Notes under the pieces: generated by a model | What the model saw: only the letters and a program-made list of their open reading frames with translations | What the model was told of the DNA's origin: nothing | The model's database searches: none | Source: Squalus acanthias | Taxonomy: Eukaryota | DNA length: 64,000 bases | Direction: 5' to 3' | NCBI GenBank assembly: GCA_030390025.1 | Contig: CM059432.1 | Span: 38,132,001-38,196,000, forward strand | Position numbers and translations under genes: made by a program | Shown: piece after piece, positions 1-64,000 of the stretch | How the letters are laid out: each line of letters opens with the position of its first letter | Position numbering within the stretch: the first letter of the stretch is position 1

Positions 1-645
1 CAATACAATTTCATACATGATGGAGCTTAAAGCACCCTGAGGTTGTATGTTAAACGATGCTTTTACTTCCTGGGCTTCTGTTTTCTAAGTCCAAATAACA
101 GCTGCATCACACAGAATGGTATTTGTCTGGCTCTTGTTGTGCTAATCTTGTGTGGCCTGCACCTGTAAGCACCGACCCTAACCTACTCTCAGGCTCCATT
201 CATTCAGATACATAAAGCACTCCTTTGTTGACCTGTTTCTATAGTTGCTGGTTGGCCTGGGCCAAAGCGTACCATCTGGTCTACTTGGAGAAAACAGCTT
301 CTGCACAGCTGTTTTTCTGAAAATCATAACGAAGTCCACAGCTAATCATGATTTGGAAAATTGACACAAAGGTTTCAGGAAATTATCTCAGCATTGGAGT
401 CTTGTGCAGCTTTCTGAATACTTGAACAGGAAACAAACCCAACTGTGCTACCTTCATTGCTCATGTGAAAGTACAGTACACAGAGAAAGTCAATGCTTTT
501 GCCAAGGAAATCTATTAAGGTCAAAGCATGACGACTTTTGCTTGTAATGTAAGAAAGAACTTTGTTTTTATTTGTTTGTTCTTGCGAGGCAGCATTTATT
601 GCCCATCCCCTTGTGGCCCCGAGGGCATTAAGAGCCAAGCACATA

Positions 646-1000
646 GGGCTGAATTTTAATGAGGAAGGCGGGTTGGGAGCTGGGGGGGGGGGCGGGGCCC
701 CCGAAGCGGTTGGGAAACCCGGGAGAACATGATTTGCATGGGAAGCCTCTGTTTCCCAACCACAGCCAGCAAGATTGAGAGGCTAGCTGCCTCCAGGCGG
801 GTAGGCCTACGGCACGAGGCCGCAGAAAGGAGGGAGGGCGGCCGGAGGAGCAGTATGGGGGGGTAGCATCTGAGAAGGATCGAGGGCTGGGCCAACACGG
901 GGGTGGGGCAGGTGAGGTCTGAGATGGATCAGGAGCTGGGACAAGCACACGGCGGGGGGGGGGGGGGGGCGTAATCGGGTGAGGATCAGGGGCCGGAGGA
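646..1000. mobile_element. Terminal fragment of a Harbinger-type non-autonomous element (right boundary approximate)
   Basis: Starts GGGCTGAATTTT after ATA; 640-725 is homologous to the reverse complement of about 29560-29655. Confidence 0.4.
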
Positions 1001-1088
1001 GTAGGGAGACAGTGATACAGCAAGATAGAAATGTAGCACAGGAAGACATTGTGAGTATCCAAAGCTGTATCCAAAGCTGTATCCAAAG

Positions 1089-1604
1089 AGTGGCAGGGCT
1101 ATAGTAATAGGGGATTCGATTGTAAGGGGAATAGATAGGGGTTTCTGTGGTCGCGACCGAGACTCCAGGATGGTATGTTGCCTCCCTGGTGCAAGGGTCA
1201 AGGATGTCTCGGCGCGGGTGCAGAACATTCTGGAGGGGGAGGGGGAACAGCCAGTTGTCGTGATACATGTTGGTACCAACGACGTAGCTAAAAAAAGGGA
1301 AGAGGTCCTACAAGTAGAATTTAGGGAGTTAGGAGCCAAGCTAAAAAGTAGGACCTCGAAGGTAGTAATCTCTGGATTACTACCAGTGCCACGTGCTAGT
1401 AAGAGTACAGAGAACAGGATAGTTAGGCTAAATACGTGGCTTGAGCAGTGGTGTAAGAGGGAGGGTTTTAAATTTTTGAGGCATTGGAACCAGTTTTGTG
1501 GTAGGTGTGACCTATACAAAAGGGACGGTCTACACCTGTGCAAAGATGGAACTGATGTTCTCGGGGTAATTTTTGATAAAGCAGTTCGGGAGCATTTAAA
1601 CTAG
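1089..1604 (+). CDS. CR1 ORF1 C-terminal SGNH/GDSL esterase domain (partial)
   Basis: Motifs IGDS, LPGA, HVGTND, DGLHL; frame is open upstream of the ATG at 1170. Confidence 0.9.
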   Translation, partial: SGRAIVIGDSIVRGIDRGFCGRDRDSRMVCCLPGARVKDVSARVQNILEGEGEQPVVVIHVGTNDVAKKREEVLQVEFRELGAKLKSRTSKVVISGLLPVPRASKSTENRIVRLNTWLEQWCKREGFKFLRHWNQFCGRCDLYKRDGLHLCKDGTDVLGVIFDKAVREHLN

Positions 1605-1678
1605 TATGGCAGGGGGCTAGAAACCTATGTAGTGAAATAGAGGAAAGTGAAAGGCAGACAGAAATAAATGGTAAAAGG

Positions 1679-4546
1679 GTGAGGAACAAAAAACAAAGGG
1701 CCAAACTAATTCATAAAAAATGTGAGCATAAAAAAAGCCTGAGGGTTTTATACCTTAATGCGAGAAGCATCAGGAACAAGGTAGATGAATTAGCTGTGGA
1801 AATAGAGGTTAATAATTATGATCTAATTGGGATTACGGAAACATGGTTGCAGGGTGAGCAGGGCTGGGAGCTTAACATACAGGGGTATTCAGTATTTAGG
1901 AAGGATCGACAAAAAAGAAAGGGAGGAGGGGTAGCATTGCTGGTAAAAGAGGGGATAAATGCAATTGAAAGGAAGGATATTAACTCAGTTAATACAGAAT
2001 CTATATGGGTGGAGCTAAGAAATAGCGAGGGGCGAAAAACATTAATAGGAGTGGTATATAGGCCTCCAAATAGTAAAATAGAGGTTGGGGAGGGCATCAC
2101 GAGGGAAATTAGAGAAGCGTGCAATAAGAGCACAGCTGTCATCATAGGTGACTTTAACTTACATATAGATTGGAATAGCCTAATCAGTAAAAATAATGAG
2201 GAGGAGGAATTCCTTGAGTGTTTAAGGGATGGTTATCTGGATCAATATGTCGAGGAACCAACTCGAGAACAGGCTATATTGGACTGGGTACTGTGCAATG
2301 AGAAGGGACTAATTAGTAATCTTGTTGTACGGGGACCCTTGGGTCAGAGCGATCATAACATGATCGATTTCTCACTCGAAATGGAGAGCGAAGAAATTGA
2401 CTCAGAGACTAAGGTCCTGAATTTAAACAAGGGGAATTATGATGCCATTAGACGGGAACTGAGTAGGTCTGATTGGACAACGTTCCTGGGAGGACTGGAG
2501 GTAGATAAACAATGGCAAGCATTTAAAGATAGAATGACAAAATTGCAAAAATTGTTTATACCAATCTGGCATAAAAGGAAATCTAAAAAGGTGACTCAAC
2601 CGTGGATAACAGGGGAAATTAGAGACAGCATAAAATCCAAAGATAGGGCGTATAAAATAGCCAAAAAAAGCGCCAGAGCGGAAGATTGGGAACAGTTTAA
2701 GATAGAGCAAAGGAGGACAAAGGGCTTAATCAAGAGGGGCAAAATAGCTTACGAAAGCAAGCTGGCGGAAAATATAAAAACTAACTCCAAAAGCTTTTAT
2801 AAGTATATCAAGAGGAAAAGACTGGTGAAAACCAAAGTTGGCCCATTGCAGTCAGATACGGGGGAATATATAACGGGAAATAAGGAAATGGCAGACCAAC
2901 TAAATGCATACTTTGGGTCAGTCTTTACGAAGGAAGACACAAAAAACCTCCCTGGGATATCGGGAAAAATAGGGACATTGGCAAAGGAGGAACTGACGCA
3001 AATCAATATCTCTAAGGATATGGTGTTAAGGAAGCTAAAGGGATTGAAGGCAGACAAATCCCCAGGGCCTGATAACATGCATCCTAGGGTACTGAAGGAG
3101 GTGGCCCTAGAGATAGCGGATGCACTAAGTATGATTTTTCAGAATTCATTAGACTCGGGAACAGTGCCCATGGATTGGAGGGTAGCTAACGTTACCCCAC
3201 TATTCAAAAAGGGGGGTAGGGAAAAAGCAGGTAATTACAGACCTGTAAGCCTTACATCAGTTGTGGGCAAAATGCTGGAGTCCATCATTAAGGATGAAAT
3301 AGCGGAGCACTTAGCAAATGGGGACAGGATAGGACAGAGTCAACATGGATTTACAAAGGGTAAATCGTGCTTGACTAATCTATTGGAATTTTTTGAGGGA
3401 GTAACTGGTAAAATAGATGGGGGAGAGCCAGTAGATGTGGTGTACCTGGACTTCCAAAAGGCCTTCGATAAGGTCCCACATAAAAGATTAGCAGGGAAAA
3501 TTGAAGCTCATGGGATAAAGGGGAAAGTATTGACGTGGATAGAGAACTGGCTGTCAGATAGAAAACAGAGAGTTGGAATAAACGGCTCATTTTCTGAATG
3601 GCAGGCAGTAACAAGTGGGGTACCACAGGGATCTGTCCTGGGTCCCCAGTTGTTCACAATTTACATTAATGACCTGGATCAGGGAGTCGGATGCAGCATT
3701 TCCAAATTTGCAGACGACACTAAACTAGGAGGGGGGGTGGGCTCAGAGGAGGAGACCAGGAAGCTCCAGAGCGATTTGGACAGACTGGGTGATTGGGCGG
3801 ATAAATGGCGGATGCACTATAATGTGGACAAGTGCGAAGTTATCCACCTTGGGTGCAGGAACGGGAGGGCAAATTATTATTTAAATGGCAATAAATTGGG
3901 AGAGGGGGAAGTACAGAGAGACCTGGGTGTTCTTGTACACCAGTCACTGAAGGCGAGCATGCAGGTGCAACAGGCGGTCAAGAAGGCAAACGGTATGCTG
4001 GCCTTCATAGCAAAAGGGTTGGAATACAGGAACAGGGATACCTTGCTGCAGCTGTACAGGGCACTGGTGAGACCACACCTCGAGTACTGTGTACAGTTTT
4101 GGTCGCCTCATCTGAGGAAAGATGTTCTTGCCATGGAGGGGGTGCAGCGGCGATTCACCAGGCTGATACCAGGAATGGCGGGATTGACCTATGAGGAGAG
4201 ACTATGTAGTTTAGGGATGTACACACTGGAGTTTAGAAGATTGAGAGGGGACCTCATAGAAGTGTATAAAATTCTGACAGGTCTAGACAGACTAGATGCA
4301 GAAGGAATGTTTCCCTTGGCGGGTGAGAACAGAACTAGAGGACATAATTTAAGGATAAGGGCTAAACCATTTAGGACAGAAATGAGGGGGAATTTCTTCA
4401 CTCAGAGGGTGGTGAACCTGTGGAACTCATTGCCACAGAGGGCAGTGTACGCCAGCTCATTAAATATATTTAAGAGGGAATTAGATATATTTCTACAGGC
4501 AAAAGGGGTTAAGGGTTACGGAGAGAAGGCGGGGACGGGATACTGA
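1679..4546 (+). CDS. CR1 ORF2: APE endonuclease + reverse transcriptase
   Basis: 955-aa ORF with LNARS, ITETW, GDFN, SDH, YRPVSL, DFQKAFD, PQGSVLGP, FADD; frame open from 1580. Confidence 0.95.
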   Translation: MRNKKQRAKLIHKKCEHKKSLRVLYLNARSIRNKVDELAVEIEVNNYDLIGITETWLQGEQGWELNIQGYSVFRKDRQKRKGGGVALLVKEGINAIERKDINSVNTESIWVELRNSEGRKTLIGVVYRPPNSKIEVGEGITREIREACNKSTAVIIGDFNLHIDWNSLISKNNEEEEFLECLRDGYLDQYVEEPTREQAILDWVLCNEKGLISNLVVRGPLGQSDHNMIDFSLEMESEEIDSETKVLNLNKGNYDAIRRELSRSDWTTFLGGLEVDKQWQAFKDRMTKLQKLFIPIWHKRKSKKVTQPWITGEIRDSIKSKDRAYKIAKKSARAEDWEQFKIEQRRTKGLIKRGKIAYESKLAENIKTNSKSFYKYIKRKRLVKTKVGPLQSDTGEYITGNKEMADQLNAYFGSVFTKEDTKNLPGISGKIGTLAKEELTQINISKDMVLRKLKGLKADKSPGPDNMHPRVLKEVALEIADALSMIFQNSLDSGTVPMDWRVANVTPLFKKGGREKAGNYRPVSLTSVVGKMLESIIKDEIAEHLANGDRIGQSQHGFTKGKSCLTNLLEFFEGVTGKIDGGEPVDVVYLDFQKAFDKVPHKRLAGKIEAHGIKGKVLTWIENWLSDRKQRVGINGSFSEWQAVTSGVPQGSVLGPQLFTIYINDLDQGVGCSISKFADDTKLGGGVGSEEETRKLQSDLDRLGDWADKWRMHYNVDKCEVIHLGCRNGRANYYLNGNKLGEGEVQRDLGVLVHQSLKASMQVQQAVKKANGMLAFIAKGLEYRNRDTLLQLYRALVRPHLEYCVQFWSPHLRKDVLAMEGVQRRFTRLIPGMAGLTYEERLCSLGMYTLEFRRLRGDLIEVYKILTGLDRLDAEGMFPLAGENRTRGHNLRIRAKPFRTEMRGNFFTQRVVNLWNSLPQRAVYASSLNIFKRELDIFLQAKGVKGYGEKAGTGY

Positions 4547-4957
4547 ATTGGAGGATCAGCCATGATCTCATTAAATGGCGGAGCAGGCTCGAAGGGCCGG
4601 ATGGCCTACTCCTGCTCCTATCTTCTATGTATCTATGTATCTATGTATTCTAGATTATCCTGTCTTTGGTTTTCAAGCCTTTCATTCTTATGTCATATAT
4701 ATATATATATGAGAAATAATTTCCTAATGTGGAGGATAGATACCAACACAAGCTGGTTAGGTTGAACAGCCAGTTTCTGTGTTGCAATTTACAATGAAAT
4801 GTAATGAAAGCACAGAATTAATTATATAAGGGTAGAATGGGTAATATATTTACAAAGAAAAATAATGCCCTAGAAGCATCTGTTAGGCTGCTGATGAGGT
4901 TTATTGAAGCGATTGCACATTGGTGTCCAGCCATCTGAATCAATGTCTAGAGTCATA

Positions 4958-5973
4958 GGGGTAGAAATTAGGTCGCGCCCCATTTGGGGCGCAAATATCG
5001 TCCGGACGCAAATATTAGCGCCTGGCGCTAATTATCGGCACTGACAGGAAACTTCACTTTTACCTGCCGGATGCAGCGATGCACCGCAAACTGGGAGATA
5101 TTGGCGAGGTCCCCAACAGCAGCTTGGAATGAGCCAGTGGCGTAGAAGTTCAAAGCCACTGTGACCTTCACTGCCACCGACAGAGACGTCCTGGACCTCA
5201 GCTGAGGCTGCAGATCTGGCTGCAGCAGGTGGCAGAGCTCAGTGACCACCTCCTTGCTGTATCGCAGCCTTCGCAAACACAGCTCCTCGGACATATGGAT
5301 GTAGGAGAGCTGTTCACGATATACCCTGGGAGGGTAAGCTCTCCTGTACATGCGCCTGATGGCCCTCCTCCGTCTGGCCATCATTGCCACTCTCTGTCTG
5401 CGTCTCACTATCCTCCGATTCAGCTGGAGCAGGACGACGCCCCCAATCATTGCAGCCCCCATATTCTCTTTGCCAGAAAAGTAATGAGGTACAGCAACTA
5501 AAGTAGCAACAAAGTTAGGATGAACTAGGCAAAACTACCTCACAAAGCGTTGAGTCAATGTAGAAGTCTCTCTCTCTCTCTCTCCGAATCTCTCTCTCTC
5601 TCTCAGAACGAGTGGTGCATAAATGTCGACCACAGAAAAAGACAGGAAGAGGCCCCCTTTAAATAGCGCCCCCCCAGCCCCACACCGATTGATAACGTTC
5701 CAGTCTTCCGGTCGTTGGAAGCGCCAGGCGGTAAGGCAGGGGGCGCCACTCAATTTCCGCTCCGGGGCGCCCCAAGGGCGTTGCACCATGGAATGACGTC
5801 ACAATCTGCGCGCGCAGGTGGTCGCAGCGGTAAGTTTTAGCGCCGCCGCACAATCTCAAGTTAAGTTCCCGAGCGGCGCAAACAGCGCTGCGCCCGGGCG
5901 TTAGCGGCTTAACGCCCCATTAGCGCCCTCTTAAGGCGCTAACAGGAGGCGCAACCAAGTGAATTTTTACCCC
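4958..5973 (-). mobile_element. PIF/Harbinger internal-deletion derivative carrying the transposase 5' part
   Basis: TIRs GGGGTAGAAATT/AATTTTTACCCC, TSD ATA; homologous to 38969-42628. Confidence 0.9.
5028..5462 (-). pseudogene. Truncated Harbinger transposase N-terminus
   Basis: MGAAMIGG...ALNFYATGSFQ, nearly the same as the N-terminus of ORF 40207-41601. Confidence 0.85.
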
Positions 5974-6465
5974 ATAGAGTTATACAGCACAAAAAGAGGC
6001 CCTTCGGCCCATCGTGTCCACGCCAGCCATCAAGCCCTGTCTATTCTAATCCCATTTTTCAGCGCTTGGTCAGTAGCCTTGTATGCTATGGCGTTTCAAG
6101 TGCTCATCTAAATGCTTCTTGAATGTTGTGAGGGTTCCTGCCTCTACCACCCTTTCAGGCAGTGAGTTCCAGATTCCAACCACCCTCTGGGTGAAAAAGT
6201 TTCTTCCTCAAATCCCCTCTAAACCTCCTGCCCCTTACCTTGAAACTATGCCCCCTGGTTATTGACCCCTCTACTAAGGGGAAAAGTCCCTTTCTATCTA
6301 CCCTATCTATGCCCCTCATAATTTTGTACACCTCAATCAGGTCCCCCCTCAGCCTTCTCTGCTCTAAGGATAACAACCCCAGCCTGTCCAGTCTCTCTTC
6401 ATAGCTGAAACGCTCCAGCCCAGGTAACATCCTGGTGAATCTCCTCTGCACCCTCTCCAATGCTA
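5974..6465 (-). mobile_element. CR1 LINE 3' fragment
   Basis: ERVQRRFTRMLPG...RGDLIEVYK with 3' UTR; closely similar to 60380-60878. Confidence 0.9.
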
Positions 6466-6504
6466 TGTATTGGCAAGGTTTCTCTTAGCTCCTAAAGGAA
6501 AAGG

Positions 6505-6945
6505 AAATGAAAGAACTTGTTTAACGAACTCAGGATGTCCAATTTACAGCCATTTAAGCACTTTTGACGTATAGTCACTGTTGTAATGTGGAAATACAGC
6601 AGCCAATTTGTGCACAGCAAGGTCCCACAAACTGCAATAAAATACATTACCTGATAATCTGTATTTTTTCGTGATGTTGAGGGATAACCAGGACACCAGG
6701 AGAACTCCCTTGCTCTTCTTCAAGTAGTGCCATGAGATCTTTTAAGCACACTTGAGAGAGCAGACAAGGCCTTAGTTTAACATCTCACCTGAAAGACAGC
6801 TCTCCGACAATGCAGCACTCCCTCAGTATTGCACTGAAGCATCAACCTGGATTATGTGCTCAAGTCCCGGGAGTAGAGCTCAAACCCATGATCTTTTGAC
6901 TCAGAGTCAAGAGTGCGACCACTGATTCAAGGCCTACACCTAACA
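6505..6945 (-). mobile_element. DeuSINE (SacSINE1/AmnSINE1-like) SINE
   Basis: Matches recalled Deu-domain motifs (GAGGGAGTGCTGCATTGTCGGA, AAGATCTCATGGCAC, CATTACAACAGTGACTA on minus); recurs at 10.2-10.9 and 12.9-14.7 kb. Confidence 0.7.
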
Positions 6946-7084
6946 AGTCTCAATACACATTATTGTGGGCCAGCTTACAAAATCTCAACTGGTCCTGGTC
7001 GTCAGTTTAACTCCTTGAATTGTTTTAATTTGTTCACAGGATATTTAGCTTTGAAAAAACTGCAAGCTGGATACTTTTTTAAAT

Positions 7085-8020
7085 TTGTTTTCAGGATGTG
7101 GGAAATGCTGGCAAAGCTGCATTTATTGCCCATCCATAGTTGCTCTGAGATGGTGGTGGTGGAGCTTCTTCTTGAGTTGCTTCAGTTCTTGTGCTGATGG
7201 GACTCTCACAATGGTGTTCGGTAAATTCCAGGATTTTAACCCTATGATGGTGAAGGAATGGTGGTATAGTTCCAAATCAGGCTAGTGTGTGACTGGAGCA
7301 GAACTTGGAGGTGATGGTGTGCCCATAATCTTTCGGCACTTGTCCTTCATGATGGTAGAAGTTGCGGGGCTGAAACATGCTGTCAAAGTAAATTTGGTGA
7401 ATTGCTGCAGTGCATCCTGTAGATAGCGGACGCTGAAGCAACAGTGTGGTGGTGGTGGAGGGGGCGGATATGGAGTCCAGTGGCAGGGATGTTGATCAAG
7501 TGAACTGCACTGTCCTCGATGGTGTCAAGATTCAAGAATGTTGTTGCAGCTGCACTCATCTAGGTGAGTGGAGAGTATTCCATCACACTCCTGGCTTGGC
7601 CTTGTAGATGGTGGAGAGTGTTTGAGGGGTCAGGAGGTGAGTCACTTGTTGCAGATTACCCAGCCTCTGCCTTGCTACTATAGCCACATTGTTGATATGG
7701 TTGGTCCAGTTAAGCTCTGGTCAGTATGATCCTCCAGGATGTTGATGGCCAGGGCCTTGGCGATGACGATGCCTTTCAAGGACAGGAGAAGATGGTTGGG
7801 TCTTTTCTTGTTGGAGATGGTCCGTGCTTGGCACTTATATTACACAAACGTTACTTGTCATTTGTCAACCCGAGACCTGGATATTGTTCAGTCCTGCTGT
7901 CGGCTGGCATTGGCTGCTTCATTATCGGAGGAGTTGTGAATGGAGTTGACCACTGTGGAATCATCAGCAAACAGGGAGGGAAGGTTTTTAATGAAGCAGC
8001 TGAAGATGGTTGGTCCGAAA
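7085..8020 (-). mobile_element. Degenerate LINE RT/3' fragment of a different lineage
   Basis: Minus-strand GPTIFSCFI...FADDST RT motif with frameshifts. Confidence 0.6.
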
Positions 8021-8159
8021 ACCCATTTATTTGTTGAATTAGTTAAAAAATAGATTACACAGCCCTGAAATACTATTAGGCCCCTAACGTGCCTCCAGCA
8101 GGAGACCAGTAGAACACCCATGGAATTTCAGGGCCCACACCTTTAGGTCCAGTATTCAT

Positions 8160-10110
8160 AGAATTACATAGAATATACATAGAATATACAGCACAGAAAC
8201 CAGCCATTTGTCCCAAATAGTCTGCGCTGGTGTTAATACTCCACACTAGTCTCCTCTCATACCATCTACCTCATCTCAGCCTTTCAGCATATCTTTTTAT
8301 TCCCTTTTCTCTCGTCTAGTTTCCTTTTGAAAGCATCTATGCTCTTTGCCTCAAGCACTTCCTGTGGTAGTGAGTTCCACATTCTAACCACTCTCTGAGT
8401 AAAGAAATTTCTCCTTATTTCCCTATTGGATTTATTAGTAACTATCTTGTATTTATGGCCACTAGTTTTGGATTCTCCCACAAGTGGAAACATTCTGTCC
8501 ACAACTACCCTGTCCAACCCATTCATAATTTTAAAAGACCTCGATCAGGTCACCTCTAAGTCTTCTCTTTGCTAAAGAAAAAAGCACCAACCTGTTCTAT
8601 CTTCCCGATAGCTGTAATTCCTCAATTCTGGTACCATCCTTGTAAATCTTTTTTGCACTTTCTCCTGTGCTTCTATGTCCCTTATTTAGTATGGCGACCA
8701 GAACTATGCACAGTACTCTAAGTGCGGCCTGACCAGGGTTCTATACAAGTATAACATAACTTCAATACTTTTGAATTCTATTCCCCTAGAAATAAATCCC
8801 AATGCTTTTTAGCATTTTTAATTGCTTTGCTGACCTGCAATGCTGCTTTTAATGATTTGTTCACCTGCATCCTTCGATCCCTTTGCTCGTCTATCCCTTT
8901 CAGTTTCTTATTTTCTAAGGCGTAGGTGATGTTTCTATTTTTCCTATCAAAGTGCATCACCTCACATTTATCTATGTTAAAGTTCATTTGCCACTTAACT
9001 GCCAAGTCTGCAAGTTTTTTAATGTCTTCTTGTATTATGTTGCATTCTTCATCAGTGTTAGCTGCACTCCCCAGTTTGGTATCATCTGCAAATTTTGATA
9101 TTGAGTTACTTGTTCCTAAGTCCAAGTCATTACTGTAAACTATGAATAACAGTGGTCTCCGCACTGATCCTTGTGGAACACCGCTTTCTACCTTCCTCCA
9201 ATCTGAATAACTACCCTTTACTCCTACTCTCTGCTTTCTATTTTTTAACCAATTTGCTATCCATTCAGCTATTTGTCCCCTGACTCCACATGCCCTATCC
9301 TTTATCATGAGTCTATCATGTGGTACATTATAGAAGACCTTTTGAAAATCCAAGTATATGACATTTACTACATTACCCTAGTCTACTCTTTCCGTTAGGT
9401 TTTCAAAGAATTCTATCAGGTTAGTTAAACATGACTTAGCCTTTTGGAATCCATGTTGACTATTTTTGTTATATTTTCTGTCTCTAGATGCTCTTCTGTC
9501 ATTTCTTTTAGGCTAGATTCCAGCAGCTTTCCTAAAACTGACATTAATCTGACTGGTCTATTGTTCCCAGGCTTTGTTCTATCTCCCTTTTTATATATAG
9601 GAACAACATTAGCTGTCCGCCAGTCCTCTGGCACCACCTCCTCTTCTATGGAAATTATATATATACATATATATATATAAACTAATGCCTCAGCTATCTC
9701 CTCCCTAGTTTCCTTGAGTATGTGTGGGTGCATACCATCCGGAACTGGGTTTTATACTTTTAGTTTTGCTAGTTTGTCAATTATTTTCTCCTTTTCTATC
9801 CCAACTGTATTAATATTCTTTTTATTCTCATTCTTTAGTGAAGTGTCTATTTTGTTAACTTATTTAGTAAAATCTGTGGCAAAGTAGTTATTCAGTACTT
9901 CTGCCATATCTCCGTTATTACTTGTGGGCTTTTCTTGTTCATCCTTTATTGGCCCTATCCCTATTTTAATTTTCCTTCTGTTGTTTATGTGTCTATAGAA
10001 CACTTTATTATTTCTTTTTATATTCCTTGATAATTTGATTTTGTAATTTCTCTTTGCCTTCCTGATTTTTTTAACATCTCTCTACATTCTTCATATTCCC
10101 TTTTGTCTTT
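8160..10110 (-). mobile_element. Decayed CR1 LINE (RT and 3' end)
   Basis: ORF fragments 9425-9733, 8778-9353, 8284-8526 with CR1 RT motifs. Confidence 0.9.
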
Positions 10111-10204
10111 TCTTTGAATGACTTTCCACCACACACTATTGTTTGCAAATTATAACTAGGTAAATCACAAGGGAGCACCTGCTTTTTAGAAAAGTTTTTT
10201 AACC

Positions 10205-10860
10205 TAAAAGGAAAGAATTTGCGTTTAAATTCTGCCTTTCAGGACATCACAAAGCGGTTACAGCAAATTAAGGACTTTTGAAGTGTAGCCACTGTTGTCA
10301 TTTGTGAAATGTGGTCGCTAATTTGCTCACAGAAAGTTCTCACAAACAGCAATGAGATAATTGACCAGAAAACCTGCTTTAGTGATGTTGGTTGAGGGAT
10401 AAATGTTTGTCCTGACACCAGGAGACCTCACCTGCTCCTTTGCGAAAAAATCTTTCACGCCCACCTGAAACATAGAAAAAACATAGAAAAATAGGAGCAG
10501 GAGTAGGCCATGCAGCCCTTCGAGCCTGCTCCGCCATCAATATGATCATGGCTGATCCTCTATCTCAATACCATATCCCCGCTCTCTCCCCATACCCCTT
10601 GAAGCCTTTGTGTCTAAAAATCTACCTATCTCCTGCTTAAATATATTCAGTTCCTTCTTAAATATATATCTGAACAGGCAGATGAGAACTTAGTTTAACA
10701 TCTCAGCCAAAAGACGGCACCTTCAACAATGCAACACTCCCTCAGTACTGCACTGAAGTGCCAGCCTAGATTATGTGCTCACGTCTCTAGAGTGGGGCTC
10801 AAATCCACAACCTCTGACACAAAGGTGAGAGTGCTACCACTGAGTCAAGGCTGACACCCA
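10205..10860 (-). mobile_element. DeuSINE-like SINE interrupted by a short CR1 3' end (about 10470-10660)
   Basis: Homologous to 6505-6945; internal CR1 stem-loop and tail. Confidence 0.7.
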
Positions 10861-11335
10861 GCACCGTGTAATTCCCCATGTCTGAGTCACAACAAAGATG
10901 CTCCATCCTCCGCAATCAGTTCTTTTTCTAGATAACTTGAGGGTAAATGAAGAAATCAATATTGTTTGTACTCTATTTTCTTTTGCATTTTTCCCTTTAC
11001 AATACCCTTAATCCTCTGTGCTCCAGAAACAGTTCCATCTAGCGTATGGTTTCTCTAAGTCTGCGAATCTTCTCCCCCTCATCTCTTCTGCAGGCACTGA
11101 TTCCTCGCTAGGTACAATTCGAACTTTTTCTGATATCTCACCTGAGCGGCCATTTCTCATGTGAGTGCTGATGGATTATTTGACTGTGGGGTTGGAGAGG
11201 TGGTTTCACAGTCAATGCTCGTGCTTTCCTCACCTACCGTTCATACACTTCCAACTGGAGGAGCTGAATAGTGACCAGGAGCAGGTACCCTAGACCAGTG
11301 TCTTCTCCCTAGACCAAGGGAGCATCCGTACCATT

Positions 11336-11809
11336 GGCCCAACATTTGTGATCGGAGGCTTCCTGCAGGCGGATGCCTCCGACCTGTAAAATATCTACGC
11401 ATTTAGCTTGTGGCCCGGGAGATATGTAGGCTTGTGATCCTGGGCCTCTCTGGATTCGCAAGCGCCCCTGGGATCACGTGGGCCGGCCCAACCAATAAAA
11501 GAAGGGAATCCCCATTCATACTTATAGGAGTTCCGTACGTACGGAACGCCCATAAGTATGAATGGGGATCACTTAAAAAATACACTAACACATGAAATTT
11601 TAAAAAATTACATGTTTAAAATGAATTAAAATGCCATTTATTTAATATTTTAAACAAAAATTTAATTTTTGAATTTTTTAATATGTTTTAACGGGGCTAA
11701 AAATAAACTTACCTTATTAGACTTCGCATGCCTAAACCTGGAACTTGTGCGGCCCCTACGGGCGCATGCGCACCTTGTACGCACTCGTCGGGGTCGCAAA
11801 ATACGGCCC
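11336..11809. mobile_element. Harbinger-type MITE
   Basis: GGCCC...GGCCC imperfect TIRs, TSD ATT; homologous to 30826-31574. Confidence 0.7.
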
Positions 11810-12944
11810 ATTATTTTTAATGAATTGTGAAGCATTGCATAACTACTGGGTTAAAGATTGCTTTTCTATTTTTAAATTTAAATTTGCCCAAATCACAATT
11901 ACAGTAGCAATCTGCCTGGCAATATAGGTATAGTATAGTAGATGTAAATAAATCCAGGCTGAGGAATCTAGATAGCAAAAGGTTAAGGTCCGTATGAATG
12001 GAGAATAAGGCATTTGCTATGCAGAAGATAATTTCATTTTAAGAGCAAGAAGTGGTTCCCCACTGCCTGGGTGAATAAGTGCATAGTGTAGTACTGAGCC
12101 ATGAGAACAAGAAGATCCAGCATTCAATTGCTGGGTACTGGTGAGCTAGCTGAGTTTAGCCAGACAGGATGATGGGGAAGCTATAATTAGTTACAGAGCC
12201 CTCGGGCTAGCTAAGTAAAAACATCAGTCCAGGGTTTCTGCTCTTGATCATCATACATTGACTCCCACTGACGTGTGTATGTATGGATGTTGAACAATGA
12301 TGATCCCCAGAGTGGAATCGCCTGGCAACGCTCACTCACCATGTTGACTCCTACATGAAAATAAGCACTTCGGTGAAGTACCGGACAGTCATGGATCCAT
12401 ACCCAGCATGCCACCACCTAGAGTAAGGGGATAAAGCTAGATGCAAAATTGTAGGAGAAAAAAAATCAAAAAGAAGACCAACTGATTTGATCCCCTCAAA
12501 CTGATGCATTGCCAATCTCAACTATGCTGCTGTGGTGAGGAAAAATTAAAGGGAGAAAAGAGTCATCCCCAGACTGTTGATAAGTGCTTCCAGCACCAGG
12601 CTCAGACAGTGTTGGTAGGGGCCTGCGTTTTCAGCTGCAGCTGGTATATGATCCATGGAGACGACCAGGATTGGGGGTTGGCGAATACTACCCTAAATAT
12701 TATTCTTCATATATCATGATTACTTCTTCTGATGTTGTATCTTTTTAAGACAAAGAAAGGAGCTGTTTGCTTAAGGTTCAAAGTATAGAATGAAACAAGC
12801 CTGCTAAAGTGTACAGCATTCTTTGCAGCCAAATCCAACCAGTAATGTTTGGTACAATGCAAAAAGCTTAACATTAGCTCACATAGTGGCTACTGCGCTT
12901 TTAAAATGGTCTTTGCGCTTGCCTAGTGATACTTATCGTAAGTT

Positions 12945-13165
12945 AAGAAAGAAAGAACTTGCATTTATATAGGTACTTTCAGATCCTCAGGACATCTCAA
13001 AGTGCTTCACAGACAATGAAGTACTTTTGAAGTGTAGTCACTGTTGTAATGTAGGGAAATGTGGTAGCTAATTTGCTCACAGCAAGTTCTCACAAACAGC
13101 AATGAGATAAATGACCAGATAATCTGTTTTGGTGATGTTGGTTGTGGGTCAAATTTGGCCAGAAC
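12945..13165 (-). mobile_element. DeuSINE-like SINE 3' part (5' part probably at about 14640-14750)
   Basis: AAAGAACTTGCATTTATATAG tail and Deu-domain motifs. Confidence 0.65.
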
Positions 13166-13167
13166 AC

Positions 13168-14590
13168 CTAGAGAACATAAGAATGTAAGAAATAGGAGCA
13201 GGAGTAGGCCATTTGGCCCTTCGAGCTTGCTCCGCCATTCAATAAGATCATGGCTGATCTTTTACCTCCATTCCACCTTCCCGCACTATCCCCATATCCC
13301 TTAATTCCCTTTGTTCCCAAAAATGTATCGACCTCTGTCTTGAATATACTCAATGACTGAGCATCCACAGCTTTCTGGGGTAGAGAACTCCAAAGATTCA
13401 CAACCCTTTGAGTGAAGAAATTTCTCCTCATCTCAGTCCTAAATGGCCTACCCCTTATTCTGAGACTGTGACCCCGTGTTCTAGATTCCCCAGCCAGGGG
13501 AAACATTTTCTCAGCATTAACCCGGTCAAACCCCTTAAGAATATGTTTCAATTAGACCACCTCTCATTCTTCTAAACTCTAAGGAATATAGGCCTAGTCT
13601 ACTCAATCTCTTCGCATAGGGCAATCCCCTCATCCCAGGAATCAATCTAGTGAACCTTTGTTGCACTCCCTCTAAGGCAAGTATGTCTTTCCTTAGGTAA
13701 GGAGACCAGAACGGTACACAGTACTCCAGGTGTAGCCTCACCAATGCTCTGTATAATTGTAGTAAGACTTCTTTACTCTTATACTCTAGCCCCTTTGTAA
13801 CAAAAGCTAACACACCATTTGCTTTCCTAATTGCTTGCTGTACCTGCATGTTAACTTTCTGTGATTCATGTACAAGGACACCCAGGTCCCTCTGAGTGCA
13901 AACATTTCCCAGTCTCTCACCATTCAAAAAATATTCTGCTTTTTTGTTTTTCCTACCAAAGTGGATAACTTCACAATTCCCCACATTGCATTCCATTTGC
14001 CATGTTCTTGCCCATTCAGTCAACCTGTCTATATCTCTCTGTAGCCTCGCTGCATCCTCCTCACAGCTTACTTTCCCACCTAACTTTGTATCATCAACAA
14101 ACTTGGATATGTTACACTCAGTCCCTTCATCTAAGTCATTAATATAGATTGTAAATAGCTGAGGCCCAAGCACTGATCCTTGCGGTACCCGGCTAGTTAC
14201 AGCCTGCCAACCTGAAAAAGTCCCGTTTATTCCTATTCTCTGTTTTCTGTCCATTAACCAATCCTCTATCCATGCTAATATATTACCCTCAATACCATGA
14301 GCCCTAATTTTGTGTAATAACCTCTTGTGTGGCACCTTATCGAAAGCTTTTTTAAAATTCAAATACACTACATTCTCTGGTTCCCCCTTATCCATCCTTC
14401 GAAAAACTCTAACAGATTTGTCAAACATGATTTTCCTTTCATAAAACCATGTTGACTCTGCCTAATCATATTATGATTTTCTAAGTGCCCTGTTACCACG
14501 TCCATAATAATAGATTCTAGCATTTTGCCTACTACTGATGTCAGGCTAACTGGCCTATAGTTCCCCATTTTTTCTCTTCCTCCTTTCTTA
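13168..14590 (-). mobile_element. CR1 LINE 3' half (RT) with frameshifts
   Basis: ORFs 14368-14568, 13535-14428, 13168-13551; (TTCTTATG)-type tail. Confidence 0.92.
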
Positions 14591-14964
14591 CAATTGGCAG
14601 CTCCTCTGCTTTCATCTATTCATGTTCTGGGTTATTTTACATCCACAGGGCTTTGGTTTAATATCTCATCTGTAAGAAGACACCTCTGACAATGCAGCAC
14701 TCCCTCAGTACTGCACTGAAGTGTCAGCCTTGTGTATGTGCTCAAGTCCCTGGTTTGTTTTGCAGCATTGCATGATTTAGTCTACCAACTATTCATTCTC
14801 TGGTTTCAAAGATTAATTTCTGTGAAGCACAAAGGGTAGTGTGGATTTTCTGGCTCTTTTCATTCTGTCTGCCCAGTCACATCTACCTGATGGAATTTGT
14901 ATTTTCTTTTAGAGATGCATGGAGCAGGTAGAAAAAAAATGAAAATTCTTTGGGCCAGATAGAA

Positions 14965-17766
14965 TTAGTCTGGGTTGTTTGCAGCACACACGAGACAGTT
15001 TGCACAGAACTCGCGGACCTGTTCCCTGAGCCCTGGCCACCATCCCGCTTGCTCTACCCGTTGCCAGGTAACCTCGGGCCCGGGGTGCCCTGCCCCTGGT
15101 CCCTCGTGAGCCAACTGGAGGAATTCCCTCCTGTGCTGCTGCGGCACAACCCACTGCTCCTCGCGGAACAGCATGCCTTCCTTAACTGAGAGGGTTGCCG
15201 TACTGTACGGACCCTCTACTTGCTTCCCCTCAGCAATGGTTTTTAGGACTGTTTTTAGGGCGGGATCCTGGGTTTGGACGGTCTTAAGGTCTAGGGGCAA
15301 TGCTACCCTGGAGTTCCCGGGATTCCCGTCCCTGCCTTGGATCGCTGCCATGGGTCTGGTCCCATAGGGGTCCCAGAAAATGCCGTCGCGGGCACCTTCC
15401 CTGGCTAGCGCATCCGCCTGTTGGTTGCCCTCCCCACGGGGCTCTGTGGAGGAGTGAGCCTTCACCTTATGGATGAAAATCTCCCCTTCCTCCCCTACTG
15501 CTGCTAGGATCTTTTCCAGCAAGGGCTTCACCGTTAAAGGTCGCCCGTCCGCGGAGGTGTATCCACGGCGGGACCAAATGGCCAGGTATTCCGTACACGA
15601 ATTGCAGGTGAACATACTGTCCGAGCAAATCGTGTATGGGGTTGGGAAAATGTCTGGGTGGGTAACAACGTACACCACGGCAGACAGCTCAGCCTGCTGC
15701 GCGCTCATGGTGCTAGGGAGCTTGATCGCCAGGGCAAGGTTTGCCGCAGGGTCATAAACTCCACACCCTGTGAGTCGTTCGCCAGCAGATACTGTGCTAG
15801 ACCCATCAACATAAATCTCGCGCCCAGTGGGATGTATCCCGGCCCGCAAGCCTATGTTGACGTCCCACACCCCTTCCACCGAACATCGGTGGGCTGTACC
15901 GGGGTATACCAAATTGGCCGCAAGCCTGGGCTCGCAAAGACCTTTAACTCTAAGATCCATCTGGGAAAGAAGAAGGGTCCAGCGCGCAATACGCACGCTG
16001 CTTACGGTCCCATCTTTAATCCTCCCATCTAGAAGCATCTTAGTTGGTGTGTGATGGGTGAGGAGAGTGATGGGAGAGAGCCCTGTGAAGATCGCTGATC
16101 TTTTCACAGCCCAATGCGTGGCTAAAAGGTGCCTTTCGCAATTGGAGAAACTTCTCTCCACATCCGTTAACACCCTGGATGAATAGACAACCGGCCTCAG
16201 CTTGCCGTGACGCTCTTGGAGCAGCACAGCGCTCAAGCTGTCCCCGCTGGCAGCTACCTTCAGGAAAAACTCCTTCCCCCCATCTATGGCCCCTAAAGCT
16301 GGCGCGGTCTGCAGATCCCTTTTTAACTTCTCGAAGGCTGCTTGGCAGCCCTCGTCCCAAGACCACTCCACTCCCTTATGGAGGAGTCGGAGGAGCGGCG
16401 CCGCTGTGGCCGCATAGTCTTCGATAAAATCCCTGCAGTAACCGGTCAGTCCCAAGAAGGACCTCACACCCCTTATGGTGTTGGGAATCGGTAACTCTTG
16501 CACCGACTCCCTCCTAGCTTTATCTATGGCTCTTTCCCCAGCGCGAATGGTCAGTCCCAGGAATTTTACTTCCTGCTGACTGATACGTGCTTTCTTAGGA
16601 TTTATTTTAAAACCCTTTCTCGCTAGCAGCTCCAATAACTCGTCCAGCAGTGGTCCATGCTCCTCCCTTGAATCCGTAAATAGGAGCAAATCATCCACGT
16701 ACTGCACTATCTGATTGGGCTGACTAAACTCCTTTAAACTTCCTGCCATACACTGATGGAAAATACTGGGGCTATTGTGGAAACCCTGTGGCAGACAGTT
16801 CCATGTGTACTGTTGTCCTTTGAAAGTAAAGGCAAACTTGTACTGGTCCTCTCGCCGCAGCGGGATGGACCAAAAACCGTTCGAGATATCCAGCACCGTG
16901 AACGTGGTCGCGGACGCTGGGATACTCCCTATTAGGTCAGCAACTGCTGCTACCGTGGGCGCGCAGGCGGGAATGTTACTGTTAAGGACTCTGTAGTCCA
17001 CCGTGGCCCTCCACGAATTATTCGGCTTCCTAACCGGCCATAATGGGGAGTTCACGTGTGTGGCTATCGGCCTCAACACGCCCTGCTGCACCAAGGAGGA
17101 CATTGCTGTCTCCATATCGGGTTCTGCTTCTTTGGGGAAGTTATACTGCTTTTGGGGCCGGGTCATGGGGTCCCCATCTACGCTGACCTCAAACCCGGTA
17201 ACCCTCCCACAATCGTGCTTGTGGGTTGCAAACGCGTGCATATTATCTGACACGTACGCTTGCATGTCCGTTGGGACATCTGCGACCATAAGCCCGAGGT
17301 CGTAGCCTCCGGATGGCTGCATGGTACACAGGACCCCTGTTTCTTCCTCCCCCGGAATTACCACTACCTCGCCCTTTTCACTCTTAGCCCCCCAGAGACA
17401 ATGATTTCTGAGGTCCACGAGGATCCCGTGTCCTGATAGAAGATCGGACCCGAGGATACCTCTTCCACCCCCCTCCTGCCATTCCATCAGTATGCACTTC
17501 CACTTGACGTGCAGTGCCCCCAAACGAATGGACAGCGGAAAAGAGAACGCGCCAGCCTGTTCTTTTCCCGTGAACCCCGCTAATGTGAATGGAACCTTGG
17601 TAGATAGCGGTGAGTCAAAAGGGCTATCTGTATGAATCACGGTGCAAGAAGCTCCCGTGTCCAACAAATAACTACCCTTCTGTTTCTCTACCTCCATCTC
17701 CACCAAGGGTCGCTTCCACGCATCATAGCTGAGCGGACACAGGTTGACGGGCTGCGCGGGCTCTAG
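14965..17766 (-). CDS. pol: Pol: protease, RT, degenerate RNase H (tether), RNase H, integrase N-terminal zinc finger (truncated)
   Basis: LLDTGAS; WPVRK, DISNGFW, LPQGFHNSP, YVDD; YVDGS, SAQQAEL, KVKAH, GNQQAD; H-H-C-C at the end; frame open up to the gag stop. Confidence 0.92.
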   Translation of the reverse strand, partial: LEPAQPVNLCPLSYDAWKRPLVEMEVEKQKGSYLLDTGASCTVIHTDSPFDSPLSTKVPFTLAGFTGKEQAGAFSFPLSIRLGALHVKWKCILMEWQEGGGRGILGSDLLSGHGILVDLRNHCLWGAKSEKGEVVVIPGEEETGVLCTMQPSGGYDLGLMVADVPTDMQAYVSDNMHAFATHKHDCGRVTGFEVSVDGDPMTRPQKQYNFPKEAEPDMETAMSSLVQQGVLRPIATHVNSPLWPVRKPNNSWRATVDYRVLNSNIPACAPTVAAVADLIGSIPASATTFTVLDISNGFWSIPLRREDQYKFAFTFKGQQYTWNCLPQGFHNSPSIFHQCMAGSLKEFSQPNQIVQYVDDLLLFTDSREEHGPLLDELLELLARKGFKINPKKARISQQEVKFLGLTIRAGERAIDKARRESVQELPIPNTIRGVRSFLGLTGYCRDFIEDYAATAAPLLRLLHKGVEWSWDEGCQAAFEKLKRDLQTAPALGAIDGGKEFFLKVAASGDSLSAVLLQERHGKLRPVVYSSRVLTDVERSFSNCERHLLATHWAVKRSAIFTGLSPITLLTHHTPTKMLLDGRIKDGTVSSVRIARWTLLLSQMDLRVKGLCEPRLAANLVYPGTAHRCSVEGVWDVNIGLRAGIHPTGREIYVDGSSTVSAGERLTGCGVYDPAANLALAIKLPSTMSAQQAELSAVVYVVTHPDIFPTPYTICSDSMFTCNSCTEYLAIWSRRGYTSADGRPLTVKPLLEKILAAVGEEGEIFIHKVKAHSSTEPRGEGNQQADALAREGARDGIFWDPYGTRPMAAIQGRDGNPGNSRVALPLDLKTVQTQDPALKTVLKTIAEGKQVEGPYSTATLSVKEGMLFREEQWVVPQQHRREFLQLAHEGPGAGHPGPEVTWQRVEQAGWWPGLREQVREFCANCLVCAANNPD

Positions 17767-19575
17767 TCATTGGGTATGGTTAGACGGTCCTGCGGCACCT
17801 ACGGGGCCGGTAGCAACCGCCACCTTTCCATGTGCACTCATGAAGTTACGCATGGCTCCCAATACTGATTCGAGGTCGTTGGAAGGGGTGGGTGCACTAG
17901 CTTCCCTAGCAGAGACAGGCATCTGGGCTCGGGCTGCGGGATTTTTATCCCTGGAATCCTTCCAAGGGTTCCTACAGTTCTTGCGCCAGTGCCCTGTCTT
18001 CCCACACCCGTAACAAGCATTAATTGCCTGCGGGGCGCGATTACCCTCCTGATGCCACTCCCTTTGATACGGGGCTGCGGGCCGTACCTCATGTACTTTT
18101 CCCTTAAGGGGACGGGTTCCCATACCCCTTATATTGCGATATCCTATCGTGAGTCGATTCAAAACCGACTCTTCCGTAATGTTGGGGTCATTGGGATCAA
18201 ACCACGCTTTTGCCTGCTCTCTGACGGCTGGTAAACTGTTGGCTACTATGCACCTAAGCCAATGATTTAAACCGGCGCCGTCCATATCGTCGCGCTCTAG
18301 CGTACCTGGACAGCTGCGCTGATATACTGGCCACAGCCTGTCGGCAAAAACCTTCGGGGGTTCTCCCTCCATCTGCACTGTCTGTCCCACTCTAGCAAAC
18401 GGACCTTCATCGTCCGCCCCCAACACTTCTAGGACCTCATTTTTCAATGCCTCATAAGTCTTGGTTCCCCTCTTGCTCTCGTCCGAGAGACACTGAAGGA
18501 TTGAACTGCCTAACGAAAATAACAGCATTTTTGCTGTTTCCCCATCATCGCAGCCGTTGATGGCTGCGGTTTGCTCAACTTCTCTGAAATGTACGGAAGG
18601 GTCGTCTGTCTCGGTCAGCTTCCGTACGTGATTTATCATAACTCTCAGCTGGTGTGAGCTGTGAGGCAACACAAGCTGGCCGAGGAGATCCCCTGGTTCC
18701 TCCCCACCGTTTCTGTTTGGGCCCCTTTTTATACCCGTAACTGGATACAACGGTCCCTTTTCCACTTCTTTCTCAGTGGGCTCTTTCGTTTCTTCCACTA
18801 CTTCCGCCCTTACCCAGGTTTCCGAATAGCTGGGTGGCGCGGAGGGCGCAGTGGCTAATACTTCCTCTGCTTTACTTGGTGGGGATTTCTGAAACTCCTC
18901 ATTTACTAGTGGCTGGTGTGCTGACGGACTGATAAGGCACACCATGCCGTGCGCTTTGTTCACGGCCTTTTTGAGGTGCTCTATCTCTTTTTGGCAGGCG
19001 CTATGATCGGCCCCCTGAAACTTATCCTCAAGGGCCAACTTATATGCCGCCCTAACCCCCGTTAAGCTCTCTTCCTGGGTTCTTATCTGGGCAGCTTGGC
19101 GGGCACATCGTTCCTTTAGTCTGCCCTCACTTAACTTTGCCTCAGTGACCTGGCACTCGAGGTAATCTATCCTTGTTTTATGGTGACTGGTGATTTCCTG
19201 GCGTTCTTGGTGCAGCGCACTTAAATTCCTAATGAGCAATTCCCCTCCAGAGACCTTCTCATCCATTTCCCCCTCTAAATGCCTGATCCGAGCTGTTAGC
19301 GCTGTAATGACCTGGTTTGAAATCTGGACCTGCCTTTTGTAACACATTAGCCAGACTGCTTTCTCGATTGTCTTTTTATGTTCCTTACTTTCCGTCCACC
19401 TTTCGGCTGCCTCTAGTGGACTCTTATCCGCTAACAATTCACTTATCCATTTCTTAGTTAGATTAACCTTTCCGAACACATAATCTGCTATCTTTTCCTG
19501 CATAACATTTCGTACAGTCACACCAAAGTCTAACACACTACCCTCTCGCTGCCAGTGTCCTGCCGCGGTCGCCAT
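17767..19575 (-). CDS. gag: Gag: coiled coil, PSAPPSY late domain, CCHC zinc knuckle
   Basis: 602-aa ORF directly upstream of pol; CYGCGKTGHWRKNC. Confidence 0.88.
   Translation of the reverse strand: MATAAGHWQREGSVLDFGVTVRNVMQEKIADYVFGKVNLTKKWISELLADKSPLEAAERWTESKEHKKTIEKAVWLMCYKRQVQISNQVITALTARIRHLEGEMDEKVSGGELLIRNLSALHQERQEITSHHKTRIDYLECQVTEAKLSEGRLKERCARQAAQIRTQEESLTGVRAAYKLALEDKFQGADHSACQKEIEHLKKAVNKAHGMVCLISPSAHQPLVNEEFQKSPPSKAEEVLATAPSAPPSYSETWVRAEVVEETKEPTEKEVEKGPLYPVTGIKRGPNRNGGEEPGDLLGQLVLPHSSHQLRVMINHVRKLTETDDPSVHFREVEQTAAINGCDDGETAKMLLFSLGSSILQCLSDESKRGTKTYEALKNEVLEVLGADDEGPFARVGQTVQMEGEPPKVFADRLWPVYQRSCPGTLERDDMDGAGLNHWLRCIVANSLPAVREQAKAWFDPNDPNITEESVLNRLTIGYRNIRGMGTRPLKGKVHEVRPAAPYQREWHQEGNRAPQAINACYGCGKTGHWRKNCRNPWKDSRDKNPAARAQMPVSAREASAPTPSNDLESVLGAMRNFMSAHGKVAVATGPVGAAGPSNHTQ
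19558..19574 (-). promoter_or_regulatory. Putative primer-binding site overlapping the gag start codon
   Basis: TGGCGACCGCGGCAGGA begins after a 5-nt spacer following the LTR end; partial similarity to recalled tRNA-Ser 3' ends. Confidence 0.45.
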
Positions 19576-19579
19576 TTTC

Positions 19580-21203
19580 TGTAAGGGTTTCGACGTGTCT
19601 CTCAGCCTGTGAGATTGGCGTGGCTCTGTGCAGCCTGTATGTCAGTGCGGGTTTAGGCCTTGTTGCCTGTTCTGGTCTCCAGCCAGTCTGGGAGCACTAG
19701 ACACACCTGTGAGTGGTTCGAATCACTCGCCCTTACGGTTCTAGACACTGGACTTAGATGCGAGAGCAGTAATGGAGATGAAACTCAGGTAGACTCGGTT
19801 GAATGGTACGAAATGGAAAATCTTTATTGCATAATACTTAAGATTACGAAATACATGTCATAAGCACAGATTAACGACAGTACAATCTTACACGCAGTTA
19901 TGTAACTAATTTCAGGGAAACGAGGAACGAACGACACACCGTAAATGGGGGCACACATTACAATTATCCTTAATACTTAAACCCTCCCCTATCAATACCT
20001 ATTCTAAACTAGATTCGTAGGATTCGAGACTCATGCTCACCACTCGTGATAACTCGGAGAAATTCCGAATAGCTGATCGGATGTTTTCACCGCAGCACCC
20101 ACGTGTCGATCAGGGGGTCTCCTGGTCCCACTTGTTTACTTGTTTCTGCTCCGGCTAGAAGGCTAGGACGTCTGCTGTCATGAAGATCTGTATTGGTGGG
20201 TTTCACATTCCAGTCAACACTTAAGAAAAGAATTTTCCGGTGTCCGTTCCTTAAAGTTCAAAGAAGTCTTCCTGGCAAGGAAAATGTCAATTCGACCTAC
20301 AGGCGCGGTCGGGGCTTACTGACCGTGGCGATAAGTATGGTCTTCGTCTCTTCCCATCTCATCTCATCTCATCTCTTCTCGGGCCTTTGGTTCCGATACC
20401 GGTTACCAATACAGGTCTTCGCGACCCGACACGAGGTAGATCCGAGCGGATCACAAAGTTCAACAGTCTTTTAAAAGAGACACGAGGCAAGCAGGAACAA
20501 GACGGCAAGTCAAAAGCACAGGAGCAGCCACGAGGATGAACGCCAGCAAGATACGAAGATAAGAGCATAAGAGAGAGATGGACGGTTGGAGCTTGTAATT
20601 ATAGTACAAAATCTTCCGTTTCCCGCCCAACCTTAATGTCTTTTCTTTTGTTAGGGTTTGGCGCTCAAATGTCTTGTATAGGTGATCTCCGTTTTTAATG
20701 GGTTTCGGGGCTACTCGTAAATGTCTGAGTACCTGTTAATATTTCTCCCATTGTTTAATCGGTCGGTGTTCTCCCTGGAGGGGTTTTGGGGCCTCCAAGT
20801 GTTTTCTGTAACTACCCGCTAACGGCTCTCTCATCGTAGAGTCGTTGGGATTTTACATATTAATGTCTTTGGATGGGTTCTTGATTACTGGGTACAATAG
20901 CCTTCATTCGTACCTGGGAGACCGATTTCAGTATCTATGTGTATACTACAAACCCAAGATGTCTCGTGTATTATCTTCAATGTGCTGAATCTTAATCGAT
21001 CTTGCACAAATGTTTATTGGAACGCCATCTTGTCTGCCTGTCGAAAAGTCTAGAATGTTCCGCCACGAGGTGCGGCGGCCACTTTACAAGCTGCTTGTGT
21101 CCACTTTGAAACCTGACAGCATTCTGCTGAAATAAAAGCTGTTTGAACGAAACTATGTGTTTTCTCCTTATTAATAAAATCGCGATATATTGCGAATTCT
21201 ACA
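19580..21203 (-). repeat. 5' LTR (about 1.6 kb)
   Basis: TGTA...TACA termini; boundaries set by homology to solo LTR 24285-25939; TATA-like near 20600, AATAAA at 19828-19823. Confidence 0.85.
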
Positions 21204-21775
21204 TTACTCTCCCTCACACCATATTAGATAGGGATGTTCATTCAATTTTCTGGCTGGCACTAGAACCAACAGAATGCAAGCTTTCGGTGCAGTAACTTTA
21301 TGCCAATTGTAATCATAAGCATAAATGAAAATCTTATGCTATAGCCAGGACTTTGTCATGAGGCGAAGTTTCTTACAATCCTTTCAAAAATCTGGACACC
21401 AGGATGAGTTCAACTAAGCTGCTTAGAGGGAGTGGCATTGTGGCATTATCATACACAGCTCCTGAACTGTGTTTAAAATATTCACCGAATAGATTTTGTA
21501 CCTGTCACCATTTCAGCAATAACAAACACAACAGAATATCTTCTCTATCCAAACATTAGATCGCAAATCTCTTCCCTGTTCTATTATAAGCCACAATACC
21601 ACATAATGCTATCATCTGAATTGCTAACTCTTTGAATGGCCATGTACAGGAAGGGTCTTAAAACTCTACTTTGGAGGCAGATCCTTCCTGTGTGACATTT
21701 TACCAGGAAGAATAGGGAATCTGAGAAACATAAGGGTTAAAATCACCTTGTGCAATAACAACAACTTGCATTTAT

Positions 21776-24265
21776 GTGGATAGGCCGACAAGAGGTGGGG
21801 CCACGTTGGATTTAGTACTGGGTAATGAACCGGGCCAAGTGTTTGATTTGTATGTGGGAGAGCACTTTGGAGATAGTGACCACAATTCGGTAACTTTCAC
21901 TATTGCAATGGAGAGGGATAGGGCCATACCGCAGGGCAGGGTTTATAATTGGGGGAGGGGTAATTATGATGCGATTAGGCAAGAATTAGGGAGTATAAGA
22001 TGGGAACAGAAACTATCAGGGAAAGGCACAAACGAAAAGTGGAGCTTTTTCATGGAGTAATTACTGCGTGTCCTTGATAGGTATGTCCCTGTCAGGCAGG
22101 GAGGAAATGGCCGAGTGAGAGAACCATGGTTCACAAAAGAGGTTGAATGTCTAGTCAAGAGGAAAAAGGAAGCGTATGTAAGGATGAGAAAACAAGGTTC
22201 AGTTGGGTCGATTGAGGGGTACAAGGTAGCAAGGAATGAGCTAAAAAAAGAGCTTAGGAGAGCTAGGAGGGGGCATGAGAAGTCCTTGGCGGGTCGGATC
22301 AAGAAAAACCCCAAGGCTTTTTACTCTTATGTGAGAAATAAAAGAATGACCAGGGTGAGGGTAGGGCCGGTCAAGGACAGTAGTGGGAACTTGTGCATGG
22401 AGTCAGAAGAGATAGGAGAGGTGATGAATGAATACTTTTCGTCAGTGTTCACCGAGGAGAGGGGCCATGTTCTTGAGGATGAGATTGTGATAAAAGTGGA
22501 TAGGCTGGAGGTGGTAGATGTTCTGAGGGAAGATGTTTTAGCAATTTTGAAGAACCTGAGGGTCGATAAGTCCCCTGGGCCAGATGGGATATATCCTAGG
22601 ATTCTTTGGGAGGCAAGGGAGGAGATTGCAGAGCCTCTGGCTTTGATCTTTGGGTCCTCACTGTCCACGGGGTTGGTGCCAGAGGACTGGAGAGTGGCGA
22701 ATGTTGTTCCTCTCTTCAAGAAAGGAAATAGGAATGACCCTGGTAATTATAGGCCGGTTAGTCTTACTTCGGTGGTTGGTAAGATAATGGAAAAGGTCCT
22801 GAGGGATAGGATTTATGACCATTTGGAAAGGGGCAACTTAATCAGGGATAGTCAACACGGATTCGTGAAGGGTAAGTCTTGCCTAACAAATTTGATTGAA
22901 TTCTTTGAGGAGGTAACTAAGTGTGTAGATGAAGGTAGAGCAGTTGATGTCGTATACATGGATTTTAGTAAGGCGTTTGATAAGGTTCCCCATGGTCGTC
23001 TCATGAAGAAAGTAAGGAGTTGTGGGATAGAGGGAAATTTGGCCGATTGGATAAGTAACTGGCTATCTCATAGAAGTCGCACAACACCAGGTTATAGTCC
23101 TGAGGAAGGGGCAATCGATAGCTCCGAAAGCTTGTGATTTCAAATAAAACTGTTGGACTATAACCTGGTGTTGTGCGACCTCTCAATTTTATCTCATAGA
23201 AGGCAGAGGGTGGTGGTGGATGGAACATTTTTCGGACTGGAGACCAGTTACCAGCGGTGTGCCACAGGGGTCGGTGCTGGGTCCTCTGCTGTTTGTGATT
23301 TTTATCAATGACTTGGAGGAGGGGACTGAAGGGTGGATCAAAAAATTTGCTGATGACACCAAGATTGGTGGAGTAGTGGATGAGGTGGAGGGCAGTTGTA
23401 GGCTGCAAAGAGACATTGATAGGATGCAGAGCTGGGCCGAAAAATGGCAGATGGAATTTAACCCTGATAAGTGCGAGGTGATTCATTTTGGTAGGGCAAA
23501 TTTGAATAAGGATTACAGGGTCAACGGCAGGGTTCTGAGGAACGTGGAGGAGCAGAGGGATCTGGGGGTTCATATCCACAGATCTCTGAAGGTTGCCACT
23601 CAAGTGGATAGAGCAGTAAAGAAGGCCTATGGTGTGTTGGCGTTTATTAACAGAGGGTTTGAGTTTAAGAACCGTGAGGTTATGCTGCAACTGTACAGGA
23701 CCTTGGTGAGACCACATTTGGAATATTGTGTGCAGTTCTGGTCACCTCACTATAGGAAGGACGTGGAAGCATTGGAAAGAGTGCAAAGGAGATTTACCAG
23801 GATGCTGCCTGGTTTGGGGGGGAGGTCTTATGAGGAAAGATTGAGGGAGTTGGGGCTTTTCTCTTTAGAGCGGAGGAGGATGAGAGGCGACTTAATAGAG
23901 GTTTATAAGATGATGAGGGGGATAGATAGAGTGGATGTTCAGAGACTATTTCCTCGGGTAGAGGCAGCTGTTACAAGGGGGCATAACTATAAGGTGCATG
24001 GGGGAAGATATAGAAGGGATGTCCGAGGTAGATTCTTTACTCAGAGAGTGGTTGGGGTGTGGAATGGACTGCCTGCTGTGATAGTGGAGTCGGACACTTT
24101 AGGAACTTTCAAGCGGTTATTGGATAAGCACATGGAGCACACCAGAGTGATAGGGAGTGTGATAGCTTGATCTTGGTCTCGGACAATGCTCGGCACAACA
24201 TCGAGGGCCGAAGGGCCTGTACTGTGCTGTACTGTTCTATGTATCTATTCTATGTATCTATGTAT
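21776..24265 (+). mobile_element. CR1 LINE, 5'-truncated, interrupted by a Penelope-like insert
   Basis: ORFs 21776-22060, 22115-23137, 23220-24170; CTATGTAT tail. Confidence 0.93.
23077..23189 (+). mobile_element. Penelope-like element 3' remnant with minimal hammerhead core
   Basis: 13-bp TSD TATCTCATAGAAG; 25-bp inverted repeat; CTGAGGA-stem-GAAA; AATAAA. Confidence 0.7.
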
Positions 24266-24284
24266 ACTCCTCACGTGTAGAAAG

Positions 24285-25939
24285 TGTAAGGGGTTTTGTC
24301 TCTGGGACTGGTGCGAGGTGAGGCTTTCGTTGCCTGTATTATTGTTTGCTCTGGTCTCCGGCCAGCCTTTGACAATAAGCACCTGTGAGTGGTTCGACCC
24401 ACTCGCCCCTACGGTTCTGACACCTGGACTTAGATGCAAGGAGCAGTAATGCAGAGAAAAGACTCACATAGACCTGGTTGAATATCACGAAACGAATGTC
24501 TTTATTGCATGGCGTCTAAAATCATGAAATACATATCGTAGGCACAGATCAAAGAGAGTACCAGTATACACACGTTCATAAAACTTGGTCTAGGGAAATG
24601 GAGAACACACGGCACATCGTAAAAAGGGGAACACATTATACCTTAACCTTATTAAAAACCACCCTCCCTTAACAATACCTAAACTACGTCTGGATTTGTA
24701 GGATCGGGAAACATGCTCACCACTCGGTTTACTTCGGAAATTTAAAATGAGGCTCTCGGCTCGCTCCGCTGCGGCACCTGACTGTCACGTGGCTGTAAGA
24801 GTTTCTGCACCCCACTTGTTTACGCTCGCTGCTGCGAATGGGTCCACTTGGGGCGGCCCCCAGTAAAGTTCGTTGCGGGTGGCTCAGGCTACCTGCTCAA
24901 AGAGCCGGAGGGTAAGCCAGACTCCCTGATGTTATGAAGTGGTTCTTTGGACACAGACCGTCTTAGAATTCAAAGAAGAATCTTCCTGTATTACTTTTGG
25001 GCGCGGTCGGGGTTTACTGACTGCGGCGGCACGTGGAATTTCTTCTCGTCTTTCTTCTCGTCTTCTTCTTGATGACTCGGGCCTCCGGGTCCGGCCACCG
25101 TTTACCGACACTCGGGATGGTGCACCCCGGTACCTGACCTGTCGAGGTGACTCGTTCCGATCGAGCTCCACCCAACATTTGCTCCGCTGAAGGAACCAAC
25201 GAGCGGGGCAGAGACCTGCGAAGAGTCCGACGTCACGAGCAAAACCGTCAAGAGTCCAGGGCAGAGAATCAGGAGTCAGGCCAAGAGTCAAGAGAGCGAT
25301 GGACATTTGTCCGGTGTAGTTATACTGTTTGTCGACCTTATCTCCCGCTCAAATCTAAACGGTTATTCTTTGTGTAATTTTGGTGCCCAAGACTCCCAGC
25401 ATGGGGCAATTATCTTCTTAACGGGTTTCGGTATCACCCGAAACTGGCCAACTATACGTTAATGTCTTTACCATTGTTGAACTAGCCAGGGCGGGTCTGA
25501 ATCGTCTCCTCGACTGGTTTTGGGCCCCCCCCCCCGAATACTGGTTTAATCACCCGTCAATGTCTCTCTCATTGTAGAGCCGGGGGGATATTTGTGTATT
25601 GATGTGTCTGGATGGGTTTTTGATGGCTTAGTTCAGCGATACTTATTGTGCGTGTAAAGCGATTCCAGCACTTATCTCATTGCTTAGTTCAAAAATGCAA
25701 ACGGGTTGCATCCTGTCTTTTCAATGTGTACCGAGTATGATCTCATATCGAATGTATATTCGACGCCATCTTGTCTGCCCACTGTGTTTCTGGAAGCTTC
25801 TGCCACGATGCGCGGCGGCCATTTTACAGGCTTCTGTGTCCTTTATTATCAGGACAGCATTCCGTTTAATAAAAATGATCAATCGAATTATACTGTTTCT
25901 CTCGTCTTATTTGAATCGCGATAATTGCGAAACTCTACA
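24285..25939 (-). repeat. Solo LTR related to the LTR at 19580-21203
   Basis: TGTA...TACA termini, 4-bp TSD AAAG, colinear but diverged homology. Confidence 0.88.
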
Positions 25940-26100
25940 AAAGACATCTCAGATCTCAGGAAAGGAATGCATTGGGTACTGAGCATGGGAAAGGAGAGGG
26001 GAATAGAAGGCTAGGATAGGGAACTGATGTCATTGTTGAAGAGAAGAGAATTGAGGAGGTTTTTGAAAGCAAGGAGGTGGCAAGATAGAGGGAACTAGAT

Positions 26101-26443
26101 TAGGGTTGCCAACTCTCCTGGATAGTCCTGGAGTCTCCAGGTATTAACGATTAATTTCCTGGACACTCCTGCGAGCAATCGAGAAGGCACATTTCTTCTG
26201 TTTTGCTCCGGCCAAACTCACAACAAATAGCAGGGCTACAATGTGCCTGGAATGCAATGTAGCTTTGTCACGTGTGTGCTCCAGTGAAACCACACGATGG
26301 ATAGAGCAGTTTCTGGAGCGCAGATGATTTTGGGTATTGTAGCCACCCTTATTGACTGATTGACATGCCAGGCGACCAATGGCGGGAAAATGGGGACGGG
26401 GCAGTGGGAGGCAGAGGTCATGTGATGAGAGTTGGCAACCCTA
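26101..26443. mobile_element. hAT-type MITE
   Basis: Perfect 17-bp TIR TAGGGTTGCCAACTCTC; 8-bp TSD AACTAGAT/AACTAGGT. Confidence 0.85.
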
Positions 26444-26593
26444 AACTAGGTACAGAATTTCCGAGGTCAGCAACACAGTGTTTGAATGAATGTCCACCAA
26501 TAGTAGAGCAGAGACCACAAAGAAGAAAGAGTGTAAAGGTTTGCAGCCGATTTGAACGACACTCAGGAGACTGTCTGCAGCATGTCGCAATTT

Positions 26594-27330
26594 GGGGGAG
26601 AAATTTGGTAACGCCCCGTTTGGGGGTGGTAACCGAATTAGCGCCAACCATTTAGCACCCGGCGTGGGAGTACCGCTCCGGCCGCTAAATTGGGCTTACC
26701 GCCCCGGCAAGGAAGCGGAGCGTTATCTTAGGCGCTCCACTTCCTCTCGGGGCGGTGTCTGGGGCGCAAAGCGCGGTAGTGCAGACGCGTTTCATTGCCC
26801 CTCCCCTTCCATTAAAGGGTAGGGGCCATGCGCACTCTGCAGGCCGTTTGACAGCCTCCATTAGCCCAACAGGGCAGCGTGGTGCTGTGGCTGCAGCCCG
26901 GCTCCAAGACGCGGTGCCGGGCTGCGCGATGGTGGTCACGGCCCACGCCAAGGGCCACCACGAGGGGCTGACCTGGAGGTCCCCCAAAACAATGAAATGG
27001 CGGTGCGGGGCGCAGCCGGGCTCCCCCTTTAAGTACCGCCCCGCGCGCGGAGGTCGGCCCAGTTCGCGACCCGCGAGGCTATCGCTGACATCGCCCACGG
27101 CAGCTTAGTGGGGCGTGACCGAATTTCTGCCACGGGGCGGTAAGGGGCCGTGGCGCTTGGCGATGACATAATTGCCGGCGGCGCAGCATCGCGGGGCGCT
27201 ACCGGCTACCGCTGCCGCTAACCTCCCGCTGAATTTCGCGGGAGGCGTTAGCGGAGCCACGTCCGAGCACTAGGGGATTTGCGCCCCATTAGCGCCCTCG
27301 AGAGGCGCAAACCAACCCAATTTTTCCCCC
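26594..27330. mobile_element. Harbinger-type GC-rich MITE
   Basis: TIRs GGGGGAGAAATT/AATTTTTCCCCC; related to 49321-50068 and 55082-55781; no clear TSD. Confidence 0.75.
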
Positions 27331-27758
27331 ACAATGTCTGCTTCCTTCTCTAAAAATGTATTTATACATCAATCCCATCTTTGATCACTAGATGGCTCTT
27401 TACAACATTTCACAGTTCATTACATCTTTGTTTCAGGAAACAGCAACTTTTTAAAACTAAACTCAAAATATTTATAAAATCCAGATTGTATGTTAGAGGA
27501 TTATTCTTATTATCTTTCATGCAAGTAAACCGTAAGATGGATTTTGGATTTGAGTTGGGTGTCGCCTTTCTGGTCCGCTCTTTCAACACTCAGGATTAAT
27601 CTGTTGTTAGCCAGTGTTTTAGTGTCCTTAATCAACTCTTCTTGCACTGGCTGCAACCTTTCAGACATCTTGATAAGATTTCTTCTGATGCTTCTTAACT
27701 GCTGGCCTCTTGGCTCATCACTTTATTGCAGAACAATTGTGGGTTTCCATTCATTTTG

Positions 27759-29560
27759 CCCCACACACTCCCCCCCACCCCCTCCCACACTCCCCACACT
27801 CCCCACACTCTCCCCACCCCCTCCCACCCCCCCACACTCTCCCCACCCCCTCCTCACCCCCCACACTCTCCCCACCCCCTCCCACCCCCCACACACTCTC
27901 CCCACCCCCTCCCACACCCCACACACCCCCACCCCCTCACCCCACACACTCCCCCCACCCCCTCCCACACACACCCCCCACCCCCTCCCACACCCCACAC
28001 ACTCCCCCCACCCCACACACTCCCCCCCCCCCCTCCCGCACCCCCCACACTCCCCACACTCCCCACCCCCTCCCACCCCCCCACACTCTCCCCCCCCCCC
28101 CCCCCCCCACACTCCCCCCACCCCCTCCCCCCCCCCACACTCCCCCCACCCCCTCCCCACCCCACACACTCCCCCCCACCCCCTCCCACACCCCCCACAC
28201 TCCCCACACTCTCCCCACCCCCTCCCACACCCCCACACTCTCCCCACCCCCTCCCACCCCCCCACACTCTCCCCACCCCCTCCCAGCCCCCCACACACCC
28301 CCCACCCCCTCCCACACCCCACACACTCCCCCCACCCCACACACTCCCCCCACCCCCTCCCACACCCCACACACTCCCCCCACCCCACACACTCCCCCCA
28401 CCCCCTCCCGCACCCCCCACACTCCCCACACTCTCCCCACCCCCTCCCACCCCCCCACACTCTCCCCACCCCCTCCCACCCCCCCCCCCACACTCCCCCC
28501 ACCCCCTCCCCCACCCCACACACTCCCCCCCACCCCCTCCCACACCCCCCACACTCCCCACACTCTCCCCACCCCCTCCCACACCCCCACACTCTCCCCA
28601 CCCCCTCCCACCCCCCCACACTCCCCCCACCCCCTCCCACACCCCACACACTCCCCCCACCCCACACACTCCCCCCACCCCACACACTCCCACACCCCAC
28701 ACGCTCCCCCCACCCCCTCCCCCACCCCACACACTCCCCCACGCCCTTCCACACCCCACACACTCCCCCACACACTCCCCCCCACACTCCCCCCCACACT
28801 CCCCCCACCCCCCACACTCCCCCCACCCCCTCCCACCCCCCCCACACTCCCCCACCCCACACTCCCCCCCCACCCCACACACTCCCCCCCACCCCCTCCC
28901 CCACCCCACACACTCCCCCCCTCCCCACACACTCCCCCCCACCCCCTCCCCCACCCAACACACTCCCCCACCCCACACTCTCCCCCCACCCCACACACTC
29001 CCCCCCACCCCACACACTCCCCCCCCGCACCCTCCCCCACCCCCTCCCCCACCCCACACACTCCCCCCCACCCCCTCCCCCACCCCACACACTCCCCCAC
29101 CCCACACACTCGCCCCACACTCCCCCACCCCACACACTCCCCCCACACTCCCCCACCCCACACACTCCCCCACCCCACACACTCCCCCCACACTCCCCCA
29201 GCCCACACACTCCCCCACCCCACACACTCCCCCACCCCACACACTCCCTCACACCCCACACTCCCCCCCACACTCCCCCCACGCCCTCCCACCACCCCCA
29301 CCCCCCCACACCCCCCCACACTCCCCCCACACCCCACACTACCGCCCCCAAACTCCCCCACCCCCTCCCACACCCCCCCACACTCCCCCCATCCCACACT
29401 CCCCCTCACACCCCCACTCCACCCCCCACACTCCAGACTCTCCCCCACACCCCCAGCCCACCCCACACACCCCACACCCCACACTACCCCCCACACCCCC
29501 ACGTCATGCCCCCCCACTCCCCCACAGCAGTCTCCCCCCCCACACACACAGCCCCCCACG
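27759..29560. repeat. C/A-rich degenerate minisatellite (CCCCACACACTCC-like units)
   Basis: About 1.8 kb almost entirely C, A and T on the plus strand. Confidence 0.95.
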
Positions 29561-29678
29561 TTCTGCCAGGTTTCCCAAATCCTCAGAACCCCTCCCCACC
29601 CCCCCAAACTACCCTGCTCCCAACCCGCCTTCCCCATTAAAATTCAACACTATGTGTGGAGAACTACATTGAGACTTT

Positions 29679-30500
29679 GGCCGCGATTTTGTGATCGATG
29701 TCGGGATGGTTGCGGGTCAGCTGGTTTCCGGGTTCCAGTCCCGCCCCCAGCTGCCTCCGCTCCACAGATGTGTTTTTCCCTTGAATGACCTTGTCAAGCC
29801 CGCCCTGCGGGCTTACCGGCCAATTAACAGGAAGCAGGTCTGATGACGTCATTTGATGATGCGTCATCTGCCGGTTTCCATAAAGGGACCACGCACAATT
29901 TTATTTTGACAGTTGACTTTTCAGTGTTTGACAGCATTGAGGTGCTGAAACATTGACAATCACTGCACAAAGATGAGCTCTTGCACCCAGGCTCTCCAAT
30001 GACTCCCTCCATATGCTGGAACAGATGGCAGCTGCAGGTGAGATGACAGAAGCGATCTGTCACTGGTGAGAAAGGTTCTCCCAATGAGGTGGCACTGGAC
30101 ATACAGTTGGATTTAAAAACTGGTAAGCTAAAGAAATCTGTATATGTATTAAAAATGCAGTAACCAACATTTTCTTTGCTCTGAAACTCACCATGTGCAG
30201 CATTGGATCCTTCACACCACTTCTGCAGCTGTCATCTTTTCACAAACATTAGACCAGACTCACAGCACGCCACACTTACTTGGCGTGTTGTCCAAACATC
30301 GTGAAACCCGACCCAGAAGCAGGAAAATTGAAAAACAGCCTGAAAACTACTGTCAAGTATCTGTTAATAGGCAGGTAATTGCCTTTAATCCGTTTCCCGC
30401 CGCTAGGTGTCGGGTCCATTCGCAAATCGGGGACCCGACACTTGGGAAGGTTGTTTGGAGGCGGGTTGACGGCGGGATCGGAACCCGCCGTCAATCAAAA
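29679..30500 (+). mobile_element. Decayed Harbinger derivative of the 36744-38517 family
   Basis: 29770-30020 matches 36840-37080; 30430-30495 matches 38390-38452. Confidence 0.65.
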
Positions 30501-30656
30501 GGACTAAGGCATTGAAGATTTCACTACTCCAGCCATCTTAGTTTTGATAATTCCTTTTAACGATTTGAGCCAGTGCTTTTTTGATCTTATCTTGAATTTA
30601 ACAATATTTACATGATGCAAAAGTCAAGGGTGATTGGAAGGCACAGGTTAGGATTG

Positions 30657-31855
30657 GTCATAGAATCATAGAATGGTAGCGCACAGAAGGAGGCCATTCG
30701 GCTCATTGTGCCTGTGCCGGCTCTTTGAAAGAGCTTTCCAATTAGTCACACTTCTCTGCTCTTCCCCATAGCCCAGTATTTTTTTCCTTTTCAAGTATTT
30801 ATCCAATTCCATTTTGAAAGTTATTGGGCCTGAATTTCCGATCAGAGGCTTCCTGCGGGCGGATGCCTCCGATCGGAAAAAATCTACGCACTTACCTGCT
30901 GGCTCCGTAGGTCCCGAGACTTCCGATCCTGGGCCTCTCCACTATGAAATGTGCAGAGGCCCAGGTATCCCAGGGGCGCAGGCGGTTCGCAAGCGTCCCT
31001 GGGATCACGTGGGTCATGGGGAACCATTCAAAGAAGGGAATCCCTCTGCACACTTTTGACAGGTCTCTCCGCACAGATCTGCCAAAAGAATGAATGGGGA
31101 TCACTTAAAAAACACAGTTAAACATTAAATAAATTTAAAATTAGTTAAAATTACATTAAATTAGATATATTAAACAAAAATTTAATTTTTTGAAAAAATA
31201 ATTGAAGTTTTTAACGTGGCTAAAAATAAACTTACCTTTTTTAAAAGTATTTTTAAATTATAAATGAGTGAAAAATTTTATTTTTTAATTTTTTTAAACT
31301 CTTACGTTGGTAAAAGCAGGCGTAAGGCCTGCTTTTACCAGACGTAAGATTTTTGAAGGTTTTCGGTGGGCGGAGTTTGTGCAGAAAGCGGAACTCTCTG
31401 CCCGCGGAGGCCCTTCTCCCGGGCAGGCGGGTGATCTGGCAAGAGAATTCTTGACAGATCGCAAGTGGCGGGTTTTAGCACATGCGCTTCGCATGCCTGA
31501 AACTGGCACTTGGGAGGCTCCTGCGCGTGTGTACACACCTCGTACACATCCGTGGGGGTTGGAAAATCCGGCCCATAATTGAATCTGTTTCCACCACCCT
31601 TTCAGGAACTGCGCTTGCTGCCGAAATATTTTTCCCTCATTTTGTCTCTGGTTCTTTTGCCAGTTACCTTAAATCTGTGTCCTCTGCTTACTGAGCCTTC
31701 TGCCCCTGGAAACAGTGTCTCCTTATTTACACTATCAAAACCCTTTAAGATTTTGAACATCTCTATCAAATTTCCCCTTAAACGTCTCTGCTCTAAGGCG
31801 AACAAGCCCAGTTTCTCTCGTCTCTCCACTTAACTTAAGTCTTTCATCCCTGGTA
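30657..31855 (-). mobile_element. CR1 3' fragment interrupted by a MITE
   Basis: LGLFALEQRRLRGNLIEMFK; tail near 30657. Confidence 0.8.
30826..31574. mobile_element. Harbinger-type MITE
   Basis: TIRs GGGCCTGAATTT/AAAATCCGGCCC; flanks ATT/ATA; same family as 11336-11809. Confidence 0.75.
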
Positions 31856-31891
31856 CTCATTCTTCCTACCAAAATGAATCACTTCACATTT

Positions 31892-32316
31892 CATAGAAAC
31901 ATAGAATCTAGGAGCAGGAGTAGGCCATTCGGCCCGTCGAGCCTGCTCCACCATTCAATACGATCATGGCTGATCATCCAAATCCAGTACCCTGTCCCTG
32001 CTTTAATCCCCACAGTACACATATCCCACCCTACCCCCGTAACCCCACGTATTTAATTCCCCCTAACATATCCCATCCTATCCCCATAACCCCACATATT
32101 TAATCCCCCCCTAACACTAAGGGTCAATTTATCATAGCCAAATCAACCTAACCCGCACATTTTTGGACTGTGGGAGGAAACCGGAGCACCCGGAGGAAAC
32201 CCACGCAGACACGGGGAGAATGTGCAAACTCCACACAGACAGTCACCCGAGGTCAGATTCGAACCCGGGTCTCTGGCGCTGTGAGGCACCAGTGCTAACC
32301 ACTATGCCACCGTGTT
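31892..32316 (-). mobile_element. HE1-like V-SINE
   Basis: tRNA-like head, V-domain TGTGTGGAGTTTGCACATTCTCCCCGTG, CR1-type tail; near-identical to 42103-42521. Confidence 0.88.
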
Positions 32317-33927
32317 GAAATTTCTCTGCATTAAATTTCATCTGCCATGTGTCTTCCCATTTCACCAGTCTAAGTCCTACTGAAGTTTATTATTATCCTC
32401 CTCATTGTTTACTACATTTCGGAGTTTCGTTTCAAGCGCATTTTAAAAGTCCATATACACATTAACCGCACTACCCTCATCCACCGTCTCCGTTACTTCA
32501 TCAAAGAACTCAATCAAGTTAGTCGAACATGATTTGCCTTTAACAAATTGTACTGGCTTTCATTTATTAACCTATATTTTTCCAAGTGTCAATTAATTTG
32601 GTCCTGGAATAATATCACCGACGTTAGGGTGATTGGCCTGTAATTGCCGGGTTTATCCCTTTCCCCTTTTTTTTGAAAAGGGGTGTAACATTTGCAATCC
32701 TCCAGTCATCTGGCACCATTCCCATATTTAAGGAGGACTGTGGCTAGAGCCTCCACAATTACCACCCTTACTTCCCTCAACAACCTAGACGGCATCCCGG
32801 ACTGGGTGGCTTTTCCACTTTGAGCGCTGCCAACCTTTTAAGTACCTCCTCTTTATCTATTTTTATTCTATCCAATTTTTCTACTACCTCCTCCTTTAAT
32901 GTGACATTGGCAACTTTCTTTAGTGAACACAGATGCAAAGTATTCATTTAGTACTTCAGCCATGTCCTCTGCCTCCATAATCGGCCCCACCCTTACTTTG
33001 TCTACCCTTTTACTATTTTTATATTTATAAAAGACTTTAGGGTACCCTTTTATGTTACCCACTAATCTATTCTCATACACTCTTGTTGCCCTTCTTATTT
33101 CCTTTTTCAGTTCTCCGCTGTACTTTTTATATTCAGCTTGGTTCTCTACTGCATTATGAACCCGACATTTATCATAAGTTTCCTTTTTCTGTTTCATTTC
33201 AATCTCCATATCTTTAGTCATCCAGGGAGCTCTAGTTTTGAATGCCCTTCCTTTTCCCCTCGTGGGAATGTGTCTAGTCTGTACCTGAACTATCTCCTCT
33301 TTGAAGACCTCTCATTGCTCATTTACTGTTTTACCTGCCAATCTTTGATTCCAATCCACCTGGGCCAGGTCCCATTTCAACTCACTGAAACTAGCCCTCC
33401 TCCAGTTGAATATTTTCCTTTCCTTTTGCATAACTACTCTACACCTAATGATATTGTGATAACTGTTTCCCAAATGCTCTCCCACTGAAACAACCTCCAC
33501 TTGCTCCACTTCATTCCCCAGAACTAGATCCAGCACTGCTTCCTTCCTCGTTGGGCTGGAAACATACTTATCAAGAAAGTTCTTCTGTACACATTTCAGA
33601 ATTCCTCCCCCTCTTTGCCCTTTACACTGTTACTATCCCAGCTTATATTAGGATAATTGAAGACCCCCATTATCATTGCTCTAAAGTTCTTGCATCTTTC
33701 TACAATTTGCCTGCAAATTTGCTCCTCTATCTCTATTCCCACTATTCGTTGGCCTATAGTCTACACCCAGCAGCATAATAGCTCCTCTAGTGTTTCTTAA
33801 TTCTAACCAGATAGATTCTGTCCTTGAACCCTCAAGTACATCATCCATTTCTAGTGCTGTAACAGTATCTTTGATCAATACTGCCACCCCCTGCTTTTTA
33901 TCCTTCCCTATCTTTCCTGAATACCTT

Positions 33928-34765
33928 GGGCTGGATTTTCTTAATGGAGACGTGCTGGAGGCGGGACTTCTGGTTTCTGGGTTTCAGTTCCGCCCCCAGC
34001 GACATCTGACCAACTCATGCTATTTTCCCTTGATTGGCCTTGTTAAGCCCGCCTAACGGCCAATTAAGGGAAAGCCGGTGACAGATGACGTCAGCGTATG
34101 ACGCTTCATCTGTCGAAAAGTTTTTGGACAGATGAATTGTCAGCATTTGACAGCTTTGAGAGGCTGTCAAACACTGACAATCTCTGTTCTAAGGTAAGCC
34201 CTTGCACACAGGCTCACCAAGACCTCTCTCCACAGCAGAAAGCAGATGGCTGCTGCATCTGAGAATGCAGCAGCCAGTCTGTCATCTCAGCCGTTGAGAT
34301 GAGGCACCTCCGAACCCTCAAAGGTTGAAGCCTGCAGGAAGAAGCAAAGGTAAGGAAACTTTTTCCAACACTTTACACTCACCTCTCATAATTACCTGTC
34401 CACACTTGCACCCATCACTCACCTCTACAGCTGACATTTTGACCCCTCCCACCCCCGCAGACCCACTGCTCGCCTCGCTGACCCTGGCGAGGTTCGCAGC
34501 CGTCGGGAAGCCCGCAATTGCAGGGGTAAAATGGGGAAAAGCCTCAAAACTGCCTGTTAACTACCTGTTAACAGGCAGTTAATTGGCTCTAATCCCCTTC
34601 CCGCCTTGAAGAGATGGGTCCCTGCGCGACTCGGGGACCTGCCTCCCGGGAAGATGGCACGGAAGCGGGTTGGGAGCGGGGCCGGTACCCGCTTCCAGTT
34701 TCTGCCATTTTCCCGGCAGTCCCGCCTCCACACCCGCCTCCCCAGGGCTGGGAAGATTTCCCCCC
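33928..34765. mobile_element. Harbinger-type non-autonomous element inserted in CR1 endonuclease sequence
   Basis: TSD CTT; removing it restores PGYKVF; left arm related to the 36744 family. Confidence 0.8.
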
Positions 34766-36743
34766 CTTGTAGCCAGGAATATTAGCACCCATTCCTCCCC
34801 TTGTTTGAGCCAGGTTTCCGTTATTGCCACTATATCATAATCCCATGTGGCTACTTGTGCCTGAAGCTCACCAACCTTATTTATCACGCTCCAGGCATTT
34901 ATGCAAATAACTCTAAACACACCTTAGTCTGCCTCGCATTTCCCCCCTCCTATTTCTGAACTACCCTTTATTCTAATGCTGTTTGTCTCTCCGAGTTCTC
35001 TGTGCACATTGTATCTCCTCTCTCATGCTTCACCCTGGTGCCCCTCCCCCTGCCAAATTAGTTTAAACTATATGGTGTGACAGTGAACATTTCTTGTAGC
35101 TCATAGTCTCATAAAGTCTCTCTGTGGAACGAATTTGAATGATTTGAAACTATTTACTGGAAACCAATGTGCATGTAATTAGAAAGTGGCCAGTTTTGTG
35201 CCCAAATTGGCAGAAACAGATGCTCTCTTGAACAAGGGGAGGAGTTTTGGTTTGTATCCCTAAAAGGATAGGCGTCCTGAAAAGTTTCTCCAAGGCTACA
35301 CTGGGTTTAGATCACTTCCCTTGGTACATGAAGGTGAACAAATGAAGGTTCCTAATTTTATTTACTTAAGAGAAATATTCAGTTAAGTGGAGCCAGCTAT
35401 ACCAGTTAAAGCATTTACGGGTACCCAAACTAGAGGTTATAAGGTAAAGTGCTAACTTTTAAAATAATATTTTAAACACTGTTTTCATTTCTGAGTAATT
35501 ATTGCTGCAGTCACAATTGTAACCCTAGAGGCTTCACAAAGCTAACAGTTTCCAGCTGTGCACTTGCCAGATACATTTTCCACACCAGCTTCTTGCAAAA
35601 TCTATGATCAATTTAGCTGAAGGCCCCAGATGTGCTATTAATTTACTCTTAACCATCTGGGCCTTGGCATGGTCTTGTCACTGCAACGTGGCAAATGATG
35701 AGAAATCAGATGCAGCAGCCTCTTAGCAGGCTGTTCCCATTGACAACATCAAGTATCATTCAAAATGAACCTGTCAAGACGGAGCACGTGACATCTTTTC
35801 TTACACAACCTTTTATGTGGTTTCAGGTTTCTGGTGGTATGTCAGGCTGGATACCAGGGGACTCAATGTTTTATAAATAGAGCTGGCAAAACATGTACTG
35901 TGAACAAACAGATCAGATATCATTATTGCATTTGCAACATGTGACTGGGCTAGCAAGGAGCAATAAGACAGTTGAAGAACTATTCAGTTACTGAACCACA
36001 TGCTTGTGGATGACTGATTGTTTTATTTGGTCAAATTGAATTTGGATGCTGCTTATTTGAAAGTCCCATTAAAGTGTATCAATTAATAAAAAATGTGCTT
36101 TTATTAGTATTTTAGGTATTAAAAAAGCACTGACTATATCTTAGTTAAAGGGTCTGTGCTTGAAACCTGTAACATAGTTTTATCTCTCTACTGTTTTAGC
36201 AACAAAGCACAATAAACAAATATAGTTTGATGCTATGAGGGGAGAATTAATGTACAACAGGAGTGAGCTTCAATAGGGAAAGTGGCCTTTTCTCATCCCT
36301 AACTTTTCTTACTATTTTATATCTGCACTTAGTAACATTCCAGAAGGTGAGCAGTTGCTTTAATTTATTTTTCATATGGAAATGAAGACACATTCATAAT
36401 GCGAATAAGATCACTCCACTTCGAAAATTGTAGAACCCGCCTGTGTGCAGTTCTCTCCAAGTATGCAAAGGAACAACCACATAAAAACCCTACACATATG
36501 TTGTGAATTGTGTGAAGTGAATAGAAATACATGTAACATGGAAACATATGAGGCCTTTAAAAATAAATGCATGTAAAGATTTTTTTGTCTTTTTGGAGAC
36601 AATTTTGTTTAACGTTTTGCTAAAAAAAAAGTGGATTGGTGGTGAAGTCAATTTTATTTCTTCAGAGGCTTTTTTGTTTGGAAAGAGAGAAGAAGAGTTC
36701 AAAGTGGAAAATTCAGTGTCTAGTCAAGTTTTGAGGAAACTAA

Positions 36744-38517
36744 GGGCTGGATTTTACCAACCTCGGCAGGACCGTAGCGGGCGACGTTGGTGGTGGGGCC
36801 CGGCCTCATTGCTGGCTCCAGCCCGCTGTCCAAAATGATTTTCCCCCGATTGGGCTTGATAAGCCCGCCCAGCGTGTTTGCCGACCAATTGAAGGAAGCG
36901 GGTCTGATGATGTCATTTGATACGCATCATCAGCCGGTTTCCTTAAAGGGACCATGCACAAATTTATTTTGACATTTGTGCTGTCAGTGTTCTACAGCAT
37001 TGAGGTGCTGCAAACACTGACAAGCACTGCACAGAGGTGCAGGGTTGCACCCAGGCTCTCCCATGACTCCCTCCATATGCTTATGAGGGAGTCACAGCAC
37101 ACAGGGAGGTTCTCTTCCCTTCCAATGGGTGGAAGTGACCTCCCCAGGAGACCAAAGCAGCCTGGTTGCACATTGCACAGGAGGACACAAGCAGGGATAT
37201 CGTCAGGAGGACCAGGCTGCAGTGGCGCAAACCTTTCAATGATCTGAGCAGATCACGAGATGTTACTGCAAAGCCACACTCAACCTCATCCTGCTGTGCC
37301 ACTCATCACATCCCTATCACTCTGCCTTCCCTACCCTACTCCTGCACATCCTTACTCACACCAACATACCTTGCACCTCCACCCATCCCTCTCATCTACA
37401 TTTTCACTTCCCCATCTCACAAGCAAACCCCCACACTCACCCTCATCCTAGTGCAATCATACCAACTAACAACACACAAGGGTAGGCACTTGGGTGTTTT
37501 ATGCAATGTTCATGTAAAGTTTCTGTTAATATGGTGTCAAACATTGAAACCTTTATTTTGAACACTTTGCGTTCTTGGACAAATTTGTGTGCACCTTTGG
37601 AAGTGGCTTATGAGTTGCAGTGAATGGTGAGACATAACAGTACCCCCCGCAATGGTCATGAGTGTGAAAGGAATGGCTTGGGCATTGTAGAGATGCTTTA
37701 TGGTGTTGGTGTGGGGTGGTGCCAACCTGGCGCATCATGTGGCAGCCAGGGTATACAGCGTCAAGTGAAGTAAATCTGGCCATGGTGAGGTCATCCCTGG
37801 CCTCCCGGGCAGCAAGGTGGTTAGGTGCTGATGCCCTCTGTCCTGTGCAGCTTCAGTTGATTGCGGAGAAGGTTGGTGTTGTTGTTGTTGTTGGTGCTGC
37901 TGGTGTGCCTGGTGCTGCTGGTGTTGGGGCTGATCGTGATGGGATTCTGAGGACCAAGGTGAGATAGTTTCAAGGGCACCGACGCTGATGGAATAGATGG
38001 CAGGTGAAGTAGAGTTGACAGAAGTGATCTGTCAATGGTGGGAGAGGTAATGAGGTCAGACTGGATGGAGACTTGTGTAAAGACTTGCAGCATTCTGAAT
38101 CTGTAATGGAAATGCAGTTTAGAGAAGCTAGTGGTTAAGGGAAGATATCTGATTCAGCTGGGAGCTTTGACTTGACATTTGAAGCTGTCAACTCATCAGC
38201 TGAAACAATGGCCACTGACCTCCTGCCTCAGCTTCACTGATGAGGTCTCGGCACAACGGGAAACTAGTGGGTGAACTGTCAAAGTCAAAAAGCTGGAAAA
38301 AAAGCATTGTTAAGTGGCTGTAAACAAGCCACTAATGATTTTAATTGCCTCCCCCGCTGCTGTGTCTCAGGTCTGCTCAGCACGGGCAGACCCGACATTT
38401 GGGAAAGGCGCGTGGCAACGGGTTGACAGCGGGGTCCCGACCCGCTGTCAAAAAAAAACTTTTTTCCACCCGACCCACCACCAATCGTGCCCGCTGACTC
38501 CCCGGGAAATTCTGCCC
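36744..38517 (+). mobile_element. Decayed Harbinger element (second family) with Myb/SANT remnant
   Basis: TIRs GGGCTGGATTTT/GAAATTCTGCCC; remnant APRLS...WLHIAQE...RTRLQWRKPFNDL. Confidence 0.75.
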
Positions 38518-39325
38518 CAAGTTTTTTCACTTAGGTTAGTATCTATGGTCACTTTTGGTAATAAACGTAAAAAAAACTGTACAAAACCAATACACTTTAA
38601 TTTCAACAGAGGCGAAAAAGAACCAGCGCAATTTGTCTCAGGAGTCCTCAGTGGAAGCAATTTTATTCATATAATTTCATACATTTTGAGTTTGGTTGCC
38701 GCTACGACTCCCAGTGTTTATATATATGCAACATTTAAAAAAATGAACTACTCGAGTTTCTTCATGGTCAATTAATTTTCAATGTTTATACTTTGTCCTC
38801 ACAGGAAATGTGGAGTCAAAAACCTCACCCACAAGGTATGGCTAGAATGTTAGAATGATAAAGGAGGAGCTCCAATAACTTAAAAGCACAAGGTTAAAAA
38901 ATGTGAACTTCTTTGAATTGATGCAACTATTTTCAAAAAGAAACGATTATAATAAACATTAACTTATAGGGCTAAAAATTCAGTCGCGCCCCGTTTGGGG
39001 CGCACATATTGTCCAGGCGCAAAAATTAGCGCCTGGCGCTAATTATCACCACTGACTGGAAACTTCACTTTTAACGCCCCTGGAGGTGATTGGAGCGCTA
39101 AATCAGGCGCTGCACACCTCTCTTAAGGCGCAAAGGCCGAGGAGTGAGGCGCTAACTCAGAGCGCGAGCGCAGCGCAGGTGCTGCCAGTTAGCGAGGGAA
39201 CACAGACACACTGGCGCCGGCCAGTTCTTAAAGGGGGGGGCGATTTTGCTCCCCAGCCACACCCTGCTCATTGCAGCCTTGAATCTCGGCCTGGAGAGAC
39301 CTGTGAATCCATTTTCCAGCCAAGG

Positions 39326-40523
39326 ATGGAGAGGGTGAGAGAACGAGCTCAGCGCTTCACCGAGCGGGCCTTGGATGCTCTGGTTGGCGCGGTGGAGCGC
39401 CGAAGAGCAATACTGTACCCAGAGAATGGCAGGAGGCCTTTGCCGCGCGACTACAGAAGAGTGTGGAGGGAGGTGGCTCAGCGCGTCTCCTCCAGGACCA
39501 TGTCCAATGCCGGAAAAACTTCAACGACCTCACTCGGGTCGTCAGGGTGAGTGGCTTTTTTGCAATACCTCTCCATCCCTCCATCTCAACCTCACTCTAT
39601 GGCCAGAGGGTCTTAAAACCACAATTAACAACACTCATCCAACACCTATGGCCCTTTCATGAAGCACACACACACATTCCATACTTTGCATACAGTAAGG
39701 GCTATTCACCTATGGGAGGCACATCAGGCAAGACCATGGCTGTATACAGTAAGGGCTATTCACCTATGGGAGGCACATTAGGCAAGACCATGGCTGTATA
39801 CAGTAAGGGCTATTCACCTATGGGAGGCACATCAGGCAAGACCATGGCTGTATACAGTAAGGGCTATTCACCTATGGGAGGCACATCAGGCAAGACCATG
39901 GCTGTATATTTACTCAGACGCCGTCCTTTTTCTTGCAGGCCAAGCTGGCGCATAATAGGAGACAGCAGCAACGGACGGGTGGAGGGTGGCCTCAGTTGCA
40001 ACCCCTCAGCGATCTGGAGGAGCGCATCCACAGGATTGTGGCAAGCCGGGTGATCGGTCCCGTCGCCACTGGAGACGCCGACCCCGTTCTGGACAGCAAT
40101 GGTAAGGTCATCACCTTTTTGTCCTCTGTCCTTCCACTTGTCCCTCACAACACCAGTCTTTGACACTTTCAATCCAACTTACTAACTCGCTGCACTTATT
40201 CCTCCCTTACTGCCACCCTGTCCTCACGCTAAAGCCACTCTTGTACCTCCCTGCTTTCAGATGGTGATTCACCAGCTGAGGAGACGGGCCCTGAAGCTGC
40301 CAGTGGGAGTGAAGCTGCAGCCGAGGAGGAAGAGGAAGCCGGAGCATCAGTGCCACCCTCTCCCGAGGAAGCCCATGCCGACACTGGGAACACGCCTTCC
40401 CTGGAGGGGAGCAGGGGGGAAGGGTCTGATGAGGGTGAAGCTCCAGGACCCAGCGGGCTGCAGCAACGCGATGGGGGTAGGGAAGCTCAGGGGCCTTCTC
40501 CCCAGAGTGAGAGTATGCCAGCG
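39326..40523 (+). pseudogene. Harbinger Myb/SANT DNA-binding gene; exons 39326-39546, 39939-40101, 40261-about 40523; frameshift near 39500, 3' end lost
   Basis: RAQRFT...VWREVAQRV...QCRKNFNDL / AKLAHNRRQQQRTGGG; GT-AG introns join in frame. Confidence 0.82.
39691..39906. repeat. 54-bp tandem repeat, 4 copies, in intron 1 of the Myb gene
   Basis: TACAGTAAGGGCTATTCACC...CATGGCTGTA x4, one substitution. Confidence 0.95.
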
Positions 40524-40527
40524 AGTC

Positions 40528-40558
<31 letters not shown>

Positions 40559-41589
40559 GGTGGTGCTCCAAGGCCTGGTGGCATTGGCTGGGTCCTGAGG
40601 ATTGCCATGTTATGCAGCATGCAGCACACAACTACGATGCTGGAAACTCGCTCAGGCGAGTACTGCAGGGCTCCTCCAGAATGGTCGAGACAGCGGAACC
40701 GTTGCTTGAGCACGCCGATTGTGTGCACCACGATGTTCCTGGTAGCTTGATGGCTCTCGTTGTACCGCAGCTCAGCAGGGGTGTTGGGCGTACGGAGCGG
40801 TGTCATCAGCCAGATGCACAGTGGATACCCCTTGTCCCCGAGAAGCCAACCAACTGGCTGATGCGGTGCCTCGAAAAGTTCTGCCACAGTAGTCTGGCGC
40901 AGGATGAAAGCATCGTGGCAGCTGCCAGGATAGTGGGCATTGACAGCGAGTATCAGCTGTCTGTGGTCACAGACCAACTGAACATTCAAGGAATGGAACC
41001 CCTTTCTGTTCCGGAAATCCTCGGCATTCTCATGCGGAGCACGCAAAGCCACATGCGTGCAGTCAATGGCGCCCTGCACCATGGGGAAGCCCGCTATCCT
41101 CGTAAAGCCCAGAGCGCGTTCTTGCTGCTTGTCTGGGGTCATGGGGAAAGAGATGCACTCTCGTCTCCTTTTAAAGAGGGCATTTGTGACCTTCCTGATG
41201 CAGCTGTGCACCGCGAACTGGGAGATATTGGCGATGTCCCCAACAGCAGATTGAAATGAGCCAGTAGCATAAAAGTTCAGAGCCACTGTGACCTTCACTA
41301 CCACCGACAGAGACGTCCTGGACCTCAGCTGAGGCTGCAGATCTGGCTGCAGCAGGTGGCAGAGCTCAGTGACCACCTCCTTGCTGAAGCGCAGCCTTCG
41401 CAGACACTGCTCCTCAGACATATGAATGTAGGAGAGCTGTTCACGATATACCCTGGGAGGGTAAGCTCTCCTGTACAGACGCCTGTTGGCCCTCCTCCGT
41501 CTGGCCATCATTGCCACTCTCTCTCTGCGTCTCTGTGTCCTCCGATTCAGCTGGCGCAGGACGACGCCCCCCATCAGTGCAGCCCCCAT
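40207..41589 (-). CDS. Harbinger (HARBI1-like) DDE transposase; native C-terminus lost near 40523
   Basis: GAIDCTH, NRKGFHSLNVQLVCD, PGSCHD, LLGDKGY, LKQRFRCL, CCMLHN. Confidence 0.9.
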
Positions 41590-41975
41590 ATCTCTAAGCA
41601 AGCAAAGTTATGAAGGCCAGAAACCAAAGTACCAGCGAAGTTAGGATGAGTAGCCAAAACTACCTGACACAGCGTTGACTCAATGCAGAAGTCTCTCTTT
41701 CTCTCTCTCCGAATCTCTCTCTCTCAGAACGAGTGGTGCAAAAATGTCCACCACAGAGAAAGACAGGAAGAGGCCCCCTTTAAATAGCGCCACCCCCCAG
41801 CCCCACAGCGAATGATAGCGTTCCACTCTACCGGTCGTTGGATGTGCCAGGCGGTAAGGATGGGGGCGCCATGAAATTCTGCTCCGGGGCGCCACAAGGG
41901 CGTTGCACTCTCGTATGACGTCACAATCTGCGCGCGCAAGAGATCGCGGCGATAAAGTTTAGCGCCGCCGCAAGT

Positions 41976-42048
41976 GCCTTCTTAGCGCAGTAGGCAGCGC
42001 GTCAGTCTCATAATCTGAAGGTCCTGAGTTCAATCCTCAGAGAAGGCA
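41976..42048 (+). tRNA. tRNA-Met (CAT, elongator type), probably a retrocopy
   Basis: 73 nt; acceptor stem GCCTTCT/AGAAGGC, anticodon loop CTCATAA, T-loop TTCAATC; matches recalled vertebrate tRNA-Met. Confidence 0.93.
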
Positions 42049-42102
42049 TCGATTCTTGCAAAGCTGTGTTTCCCTTCTCTCCTCTCAGCTTTCCATTTTT
42101 AA

Positions 42103-42521
42103 GGCAACACGGTGGCATAGTGGTTAGCACTGGTGCCTCACAGCGCCAGAGACCCGGGTTCGAATCTGACCTCGGGTGACTGTCTGTGTGGAGTTTGCAC
42201 ATTCTCCCCGTGTCTGCGTGGGTTTCCTCCGGGTGCTCCGGTTTCCTCCCACAGTCCAAAAATGTGTGGGTTAGGTTGATTTGGCTATGATAAATTGACC
42301 CTTAGTGTTAGGGGGGATTAAATATGTGGGGTTATGGGGATAGGATGGGATATGTTAGGGGGAATTAAATACGTGGGGTTACGGGGGTAGGGTGGGATAT
42401 GTGTACTGTGGGGATTAAAGCAGGGACAGGGTACTGGATTTGGATGATCAGCCATGATCGTATTGAATGGCGGAGCAGGCTCGACGGGCCGAATGGCCTA
42501 CTCCTGCTCCTAGTTTCTATG
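42103..42521 (+). mobile_element. HE1-like V-SINE fused behind the tRNA trailer
   Basis: A/B boxes, V-domain, CR1-type 3' stem-loop and tail. Confidence 0.88.
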
Positions 42522-42719
42522 TCTAGTTAAGTTCCCGAGCGGCGCAAACATCGCTGCGCCCGGGCGCTAGCTGCTTAGCGCCCTCTTAAGGCGCTAACGG
42601 GAGGCGCAACCAACTGAATTTTTCCCCCATAGTGTTAAAAACAATTTATTCAATAAAGTTAACAATCTTTTTAGAAAATTGACTTTCTACATAGACAGTA
42701 AGCGAAGGAAGAAGCTAAA

Positions 42720-43035
42720 TGTACCTCTGATGGTGCAGTGGGTACTTGTGTGGTGTGGTACCAAAGTCCATAAAAGTATAAAGGTGATCCCTCCGCTGTG
42801 CTGAGTCAGTGGTCTCAGCTGAAGGTGGAGAGGGGCCAGTGACAACACTACAATTGGCCTCAACACTCCCTGTCCAGGAGGGAGAAAATCAAGCAAAGTT
42901 CCCACTCCTGATTACTATTCAGCGACCCTTGTTGGAAAGTGGGTGTGTCGTGGGCAGGTAAGGGCAGGATTGGGTTCAGCTATGTTTACCCCATGGTTGA
43001 ATAGCCTTTCAAAAATCACTGTCTCTGCTTTTACA
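42720..43035 (+). mobile_element. Old SINE-like repeat, unassigned
   Basis: Weak homology to about 12055-12400. Confidence 0.35.
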
Positions 43036-44762
43036 TGAAGAACGCTCACTGGGATGAGCTTATTGTAAAGCAGGACAGAACATTGGAGGACAGAGAAACT
43101 GCTGGTATAAAGACTTTCAGCAAACAATGTATGAAAATAATTTAGCCTGGTTGGCCTAGTTAACTTTTAAACAAAATCCCTGCAGTGTTTTAAAAAAGTG
43201 AGAAAAATGACACATTACCATCACAGTGATAAGGTGAAGGTTTAACTTTGGTTTAATTCTGTGCCATACAACATTGATTTCAGACGACACAAATGCCCTC
43301 CAGTAAATATTTTTTGAATCCACTACTTAAAATGTAAAATTTTCCAGATGTTTTGAATGTGAATAAAATCACTGGACTATAAAGGAAATCCACTTTCAGG
43401 TTATAGAATGATAACAAAAAAATCATCTTATTTGGCAAAGAAACTAACTGCAGCTGCAGAACACATGCTTACAGTATTTACACTGAAAAAATGTTCCACT
43501 GGCTTAGTCCTAGCTTGGCTGCATTTCATCTATGTCAGCAACAATCTAAGGGATAACTATGGTCCAAACTTCTGCACACAGATTCATCTTGACACAGTCT
43601 TAAACCGTCACAGTTTCACCATCAGTGCAGTGAAACCATCAACTAACAGACTGGAACCTGTGGGCATTATGCAAGGACAGCCATTAGGTCTGTTAGCATA
43701 CCCAGATAATATATTAAAAATGCATACGTTTACAGTTTCTTAACTTATGTGCAATATTCCAAGCCAAATATGATACGCTATCTTCATTTCACCATCTGTG
43801 GTCAAAATCTAATGTCCTAATCCTAATATCTCAGAACTGAATATCCACGTGCACATAGTCATACTTTAATTTCAGGGAACATGCACATTCAGATCATATG
43901 ATTGTGGCCCCAAGCAAAATATGGAGCTTCTTCACCAGCACATTTAGGTTCGGGCACACTTCACTCCAAATCCATTAACTATAACTTTTAACATCCAAAA
44001 GTGCTGTTACTTAAACATATATCATAATAATATTACAACACAGTACTTATGCTTAAATAGTGCCTTATAACACTGCAATGTCTCAAAACACTTCACATAA
44101 TTCATGTTTTGTAGGAGAATGCAGTAGGCATGTTGTACCAGGAACATTTTATGATCGCAGTGAGATGAATTTCTTCATTTGTTTAATATAATGGGGACAT
44201 AAGGCTTAAGATTCATAAATTAATGGCAGCCAGATAGTTTTAATCAAACCCTAGTGGACATGAATTAATTGTATTCAAATAGCGAAGCCTGAGATTGGAC
44301 AGACCGCCAATGAATAAGGTGGGATAATTGAAAGGAATTCTAGCCAGGAATTTACTCTTGGTGATATTAGTGGATGGAGGCTGAATGTATTTTTATGATG
44401 TTCCTCTGCCCACTATTTTAGTGGAGGCATTATCCCCTTTAAAACAAACAGGTTAACACTGTGTTACAATAGCAAACAGAGGAATGCCTTGCAGACTTTG
44501 TTTAGCGCCTGCCCACCAATATAACCAGCAGCAATTTCTGGGTTTATATAGCAAGTATGATAACTGCAAGATTAAAACAACTGCAAAAGCACATTGGCCT
44601 AATTGTGCTCTTTCCCTTGGAGGTTTGCCTAACCTCGATCTCTTCATCCACCTGACAAGGTCAAAAATTCACCAAATGTGGAATTGTCAGAGTGATCCCA
44701 CACTCTGATGCTCAATTGTGCTGTGCTTTGTTATAGAAGAGACCTGCAGTACAATGTACTTT

Positions 44763-45515
44763 GGCCCGGAATTTGCGGTCAGCGGCAAAGCAACGCCGAT
44801 CGCTGCTGACCTTGGAGAAAGCTGCCCACAAAGATCTTGCGATCTCTGTAGCGAAAACTTTAGCTTTCTCAATGTTAATTTGATTATAGGGCTGTCTCTA
44901 GGGGATCTCCAGAGTACAGCAGCAGTGATGTTATCAAGCTGGCTAAGCAGCCAATCACATTGAAGAATTATCACAGACAGCAAACCAGGAAATAAAAAGC
45001 AGCTTTTATCATTCACTTCTAAAAAAATTTATAGAAAGAGAAATAAAGATTGGGACATACACATGGGGTTAAGGTAAAAAGCTGAAATATCATTAAAAAA
45101 ACTTTTAAAAAACAAATTTAAAATTTTTTAATTTAAAAATCTAGCAATTTTTATCATAATGGAGAAATTTGACACAAATATAAAGTAGGTTTTTTTGAGC
45201 CAGAATGGTTGTTCAGCAGTAGTTATTACTCAGAATGCTGTTAAAAACCCAGTTACACCTCATTGAACAAGGCTTAACTTTTTATGGGGTTTTAACAGTA
45301 ATGTTACAGTGGAAAAGGGGAAGTTTTCGTCATTTCCAGTGATTTCAGTGATTGCTGGCTCTGGGAAGTTCCACAGCGGAATGACTGACCGCAACTTCAG
45401 GATTTCCGTGTTTATCTGCGCATGCGCTAAATCCTGAGGTTACGGTCAGTTTCAGAGAGGTAATGACAGCGAATACTGACAGTTTCACTGTCATTACCAC
45501 TGCAAAATCCGGGCC
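44763..45515. mobile_element. Harbinger-type MITE
   Basis: TIRs GGCCCGGAATTTGC/GCAAAATCCGGGCC; flanks TTT/ATT. Confidence 0.7.
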
Positions 45516-45574
45516 ATTACTTCTGTCACAAATCATTTTCCATTCAATCAGCCACACCCAAGTCATAGCTTTAA

Positions 45575-45697
45575 GGGTAGAAATTGTGATCAGCGCTGTT
45601 TAGTGGGTATTGCCTCTGCTAAAGTAGTACAGAGATAAATTTGGCACAAATGCATTAATTGCTTGCATGAGAACAGCACAGATCATAATTTCTACTC
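45575..45697. mobile_element. Small Harbinger-type MITE
   Basis: 17-bp imperfect TIR GGGTAGAAATTGTGATC/GATCATAATTTCTACTC. Confidence 0.55.
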
Positions 45698-45722
45698 TAT
45701 CATTGGAAGGATAGCTAACATT

Positions 45723-46466
45723 GGGCCGAAAATTGATCCCGGGACGCGAGAGTACTCACTGCGTACTCTCGCGTATTCCCACTCCAATTGCCGGTTTTCT
45801 GCATGCCCTGCGCATGCGCTGAAAACCGGCAATTGCTCTTCTGAAAAGGGGGCGGGGCCTGGGTGCATCGCGTGCGCGCTACAGGCTGCGCGCACGCTGT
45901 GCACTTCATGCTTTGGACGCGCAGGTAAGTAGGGAAGATTTTGGAAATGTAAAAAGGAGGAGTAAGACCCGCTTTTAAGAAGGTAAGTAGTGAATTAAGT
46001 ATTTTTTTGAATTTTTTTTTACAGGTATATCTTTTTTAGAGACTTTAAAGACAGGTAAGTTTATTTTTATAACTTTTTAAAAGATTTTAAATTTTTTCAA
46101 AAATTTAATTTTTTATTTAAAATGGTTAATTTAATTAACTATACTTATTTTATTAATGTGATGGTTTTTTTTTTAAATTTAATTGAGGTTTAGCTGTTAT
46201 TTTGGGGGTGAGTAAGATTCATAGATTTCACAGCCATGCTGTGAGACTTATGAATGGAAGATGGTGTGCTGCCATTGGCTCTAACTGAGTCACGTGATCC
46301 CACAGCTCGCACGAATTCACTACGCCGCTGGGATACGCAAGCCCAGCACAGCTGATGTCTGGAACATCAAGTTCGTGCGAGCTGGATCTGAAAAAGCATA
46401 AGCGAGGTGAGACATCGCGGGGAAGGCTTACCCCCGCGGGAACAGAGCGAGATCAATTTCTGGGCC
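45723..46466. mobile_element. Harbinger-type MITE
   Basis: TIRs GGGCCGAAAATTGATC/GATCAATTTCTGGGCC; TSD ATT. Confidence 0.75.
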
Positions 46467-47655
46467 ATTAAAAATCAGCTGCTTTATACGTTTAACTTTC
46501 AAACCCAAGCAGGCCAGTCAAAAGTACAATTCATTCAATATGGTTTTATTTTATTAAATTAGTGGAGTTTATTAGAATAATATTTTTTCCTTCCCCTCTT
46601 CTTCTGAAGGTGGTGACTCAGGCTGGGGTCGAGTTTCATGGCTACTGGCAGCCCTCCAGTCCCTCCTCCAGCGCTGTTTGTGAGTGAGCATCCACAGACT
46701 ATTCAGTTGTAAGGGAGGGAGGGAGGAGGGGCGAATCACAGCCAGGCCTTTTTTATCTGACATCCTCACACACGCACTTATGACCAGGTGTCTCTGGACA
46801 GTAGGTGATAGTGGAAACCTGGGCTACTTCTCCCCTTTTCAACCTCAAAATAGTGAGGGCAACTGTAGTCCCTCCTCCCACCCCAGCAGAGATCGGTTAA
46901 CTTAACCAATCAGGAATGAAATCTGAGACATTTCTGGTATGTATGGCTCAGTATCATATGGCAGAGTGTGCTTTTCAAAAATAGTGTATTTCATATCCAG
47001 AACATTGGTTTGCAAATTTTTACAGAAATCAATCATCTAGAATCAAATTTTGTTTTCAACTAAAAAACCATAAATAACAGACTTGGGTGGGCTTTTTGGT
47101 CAACAGAGTTAGCAATTAGCACAAAACAAAGCTATAACATCACTTTGGTCATTTAGTTAATAGTATCATTTAAGTGTTACACAAATACATAGTTGCCAAA
47201 AGTAATTGATTCCTACATGTTCCTAAAAATGGTTTGCCAAATAGTCTTTTTTGACAGATGGTCTTGCACAACATTTTCCAATCCTTTATGAACTAATCCT
47301 CAAAATTAAAAATGAACATATCTCTGTATTTACACTGTATTTGAATGATCCTTTTTCTGGATGACATTTTCTTTATCTTCCAGCAGGTTTTCTGGTCCAG
47401 TTTTTATTTATTTTTTTGATACCAAATTCTGATTTTACAGTTCACTGGAGACAATGCTGCTGTGTCCAGTCACGAGTAAGAGGAGGCAGTAGTTGCAAAG
47501 TTATTCAAGGGCTGATTATAACTCAGGTCGGGAAGGGGGGAATCGGGTCGGGAAGAGGGGCGTATCGAGCGTGCGCTTCCTGACGACTATATTGGAGCCT
47601 TAGGAGGCCTCTTAGTGCCCAAAAAACGTGGTGCATGGCCAAATTTATAGTCCAT

Positions 47656-48548
47656 GGGGGAGAAATTCAGTATCGCCCCAGTTGGGGCGCAATTATCGGC
47701 CGGGCACAAAGATTAGCGCCTGGCGCTAATTATCGCCTCCAACTGCAAACTTGACTTTTATCGCCCCTGGAGGTGATTGGAGCGCTAAATCAGGCGCTAC
47801 ACAACTGTCTTAAGGCGCAAAGGCCGAGGAGCGAGGCGCTAACTCAGAGCGCTGGCGAAGCTCATGTGATGTCAGTCAGCAATGGAACACACACACAATG
47901 GCGCCGGCCAGTTCTTAAAGGGGAGGGTTGATCTTGCTTTCCATCCACATCCTGCTCATTGCAGCCTTGAATGTCAGCCTGGAGAGACCTGTACATCAAA
48001 TCTGCTGGAAAGAACAATGGAGAGTACCAGGGAAAGAGCTCAGAGTGCAGCCCCCACAGTCTCTTCTAAATCAATACAAGGAAGGGCAAATCAAAATGAA
48101 CCTGCAAAGTGCTGCTCAGTACCCAAAACTCCTTCACACAGCGTTGAATCTCTCCAGAAGTCTCTCTCACTCTCTCTCAGAATGCGTGGTTTAAAAATGT
48201 CACCAACAAAAAAAGGCAGGAAGTGGTCGCCTTTAAATAGCGCTCGCCCAGTCCCTTCCTGACTGCAAAACACTCCCCTCAACCTGTCGCTGCTAGCGAC
48301 AGGCGGTAAGGCAGGGGGCGCCACTCAATATCCGCTCCGGGGCGCTACCGGGGCGTTGAGCATTCGACTGACGTCACGACCTGCCAGCGCAGGAGATCGT
48401 GGCGGTAGTGTTTAGCGCCGCCGCAAAATGTCTAGTTAATTTCGCGAGTGGCGCAAACATCGCCGCGCCCGGGTGCTAGTTGCTTTGCGCCCCATTAGCG
48501 CCCTCTTAAGGCGCTAACGGGAGGCGCAACCAACTGAATTTTTACCCC
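47656..48548 (+). mobile_element. Harbinger MITE derived from the 38969-42628 family
   Basis: TIRs, TSD CAT; both arms homologous to the long element. Confidence 0.9.
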
Positions 48549-49078
48549 CATGATTTTTAACATAGCAGTTTACCAACTTTAACATGGATAGCCTACTTGT
48601 TTGAAGTCCTAATTCTATAGCTGTAGTCCTAGCAATGTAAGAGATAGATAAGATCAAACACTGGTTTATTGAACGTTGATAATATGATAGGTTTGCTTAA
48701 AGACTCATTTTAAGGACTAAAGATCCAAATTACAAAGCAAGTTGTTTAACAATTATTGCGGTCTGGCAAGGACAATACAAAATGTGATCTTAAGGTGTTT
48801 GCCACTCATGGGATTTTGATTAAACTAAACTTAACCATAATACTGCATTCGCCAGTGGAAATATTTAGGGCCTCAAATGCCACAGGGGTTCTGCCAGTAA
48901 TTCCAGCAGGACTTCGGCGACATTCCCAGGAAAATCGGGAGCACAAGCCACCACACAAACATTGGGTCGCAGCTGAGGAGCAGGAGCGGGAACTCCCGAC
49001 TTAGGAAGTCCCCGCTCTTGGCCTACTATTTGGGGTTCAGGCCAGGCAAATGGCTTGGACCCTTGAACTGGAACCATT

Positions 49079-50443
49079 GGGGTAGAGTTTCCGCTTTGGG
49101 TGCAATCGGCAATCCGGGCTCAAATTGCGCCCAAAATTGCGCTAGTTTTGGGAAGTGTTTTTTTCTCTTAAATTATGAACTAGCGCAATCAGCCAGCGTT
49201 TTAGAATGTAATTTTAAAACATTGTTTTTGCTTTGAAAAATATTCCTTGATATATTTAAGAGTGGCAATTTGGTGCAGTTCGATTAATACAGCTGAAAAT
49301 GGGCTGATCACTAAAATAAGGGGCTAGAAATTCGGCTCCTTTGCACCTGCCGTTAGCACCTCTGGGGTGCCGGGGGGGAGGGTGAAAAAAGCGCCTCCCG
49401 AGAAATTTGGCGGGGCACTGCTGAAGTGCTACCCGATAGCGACGCGCCCCCGCCAGTAACACCCCGGGCCACTGCACCGCCGGCGATTATGTAATTGTTG
49501 TGCGCCGCGACCCCTTACTGCCCCGCGGCACAAATTCGGCTGCGTCCCACGAGGCTGCCAGGCGATGTCAGCGCCAGCCTCGCAGGTCGCAAAGCGGGCC
49601 GACCTCCACTCGCGAGGTGGTATTTAAAGGGGTGGTGTGGCCGCGACCTATGCCGACATTTTCTTTTACTGGCCGAGCTCCAGGTCGGCCCTCTGTGGTG
49701 TGCGTGGCGTTGTCCTAGCCACCATTGCACAGTCCAGCACCGCATCTCGGTGCCGGGCTGCGGCTGCGGCACCACACCACACCTGGTCGCCTAGTGCGGG
49801 CCATCGGAGGCCCTGCAGAGTGCACAGCGGCCCTCCCTTTAACTGAAGATGAGGGGCGTTGAAACACGGCAGCACCCCATGGAGCCTCCCCGACATCACC
49901 TCGGTTACCACCCCACCAGGAAGTGGAGCGCCCGAGATTGCACTCCACATCCTGTGCGGGGCGTACGCCGAATTTAGCGGCCGGGGCGGTACTTCCGCGC
50001 TGGTTGCTAAATGTCCGGCCTTAACTCGGTTACCGCCCCCAAACGGGGAGTAACCGAATTTCGCGCCCAAGCATTTTTAATCAGTGTCTGGTTCACCACC
50101 TGTGAGTAACCCAATTTTAAATAACCGAAAATGACTTTAAAAAACTATACAGAACCATTGCTAATTATGTTGGGGTACAGTAGTCAGTTTCTTAATAAAT
50201 AAAAAAATAAATGATATTCAAATGCTTTTAAAACATGTCTATTAGTGTCCTTGCGCCCAAAAGAACCAGCTTAATTTTAAGAGCTGCCCCGAAGGACCGC
50301 AAACAGGAGCAATTAGCGGAAACTCACCATGGTGATCTGGGGACGTGGCCACTTTTGTGGGTAGGGCCAGCTTCTAGCGAGATGTTCTTTAAACTAGCGC
50401 AAATGATCGCGGAAACTCGATTTGCGCTGATCGGAACTAGCAC
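49079..50443. mobile_element. Older Harbinger-type MITE hosting a nested MITE (ends approximate)
   Basis: Left end GGGGTAGAGTTTCCG, degenerate right end, internal inverted motifs. Confidence 0.45.
49321..50068. mobile_element. Harbinger-type GC-rich MITE
   Basis: TIRs GGGCTAGAAATTCGG/CCGAATTTCGCGCCC; TSD AAG; reverse homolog of 26594-27330. Confidence 0.8.
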
Positions 50444-51042
50444 TTGAAATTTCTCAAACTTTTGGTTGGATTGACCGATTTCGGACGAATTGCATTGAAA
50501 CCTAACAGAAAAGACACATTTCAAGGATCTGTCCCCTTGCTCATGGGCCAATTGGACCTGGGTCGGGGATGGAAATTTCCATTGCCAGGTGGCATGCGGA
50601 TGCCAGAGAGGCTTCCAAAACATGCGCTTTCACCCCCCCTGCCCCATGCTTCTGTGATGCCCTCCCACTGACCCCGCAAACACTGGTGGAATTGGTGCTG
50701 GAGGGCGCTGTTGGATGTGAAGTCGGTGTAACTGCTCGGATCAGGACTCAAGGAATTTCAGGGCCTACGTGTTCGAAGCTCTGCCTTTTCCATAAATAGT
50801 TCCTGTGTCACATATCCGTCCTTGATTGAGATTGCAGACTGCAACCTATTCCAAAGGTTGGCCAATGGTTCTCTATAATTAGTTTTAAAGAGTGGGTGTG
50901 TGTGACAATTCAACTCTCCCTGTGATTTTCTCTCTTTCAAGGGAAGCTTTCCAGATGGTCTCACTTGAGATCAGCAACTCATTGCATCAAAAATATCAGG
51001 TTTAAGTCAAACTCTTTGCCACATTGGGTCAGAGCACTATTC

Positions 51043-51580
51043 ATAAGAACATAAGAACATAAGAAACAGCAGCAGGAGTAGGCCAATCGGCCCCTCGAGC
51101 CTGCTCCGCCATTCCGTAAGATCATGGCTGATCCAATCTTGGCCTCAACACCACTTTCCCGCTCTCTCCCCATACCCCGCGACTCCCTTGTAGTTCAAAT
51201 GTCTGTCAATCTCCGCCTTGAATATATTCAATGACTCCGCCTCCACAGCTCTCTGGGGTAGAGAATTCCAAAGATTCATGACCCTCTGAGAGAAGAAATT
51301 CCTCCTCATCTCCGTCTTAAATGGACGACCCCTTATTCTGAAACTATGCCTCCTAGTTCTAGATTCCCCCACGCGGGGAAACATCCTCTCAGCATCCACC
51401 CTGTCAAACCCCCTCAGAATCTTATATGTTTCAATAAGATCACCTCTCATTCTTCTAAACTCCAATGAGTATAGGCCCAACCTGCTCAACATTTCGTCAT
51501 ACGTCAACCCCTTCATCCCAGGAATCAACCTAGTGAACCTTCTCTGCACTGCCTCCAATGCAAGTATATCCTTCCTTAAA
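51043..51580 (-). mobile_element. CR1 3' fragment
   Basis: YLRKDILALEAVQRRFTR to the C-terminus; stem-loop and tail. Confidence 0.92.
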
Positions 51581-51764
51581 TATTCAGTTGCTCTGTCACA
51601 CTGGCAAAATAATAAAGAACTATGAGGTCCTCTTAAAGGTAAGAGAGCTGAGATATTGGAGGAGGAAACCAATATGGTGGATATTGTTTAACAACAATTT
51701 TTATGTGATGTGCTCTTTTGGGAGATGGATGCATTGGAAATGCATCTAAGTTCATATAACTATT

Positions 51765-53301
51765 TGGAAATAGTGGATGCATTGACGATCATTTTCCAAC
51801 ATTCCTTAGACTCTGGATCAGTTCCGATGGAGTGGAGGGTGGCCAATGTAACCCCTCTTTTTAAAAAAGGAGGGAGGGAGAAAGCAGGGAATTATAGACC
51901 GGTCAGCCTGACATCGGTCGTGGGTAAAATGATGGAAGCAATTATTAAAGATGTCATAACAGACCATTTGGAAAGTGGCGACATGATAGGTCCAAGTCAG
52001 CATGGATTTGTGAAAGGGAAATCATGCTTGACAAATCTTCTGGAATTTTTTGAGGATGTTTCCAATAGGGTGGACAGGGGGGAACCAGTAGATGTGGTGT
52101 ATTTGGACTTTCAGAAGGCCTTCGACAAGGTCCCACACAAGAGATTGGTGAGCAAAGTTAAAGCACATGGGATTGGGGGTAATGTGTTGACGTGGATTGA
52201 GAACTGGTTGGCACACAGGAAACAAAGAGTAGGAGTAAATGGGTACTTTTCAGAATGGCAGGCAGTGACCAGCGGGGTACCGCAGGGTTCGGTGCTGGGA
52301 CCCCAGCTGTTTACATTATATATTAATGATTTGGACGAAGGGATTAAATGTAATATCTCCAAATTTGCGGATGACACTAAATTGGGAGGCAGTGTGAACA
52401 ATGAGGAGGATGCTAGGAGGCTACAGAGTGACTTGGACAGGTTGGGTGAATGGGCAAATGTATGGCAGATGAAGTACAATGTGGATAAATGTGAGGTTAT
52501 CCACTTTGGTGGTAAAAATAGAGAGGCGGACTATTACCTGAATGGTGGCAGATTAGGGAAAGGGGACGTGCAACGAGACCTGGGCGTCATGGTACATCAG
52601 TCACTGAAGGTGGGAATGCAAGTGCAGCAGGCAGTCAAGAAAGCAAACGGAATGATGGCCTTCATAGCAAGGGGATTTGAGTACAGGAGTAGGGAGGTGA
52701 TGCTACAGTTGTACAGGGCCTTGGTGAGGCCACACCTGGAGTATTGTGCGCAGTTTTGGTCTCCTAACTTAAGGAAGGACATTCTTGCTATTGAGGGAGT
52801 GCAGCGAAGGTTCACTAGATTGATTCCTGGGATGGCCGGACTGACATATCAAGAAAGATTGGGTCAACTGAACTTGTATCCTCTGGAGTTCAGAAGAATG
52901 AGGGGGGATCTTATAGAGACATTTAAAATCCTGACTGGTTTAGACAAATTAGATGCGGGCAGAATGTTCCCAATGGTAGGGAAAACTAGAACCAGGGGTC
53001 ACAGTCTAAGGATTAAGGGGAAGTCATTTAGGACTGAGCTGAGGAGGAACTTCTTCACCCAGAGAGTGGTGAATCTATGGAATTCTCTTCCACAGAAGGT
53101 TGTTGAGGCCAGTTCGCTAAATATATTCAAAACGGAGTTAGATATAACACTCACAACTAAGGGGATCAAGGGGTATGGCGAGAAAGCAGGAATGGGGTAC
53201 TGAGGTAGCATGTTCAGCCATGAACGCATTGAATGGCGGTGCAGGCTCGAAGGACCGAATGGTCTACTCCTGTACCTATTTTCTATGTTTCTATGTTTCT
53301 A
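51765..53301 (+). mobile_element. CR1 3' half with uninterrupted RT frame
   Basis: ORF 51710-53203 with RT motifs; (TTCTATGT)n tail. Confidence 0.93.
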
Positions 53302-54180
53302 TAACAAAATAGAGATTAGTAAGAAATTAGTCTTTAATAAAGTGGATTGCTTGAATATTCATAAGGCTAAGTAACAAGATGGAATACATTCAAGAATGCT
53401 TAAGGAAAGTATAGAATCTGTGACTCAGATTTTTTACAGCTGATTACATACAGTGTAGTGTCAGATGATTGGAATGTAGCTTGTGTAGTTCCCTTTATTT
53501 TAAGAAAAGGTCAGAAACCTGATCCTAGGAAATTACTTGAAAAATTGTCCGACCCAATTTCGAGTTGGACGTCTTTCAGTTGTCCTTGGGGGGCAGGATG
53601 ATGGTCCTCAAAATTGGCCCTTGTTGCACCCATTTTACGCCCGTAAAATGGACGCAACAAGATCCAATTTCTACCCGAGATGTTTCAAAAACTCTCCTAA
53701 TGACCCTTAACCTGGACAAGTGTCTGCAACATAGGAACAGGTGTAGGCCATTCAGCCCCTCGAGCCTGATCCGCCATTGAATGAGATCATAGCTGATCTG
53801 TGACCTAACTCCATATACCTGCCTTTGGCCCATATCCCTGAATATCTTTGGTTAACAGAAATCTATCAATCTCCGATTTAAAATTAACAATTGATCTAGC
53901 ATCAATTGCCATTTGCAGAAGAGAGTTCCAACCTTCTACCACCCTTTGTGTGTAGAAGTGTTTCCTAATTTCACTCCTGAAAGGTTGGGCTCTAATCTTT
54001 AGACTGTGTCCCCAGTCCTAGACTCTCCAACCAGCGGAAATAGTTTCTCTCTATCTACCCTATCTGTTCCCCTTAATATCCTGAAAACTTCGATTAGATC
54101 TCCCCTTAACCTTCTAAATTCTAGGGAATACCACCCTAATTTGTGTAATCTATCCTTGTAACTTAACCCTTGAAGTCATA

Positions 54181-55070
54181 GGGGGAGAAATTCAGTATCG
54201 CCCCATTTGGGGCACAATTATCGGCCGGACGCAAAGATTAGCGCCTGGCGCTAATTATCGCCTCCGACTGCAAACTTGGCTTTTATCGCCCCTGGAGGTG
54301 ATTGGAGCGCTAAATCAGGCGCTTCACAACTGTCTTAAGACGCAAAGGCCGAGGAGCGAGGCGCTACCTCAGAGCGCTGGCGAATCTCATGTGATGTCAG
54401 TCAGCAATGGAACATAGACACAATGGTGCCGGCCAGTTCTTAAAGGGCAGGGTTGATCTTGCTTTCCATCCACATCCTGTTCATTGCAGCCTTGAATCTC
54501 AGCCTGGAGAGACCTGTACATCAAATCTGCTGGAAAGAACAATGGAGAGAACCAGGGAAAGAGCTCAGAGTGCAGCCCCCACAGTCTCTTCTAAATCGAT
54601 ACAAGGAAGGGCAAATCAAAATGAACCTGCAAAGTGCTGCTCAGTACCCAAAACTCCTTCACACAGCGTTGAATCTCTCCAGAAGTCTCTCTCTCTCTCA
54701 GAATGCGTGGTGCAAAAATGTCACCAACAAAAAAAGGCAGGAAGCGGTCGCCTTTAAATAGCGCTCCCCCAGTCCCTTCCTGACTGCAAAACGCTCCCCT
54801 CAACCTGTCATTGCTAGCGTCAGGCAGTAAGGCAGGGGGCGCCACTCAATATCTGGTCCGGGGCGCTACCGGGGCGTTGCGCACTCGACTGACGTCACGA
54901 TCTGCCGGCGCAGGAGATCGTGGCAATAGTGTTTAGCACCGCCGCAAAATGTCTAGTTAATTTTGTGAGCGGCGCAAACATCACCACGCACGGGCGCTAG
55001 TTGCTTTGCGCCCCATTAGCGCCCTCTTAAGGCGCTAACGGGAGGTGCAAACCAACTGAATTTTTCTCCC
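54181..55070 (+). mobile_element. Harbinger MITE (same subfamily as 47656-48548)
   Basis: TIRs, TSD ATA. Confidence 0.9.
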
Positions 55071-55081
55071 ATAGAGTCATA

Positions 55082-55781
55082 GGGGGCTAAATTCGGTTGA
55101 TTTGCGCCTCCTGTTAGTGCCCTAAGAGGGCGCTAATGGGGCGCAAATCAACTAGCGCCTGGGCACGGCGCCGCTAACGCCTCCCGCTAAATTAAAAGGG
55201 AGGTTAGCAGCGACGCTGCACCGCCGGCGATGATGTCATCGCCGTGCACAGCACCCCACTCGCACCCTGGCTGCAATATTGGGTGGTGCCCCCCGACTTA
55301 CCGCCGGTCGCTATGTCCACCGGGGTCAGGGGGGCCTACCTGCGGCCAGGGCGGCACTAGTTAAAGGGGAGGTGGCAGGCGGCCATTTTAGTTGCTGGCC
55401 GTCTGACAGCACCTGCCCCGGTTGCCGTCCCCGGCCCCCGTGAAGCCCGTGCCGGCTGCTTTCCGTGAGCCCGGCACTTCTCTTGAGTGCCAGGCTCGTT
55501 TGCCGGCACTCCCGTTCCCTGGTGGCCCAGCTGGGTCTGGGACGCGCTGCGCCAGGTTCCTCCCCTTTAATAAAGGGAGGAAGGCCTGCAGTACTTAGCG
55601 CTGCGATATTGGCTCGCAGCGCCCCAAGAGGGACGCGGGGCGCTTCCAGTAGTGCCCCTCCTCCCTCTTGGGGCGCTACCTGGGAAAATCGGCCGCGGGG
55701 GCACTAACCTTTTCGTGGCGCTAAAATTCACGCCCCAGAGAAGGTAGCACCCCAAAGGGAGCGCTACCCAATTTTTACCCC
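55082..55781. mobile_element. Harbinger-type GC-rich MITE
   Basis: TIRs GGGGGCTAAATT/AATTTTTACCCC; TSD ATA. Confidence 0.85.
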
Positions 55782-57090
55782 ATAGAGTCATAACTCTCTA
55801 TAACTCTATGAAGTCCGCGTATCATGCTGGTAAACCTACGCTGCACTCCCTCCAAGGCCAATATATCCTTCCTAAGGTGTGGTGCCCAGAACTGCTCAGA
55901 GTACTCCAGGTGTAGTCTAACCAGAGTTTTGTATAGCTGCAGCATAACTTCTACCCCCTTGTATTGTAGTCCTCCAGATATAAAGGCCAGCATTCCATTA
56001 GCCTTTTTGATTATTTTCTGTACCTGTTCATGACATTTTAATGATCCATGTACCTGGACCCCCAAGTCTCTTTGGACCTCCACTGATTTTAGCCTTTCAT
56101 CATTTGAAAAGTACCCTGTTCTATCCTTTTTAGATCCAAAATGGATGACCTCACATTTGCCTACTTAAAATCCATTTGCCACAGTTTTGCCCATTCACTT
56201 AATCTGTCAATATCCCTTTGTAATTTTATGCTTCCATCTACACTGCCTACAGTGCCGCCTATCTTTGTGTCATCTGCAAATTTGGATATATGATTTTCTA
56301 TGCCATCATCTAAGTCGTTAATAAATACTGTGAATAGCTGAGGCCCCAACACAGATCCCTGCGGGACACCACTAGTCACATCCTGCCAATTTGAGTACCT
56401 ACCCATTATCCCCACTGTCTGTCTCCTGCCGCTCAGCCAATTTCCTAACCAGGTCAATAATTTGCCCTCAATTCTGTGGGCTTCTACCTTAGTTAACAGT
56501 CTCTTCTGTGGGACTTTATCAAATGCCTTCTGGAAGTCCATAAAAATAACATCTATAGACATTCCCCTGTCCACTACTTTAATCACCTCTTCAAATAATT
56601 CAATCAGGTTCGTCAGGCATGACCTACATTTCACAAATCCATGCTGACTCTCTCTGATCAACTGAAAATTTTCGAGGAGTTCAGTCACCCTATCCTTAAT
56701 TATAGACTCAAGCAATTTCTCGACAACAGATATTAGGTTAACTGGTCTATAATTCCCTGGTTTCCCTCTTTCACCATTTTTAAATAGTGGAGTGACATGC
56801 ACAATTTTCCAATCTAAAGGAACGGTTCCTGAATCGAGAGAACTTTGGAAGATTATAGTTAGGGCATCTGCAATGTGCTCACCTAGTTCCTTTAAAACCC
56901 TGGGATGGAAACCATCTGTTCCTCAGGATTTGTCAATCTTTAGTGCCATTATTTTCTTCATTACTGTTATTTTACTTACAATAATTTTATTAAGTCCCTG
57001 TCCCTGATTCAGTATTAGTTTCCTTGGGATTTCTGGCATGCTATCCTCTTCCTCTGCTGTAAATACTGACGTAAAGTAATTATTCAACAT

Positions 57091-58240
57091 AATAAGAACA
57101 TAAGAACATAAGAAATAAGAGCAGGAGTAGGCCATTCGGCCCTTCGAGCCTGCTCCGCCATTCAATGAGATCATTGCTGATCTTCTGCCTCAATTCCATT
57201 CACCAGCCTTATCGCCATATCCCTTGATGCCCTTACTAGTCAGAAATCTATCGACTTCTGTTTTGAATATACCAATGACTGAGCCTCCACAGCCCTCTGG
57301 GGTAGAGAATTCCAAAGATTCACCACCCTCTGTGTGAAGAAATTTCTTCTCATCTCAGTCCGGAATGGCCTACCCTTTATCCTGAGGCTGTGGCCCCTGG
57401 TTCTAGACTCCCCAGCCAAGGGAAACATTCTCCCAGTATCCACCCTATCAAGCCCTGTAATAATTTTGTATGCTTCAATGAGATCCCTCTCATTCTTCTG
57501 AATTCAAGAGAATACAGGCCTAGTTTACTCAATCTCTTCTTATACGACAGTCCCGCCATCCCAGGAATCAATCTCGTGAACCTTCGTTGCACTCCCTCTA
57601 TGGCAAATATATCCTTCCTTAGGTAAGGAGACCAAAATTGTACACAGTACTCCAAGTGTGGTCTCGCCAAGGCCCTATATAATTGGAGTAAGACTTCTTT
57701 ACTCCTGTACTCAAATCTTCTTGTAATGAAGGCCAGCATACCATTTGCCTTCCTAATGGCTTGCTGCACCTGCACACTCACTTTCAGTGACTCATGTACA
57801 AGGACACCCAGGTCCCTTTGAGCATTTGCATTCCCCAATCTTTCACCATTTAGGAAATACTCTGCCTTTCTGTTTTTTCTACCAAAGTGGATAACTTCAC
57901 ATTTATCCACATTATAATCCATCTGCCATGTTCTCGCCCACTCACTGAGCCTGTCGAGATCCCCTTGAAGCCTCTTCACATCCTCTTCGCAACTGACACT
58001 GCCACCTAGCTTTGTGTCATCAGCAAATTTGGAAATGTTACATTTAGTCCCCTCATCCAAATCATTGATATAGATTGTGAATAGCTGGGGCCCAAGCACT
58101 GATCCTTGCGGTACCCCACTAGTCACAGCCTGCCATCCTGAAAAAGACCCGTTTATCCCTACTCTTTGTTTTCTGTCTGTTAACCAATTCTCAATCCATG
58201 CTAGTATATTACCCCCAATTCCATGTGCCCTAATTTTGTT
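57091..58240 (-). mobile_element. Younger CR1 3' part nested in the old CR1
   Basis: KIRAHGIGGN...FADD to the 3' end, with (TTCTTATG)n tail. Confidence 0.9.
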
Positions 58241-58287
58241 CATGTCTGCCATTACCTTATTATCATTGATAATATCACCACTTTCAG

Positions 58288-58792
58288 TTTTGGATCGGGT
58301 GGATGCGGGGAGGATGTTCCCAATGACGGGTGAGACTAGAACTAGGGGACATAGTCTTAGAATAAGGGGCTGCTCTTTCAAAACTGAGATGAGGAGGAAC
58401 TACTTCACTCAGAGGGTGGTAGGTCCATGGAATATGCTGCCACAAAAAGCTGTAGAAGCTACATCATTAAATAAATTTAAAACAGAAATAGACAGTTTCC
58501 TAGAAGTAAAGGGCATTAAGGGTTACGGGGAGCGGGCAGGAATTTGGACATGAGTCTAGGTTCGGATCAGTCATGGCCCTGTGGGTAGTGGAGCGGGCCC
58601 AGGGACCGTGTAGCCTGATTCTGCTTCTATTTCGTGTGTGCAATTCTGTTAGATGCAGGAGATGGTTCTGTGATAGATAGTAGATTGGCGGTTAGGATCA
58701 GATCAGCCATGATCTTATTGAATGGCGGAGCAGGCTCGAGGGGCCGATTGGCCTACTCCTGCTCCTATTTCTTATGTTCTTATGTTCTTATG
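58288..58792 (+). mobile_element. CR1 3' fragment with extended 3' UTR
   Basis: LDRVDAGRMFP...KGYGE; tail at 58768-58792. Confidence 0.85.
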
Positions 58793-59175
58793 TTAAGGGG
58801 CCAACATTGCTCCTGACCATCCTCTTTTTACTAATATAATTGTATAAACTTTTTATGTTGATTTTGATATCCCTTGCAAGTTTCTTTTCATACTCCCTTT
58901 TTGTAGCTCTTTCTATCTGTTTTGTGACCCTTTGCTGTTCTTTGTATATTTCCCATTTGCCAGGATCTGTGCTAGTTTTTGCATTTTTGTATGCTTTTTC
59001 TTTTAGTTTTACACTGTCCCTTACCTCTTTAGTCATCCATGGCTGTTTGTTTTGGCAAGTAGAGCTCTTACCCCTCAGGGGTATAAACTGGTTCTGTATC
59101 ATATTAAATTCTTTTTTGAACATCTCCCACTGATCTTCTGTCGTTTTACCCATTAACAGATTTGCCCAGTTTAGA

Positions 59176-60878
59176 TGTAGGTGAGGTTTTAAATGAATAT
59201 TTTGCATCTGTGTTCACGATGGAGAAGGACGATGTAGGCATAGAAATCAGGCAGGGGGATTGTGATATACTTGAACAAATTAGTATTGAGAGGGAGGAGG
59301 TACTAGCGGTTTTAGCGGGCTTAAAAGTGGATAAATCCCCAGGCCTAGACGAGATGTATCCCAGGCTGCTGTGTGAGGCAAGGGAGGAGATTGCAGGGGC
59401 TCTGACACAAATTTTCAGAAACTCTCTGGCCACAGGGGAGGTGCCAGAGGACTGGAGAACAGCTAACGTAGTACCATTATTCAAGAAGGGTGGTAGGGAT
59501 AAACCAGGGAATTACAGGCCAGTGAGCCTAACATCAGTGGTAGGGAAATTATTGGAAAAAATTCTGAGGGACAGAATTAGTCTCCACTTGGAGAGGCAAG
59601 GATTAATCAAGGATAGTCAGCATGGCTTTGTCAGGGGGAGATCATGTCTAACCAATTTGATTGAATTTTTCGAGGGGGTGACTAGGTGTGTGGATGAGGA
59701 TAGTGCAGTTGATGTAGTCTACATGGACTTCAGTAAGGCTTTTGACAAAGTTCCACATGGGAGACTGGTCAAGAAGGTAAGATCCCATGGGATCCAGGGC
59801 AATTTGGCACATTGGATCCAAAATTGGCTTAGTGGCAGGAGGCAGAGGGTGATGGTCGAAGGTTGTTTTTGTGACTGGAAGCCTGTGTCCAGTGGTGTAC
59901 CGCAGGGATCGGTGCTGGGTCCTTTGCTGTTTGTAGTGTACATTAATGATTTAGATATGAATGTAGGAGGTATGATCAGTAAGTTCGCAGATGACACGAA
60001 AATTGGTGGAGTGGTAAATAGCGAGGAGGGAAGCCTCAGGCTACAAGACGATATAGACGGGTTGGTTAGATAGGCAGAACAGTGGCAAATGGAATTTAAC
60101 CCTGAAAAGTGTGAGGTGATGCATTTTGGGAGGACTAACAAGGCAAGGGAATACACAATGAATGGTAGGATCCTAGGAAGGACAGAGGATCAGAGGGACC
60201 TTGGTGTGCATGTACCTAGATCCCTGAAGGCAGCAGGACAGGAAGATAAGGTGGTTAAAAAGGCATATGGGATACTTGCCTTTATTAGCCGAGGCATAGA
60301 ATATAAGAGCAAGGAGGTTATGATGGAGCTGTACAAAACGCTAGTTAGGCCACAGCTGGAATAGGAAGGATGTGATTGCATTGGAGAGGGTGCAGAGGAG
60401 ATTCACCAGGATGTTACCTGGGCTGGAGCGCTTCAGCTATGAAGAGAGATTGGACAGGCTGGGGTTGTTTCCCTTAGAGCAGCGAAGGCTGAGGGGGGAC
60501 CTGATTGAGGTGTACAAAATTATGAGGGGCATAGATAGGGTAGATAGAAAGGAACTTTTCCCCTTAGTGGAGGGGTCAATAACCAAGGGGTATAGTTTCA
60601 AGGTAAGGGGCAGGAGGTTTAGAGGGGATTTGAGGAAAAACTTTTTCACCCAGAGGGTGGTTGGAATCTGGAACTCACTGCCTGAAAGGGTGGTAGAGGC
60701 AGGAACCCTCACAACATTCAAGAAGCATTTAGATGAACACTTGAAACGCCATAGCATACAAGGCTATGGACCAAGTGCTGGAAAATGGGATTAGAATAGA
60801 CAGGGCTTGATGGCCGGCGTGGACACGATGGGCCAAAGGGCCTCTTTCTCTGCTGTATAACTCTATGATTCTATGACT
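59176..60878 (+). mobile_element. CR1 3' half with one stop and a small deletion
   Basis: ORFs 59162-60073, 60089-60364, 60372-60794; CTATGA(T/C)T tail. Confidence 0.92.
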
Positions 60879-62295
60879 GTGGACAGTCTCTGACTCATCC
60901 CTTTGAAGTCGGCCTTACCCAAATCTCGAATCTTAGTAGCTGTTTCGCATTTCTCCCTTTCAAACACTATGTTGAACTCGATCATATTATGATCGCTATT
61001 GGATAAATGTTCACGCACAGTTAGGCTGTTAACTAAATGTGGCTCATTACTCATTTCTAATTCTAATTCCTCTTGTTGCCTCTAGGACATATTGCTGTCG
61101 AAAACTATCCCTGACACTCTCAAGAAATTCATTACCTTTCTGACAAGTGCTAGTCTGCTTATCCCAATCAATATGAAAGTTAAAATCCCCCATTAAAACC
61201 ACACATGCTTGTCTAATCTCTGCATTTATACAATCTAGCACTTCACAGCTGCTACCAGGGGGCCTATACACAACTCCCACTACAGTCTTAAATCCTTTCC
61301 TATTCCTTAATTCTACCCATAAAGTCTCCACTGCCTGCTTACCTCTTGTTATATCCTCGCTTATCATTGAAGCGATTTCATCCTTAATCATGAAGACTAC
61401 TCCTCCCCCTCTACCATTTTCCCTATCTTTCCTGTTGACCTTATAACCTGGTATATTTAGTTCCCAGTCCTGACCACCTTGCAGCCATGTCGCAGTAATG
61501 GCTACCACGTTATACCTTCCAATTTGAATTTGCACCTGCAGTTCATTCAATTTATTGCTTATACTCCATGCGTTGGTATAAAGAATGCTTATTTGGGCAA
61601 TACACTCCAGCCTGTCCTTCAGCTCTAATGTTTTACTCACTTGTTTCTTATTTCTTGCTCCTGGTGTAATCACTTTACATCTTTTAGTTTTCCCTCTACA
61701 ATTTCTGACTGTTACTGTATTCTCTTCCCTTTCATTTGTTTTTGAACTACTATTTGTACTACAATTTTGACCTGAGCCTGTGAAGGTATAAGCCATATTC
61801 AGAAAAATACACCATTCTATGAAAGAATTCTAGCCTTATTAAAACATGACATACTGGGTTTGGAAATCTGAAGGTCTAACAATGGAGAAGCTGCAGCAGC
61901 ATTCAGGCTATTGAGATAAGATAAGTTGTTGACACTGAATCAATAACCTTATTGAAACAGGAGGTTGGAGGTTCCTGATAGTCTGAAGCTTTGGAAAGAA
62001 CACAATGGTACACCCTGTTAAGGTGTTTTAATTTACACTTTGGAAAGAAACACAGAAAATTAAGAAACATATGCCTTCGTAAAAATGACATCAAATGAAA
62101 CACAGGAGACATGATTCTGTGTTACAACCAGCTGAGGTAACTAAGAATTACATAGATCACCCTAGTTGAGGTGTTTTAATTTACACGTCGTAAAAAGACA
62201 CAAACAGAAGACCTTGGTAAAAATGACATCAAATAGATGCACCTGCTGTTACATCATTTTTATGGTGAGCTTCGAACACCTAGGGTAGAGACATA

Positions 62296-63174
62296 GGGGT
62301 AAAAATTCAGTTGGTTGCGCCTCCTGTTAGCGCCTTAAGAGGGCGCTAATGGGGCGCAAAGCCGCTAACGCCCGGGCGCAGCGATTTTTGCGCCGCTCGG
62401 GAACTTAACTAGAGATTGTGCGGCGGCGCTAAACTTTACCGCTGCGACCACCTGCACGCGCAGATTGTGACGTCATTCCATGGTGCAACGCCCTTGTGGC
62501 GCCCCGGAGCGTAAATTGAGTGGCGCCCCCTGCCTTACCGCCTGGCGCATCCAACGACCAGAAGACTGGAACGCTATCAATCGCTGTGGGGCTGGGGGGG
62601 GGGGCGCTATTTAAAGGGGGCCTCTTCCTGTCTTTTATTGTTGGTGGCATTTTTGAACTACGCATTCTGAGAGAGAGAGGGAGAGACTTCTGGAGAGATT
62701 CAACGTTGTGTGAAGGAGTTTTGGGGACTGAGCAGCACTTTGCAGGTTCATTTTGATTTGCCATTCCTTGTATCGATTTAGCAGAGACTGTGGGAGCTGC
62801 ACTCTGAGCTCTTTGCCTGGTACTCTCCATTGTTCTTTCCAGCACATTTGATGTGCAAGTCTCTCCAGGCCGAGATTCAAGGCTGCAATGAACAGGATGT
62901 GGATGGAAAGCAAGATTAACCATCCCCTTTAAGAACTGGCCCGTGCCATTGTGTGTGTGTTCCATTGCTGACTGACATTACATGAGCTTCGCCAGCGCTC
63001 TGAGTTGGCGCCTCACTCCTTGGCCTTTGCGCCTTAAGACAGGTGTGCAGCGCCTGATTTAGCGCTCCACTCACCTCCCGGGGCGGTAAAAGTGAAGTTT
63101 CCAGTCAGTGCCGATAATTAGCGCCAGGCGCTAATATTTGCGCCCCAAATGGGGCGCGACCTAATTTTTCCCCC
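62296..63174 (-). mobile_element. Harbinger MITE, reverse orientation
   Basis: TIRs, TSD ATA; reverse homolog of 47656-48548. Confidence 0.9.
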
Positions 63175-63204
63175 ATAATTCTTAATGCTACCAGCTGATC
63201 TGAC

Positions 63205-63937
63205 TGTAAGAATAGCAGGGGTCAGCAGAAAAATGACTAGAGATAATTAGTTTACATCAGCAGAAAACTTCAAAGGAAATACCACTGAAAAAGGATATAA
63301 ATATTGAACTTTCAAATGGGATGATAGTCTCGCTGTAAAGGGGCAAAGCGATTCTCAGCTTCAGAGGCAAGCTCTGTAAGTCTACAACTCTTTGTATCTC
63401 AGGGATCAAGGTATTGTACTGTATTTGATTTTGGTGGATATTCTGGAATAAACTAAGAACTGTAAAACTAGCGAAGTTAAGATTTGAGAATAAGAATCTC
63501 TGCTAATAGAATTGTAAGCTTTTTGTATTTGGAACTGTTAATGTTGCGATTGAAACACCTACTGTAATTACATGTCGGTTCTTTAATAAATCTATATATT
63601 TTTAGAATTATCTCACATAATACTTCTGTATCAAACTCGCGAACTCAATCTCTGTACGCTCCTTGGTGAGGAGTTGCAGAATTCTGGGGGAGTTATCCAG
63701 ACCCTCATAATATCTGGAACGTTACAGTCTAGCTAAACTTATTAAAAGTGCTATCTGGAGGACGGTAACATCTTCAGGTTGTTCCTTTCCTTTAGGGAGA
63801 GATAATCTGAACCCTTAGACCCAATTAAGGGTCTTTAGGATTCGGATACCTCAAACATTAGTTGAAAGTGAACATCTGGGGAATACACCTGATCTTGGGT
63901 AGCTCTAAATGGACTAGGACTAGTAATTATCCCTTCA
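63205..63937 (+). repeat. Probable LTR of a second LTR element (left boundary uncertain)
   Basis: TG start, TATAAA near 63297, AATAAA near 63447 and 63585, CA end followed by PBS. Confidence 0.5.
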
Positions 63938-63939
63938 GT

Positions 63940-63957
63940 TGGCGCCCAACGTGTGTG
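63940..63957 (+). promoter_or_regulatory. Primer-binding site for tRNA-Lys(CTT)
   Basis: TGGCGCCCAACGTG is a 14-nt match to the tRNA-Lys1,2 PBS, 2 nt after CA. Confidence 0.7.
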
Positions 63958-64000
63958 TTAATGAGTTGATACCGAACCTATACTTATATTTATATCTATA

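Follow-up and report, generated by a model that had tools for sequence, protein, structure and literature searches.

Organization of the element

The window analysed here, a 64,000-nucleotide stretch of the spiny dogfish (Squalus acanthias) genome, carries on its minus strand a truncated provirus whose gag and pol genes share one reading frame and are divided by a single stop codon. Its features are as follows.

19661..21203, minus strand: probable 5' long terminal repeat (LTR), about 1.5 kb, delimited by a diverged second copy that shows both ends
17770..19575, minus strand: gag, 602 codons, with an N-terminal helical region, a capsid-like region and one CCHC knuckle
17974..18015, minus strand: CCHC zinc knuckle, first Cys 82 codons from the stop
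17767..17769, minus strand: in-frame UGA at the end of gag, the putative readthrough codon
17763..17766, minus strand: CUAG 3' context (type II UGA-CUA plus G)
17548..17758, minus strand: extended stem-loop predicted by folding only, +9 to +219 after the stop
14968..17766, minus strand: pol, in the gag frame (Pfam, PDB sequence search)
17661-17659, minus strand: protease catalytic Asp codon, 36 codons past the stop
~17034-16546, minus strand: reverse transcriptase (RT), with YVDD (Pfam/PDB)
~16359-15961, minus strand: tether RNase H (Pfam/PDB)
~15819-15391, minus strand: second RNase H (Pfam/PDB)
~15147-14971, minus strand: integrase zinc finger (Pfam/PDB)
14965..14967, minus strand: end of the element in this copy, just past the integrase zinc finger

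Across the 1536 codons from the gag ATG (19575) to the end of pol, the TGA at 17769-17767 is the sole stop, and the two stop-to-stop open reading frames that it separates, 19641-17767 (624 aa) and 17766-14965 (933 aa), lie in one reading frame on the minus strand. The Pol domains follow the order protease–RT–tether–RNase H–integrase with two RNase H domains (Pfam), as defines Retroviridae. Gag gave no Pfam match; by Atlas features it matches retroelement Gag clusters (best 0.92), and the searches recovered a single Gag homologue, the skate protein P0003, which is 53% identical when taken from its first Met and points to a cartilaginous-fish host. The LTR starts with TG at 21203 and has an AATAAA near 19827, and its 3' end is uncertain, between ~19708 and 19645. 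An LTR-like second copy at 24339-25939 (minus strand), 3 kb upstream in the same orientation, is 68-74% identical, has both ends in common and is probably a related solo LTR. From the LTR end to the gag ATG (19575-19710, minus strand) the leader is very short. No canonical primer-binding site of the TGG type could be recognised in it, and a search with a single published tRNA-Ser primer-binding motif gave 0 matches.

We detected neither an integrase core nor env nor a 3' LTR in the window, and tblastn queries comprising full-length Pol from three relatives and two Env frames had no match beyond 14968. Because it ends after the integrase zinc finger without these parts, this copy is defective. 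Parts of the element's stretch appear in sequencing runs of at least seven organism codes, and 762 contigs from one run align over 801 bases, which indicates a multi-copy family. The best-supported identity is a multi-copy endogenous retrovirus (ERV) family of cartilaginous fish, near snakehead retrovirus (SnRV).

The window also contains a LINE at 1580-4546 (plus strand) with a 988-codon open frame encoding endonuclease and RT domains, and many LINE fragments of this type, including one at 13168-14600 just past the truncated provirus. A 2-kb C-rich low-complexity tandem repeat (27700-29700) produces spurious long open reading frames on both strands. A tandem array of a 54-nt unit occupies 39633-39956, with neighbouring copies 97-98% identical. 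A GC-rich dispersed repeat occurs in both orientations at 4950-5930, 41190-42600, 47650-48500, 54170-55070 and 62290-63150 (75-95% identical). Two adjacent 212-nt inverted matches of 99-100% identity link 31892-32317 with 42105-42522, ~10 kb apart, and are possibly a recent inverted duplication.

Phylogenetic placement

The closest Pol sequences are one relative at 83% identity, followed by frog and coelacanth proteins at ~40%. Among viral contigs, the best match is L023 (10,688 nt, E 1e-111), which we take to be SnRV, as its UAG-GGC junction fits that virus; single-protein scans of the viral contigs gave no match. A scan of genome contigs returned 2 distant loci, and a metagenome scan returned 22 loci, none of them close, with best segments at 24-38% identity.

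In trees of 184, 54 and 28 rows, built with no foamy virus row, the element belongs neither with gamma/epsilon nor with the ERV-L/S-like rows nor with loki plus gypsy; the 54-row tree was a quick tree without L047. A FastTree RT tree joins the element and SnRV with class III-like rows at 0.52. IQ-TREE recovers a gamma/epsilon clade (100/99) that excludes the element and puts gypsy plus loki-motif proteins on their own side (100/99), so that the element's RT groups with retroviruses, and it leaves the deep forks between the element and SnRV without resolution. The geometry of the gag-pol junction and the protease N-terminus are both SnRV-like. A lokiretrovirus identity was rejected, as four loki-motif proteins, recognised by motif and not by name, form a separate clade (two of them in the 100/99 tree). 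The element also departs from spumaviruses in that its pol lies in the gag frame with its first in-frame ATG at +70; spumavirus pol occupies another frame and has its own start codon, according to the available portion of PMC8278194.

The stop codon and its context

The initial annotation described gag and pol as separated by a single in-frame UGA-CUAG, with the frame running on into the protease. This description holds, on the minus strand. The junction has the form of a type II readthrough motif, defined as UGA followed by CUA or CGG with an in-frame open reading frame beyond (PMC13517186 and PMC4132726, available portions); UGA-CUA alone supported 1.5% readthrough in HEK-293T reporters, as given in the accessible part of PMC4132726. 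By itself, the heptamer TGACTAG is no rarity in the window, with 8 matches where 6.7 are expected; it is its position that matters. CTAG follows 10 of the 1535 in-frame codon boundaries of gag-pol, and of 577 single-base substitutions capable of introducing a stop into gag-pol, none yields TGA followed by CTAG. The first in-frame ATG past the stop, at +70, lies 12 codons ahead of the catalytic Asp, and similarity to coelacanth Pol begins at ~+25, ungapped; Pol therefore needs codons upstream of any start codon of its own.

The position of the stop recurs in relatives. The skate Gag ends in the same alignment column as the element's stop, likewise on Gln. The distance from knuckle to stop is 82 codons both in the element and in L023, and 83 codons in CmiERV lineage I of the elephant shark, where an in-frame CAA TGA CAT was read by eye in the available part of the PMC4422223 supplement. 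With the same end column in skate Gag and a like spacing in SnRV and CmiERV lineage I, the stop looks like an inherited junction. The initial annotation proposed a check of TGACTAG conservation across relatives; the context is UAG-GGC in SnRV and UGA-CAU in CmiERV lineage I, and the same part of that supplement holds 0 matches to TGACTAG. The coelacanth gene model P0008 joins a Gag-like part to Pol (residues 228-265), and the residue aligned exactly with the stop is Gln. The next three residues, Gly-Cys-Gln, are those that follow the UAG in one gammaretrovirus reference. This Gln may reflect a mutated UAG, a gene-model artefact or a true fusion, with no preference among the three.

Copies of the element were compared using contigs from 4 of 24 listed runs, representing 4 organism codes, with 40 of 166 differences listed. 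The junction bin is covered in all four runs, no difference falls within 17746-17832 among the 40 of 166 listed, no gap is listed at 17400-17842 in the four runs, and only 2 records, both from run X15, span the stop with 31 letters to either side. A dip in depth at 17670-17696 in run X3 is flagged as a repeat artefact. These data are consistent with conservation of the stop, short of proof. Of the same 40 listed differences, 14 fall in pol, 11 of them synonymous, and 26 in gag, 12 of them synonymous. The other 3 listed pol differences change an amino acid; placed by hand, they all lie between the stop and the first ATG and do not help the case that Pol needs these codons.

Predicted stem-loop downstream of the stop

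Folding the downstream RNA, a check proposed with the initial annotation, gave a strong signal. The segment +1..+225 has a z-score of -8.8, the best of 20 gag-pol segments of 225 nt (next -4.0), and with 120-nt segments this region is the best of 75 (z -7.4, next -3.8). None of 150 synonymous-codon resamples folded as well as +1..+225, and the coding strand reaches -100.7 kcal/mol, compared with -83.3 kcal/mol for the complement. The predicted structure is a stem of ~220 nt behind an 8-nt spacer, with further pairs from +3 to +225 and the protease catalytic codons near its apex. In its basal helix, bases from +9 onward pair with +210 to +219 at pair probabilities near 0.95. By this prediction, the stem-loop starts within the 8-12 nt past the stop that are typical of type II systems.

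The most stable part of the fold lies at ~+50 to +180. The first 87 nt alone give a z-score of +1.4, no better than shuffles, so the fold signal is long-range. The stop bases are paired in the minimum-energy fold only and not in the centroid. Seven of the listed copy differences fall within the stem; inspected by hand, 4 keep or add a pair, 3 break one, and no two-sided change is among them. No comparable stem was found in the 225 nt after the junctions of SnRV (z -0.6), L001 (z -0.1), an SSSV-size contig (z -1.6) or L004 (z +0.4), and the stem is therefore not a shared feature.

UGA-CUA junctions in other retroelements

Among 18 retrovirus reference loci, 15 had resolved junctions, with TAG at 14, TGA-AGA at 1 and TGA-CTA at 0. 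Two epsilon-like fish ERV loci, L001 (1643-1649) and L002 (2736-2742), carry an in-frame TGA-CTA-G 20 codons from the knuckle. They look like one epsilon-like family, and in both another in-frame TGA stands in pol, past the protease region and ahead of RT (L001:2615-2617). A tree uniting L001 and the window element in one clade is rejected by the AU test (p 1.67e-05). Two gypsy-type loci have single in-frame stops of other kinds between gag and pol, TGA-CAG at L004:2373-2378 and TAG-GGA at L006:2272-2277.

In the available part of data set S1 from PMC7947760, TGA-CTA followed by G or A stands in frame at the end of gag and, judged by eye, in frame with the protease region in 7 of 24 lokiretrovirus consensus sequences (Bsp, Ofa, Dcl, Lro, Cne, Pyo and Sau). 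They cover 6 of the 7 sequences with a separately annotated gag; 10 of the 24 are annotated as fused, and the other 7 of the 24 have no resolved junction. The main text of PMC7947760, in its accessible portion, makes no mention of readthrough, a stop codon or a frameshift.

We lean, by a narrow balance, towards the view that alphavirus-style type II readthrough is an unrecognised and widespread route to Pol in aquatic-vertebrate retroviruses, spanning at least three distant lineages, namely the SnRV-related shark and ray family, the epsilon-like ERV of teleosts and a large share of the lokiretroviruses, which are sister to Retroviridae. If this is true, its occurrence in lineages so distant would mean either that fused gag-pol, UAG-pseudoknot and UGA-CUA arrangements have been swapped repeatedly or that UGA-CUA is very old.

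Proposed mechanism and alternative explanations

The reading best supported by these data, and one we regard as probable, is that the UGA is the natural gag-pol junction of the family and that Pol is made by UGA readthrough, as the initial annotation had suggested; it is backed by the stop position in relatives, the predicted stem-loop and the occurrence of the hexamer in two other lineages. Under this model, most ribosomes would terminate at the UGA and release Gag, and a minority, expected from type II systems to be a few per cent, would accept a near-cognate tRNA there and translate on in frame into pol, giving Gag-Pol. The CUAG context would favour decoding of the UGA, and the stem, located 8 nt downstream at the mRNA entry channel, would probably aid readthrough.

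How much the stem contributes is the point on which an alternative carries most weight. Readthrough could be driven by UGA-CUAG alone, with the stem serving packaging, dimerisation or splicing control, and we consider this possible though on balance unlikely. It would fit with the lack of a stem at the other TGA-CTA or readthrough junctions folded, with the location of the most stable pairing away from the stop, and with PSIV, whose UGACUA readthrough is independent of its downstream structure according to the accessible part of PMC13517186. The basal helix predicted from +9 with high pair probabilities, together with the fact that no fold in the 4.6 kb is stronger than the one starting directly at the stop, argues for a role of the stem at the junction. 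The context would be incidental if pol were expressed from a spliced message or from an internal promoter, as happens in foamy viruses and partly in Tca2. Among solved structures, foamy virus PR-RT indeed ranks second (218 bits, behind MLV-type RT with 240), AG dinucleotides are present near the junction, and the skate Gag record carries the name isoform X2. Yet pol lies in the gag frame and its first ATG comes only at +70, the candidate acceptors are poor in T and none exceeds 10 pyrimidines in 15, the one joint listed comes from DNA run X3 only and has non-splice ends, and a leaky context would arise by coincidence in about 1 in 150 cases; separate expression of this kind appears improbable. 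The gag-UGA-pol junction of Candida Tca2, which is likewise followed by a 3' structure, showed no readthrough in a yeast reporter, according to the available text of PMC2194720, and cautions that junctions of this type do not always work in reporters.

Two further explanations would deny the UGA its role as an ordinary readthrough codon, and both are less credible still. Recoding could occur by A-to-I editing on a long duplex or by selenocysteine insertion. ADAR substrates include long imperfect duplexes, the hepatitis delta amber site offers a precedent for A-to-I editing, and the stop sits at the base of just such a predicted duplex. However, its bases pair in the minimum-energy fold only, and a 5' G neighbour disfavours editing. 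An Rfam search of 14500-21500 returned no family at threshold and 1 sub-threshold match, taken as chance; there is thus no SECIS match to support selenocysteine, and we rate recoding as very improbable. Marginally less probable again is that the TGA is a nonsense mutation in a dead copy of a fused gag-pol gene. This idea draws on the truncation of the copy, the Gln at the stop codon in P0008 and the fused annotation of 10 of 24 lokiretrovirus consensus sequences in the available part of PMC7947760. It is opposed by the skate Gag end in the same column, the equal spacing in SnRV and near-equal spacing in CmiERV lineage I, the lack of a second stop in 1536 codons, the context that 0 of 577 chance nonsense changes would give, and a weak search of 7997 candidates in which no longer, fused Gag relative was found. 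Frameshifting was rejected because gag and pol share a frame; the 2 slippery-type heptamers matched within 340 nt are located 143 and 197 nt beyond the stop.

UGA readthrough, the preferred reading, also has a practical consequence. The stop explains why gene callers start such Pol proteins inside the protease, and intact elements can look broken in ERV screens.

Comparison with known systems

The initial annotation regarded a UGA junction as unusual for a retrovirus, which is too strong. An in-frame UGA between gag and pol is given for SSSV, ZFERV and RMEV in the accessible part of a 2026 review and for XtERV-S in that of PMC8278194. All four belong to lineages other than that of the element; the contexts of the first three differ as well (UGAAGA, UGACGA and UGAAGU, respectively), and no cis-element is described for them in that part of the review. 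The UGACGA of ZFERV is close to type II. The retrovirus section of the review, as available, lists neither a type II UGA-CUA(G) context nor an extended stem-loop and calls the cis-elements of epsilon and unclassified fish retroviruses unclear. No account of a UGA-CUA(G) junction or extended stem-loop in a retrovirus turned up in the literature covered, a scope outside which lie most subscription journals, older J Virol and Repbase reports. Within it, what appears new is the UGA-CUA(G) context and the predicted stem at a retroviral junction; UGA junctions and the readthrough mechanism are known.

The signal itself most resembles the alphavirus nsP3-nsP4 junction (Sindbis, ONNV, VEEV; Beier-Grimm type II), which likewise combines UGA-CUA, a spacer of 8-12 nt and an extended stem-loop with a polymerase downstream. 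In VEEV, the spacer is 8-9 nt (PMC3159437, available portion), and the extended stem raises readthrough from 0.8% to 7.6% in HEK293 cells (PMC3159437 and PMC13517186, available portions). Alphaviruses are unrelated, however, and their stems span 126-177 nt with a large loop, whereas the element, known from sequence alone, has a predicted near-continuous 220-nt rod. The identical 7-nt UGA-CUAG motif is conserved across vertebrates in OPRL1, OPRK1, MAPK10 and AQP4, according to the accessible part of PMC4132726; unlike the element, these are cellular genes with short extensions and no polyprotein switch.

Among retroviruses, gammaretroviruses and WDSV also use a single in-frame stop between knuckle and protease to produce Gag and Gag-Pol, but MLV differs in having UAG, a purine-rich spacer and a pseudoknot. 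Lokiretroviruses share the dual RNase H and form a separate clade in every tree built; for their pol, UGA-CUA is a candidate expression mechanism that lies beyond the scope of PMC7947760 as far as its available text goes. The gammaretroviral UAG-pseudoknot is the only retroviral readthrough signal to have been dissected, and the element's junction offers a compact candidate of a different class. Its nearest counterparts, SnRV and CmiERV lineage I, have one CCHC knuckle 82-83 codons before the stop and the stop 32-44 codons before the protease Asp, as the element does. CmiERV lineage I differs in its UGA-CAU. SnRV shares a similar protease N-terminus, YVDD and dual RNase H with the element, and its Gag shows weak similarity (E 5e-4), but its junction is UAG-GGC (type III-like) with no long stem. 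SnRV therefore provides a natural contrast, with the stop at the same place and another signal.

What the first reader, a model, noticed from the sequence alone, without database searches (positions are those of the whole stretch)
41972..42530. Chimeric retro-insertion: pre-tRNA-Met with 3' trailer fused to a full V-SINE, inside a DNA transposon
Seen: sister copies read GCCGCAAAATGTCTAG uninterrupted (48419-48436). Here that site holds a few leader bases, an intact tRNA-Met without CCA, about 50 nt of trailer ending in TTTTT, then a complete HE1-like SINE whose tail merges with the target ATGT. Known: LINE RT template switching makes chimeras such as U6-L1, and HE1 shares its tail with HER1 LINEs. 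Inference: RT switched from SINE RNA to an unprocessed pre-tRNA, or copied a Pol III readthrough transcript. The result is a potentially functional tRNA gene with its own terminator, now cargo of a Harbinger, and possibly a nascent dimeric SINE.
Basis: partly seen in the sequence, partly recalled or inferred. Interest (0 to 1): 0.75.

Follow-up and report, generated by a model that had tools for sequence, protein, structure and literature searches.

The report
SINEs that capture unprocessed tRNAs
A single-copy insertion joins an unprocessed methionine tRNA, matching a tandem tRNA array elsewhere in the genome, head-to-tail to a full short repeat (SINE); it was likely made when a copying enzyme jumped from one RNA to the other, and 22 similar one-off fusions in this genome would be raw material for new two-part SINEs.

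Summary
Observation confirmed. 41970-42100 matches 130/131 bases of the tRNA-Met gene in a 1,235-bp tandem tRNA array (184 copies of tRNA end plus trailer). The match runs from 6 nt of leader to exactly a T5 terminator. Two foreign bases and a full young SINE follow, all inside a Harbinger. The fusion is single-copy and the array has no SINE, so it is neither a SINE family nor a read-through copy. Genome-wide, 23 such tRNA+SINE units were found among 13,077 SINE heads (about 15 tRNA types; 6 keep an intron-sized insert; none ends in CCA). Short repeats flank the whole unit in 17 of 24 tested (control rate 0.24), the SINE alone in 4 of 24 (0.18). Best reading: the LINE reverse transcriptase finished the SINE and jumped onto a pre-tRNA's oligo-U end (0.8). 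This is a variant of known U6/SINE and tRNA/L1 chimeras. Eight of 23 have no T4 left and would transcribe as dimers; none was seen amplified. The window copy keeps its terminator and is 1 of 184, so 'nascent dimeric SINE' and 'Harbinger cargo' are unsupported. The scan noted pre-tRNA/LINE fusions before, in this and other genomes.

The parts
38969..42628 (.). Harbinger-type DNA transposon copy (host); terminal inverted repeats, ATA target duplication at 38966-38968 and 42629-42631
   Evidence: ends, sisters; DDE_Tnp_4 on minus strand 40630-41604; Myb_DNA-bind_5 on plus strand 39320-39547
41970..41975 (+). tRNA leader, 2-6 nt; the first 4 nt are shared with the target (microhomology)
   Evidence: array match starts at 41970
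41976..42048 (+). tRNA-Met(CAT), no CCA, identical to the array gene
42049..42100 (+). 3' trailer of the array gene, ending at the second T5 run; T>G at 42068 breaks the first T5 run
42101..42102 (+). AA linker, in neither the array (continues GC) nor the SINE majority 5' end (GGG); likely non-templated
42103..42522 (+). full-length young tRNA-headed SINE (HE1-like by recall); tail shared with LINE 3' ends; last 4 nt shared with target
   Evidence: 13,077 exact heads in the genome
48420..48435 (+). empty site in a sister non-autonomous element
51692..53297 (+). 3' part of an RT-encoding LINE whose tail matches the SINE tail (candidate partner family; CR1 clade by recall)
   Evidence: RVT_1 E 1.2e-34

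Best explanation
This is a single-copy fusion of an unprocessed tRNA-Met copy to a full SINE, likely made in one retrotransposition event in which the partner LINE's reverse transcriptase copied the SINE RNA to its 5' end and then jumped onto the oligo-U 3' end of a pre-tRNA. Shown: the tRNA part matches a tandem-array gene from its leader to a terminator; the array has no SINE; the junction is unique; the host element reads through the site in sister copies; 22 other units of the same build exist. Inferred steps: (1) priming at the target through the shared ATGT tail microhomology; (2) copying of the 420-nt SINE; (3) addition of non-templated bases (the AA linker); (4) jump to the 3' end of a nuclear pre-tRNA-Met that had ended at the second T5, possibly from a gene variant lacking the first; (5) joining at the left through GCAA microhomology, with loss of one target base. 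Likely result at this locus: a redundant tRNA gene copy that stops at its own T5, a dead end as a SINE. In the class, capture often leaves fewer than four T's, which would give terminator-free tRNA-SINE dimers.
For: Source: 130/131 match to array units, 41970-42100; 184 copies of tRNA end plus trailer including the window; junction once in G000. Class: six pattern searches (11, 3, 4, 44, 28, 22 hits, overlapping, all examined) gave 27 loci with a tRNA or tRNA 3' piece up to about 100 nt upstream of a SINE head. 23 end in T2-T11 plus 0-4 nt at the SINE's first base. 21 of the 23 are full tRNAs by Rfam. Three of the searches did not ask for a T-run, and none of their 94 hits showed tRNA-CCA-SINE. 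6 of 23 are 89-94 nt long, i.e. keep an intron-sized insert; three of these match array genes across it. Sources traced for 7 others start 0-7 nt upstream of the copied tRNA part and end in a T-run, e.g. L097: 183/184 over a 6-nt leader and a 92-nt trailer that ends at the first T4. One event: direct repeat around the whole unit >=4 nt in 17 of 24 (mismatched pairs 0.24; P 1.6e-6), >=5 nt in 9 of 24 (0.08); around the SINE alone 4 of 24 (0.18); plain SINEs 13 of 25. The flanks are contiguous in other repeat copies for 9 of 24, including the window. Biochemistry: a non-LTR RT adds non-templated bases and jumps to RNA 3' ends (10.1101/2021.04.30.442027, passages).
Against: The window unit itself has no target duplication, so single-event status here rests on flank continuity and on the class. 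15 of 24 had no contiguous homolog in my small database (untested rather than refuted). 3 of 27 loci look like plain SINE insertions into a tRNA gene's trailer (L132, L174 by SINE-only repeats; L212 by eye) and L159 is unresolved. L178 runs past a T5 and a T4, and L068 past a T6, so ends are not always the first terminator. The terminator-breaking variant is found nowhere else in the assembly. TTTT just upstream of SINE heads is not enriched over AAAA (313 vs 411 matches). 5 of 23 have no linker, and the GT linker of the Ile units could be templated by the source. All searches were anchored on intact SINE heads and a T-loop motif, so truncated partners and tRNAs cut 3' of the T-loop were invisible.
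Confidence: 0.8

Rival explanations
1. The two RNAs were ligated first (RtcB-type, as shown for U6/L1) and the chimeric RNA was then retrotransposed.
For: Same orientation, junction at a U-run, one insertion; 5 of 23 junctions have no extra base. RtcB ligation precedes U6/L1 retrotransposition (PMC6789731, abstract).
Against: RtcB needs a 2',3'-cyclic phosphate and a 5'-OH and gave 0 of 26 full-length products with a 5'-triphosphate partner (PMC6789731 section 7). Here the partner starts at its first base, and primary Pol III RNAs have 5'-triphosphate and 3'-OH ends (own knowledge). 18 of 23 junctions carry 1-4 extra bases.
Confidence: 0.08
2. Two independent insertions: a pre-tRNA retrocopy and a SINE landed next to each other at different times.
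For: No target duplication brackets the window unit. SINE insertions into tRNA trailers do occur (L132, L174, L212).
Against: No repeat brackets the SINE alone here either. The host continues right after the SINE tail, with 1 nt lost. No free-standing Met pre-tRNA copy was found ending at either terminator. The class-level test favours one unit.
Confidence: 0.06
3. A piece of tRNA-array DNA was patched into the break during repair of the SINE insertion (DNA-level capture; the nearest array copies are about 0.7 Mb away on the same contig).
For: 4-nt microhomology at the left junction; array copies on C8 at 36.0 and 37.45-37.48 Mb; retained introns fit DNA as well as pre-tRNA.
Against: Both ends coincide with a Pol III transcription unit (leader <=6 nt, terminator) in a 1,235-bp repeat unit, always in the SINE's orientation by design of the search. 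The same holds for sources on other contigs than their copies.
Confidence: 0.04
4. A Pol III read-through transcript from a locus where the SINE already lay behind the tRNA gene was retrotransposed (possible master of a dimeric SINE).
For: Read-through of T5 is seen in L178.
Against: The junction exists once. The array unit has no SINE. The four Ile units differ in leader, trailer or linker.
Confidence: 0.02

Closest known systems
U6/SINE and U6/LINE chimeric retrocopies (U6-Mon1 in platypus, U6-AnolisSINE2 in Anolis, U6-L1/L2/RTE, one unresolved U6-CR1); PMC4476161, passages read
   Same: U-ended Pol III RNA joined in sense to the 5' side of a SINE moved by a stringent LINE; short (1-9 bp) target duplications; single copies; template switching proposed.
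   Different: The acceptor here is pre-tRNA of about 15 types. No U6 was found in front of an intact head of this SINE (1 motif hit, not U6). The paper says switching may be restricted to U6/U6atac in human. Most captured tRNAs here are full length (21 of 23).
tRNA/LINE-1 chimeras of primates; 10.1101/2025.02.02.635956, passages read
   Same: tRNA fused to a retroposon within one target duplication; 21 loci.
   Different: Those are mostly tRNA halves in antisense (twin priming proposed). These are whole precursors with leader, trailer and intron-sized inserts, in sense, on a SINE.
Pre-tRNA retropseudogenes of human (Schmitz et al. 2004; seen only as cited in PMC4476161)
   Same: Unprocessed nuclear tRNA used as an RT template.
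   Different: As cited they are L1-mediated; no fusion to a SINE is mentioned in the passage read.
HE1 SINE / HER1 LINE of sharks and rays (table in PMC3747384, passage)
   Same: tRNA-headed SINE sharing its 3' tail with an RT-encoding LINE.
   Different: Identity with HE1 and the V domain rest on recall; the defining paper is not held. Two tail types share this head.
Composite or dimeric SINEs made by head addition (SINEU, PMC4494074, passages)
   Same: Template switch proposed to add a small-RNA head to an existing SINE.
   Different: Those are amplified families with master copies. These look like independent single events, which that paper sets apart from true families.

Membership tests
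Chimeric retrocopy (small RNA / retroposon) | 5' part is a cellular RNA copy whose ends are RNA ends, with a separate source gene | tested here: met
Chimeric retrocopy (small RNA / retroposon) | Both parts in the same orientation and directly joined | tested here: met
   T5 + AA + SINE 5' end
Chimeric retrocopy (small RNA / retroposon) | One target duplication or one interrupted target around both parts | tested here: inconclusive
   Window: interrupted target met, no duplication. Class: 17 of 24.
Chimeric retrocopy (small RNA / retroposon) | Join made by the RT rather than by RNA ligation | not testable with these tools
   Indirect only: linkers in 18 of 23; RtcB end chemistry
Dimeric SINE family | Multiple dispersed copies with the same junction | tested here: not met
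   1 copy
Dimeric SINE family | No Pol III terminator between the monomers | tested here: not met
   T5 at 42096-42100; met in 8 of the other 22 units
HE1 / V-SINE | 3' tail shared with a partner LINE | tested here: met
HE1 / V-SINE | Conserved central V domain | not tested
   No reference sequence at hand; paper not held; label is recalled
PIF/Harbinger transposon (host) | DDE_Tnp_4 transposase plus Myb/SANT gene, terminal inverted repeats, 3-bp duplication | tested here: met
Transposon-borne cargo gene | Captured part moves with the element (copies at other sites) | tested here: not met
   junction occurs once
Functional tRNA gene | Transcribed and processed from this locus | not testable with these tools
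   Sequence intact; no expression evidence

The most novel reading that the evidence does not exclude
In this genome the partner LINE's RT routinely (at least 0.18% of intact-head SINE insertions) jumps from a finished SINE onto nuclear pre-tRNAs rather than U6. Because the RNA end carries fewer U's than the gene's T-run, the jump often deletes the terminator (8 of 23 units have no T4). This would directly yield transcribable, mobilisable tRNA-SINE dimers: the birth step of composite SINEs caught in many independent copies. The units would also record real pre-tRNA 5' and 3' ends, and a fixed 97-nt SINE-head RNA would act as a second acceptor.
Probability: 0.55. Interest if true: 0.6.

Novelty: new variant of a known kind. 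Interest (0 to 1): 0.45.

Why it matters
Template switching onto tRNA has long been proposed as the way SINEs gain new heads, but the intermediates usually reported are U6 chimeras or tRNA halves. Here a countable set of young, single-event pre-tRNA+SINE units has traceable source genes. A third of them lack an internal terminator, so the proposal becomes testable: are they transcribed as dimers, and does the RT make them in vitro? They also give a fossil read-out of Pol III start sites, stop sites and read-through, and they will be miscalled as tRNA genes in annotation. The window locus alone is a modest, probably inert example.

Tried and rejected
New SINE family: rejected, junction single-copy. 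Source gene carrying the terminator-breaking variant: not found (1 match, the window; absent from 94 trailer readings in overlapping array loci). If the change arose after insertion, the chance that one substitution among 131 bases hits the 3 central T's is about 2%, which hints at a lost or unassembled variant gene; read-through (L178) makes the variant unnecessary. Met precursors captured at the first terminator: none (2 hits, both array T6 variants). T-run enrichment upstream of SINE heads as a genome-wide signal: none (313 vs 411); only 1 of 20 such loci scanned held a tRNA. Most pattern hits were not tRNAs: other repeat heads, SINE-head dimers or chance. Dropped before the repeat test: L142 (no tail) and L159 (unclear start); L212 was found later and is not in it. 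L069's tRNA identity (Lys 3' piece) is by recall only, with no Rfam hit. U6 in front of an intact SINE head: none (exact-match search). Public runs hold parts of the stretch, but no read-level result was obtained, so presence/absence in other individuals and assembly support are open. Literature searches listed no paper on pre-tRNA/SINE chimeras in cartilaginous fish; most subscription papers (Ogiwara 1999/2002, Schmitz 2004, Buzdin/Gogvadze) are not held and no supplements were read. PMC13343379, PMC5499810 and PMC6887750 (passages) gave nothing on these chimeras.

Full report
Observation. The window is G000:C8:38132001-38196000 of a 3.7-Gb genome; a shark or ray is my inference from recalled repeat types, not a tool result. 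It holds one tRNA, Met(CAT) at 41976-42048. A 52-nt trailer ending in T5, the bases AA and a SINE at 42103-42522 follow. The SINE is 99% identical to another copy in the window and differs at 5 columns, one of them in the flank, from the majority of 26 copies. Its majority 5' end is GGGCAAC, so it is full length. Its tail matches LINE 3' ends in the window, one of which ends a 503-aa RVT_1 frame. Four sister elements cross the site without a break. One target base is lost, there is no duplication, and both junctions have 4-nt microhomology. The host is a Harbinger-type element with inverted ends, an ATA duplication, a DDE_Tnp_4 transposase and a Myb piece.

Source. 41970-42100 matches 130 of 131 bases of a gene in a 1,235-bp tandem array that also carries tRNA-Arg(ACG) and tRNA-Ala. 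The tRNA end plus trailer occurs 184 times including the window; the first 100 places listed are arrays, apart from the window. The match begins 6 nt upstream of the tRNA and stops at the last T of the second T5 run; the array goes on differently and holds no SINE. The one mismatch breaks the first T5 run, which would let Pol III run on to the second. That variant and the trailer-SINE junction each occur once in the assembly. Looser searches for copies leaving the array at either terminator found only array variants and the window.

The class. Six pattern searches for a T-loop motif upstream of the SINE head (with a T-run; 49, 53, 70 without) returned 11, 3, 4, 44, 28 and 22 overlapping hits, all examined. 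27 loci had a tRNA or tRNA 3' piece upstream. 23, the window included, join a T2-T11 run through 0-4 extra bases to the SINE's first base; 3 look like plain SINE insertions into a tRNA trailer (L132, L174, L212) and 1 is unclear (L159). 21 of the 23 are full tRNAs by Rfam; 2 are 3' pieces. About 15 gene types are involved; none ends in CCA; 6 keep an intron-sized insert. Against 13,077 exact heads this is at least 0.18%. None of the 23 has a second tRNA in its locus, whereas L174 does. Sources were traced for 7 others, from four searches and one locus already held. They start 0-7 nt upstream of the copied tRNA part and end in T-runs; L097 follows its array gene for 183 of 184 bases, to the first T4 at 92 nt. 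Against a strict rule, L178 passes a T5 and a T4 and L068 a T6.

One event or two. In 24 loci (26 less L142 and L159; the two counter-cases L132 and L174 kept in), a direct repeat of >=4 nt brackets the whole unit in 17 (mismatched pairs 0.24, P 1.6e-6) and of >=5 nt in 9 (0.08, P 5e-5). It brackets the SINE alone in 4 (0.18, P 0.65). Plain SINEs give 13 of 25. In 9 of 24 the flank before the tRNA and the flank after the SINE are contiguous in other repeat copies; the other 15 had no such homolog in the 0.6 Mb I held. The window is among the 9 but has no repeat. A T-run upstream of SINE heads is not enriched overall (313 vs 411), so the class is a small minority of such sites.

Mechanism. Shown: RNA-like ends, separate sources, joint insertion at class level, single copies. 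Inferred: the partner RT primes at the tail microhomology, copies the SINE, adds a few bases and engages the 3' end of a nuclear pre-tRNA. The R2 RT does add bases and jump to RNA 3' ends in vitro (10.1101/2021.04.30.442027, passages). RtcB ligation, shown for U6/L1, needs a cyclic phosphate and a 5'-OH (PMC6789731, abstract and section 7), which fits poorly with a full-length SINE and with extra bases in 18 of 23 junctions; some GT linkers may be templated. The search design hides truncated SINE partners and tRNAs cut 3' of the T-loop, so the absence of mature tRNA is only partly tested.

Consequences. The window tRNA is intact and keeps its T5, so it would at most add one to 184 copies and should stop before the SINE; expression is untested. 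No movement with the Harbinger is seen. In 8 of 23 units no T4 is left anywhere, and the SINE body has none. These would be read as tRNA-SINE dimers with a LINE-type tail; none was seen amplified, and the four Ile units differ from each other.

Known kinds. Closest are U6/Mon-1 and U6/AnolisSINE2 chimeras (PMC4476161, passages) and primate tRNA/L1 chimeras, mostly antisense halves (10.1101/2025.02.02.635956, passages). Human pre-tRNA retropseudogenes are known (Schmitz 2004, as cited only). Head addition by template switch is proposed for SINEU (PMC4494074, passages). No U6 was found before an intact head of this SINE, though a U6/LINE-tail chimera exists (L244). Seven searches listed no report of pre-tRNA/SINE chimeras in this group; the library lacks most subscription papers. 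Earlier notes of this scan describe pre-tRNA fused to CR1 or Tx1 LINE tails in this and other genomes; they are unchecked leads and I did not test their loci.

Verdict. Real and well explained: a new variant of chimeric retrocopies, with a full SINE as donor and pre-tRNA as acceptor. The locus itself is probably inert; the class is of moderate interest. Interest 0.45.

Noticed in passing
L131, L135, L136, L139, L140, L143, L147, L151, L152 (e.g. G000:C5:59822024, C7:114070932): Nine SINE-head dimers: the SINE's own first 97 nt (99 in one) joined through varying linkers to a full SINE; two more end at nt 114-116 (L160, L169). The fixed end suggests a discrete short SINE-derived RNA used as an acceptor.
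   Followed up: partly
L246:642-869 minus (G000:C17:68357462 region): Apparent triple chimera: 5'-shortened U6, then a full 5S rRNA ending in T4, then the 3' end and UTR of a ferritin mRNA (Rfam; ferritin E 5e-11). Target duplication not checked.
   Followed up: partly
L244:529-770 (G000:C13:66044428): Full U6 joined directly to the last ~130 nt of the LINE tail shared with the SINE; L245 may be a second U6/LINE case.
   Followed up: partly
G000:C50, C462, C463, C8:36.0 and 37.45-37.48 Mb; C26:40.5-41.3 Mb; C889; C2450; C295/C48/C18; C13:59.9-60.4 Mb: Large homogeneous tandem arrays of tRNA genes (periods about 1,235, 1,623, 1,695, 1,638 and 1,808 bp) and a U6 gene cluster. The Met array unit also holds what looks like a decayed fourth tRNA.
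   Followed up: no
L064, L065, L067, L068, L122 versus window 42103-42522: The same SINE head occurs with two different tails (TTTCTATG-type and GATTCTGT-type repeats), pointing to two partner LINEs; both form pre-tRNA chimeras.
   Followed up: partly
window 39687-39908: 54-bp tandem repeat of about 4 copies inside the Harbinger's Myb-gene region.
   Followed up: no
window 4958-5982, 47656-48551, 54181-55077, 62292-63145: Four short non-autonomous relatives of the Harbinger in the same 64 kb, with ATA or ATG duplications where both ends were read.
   Followed up: partly
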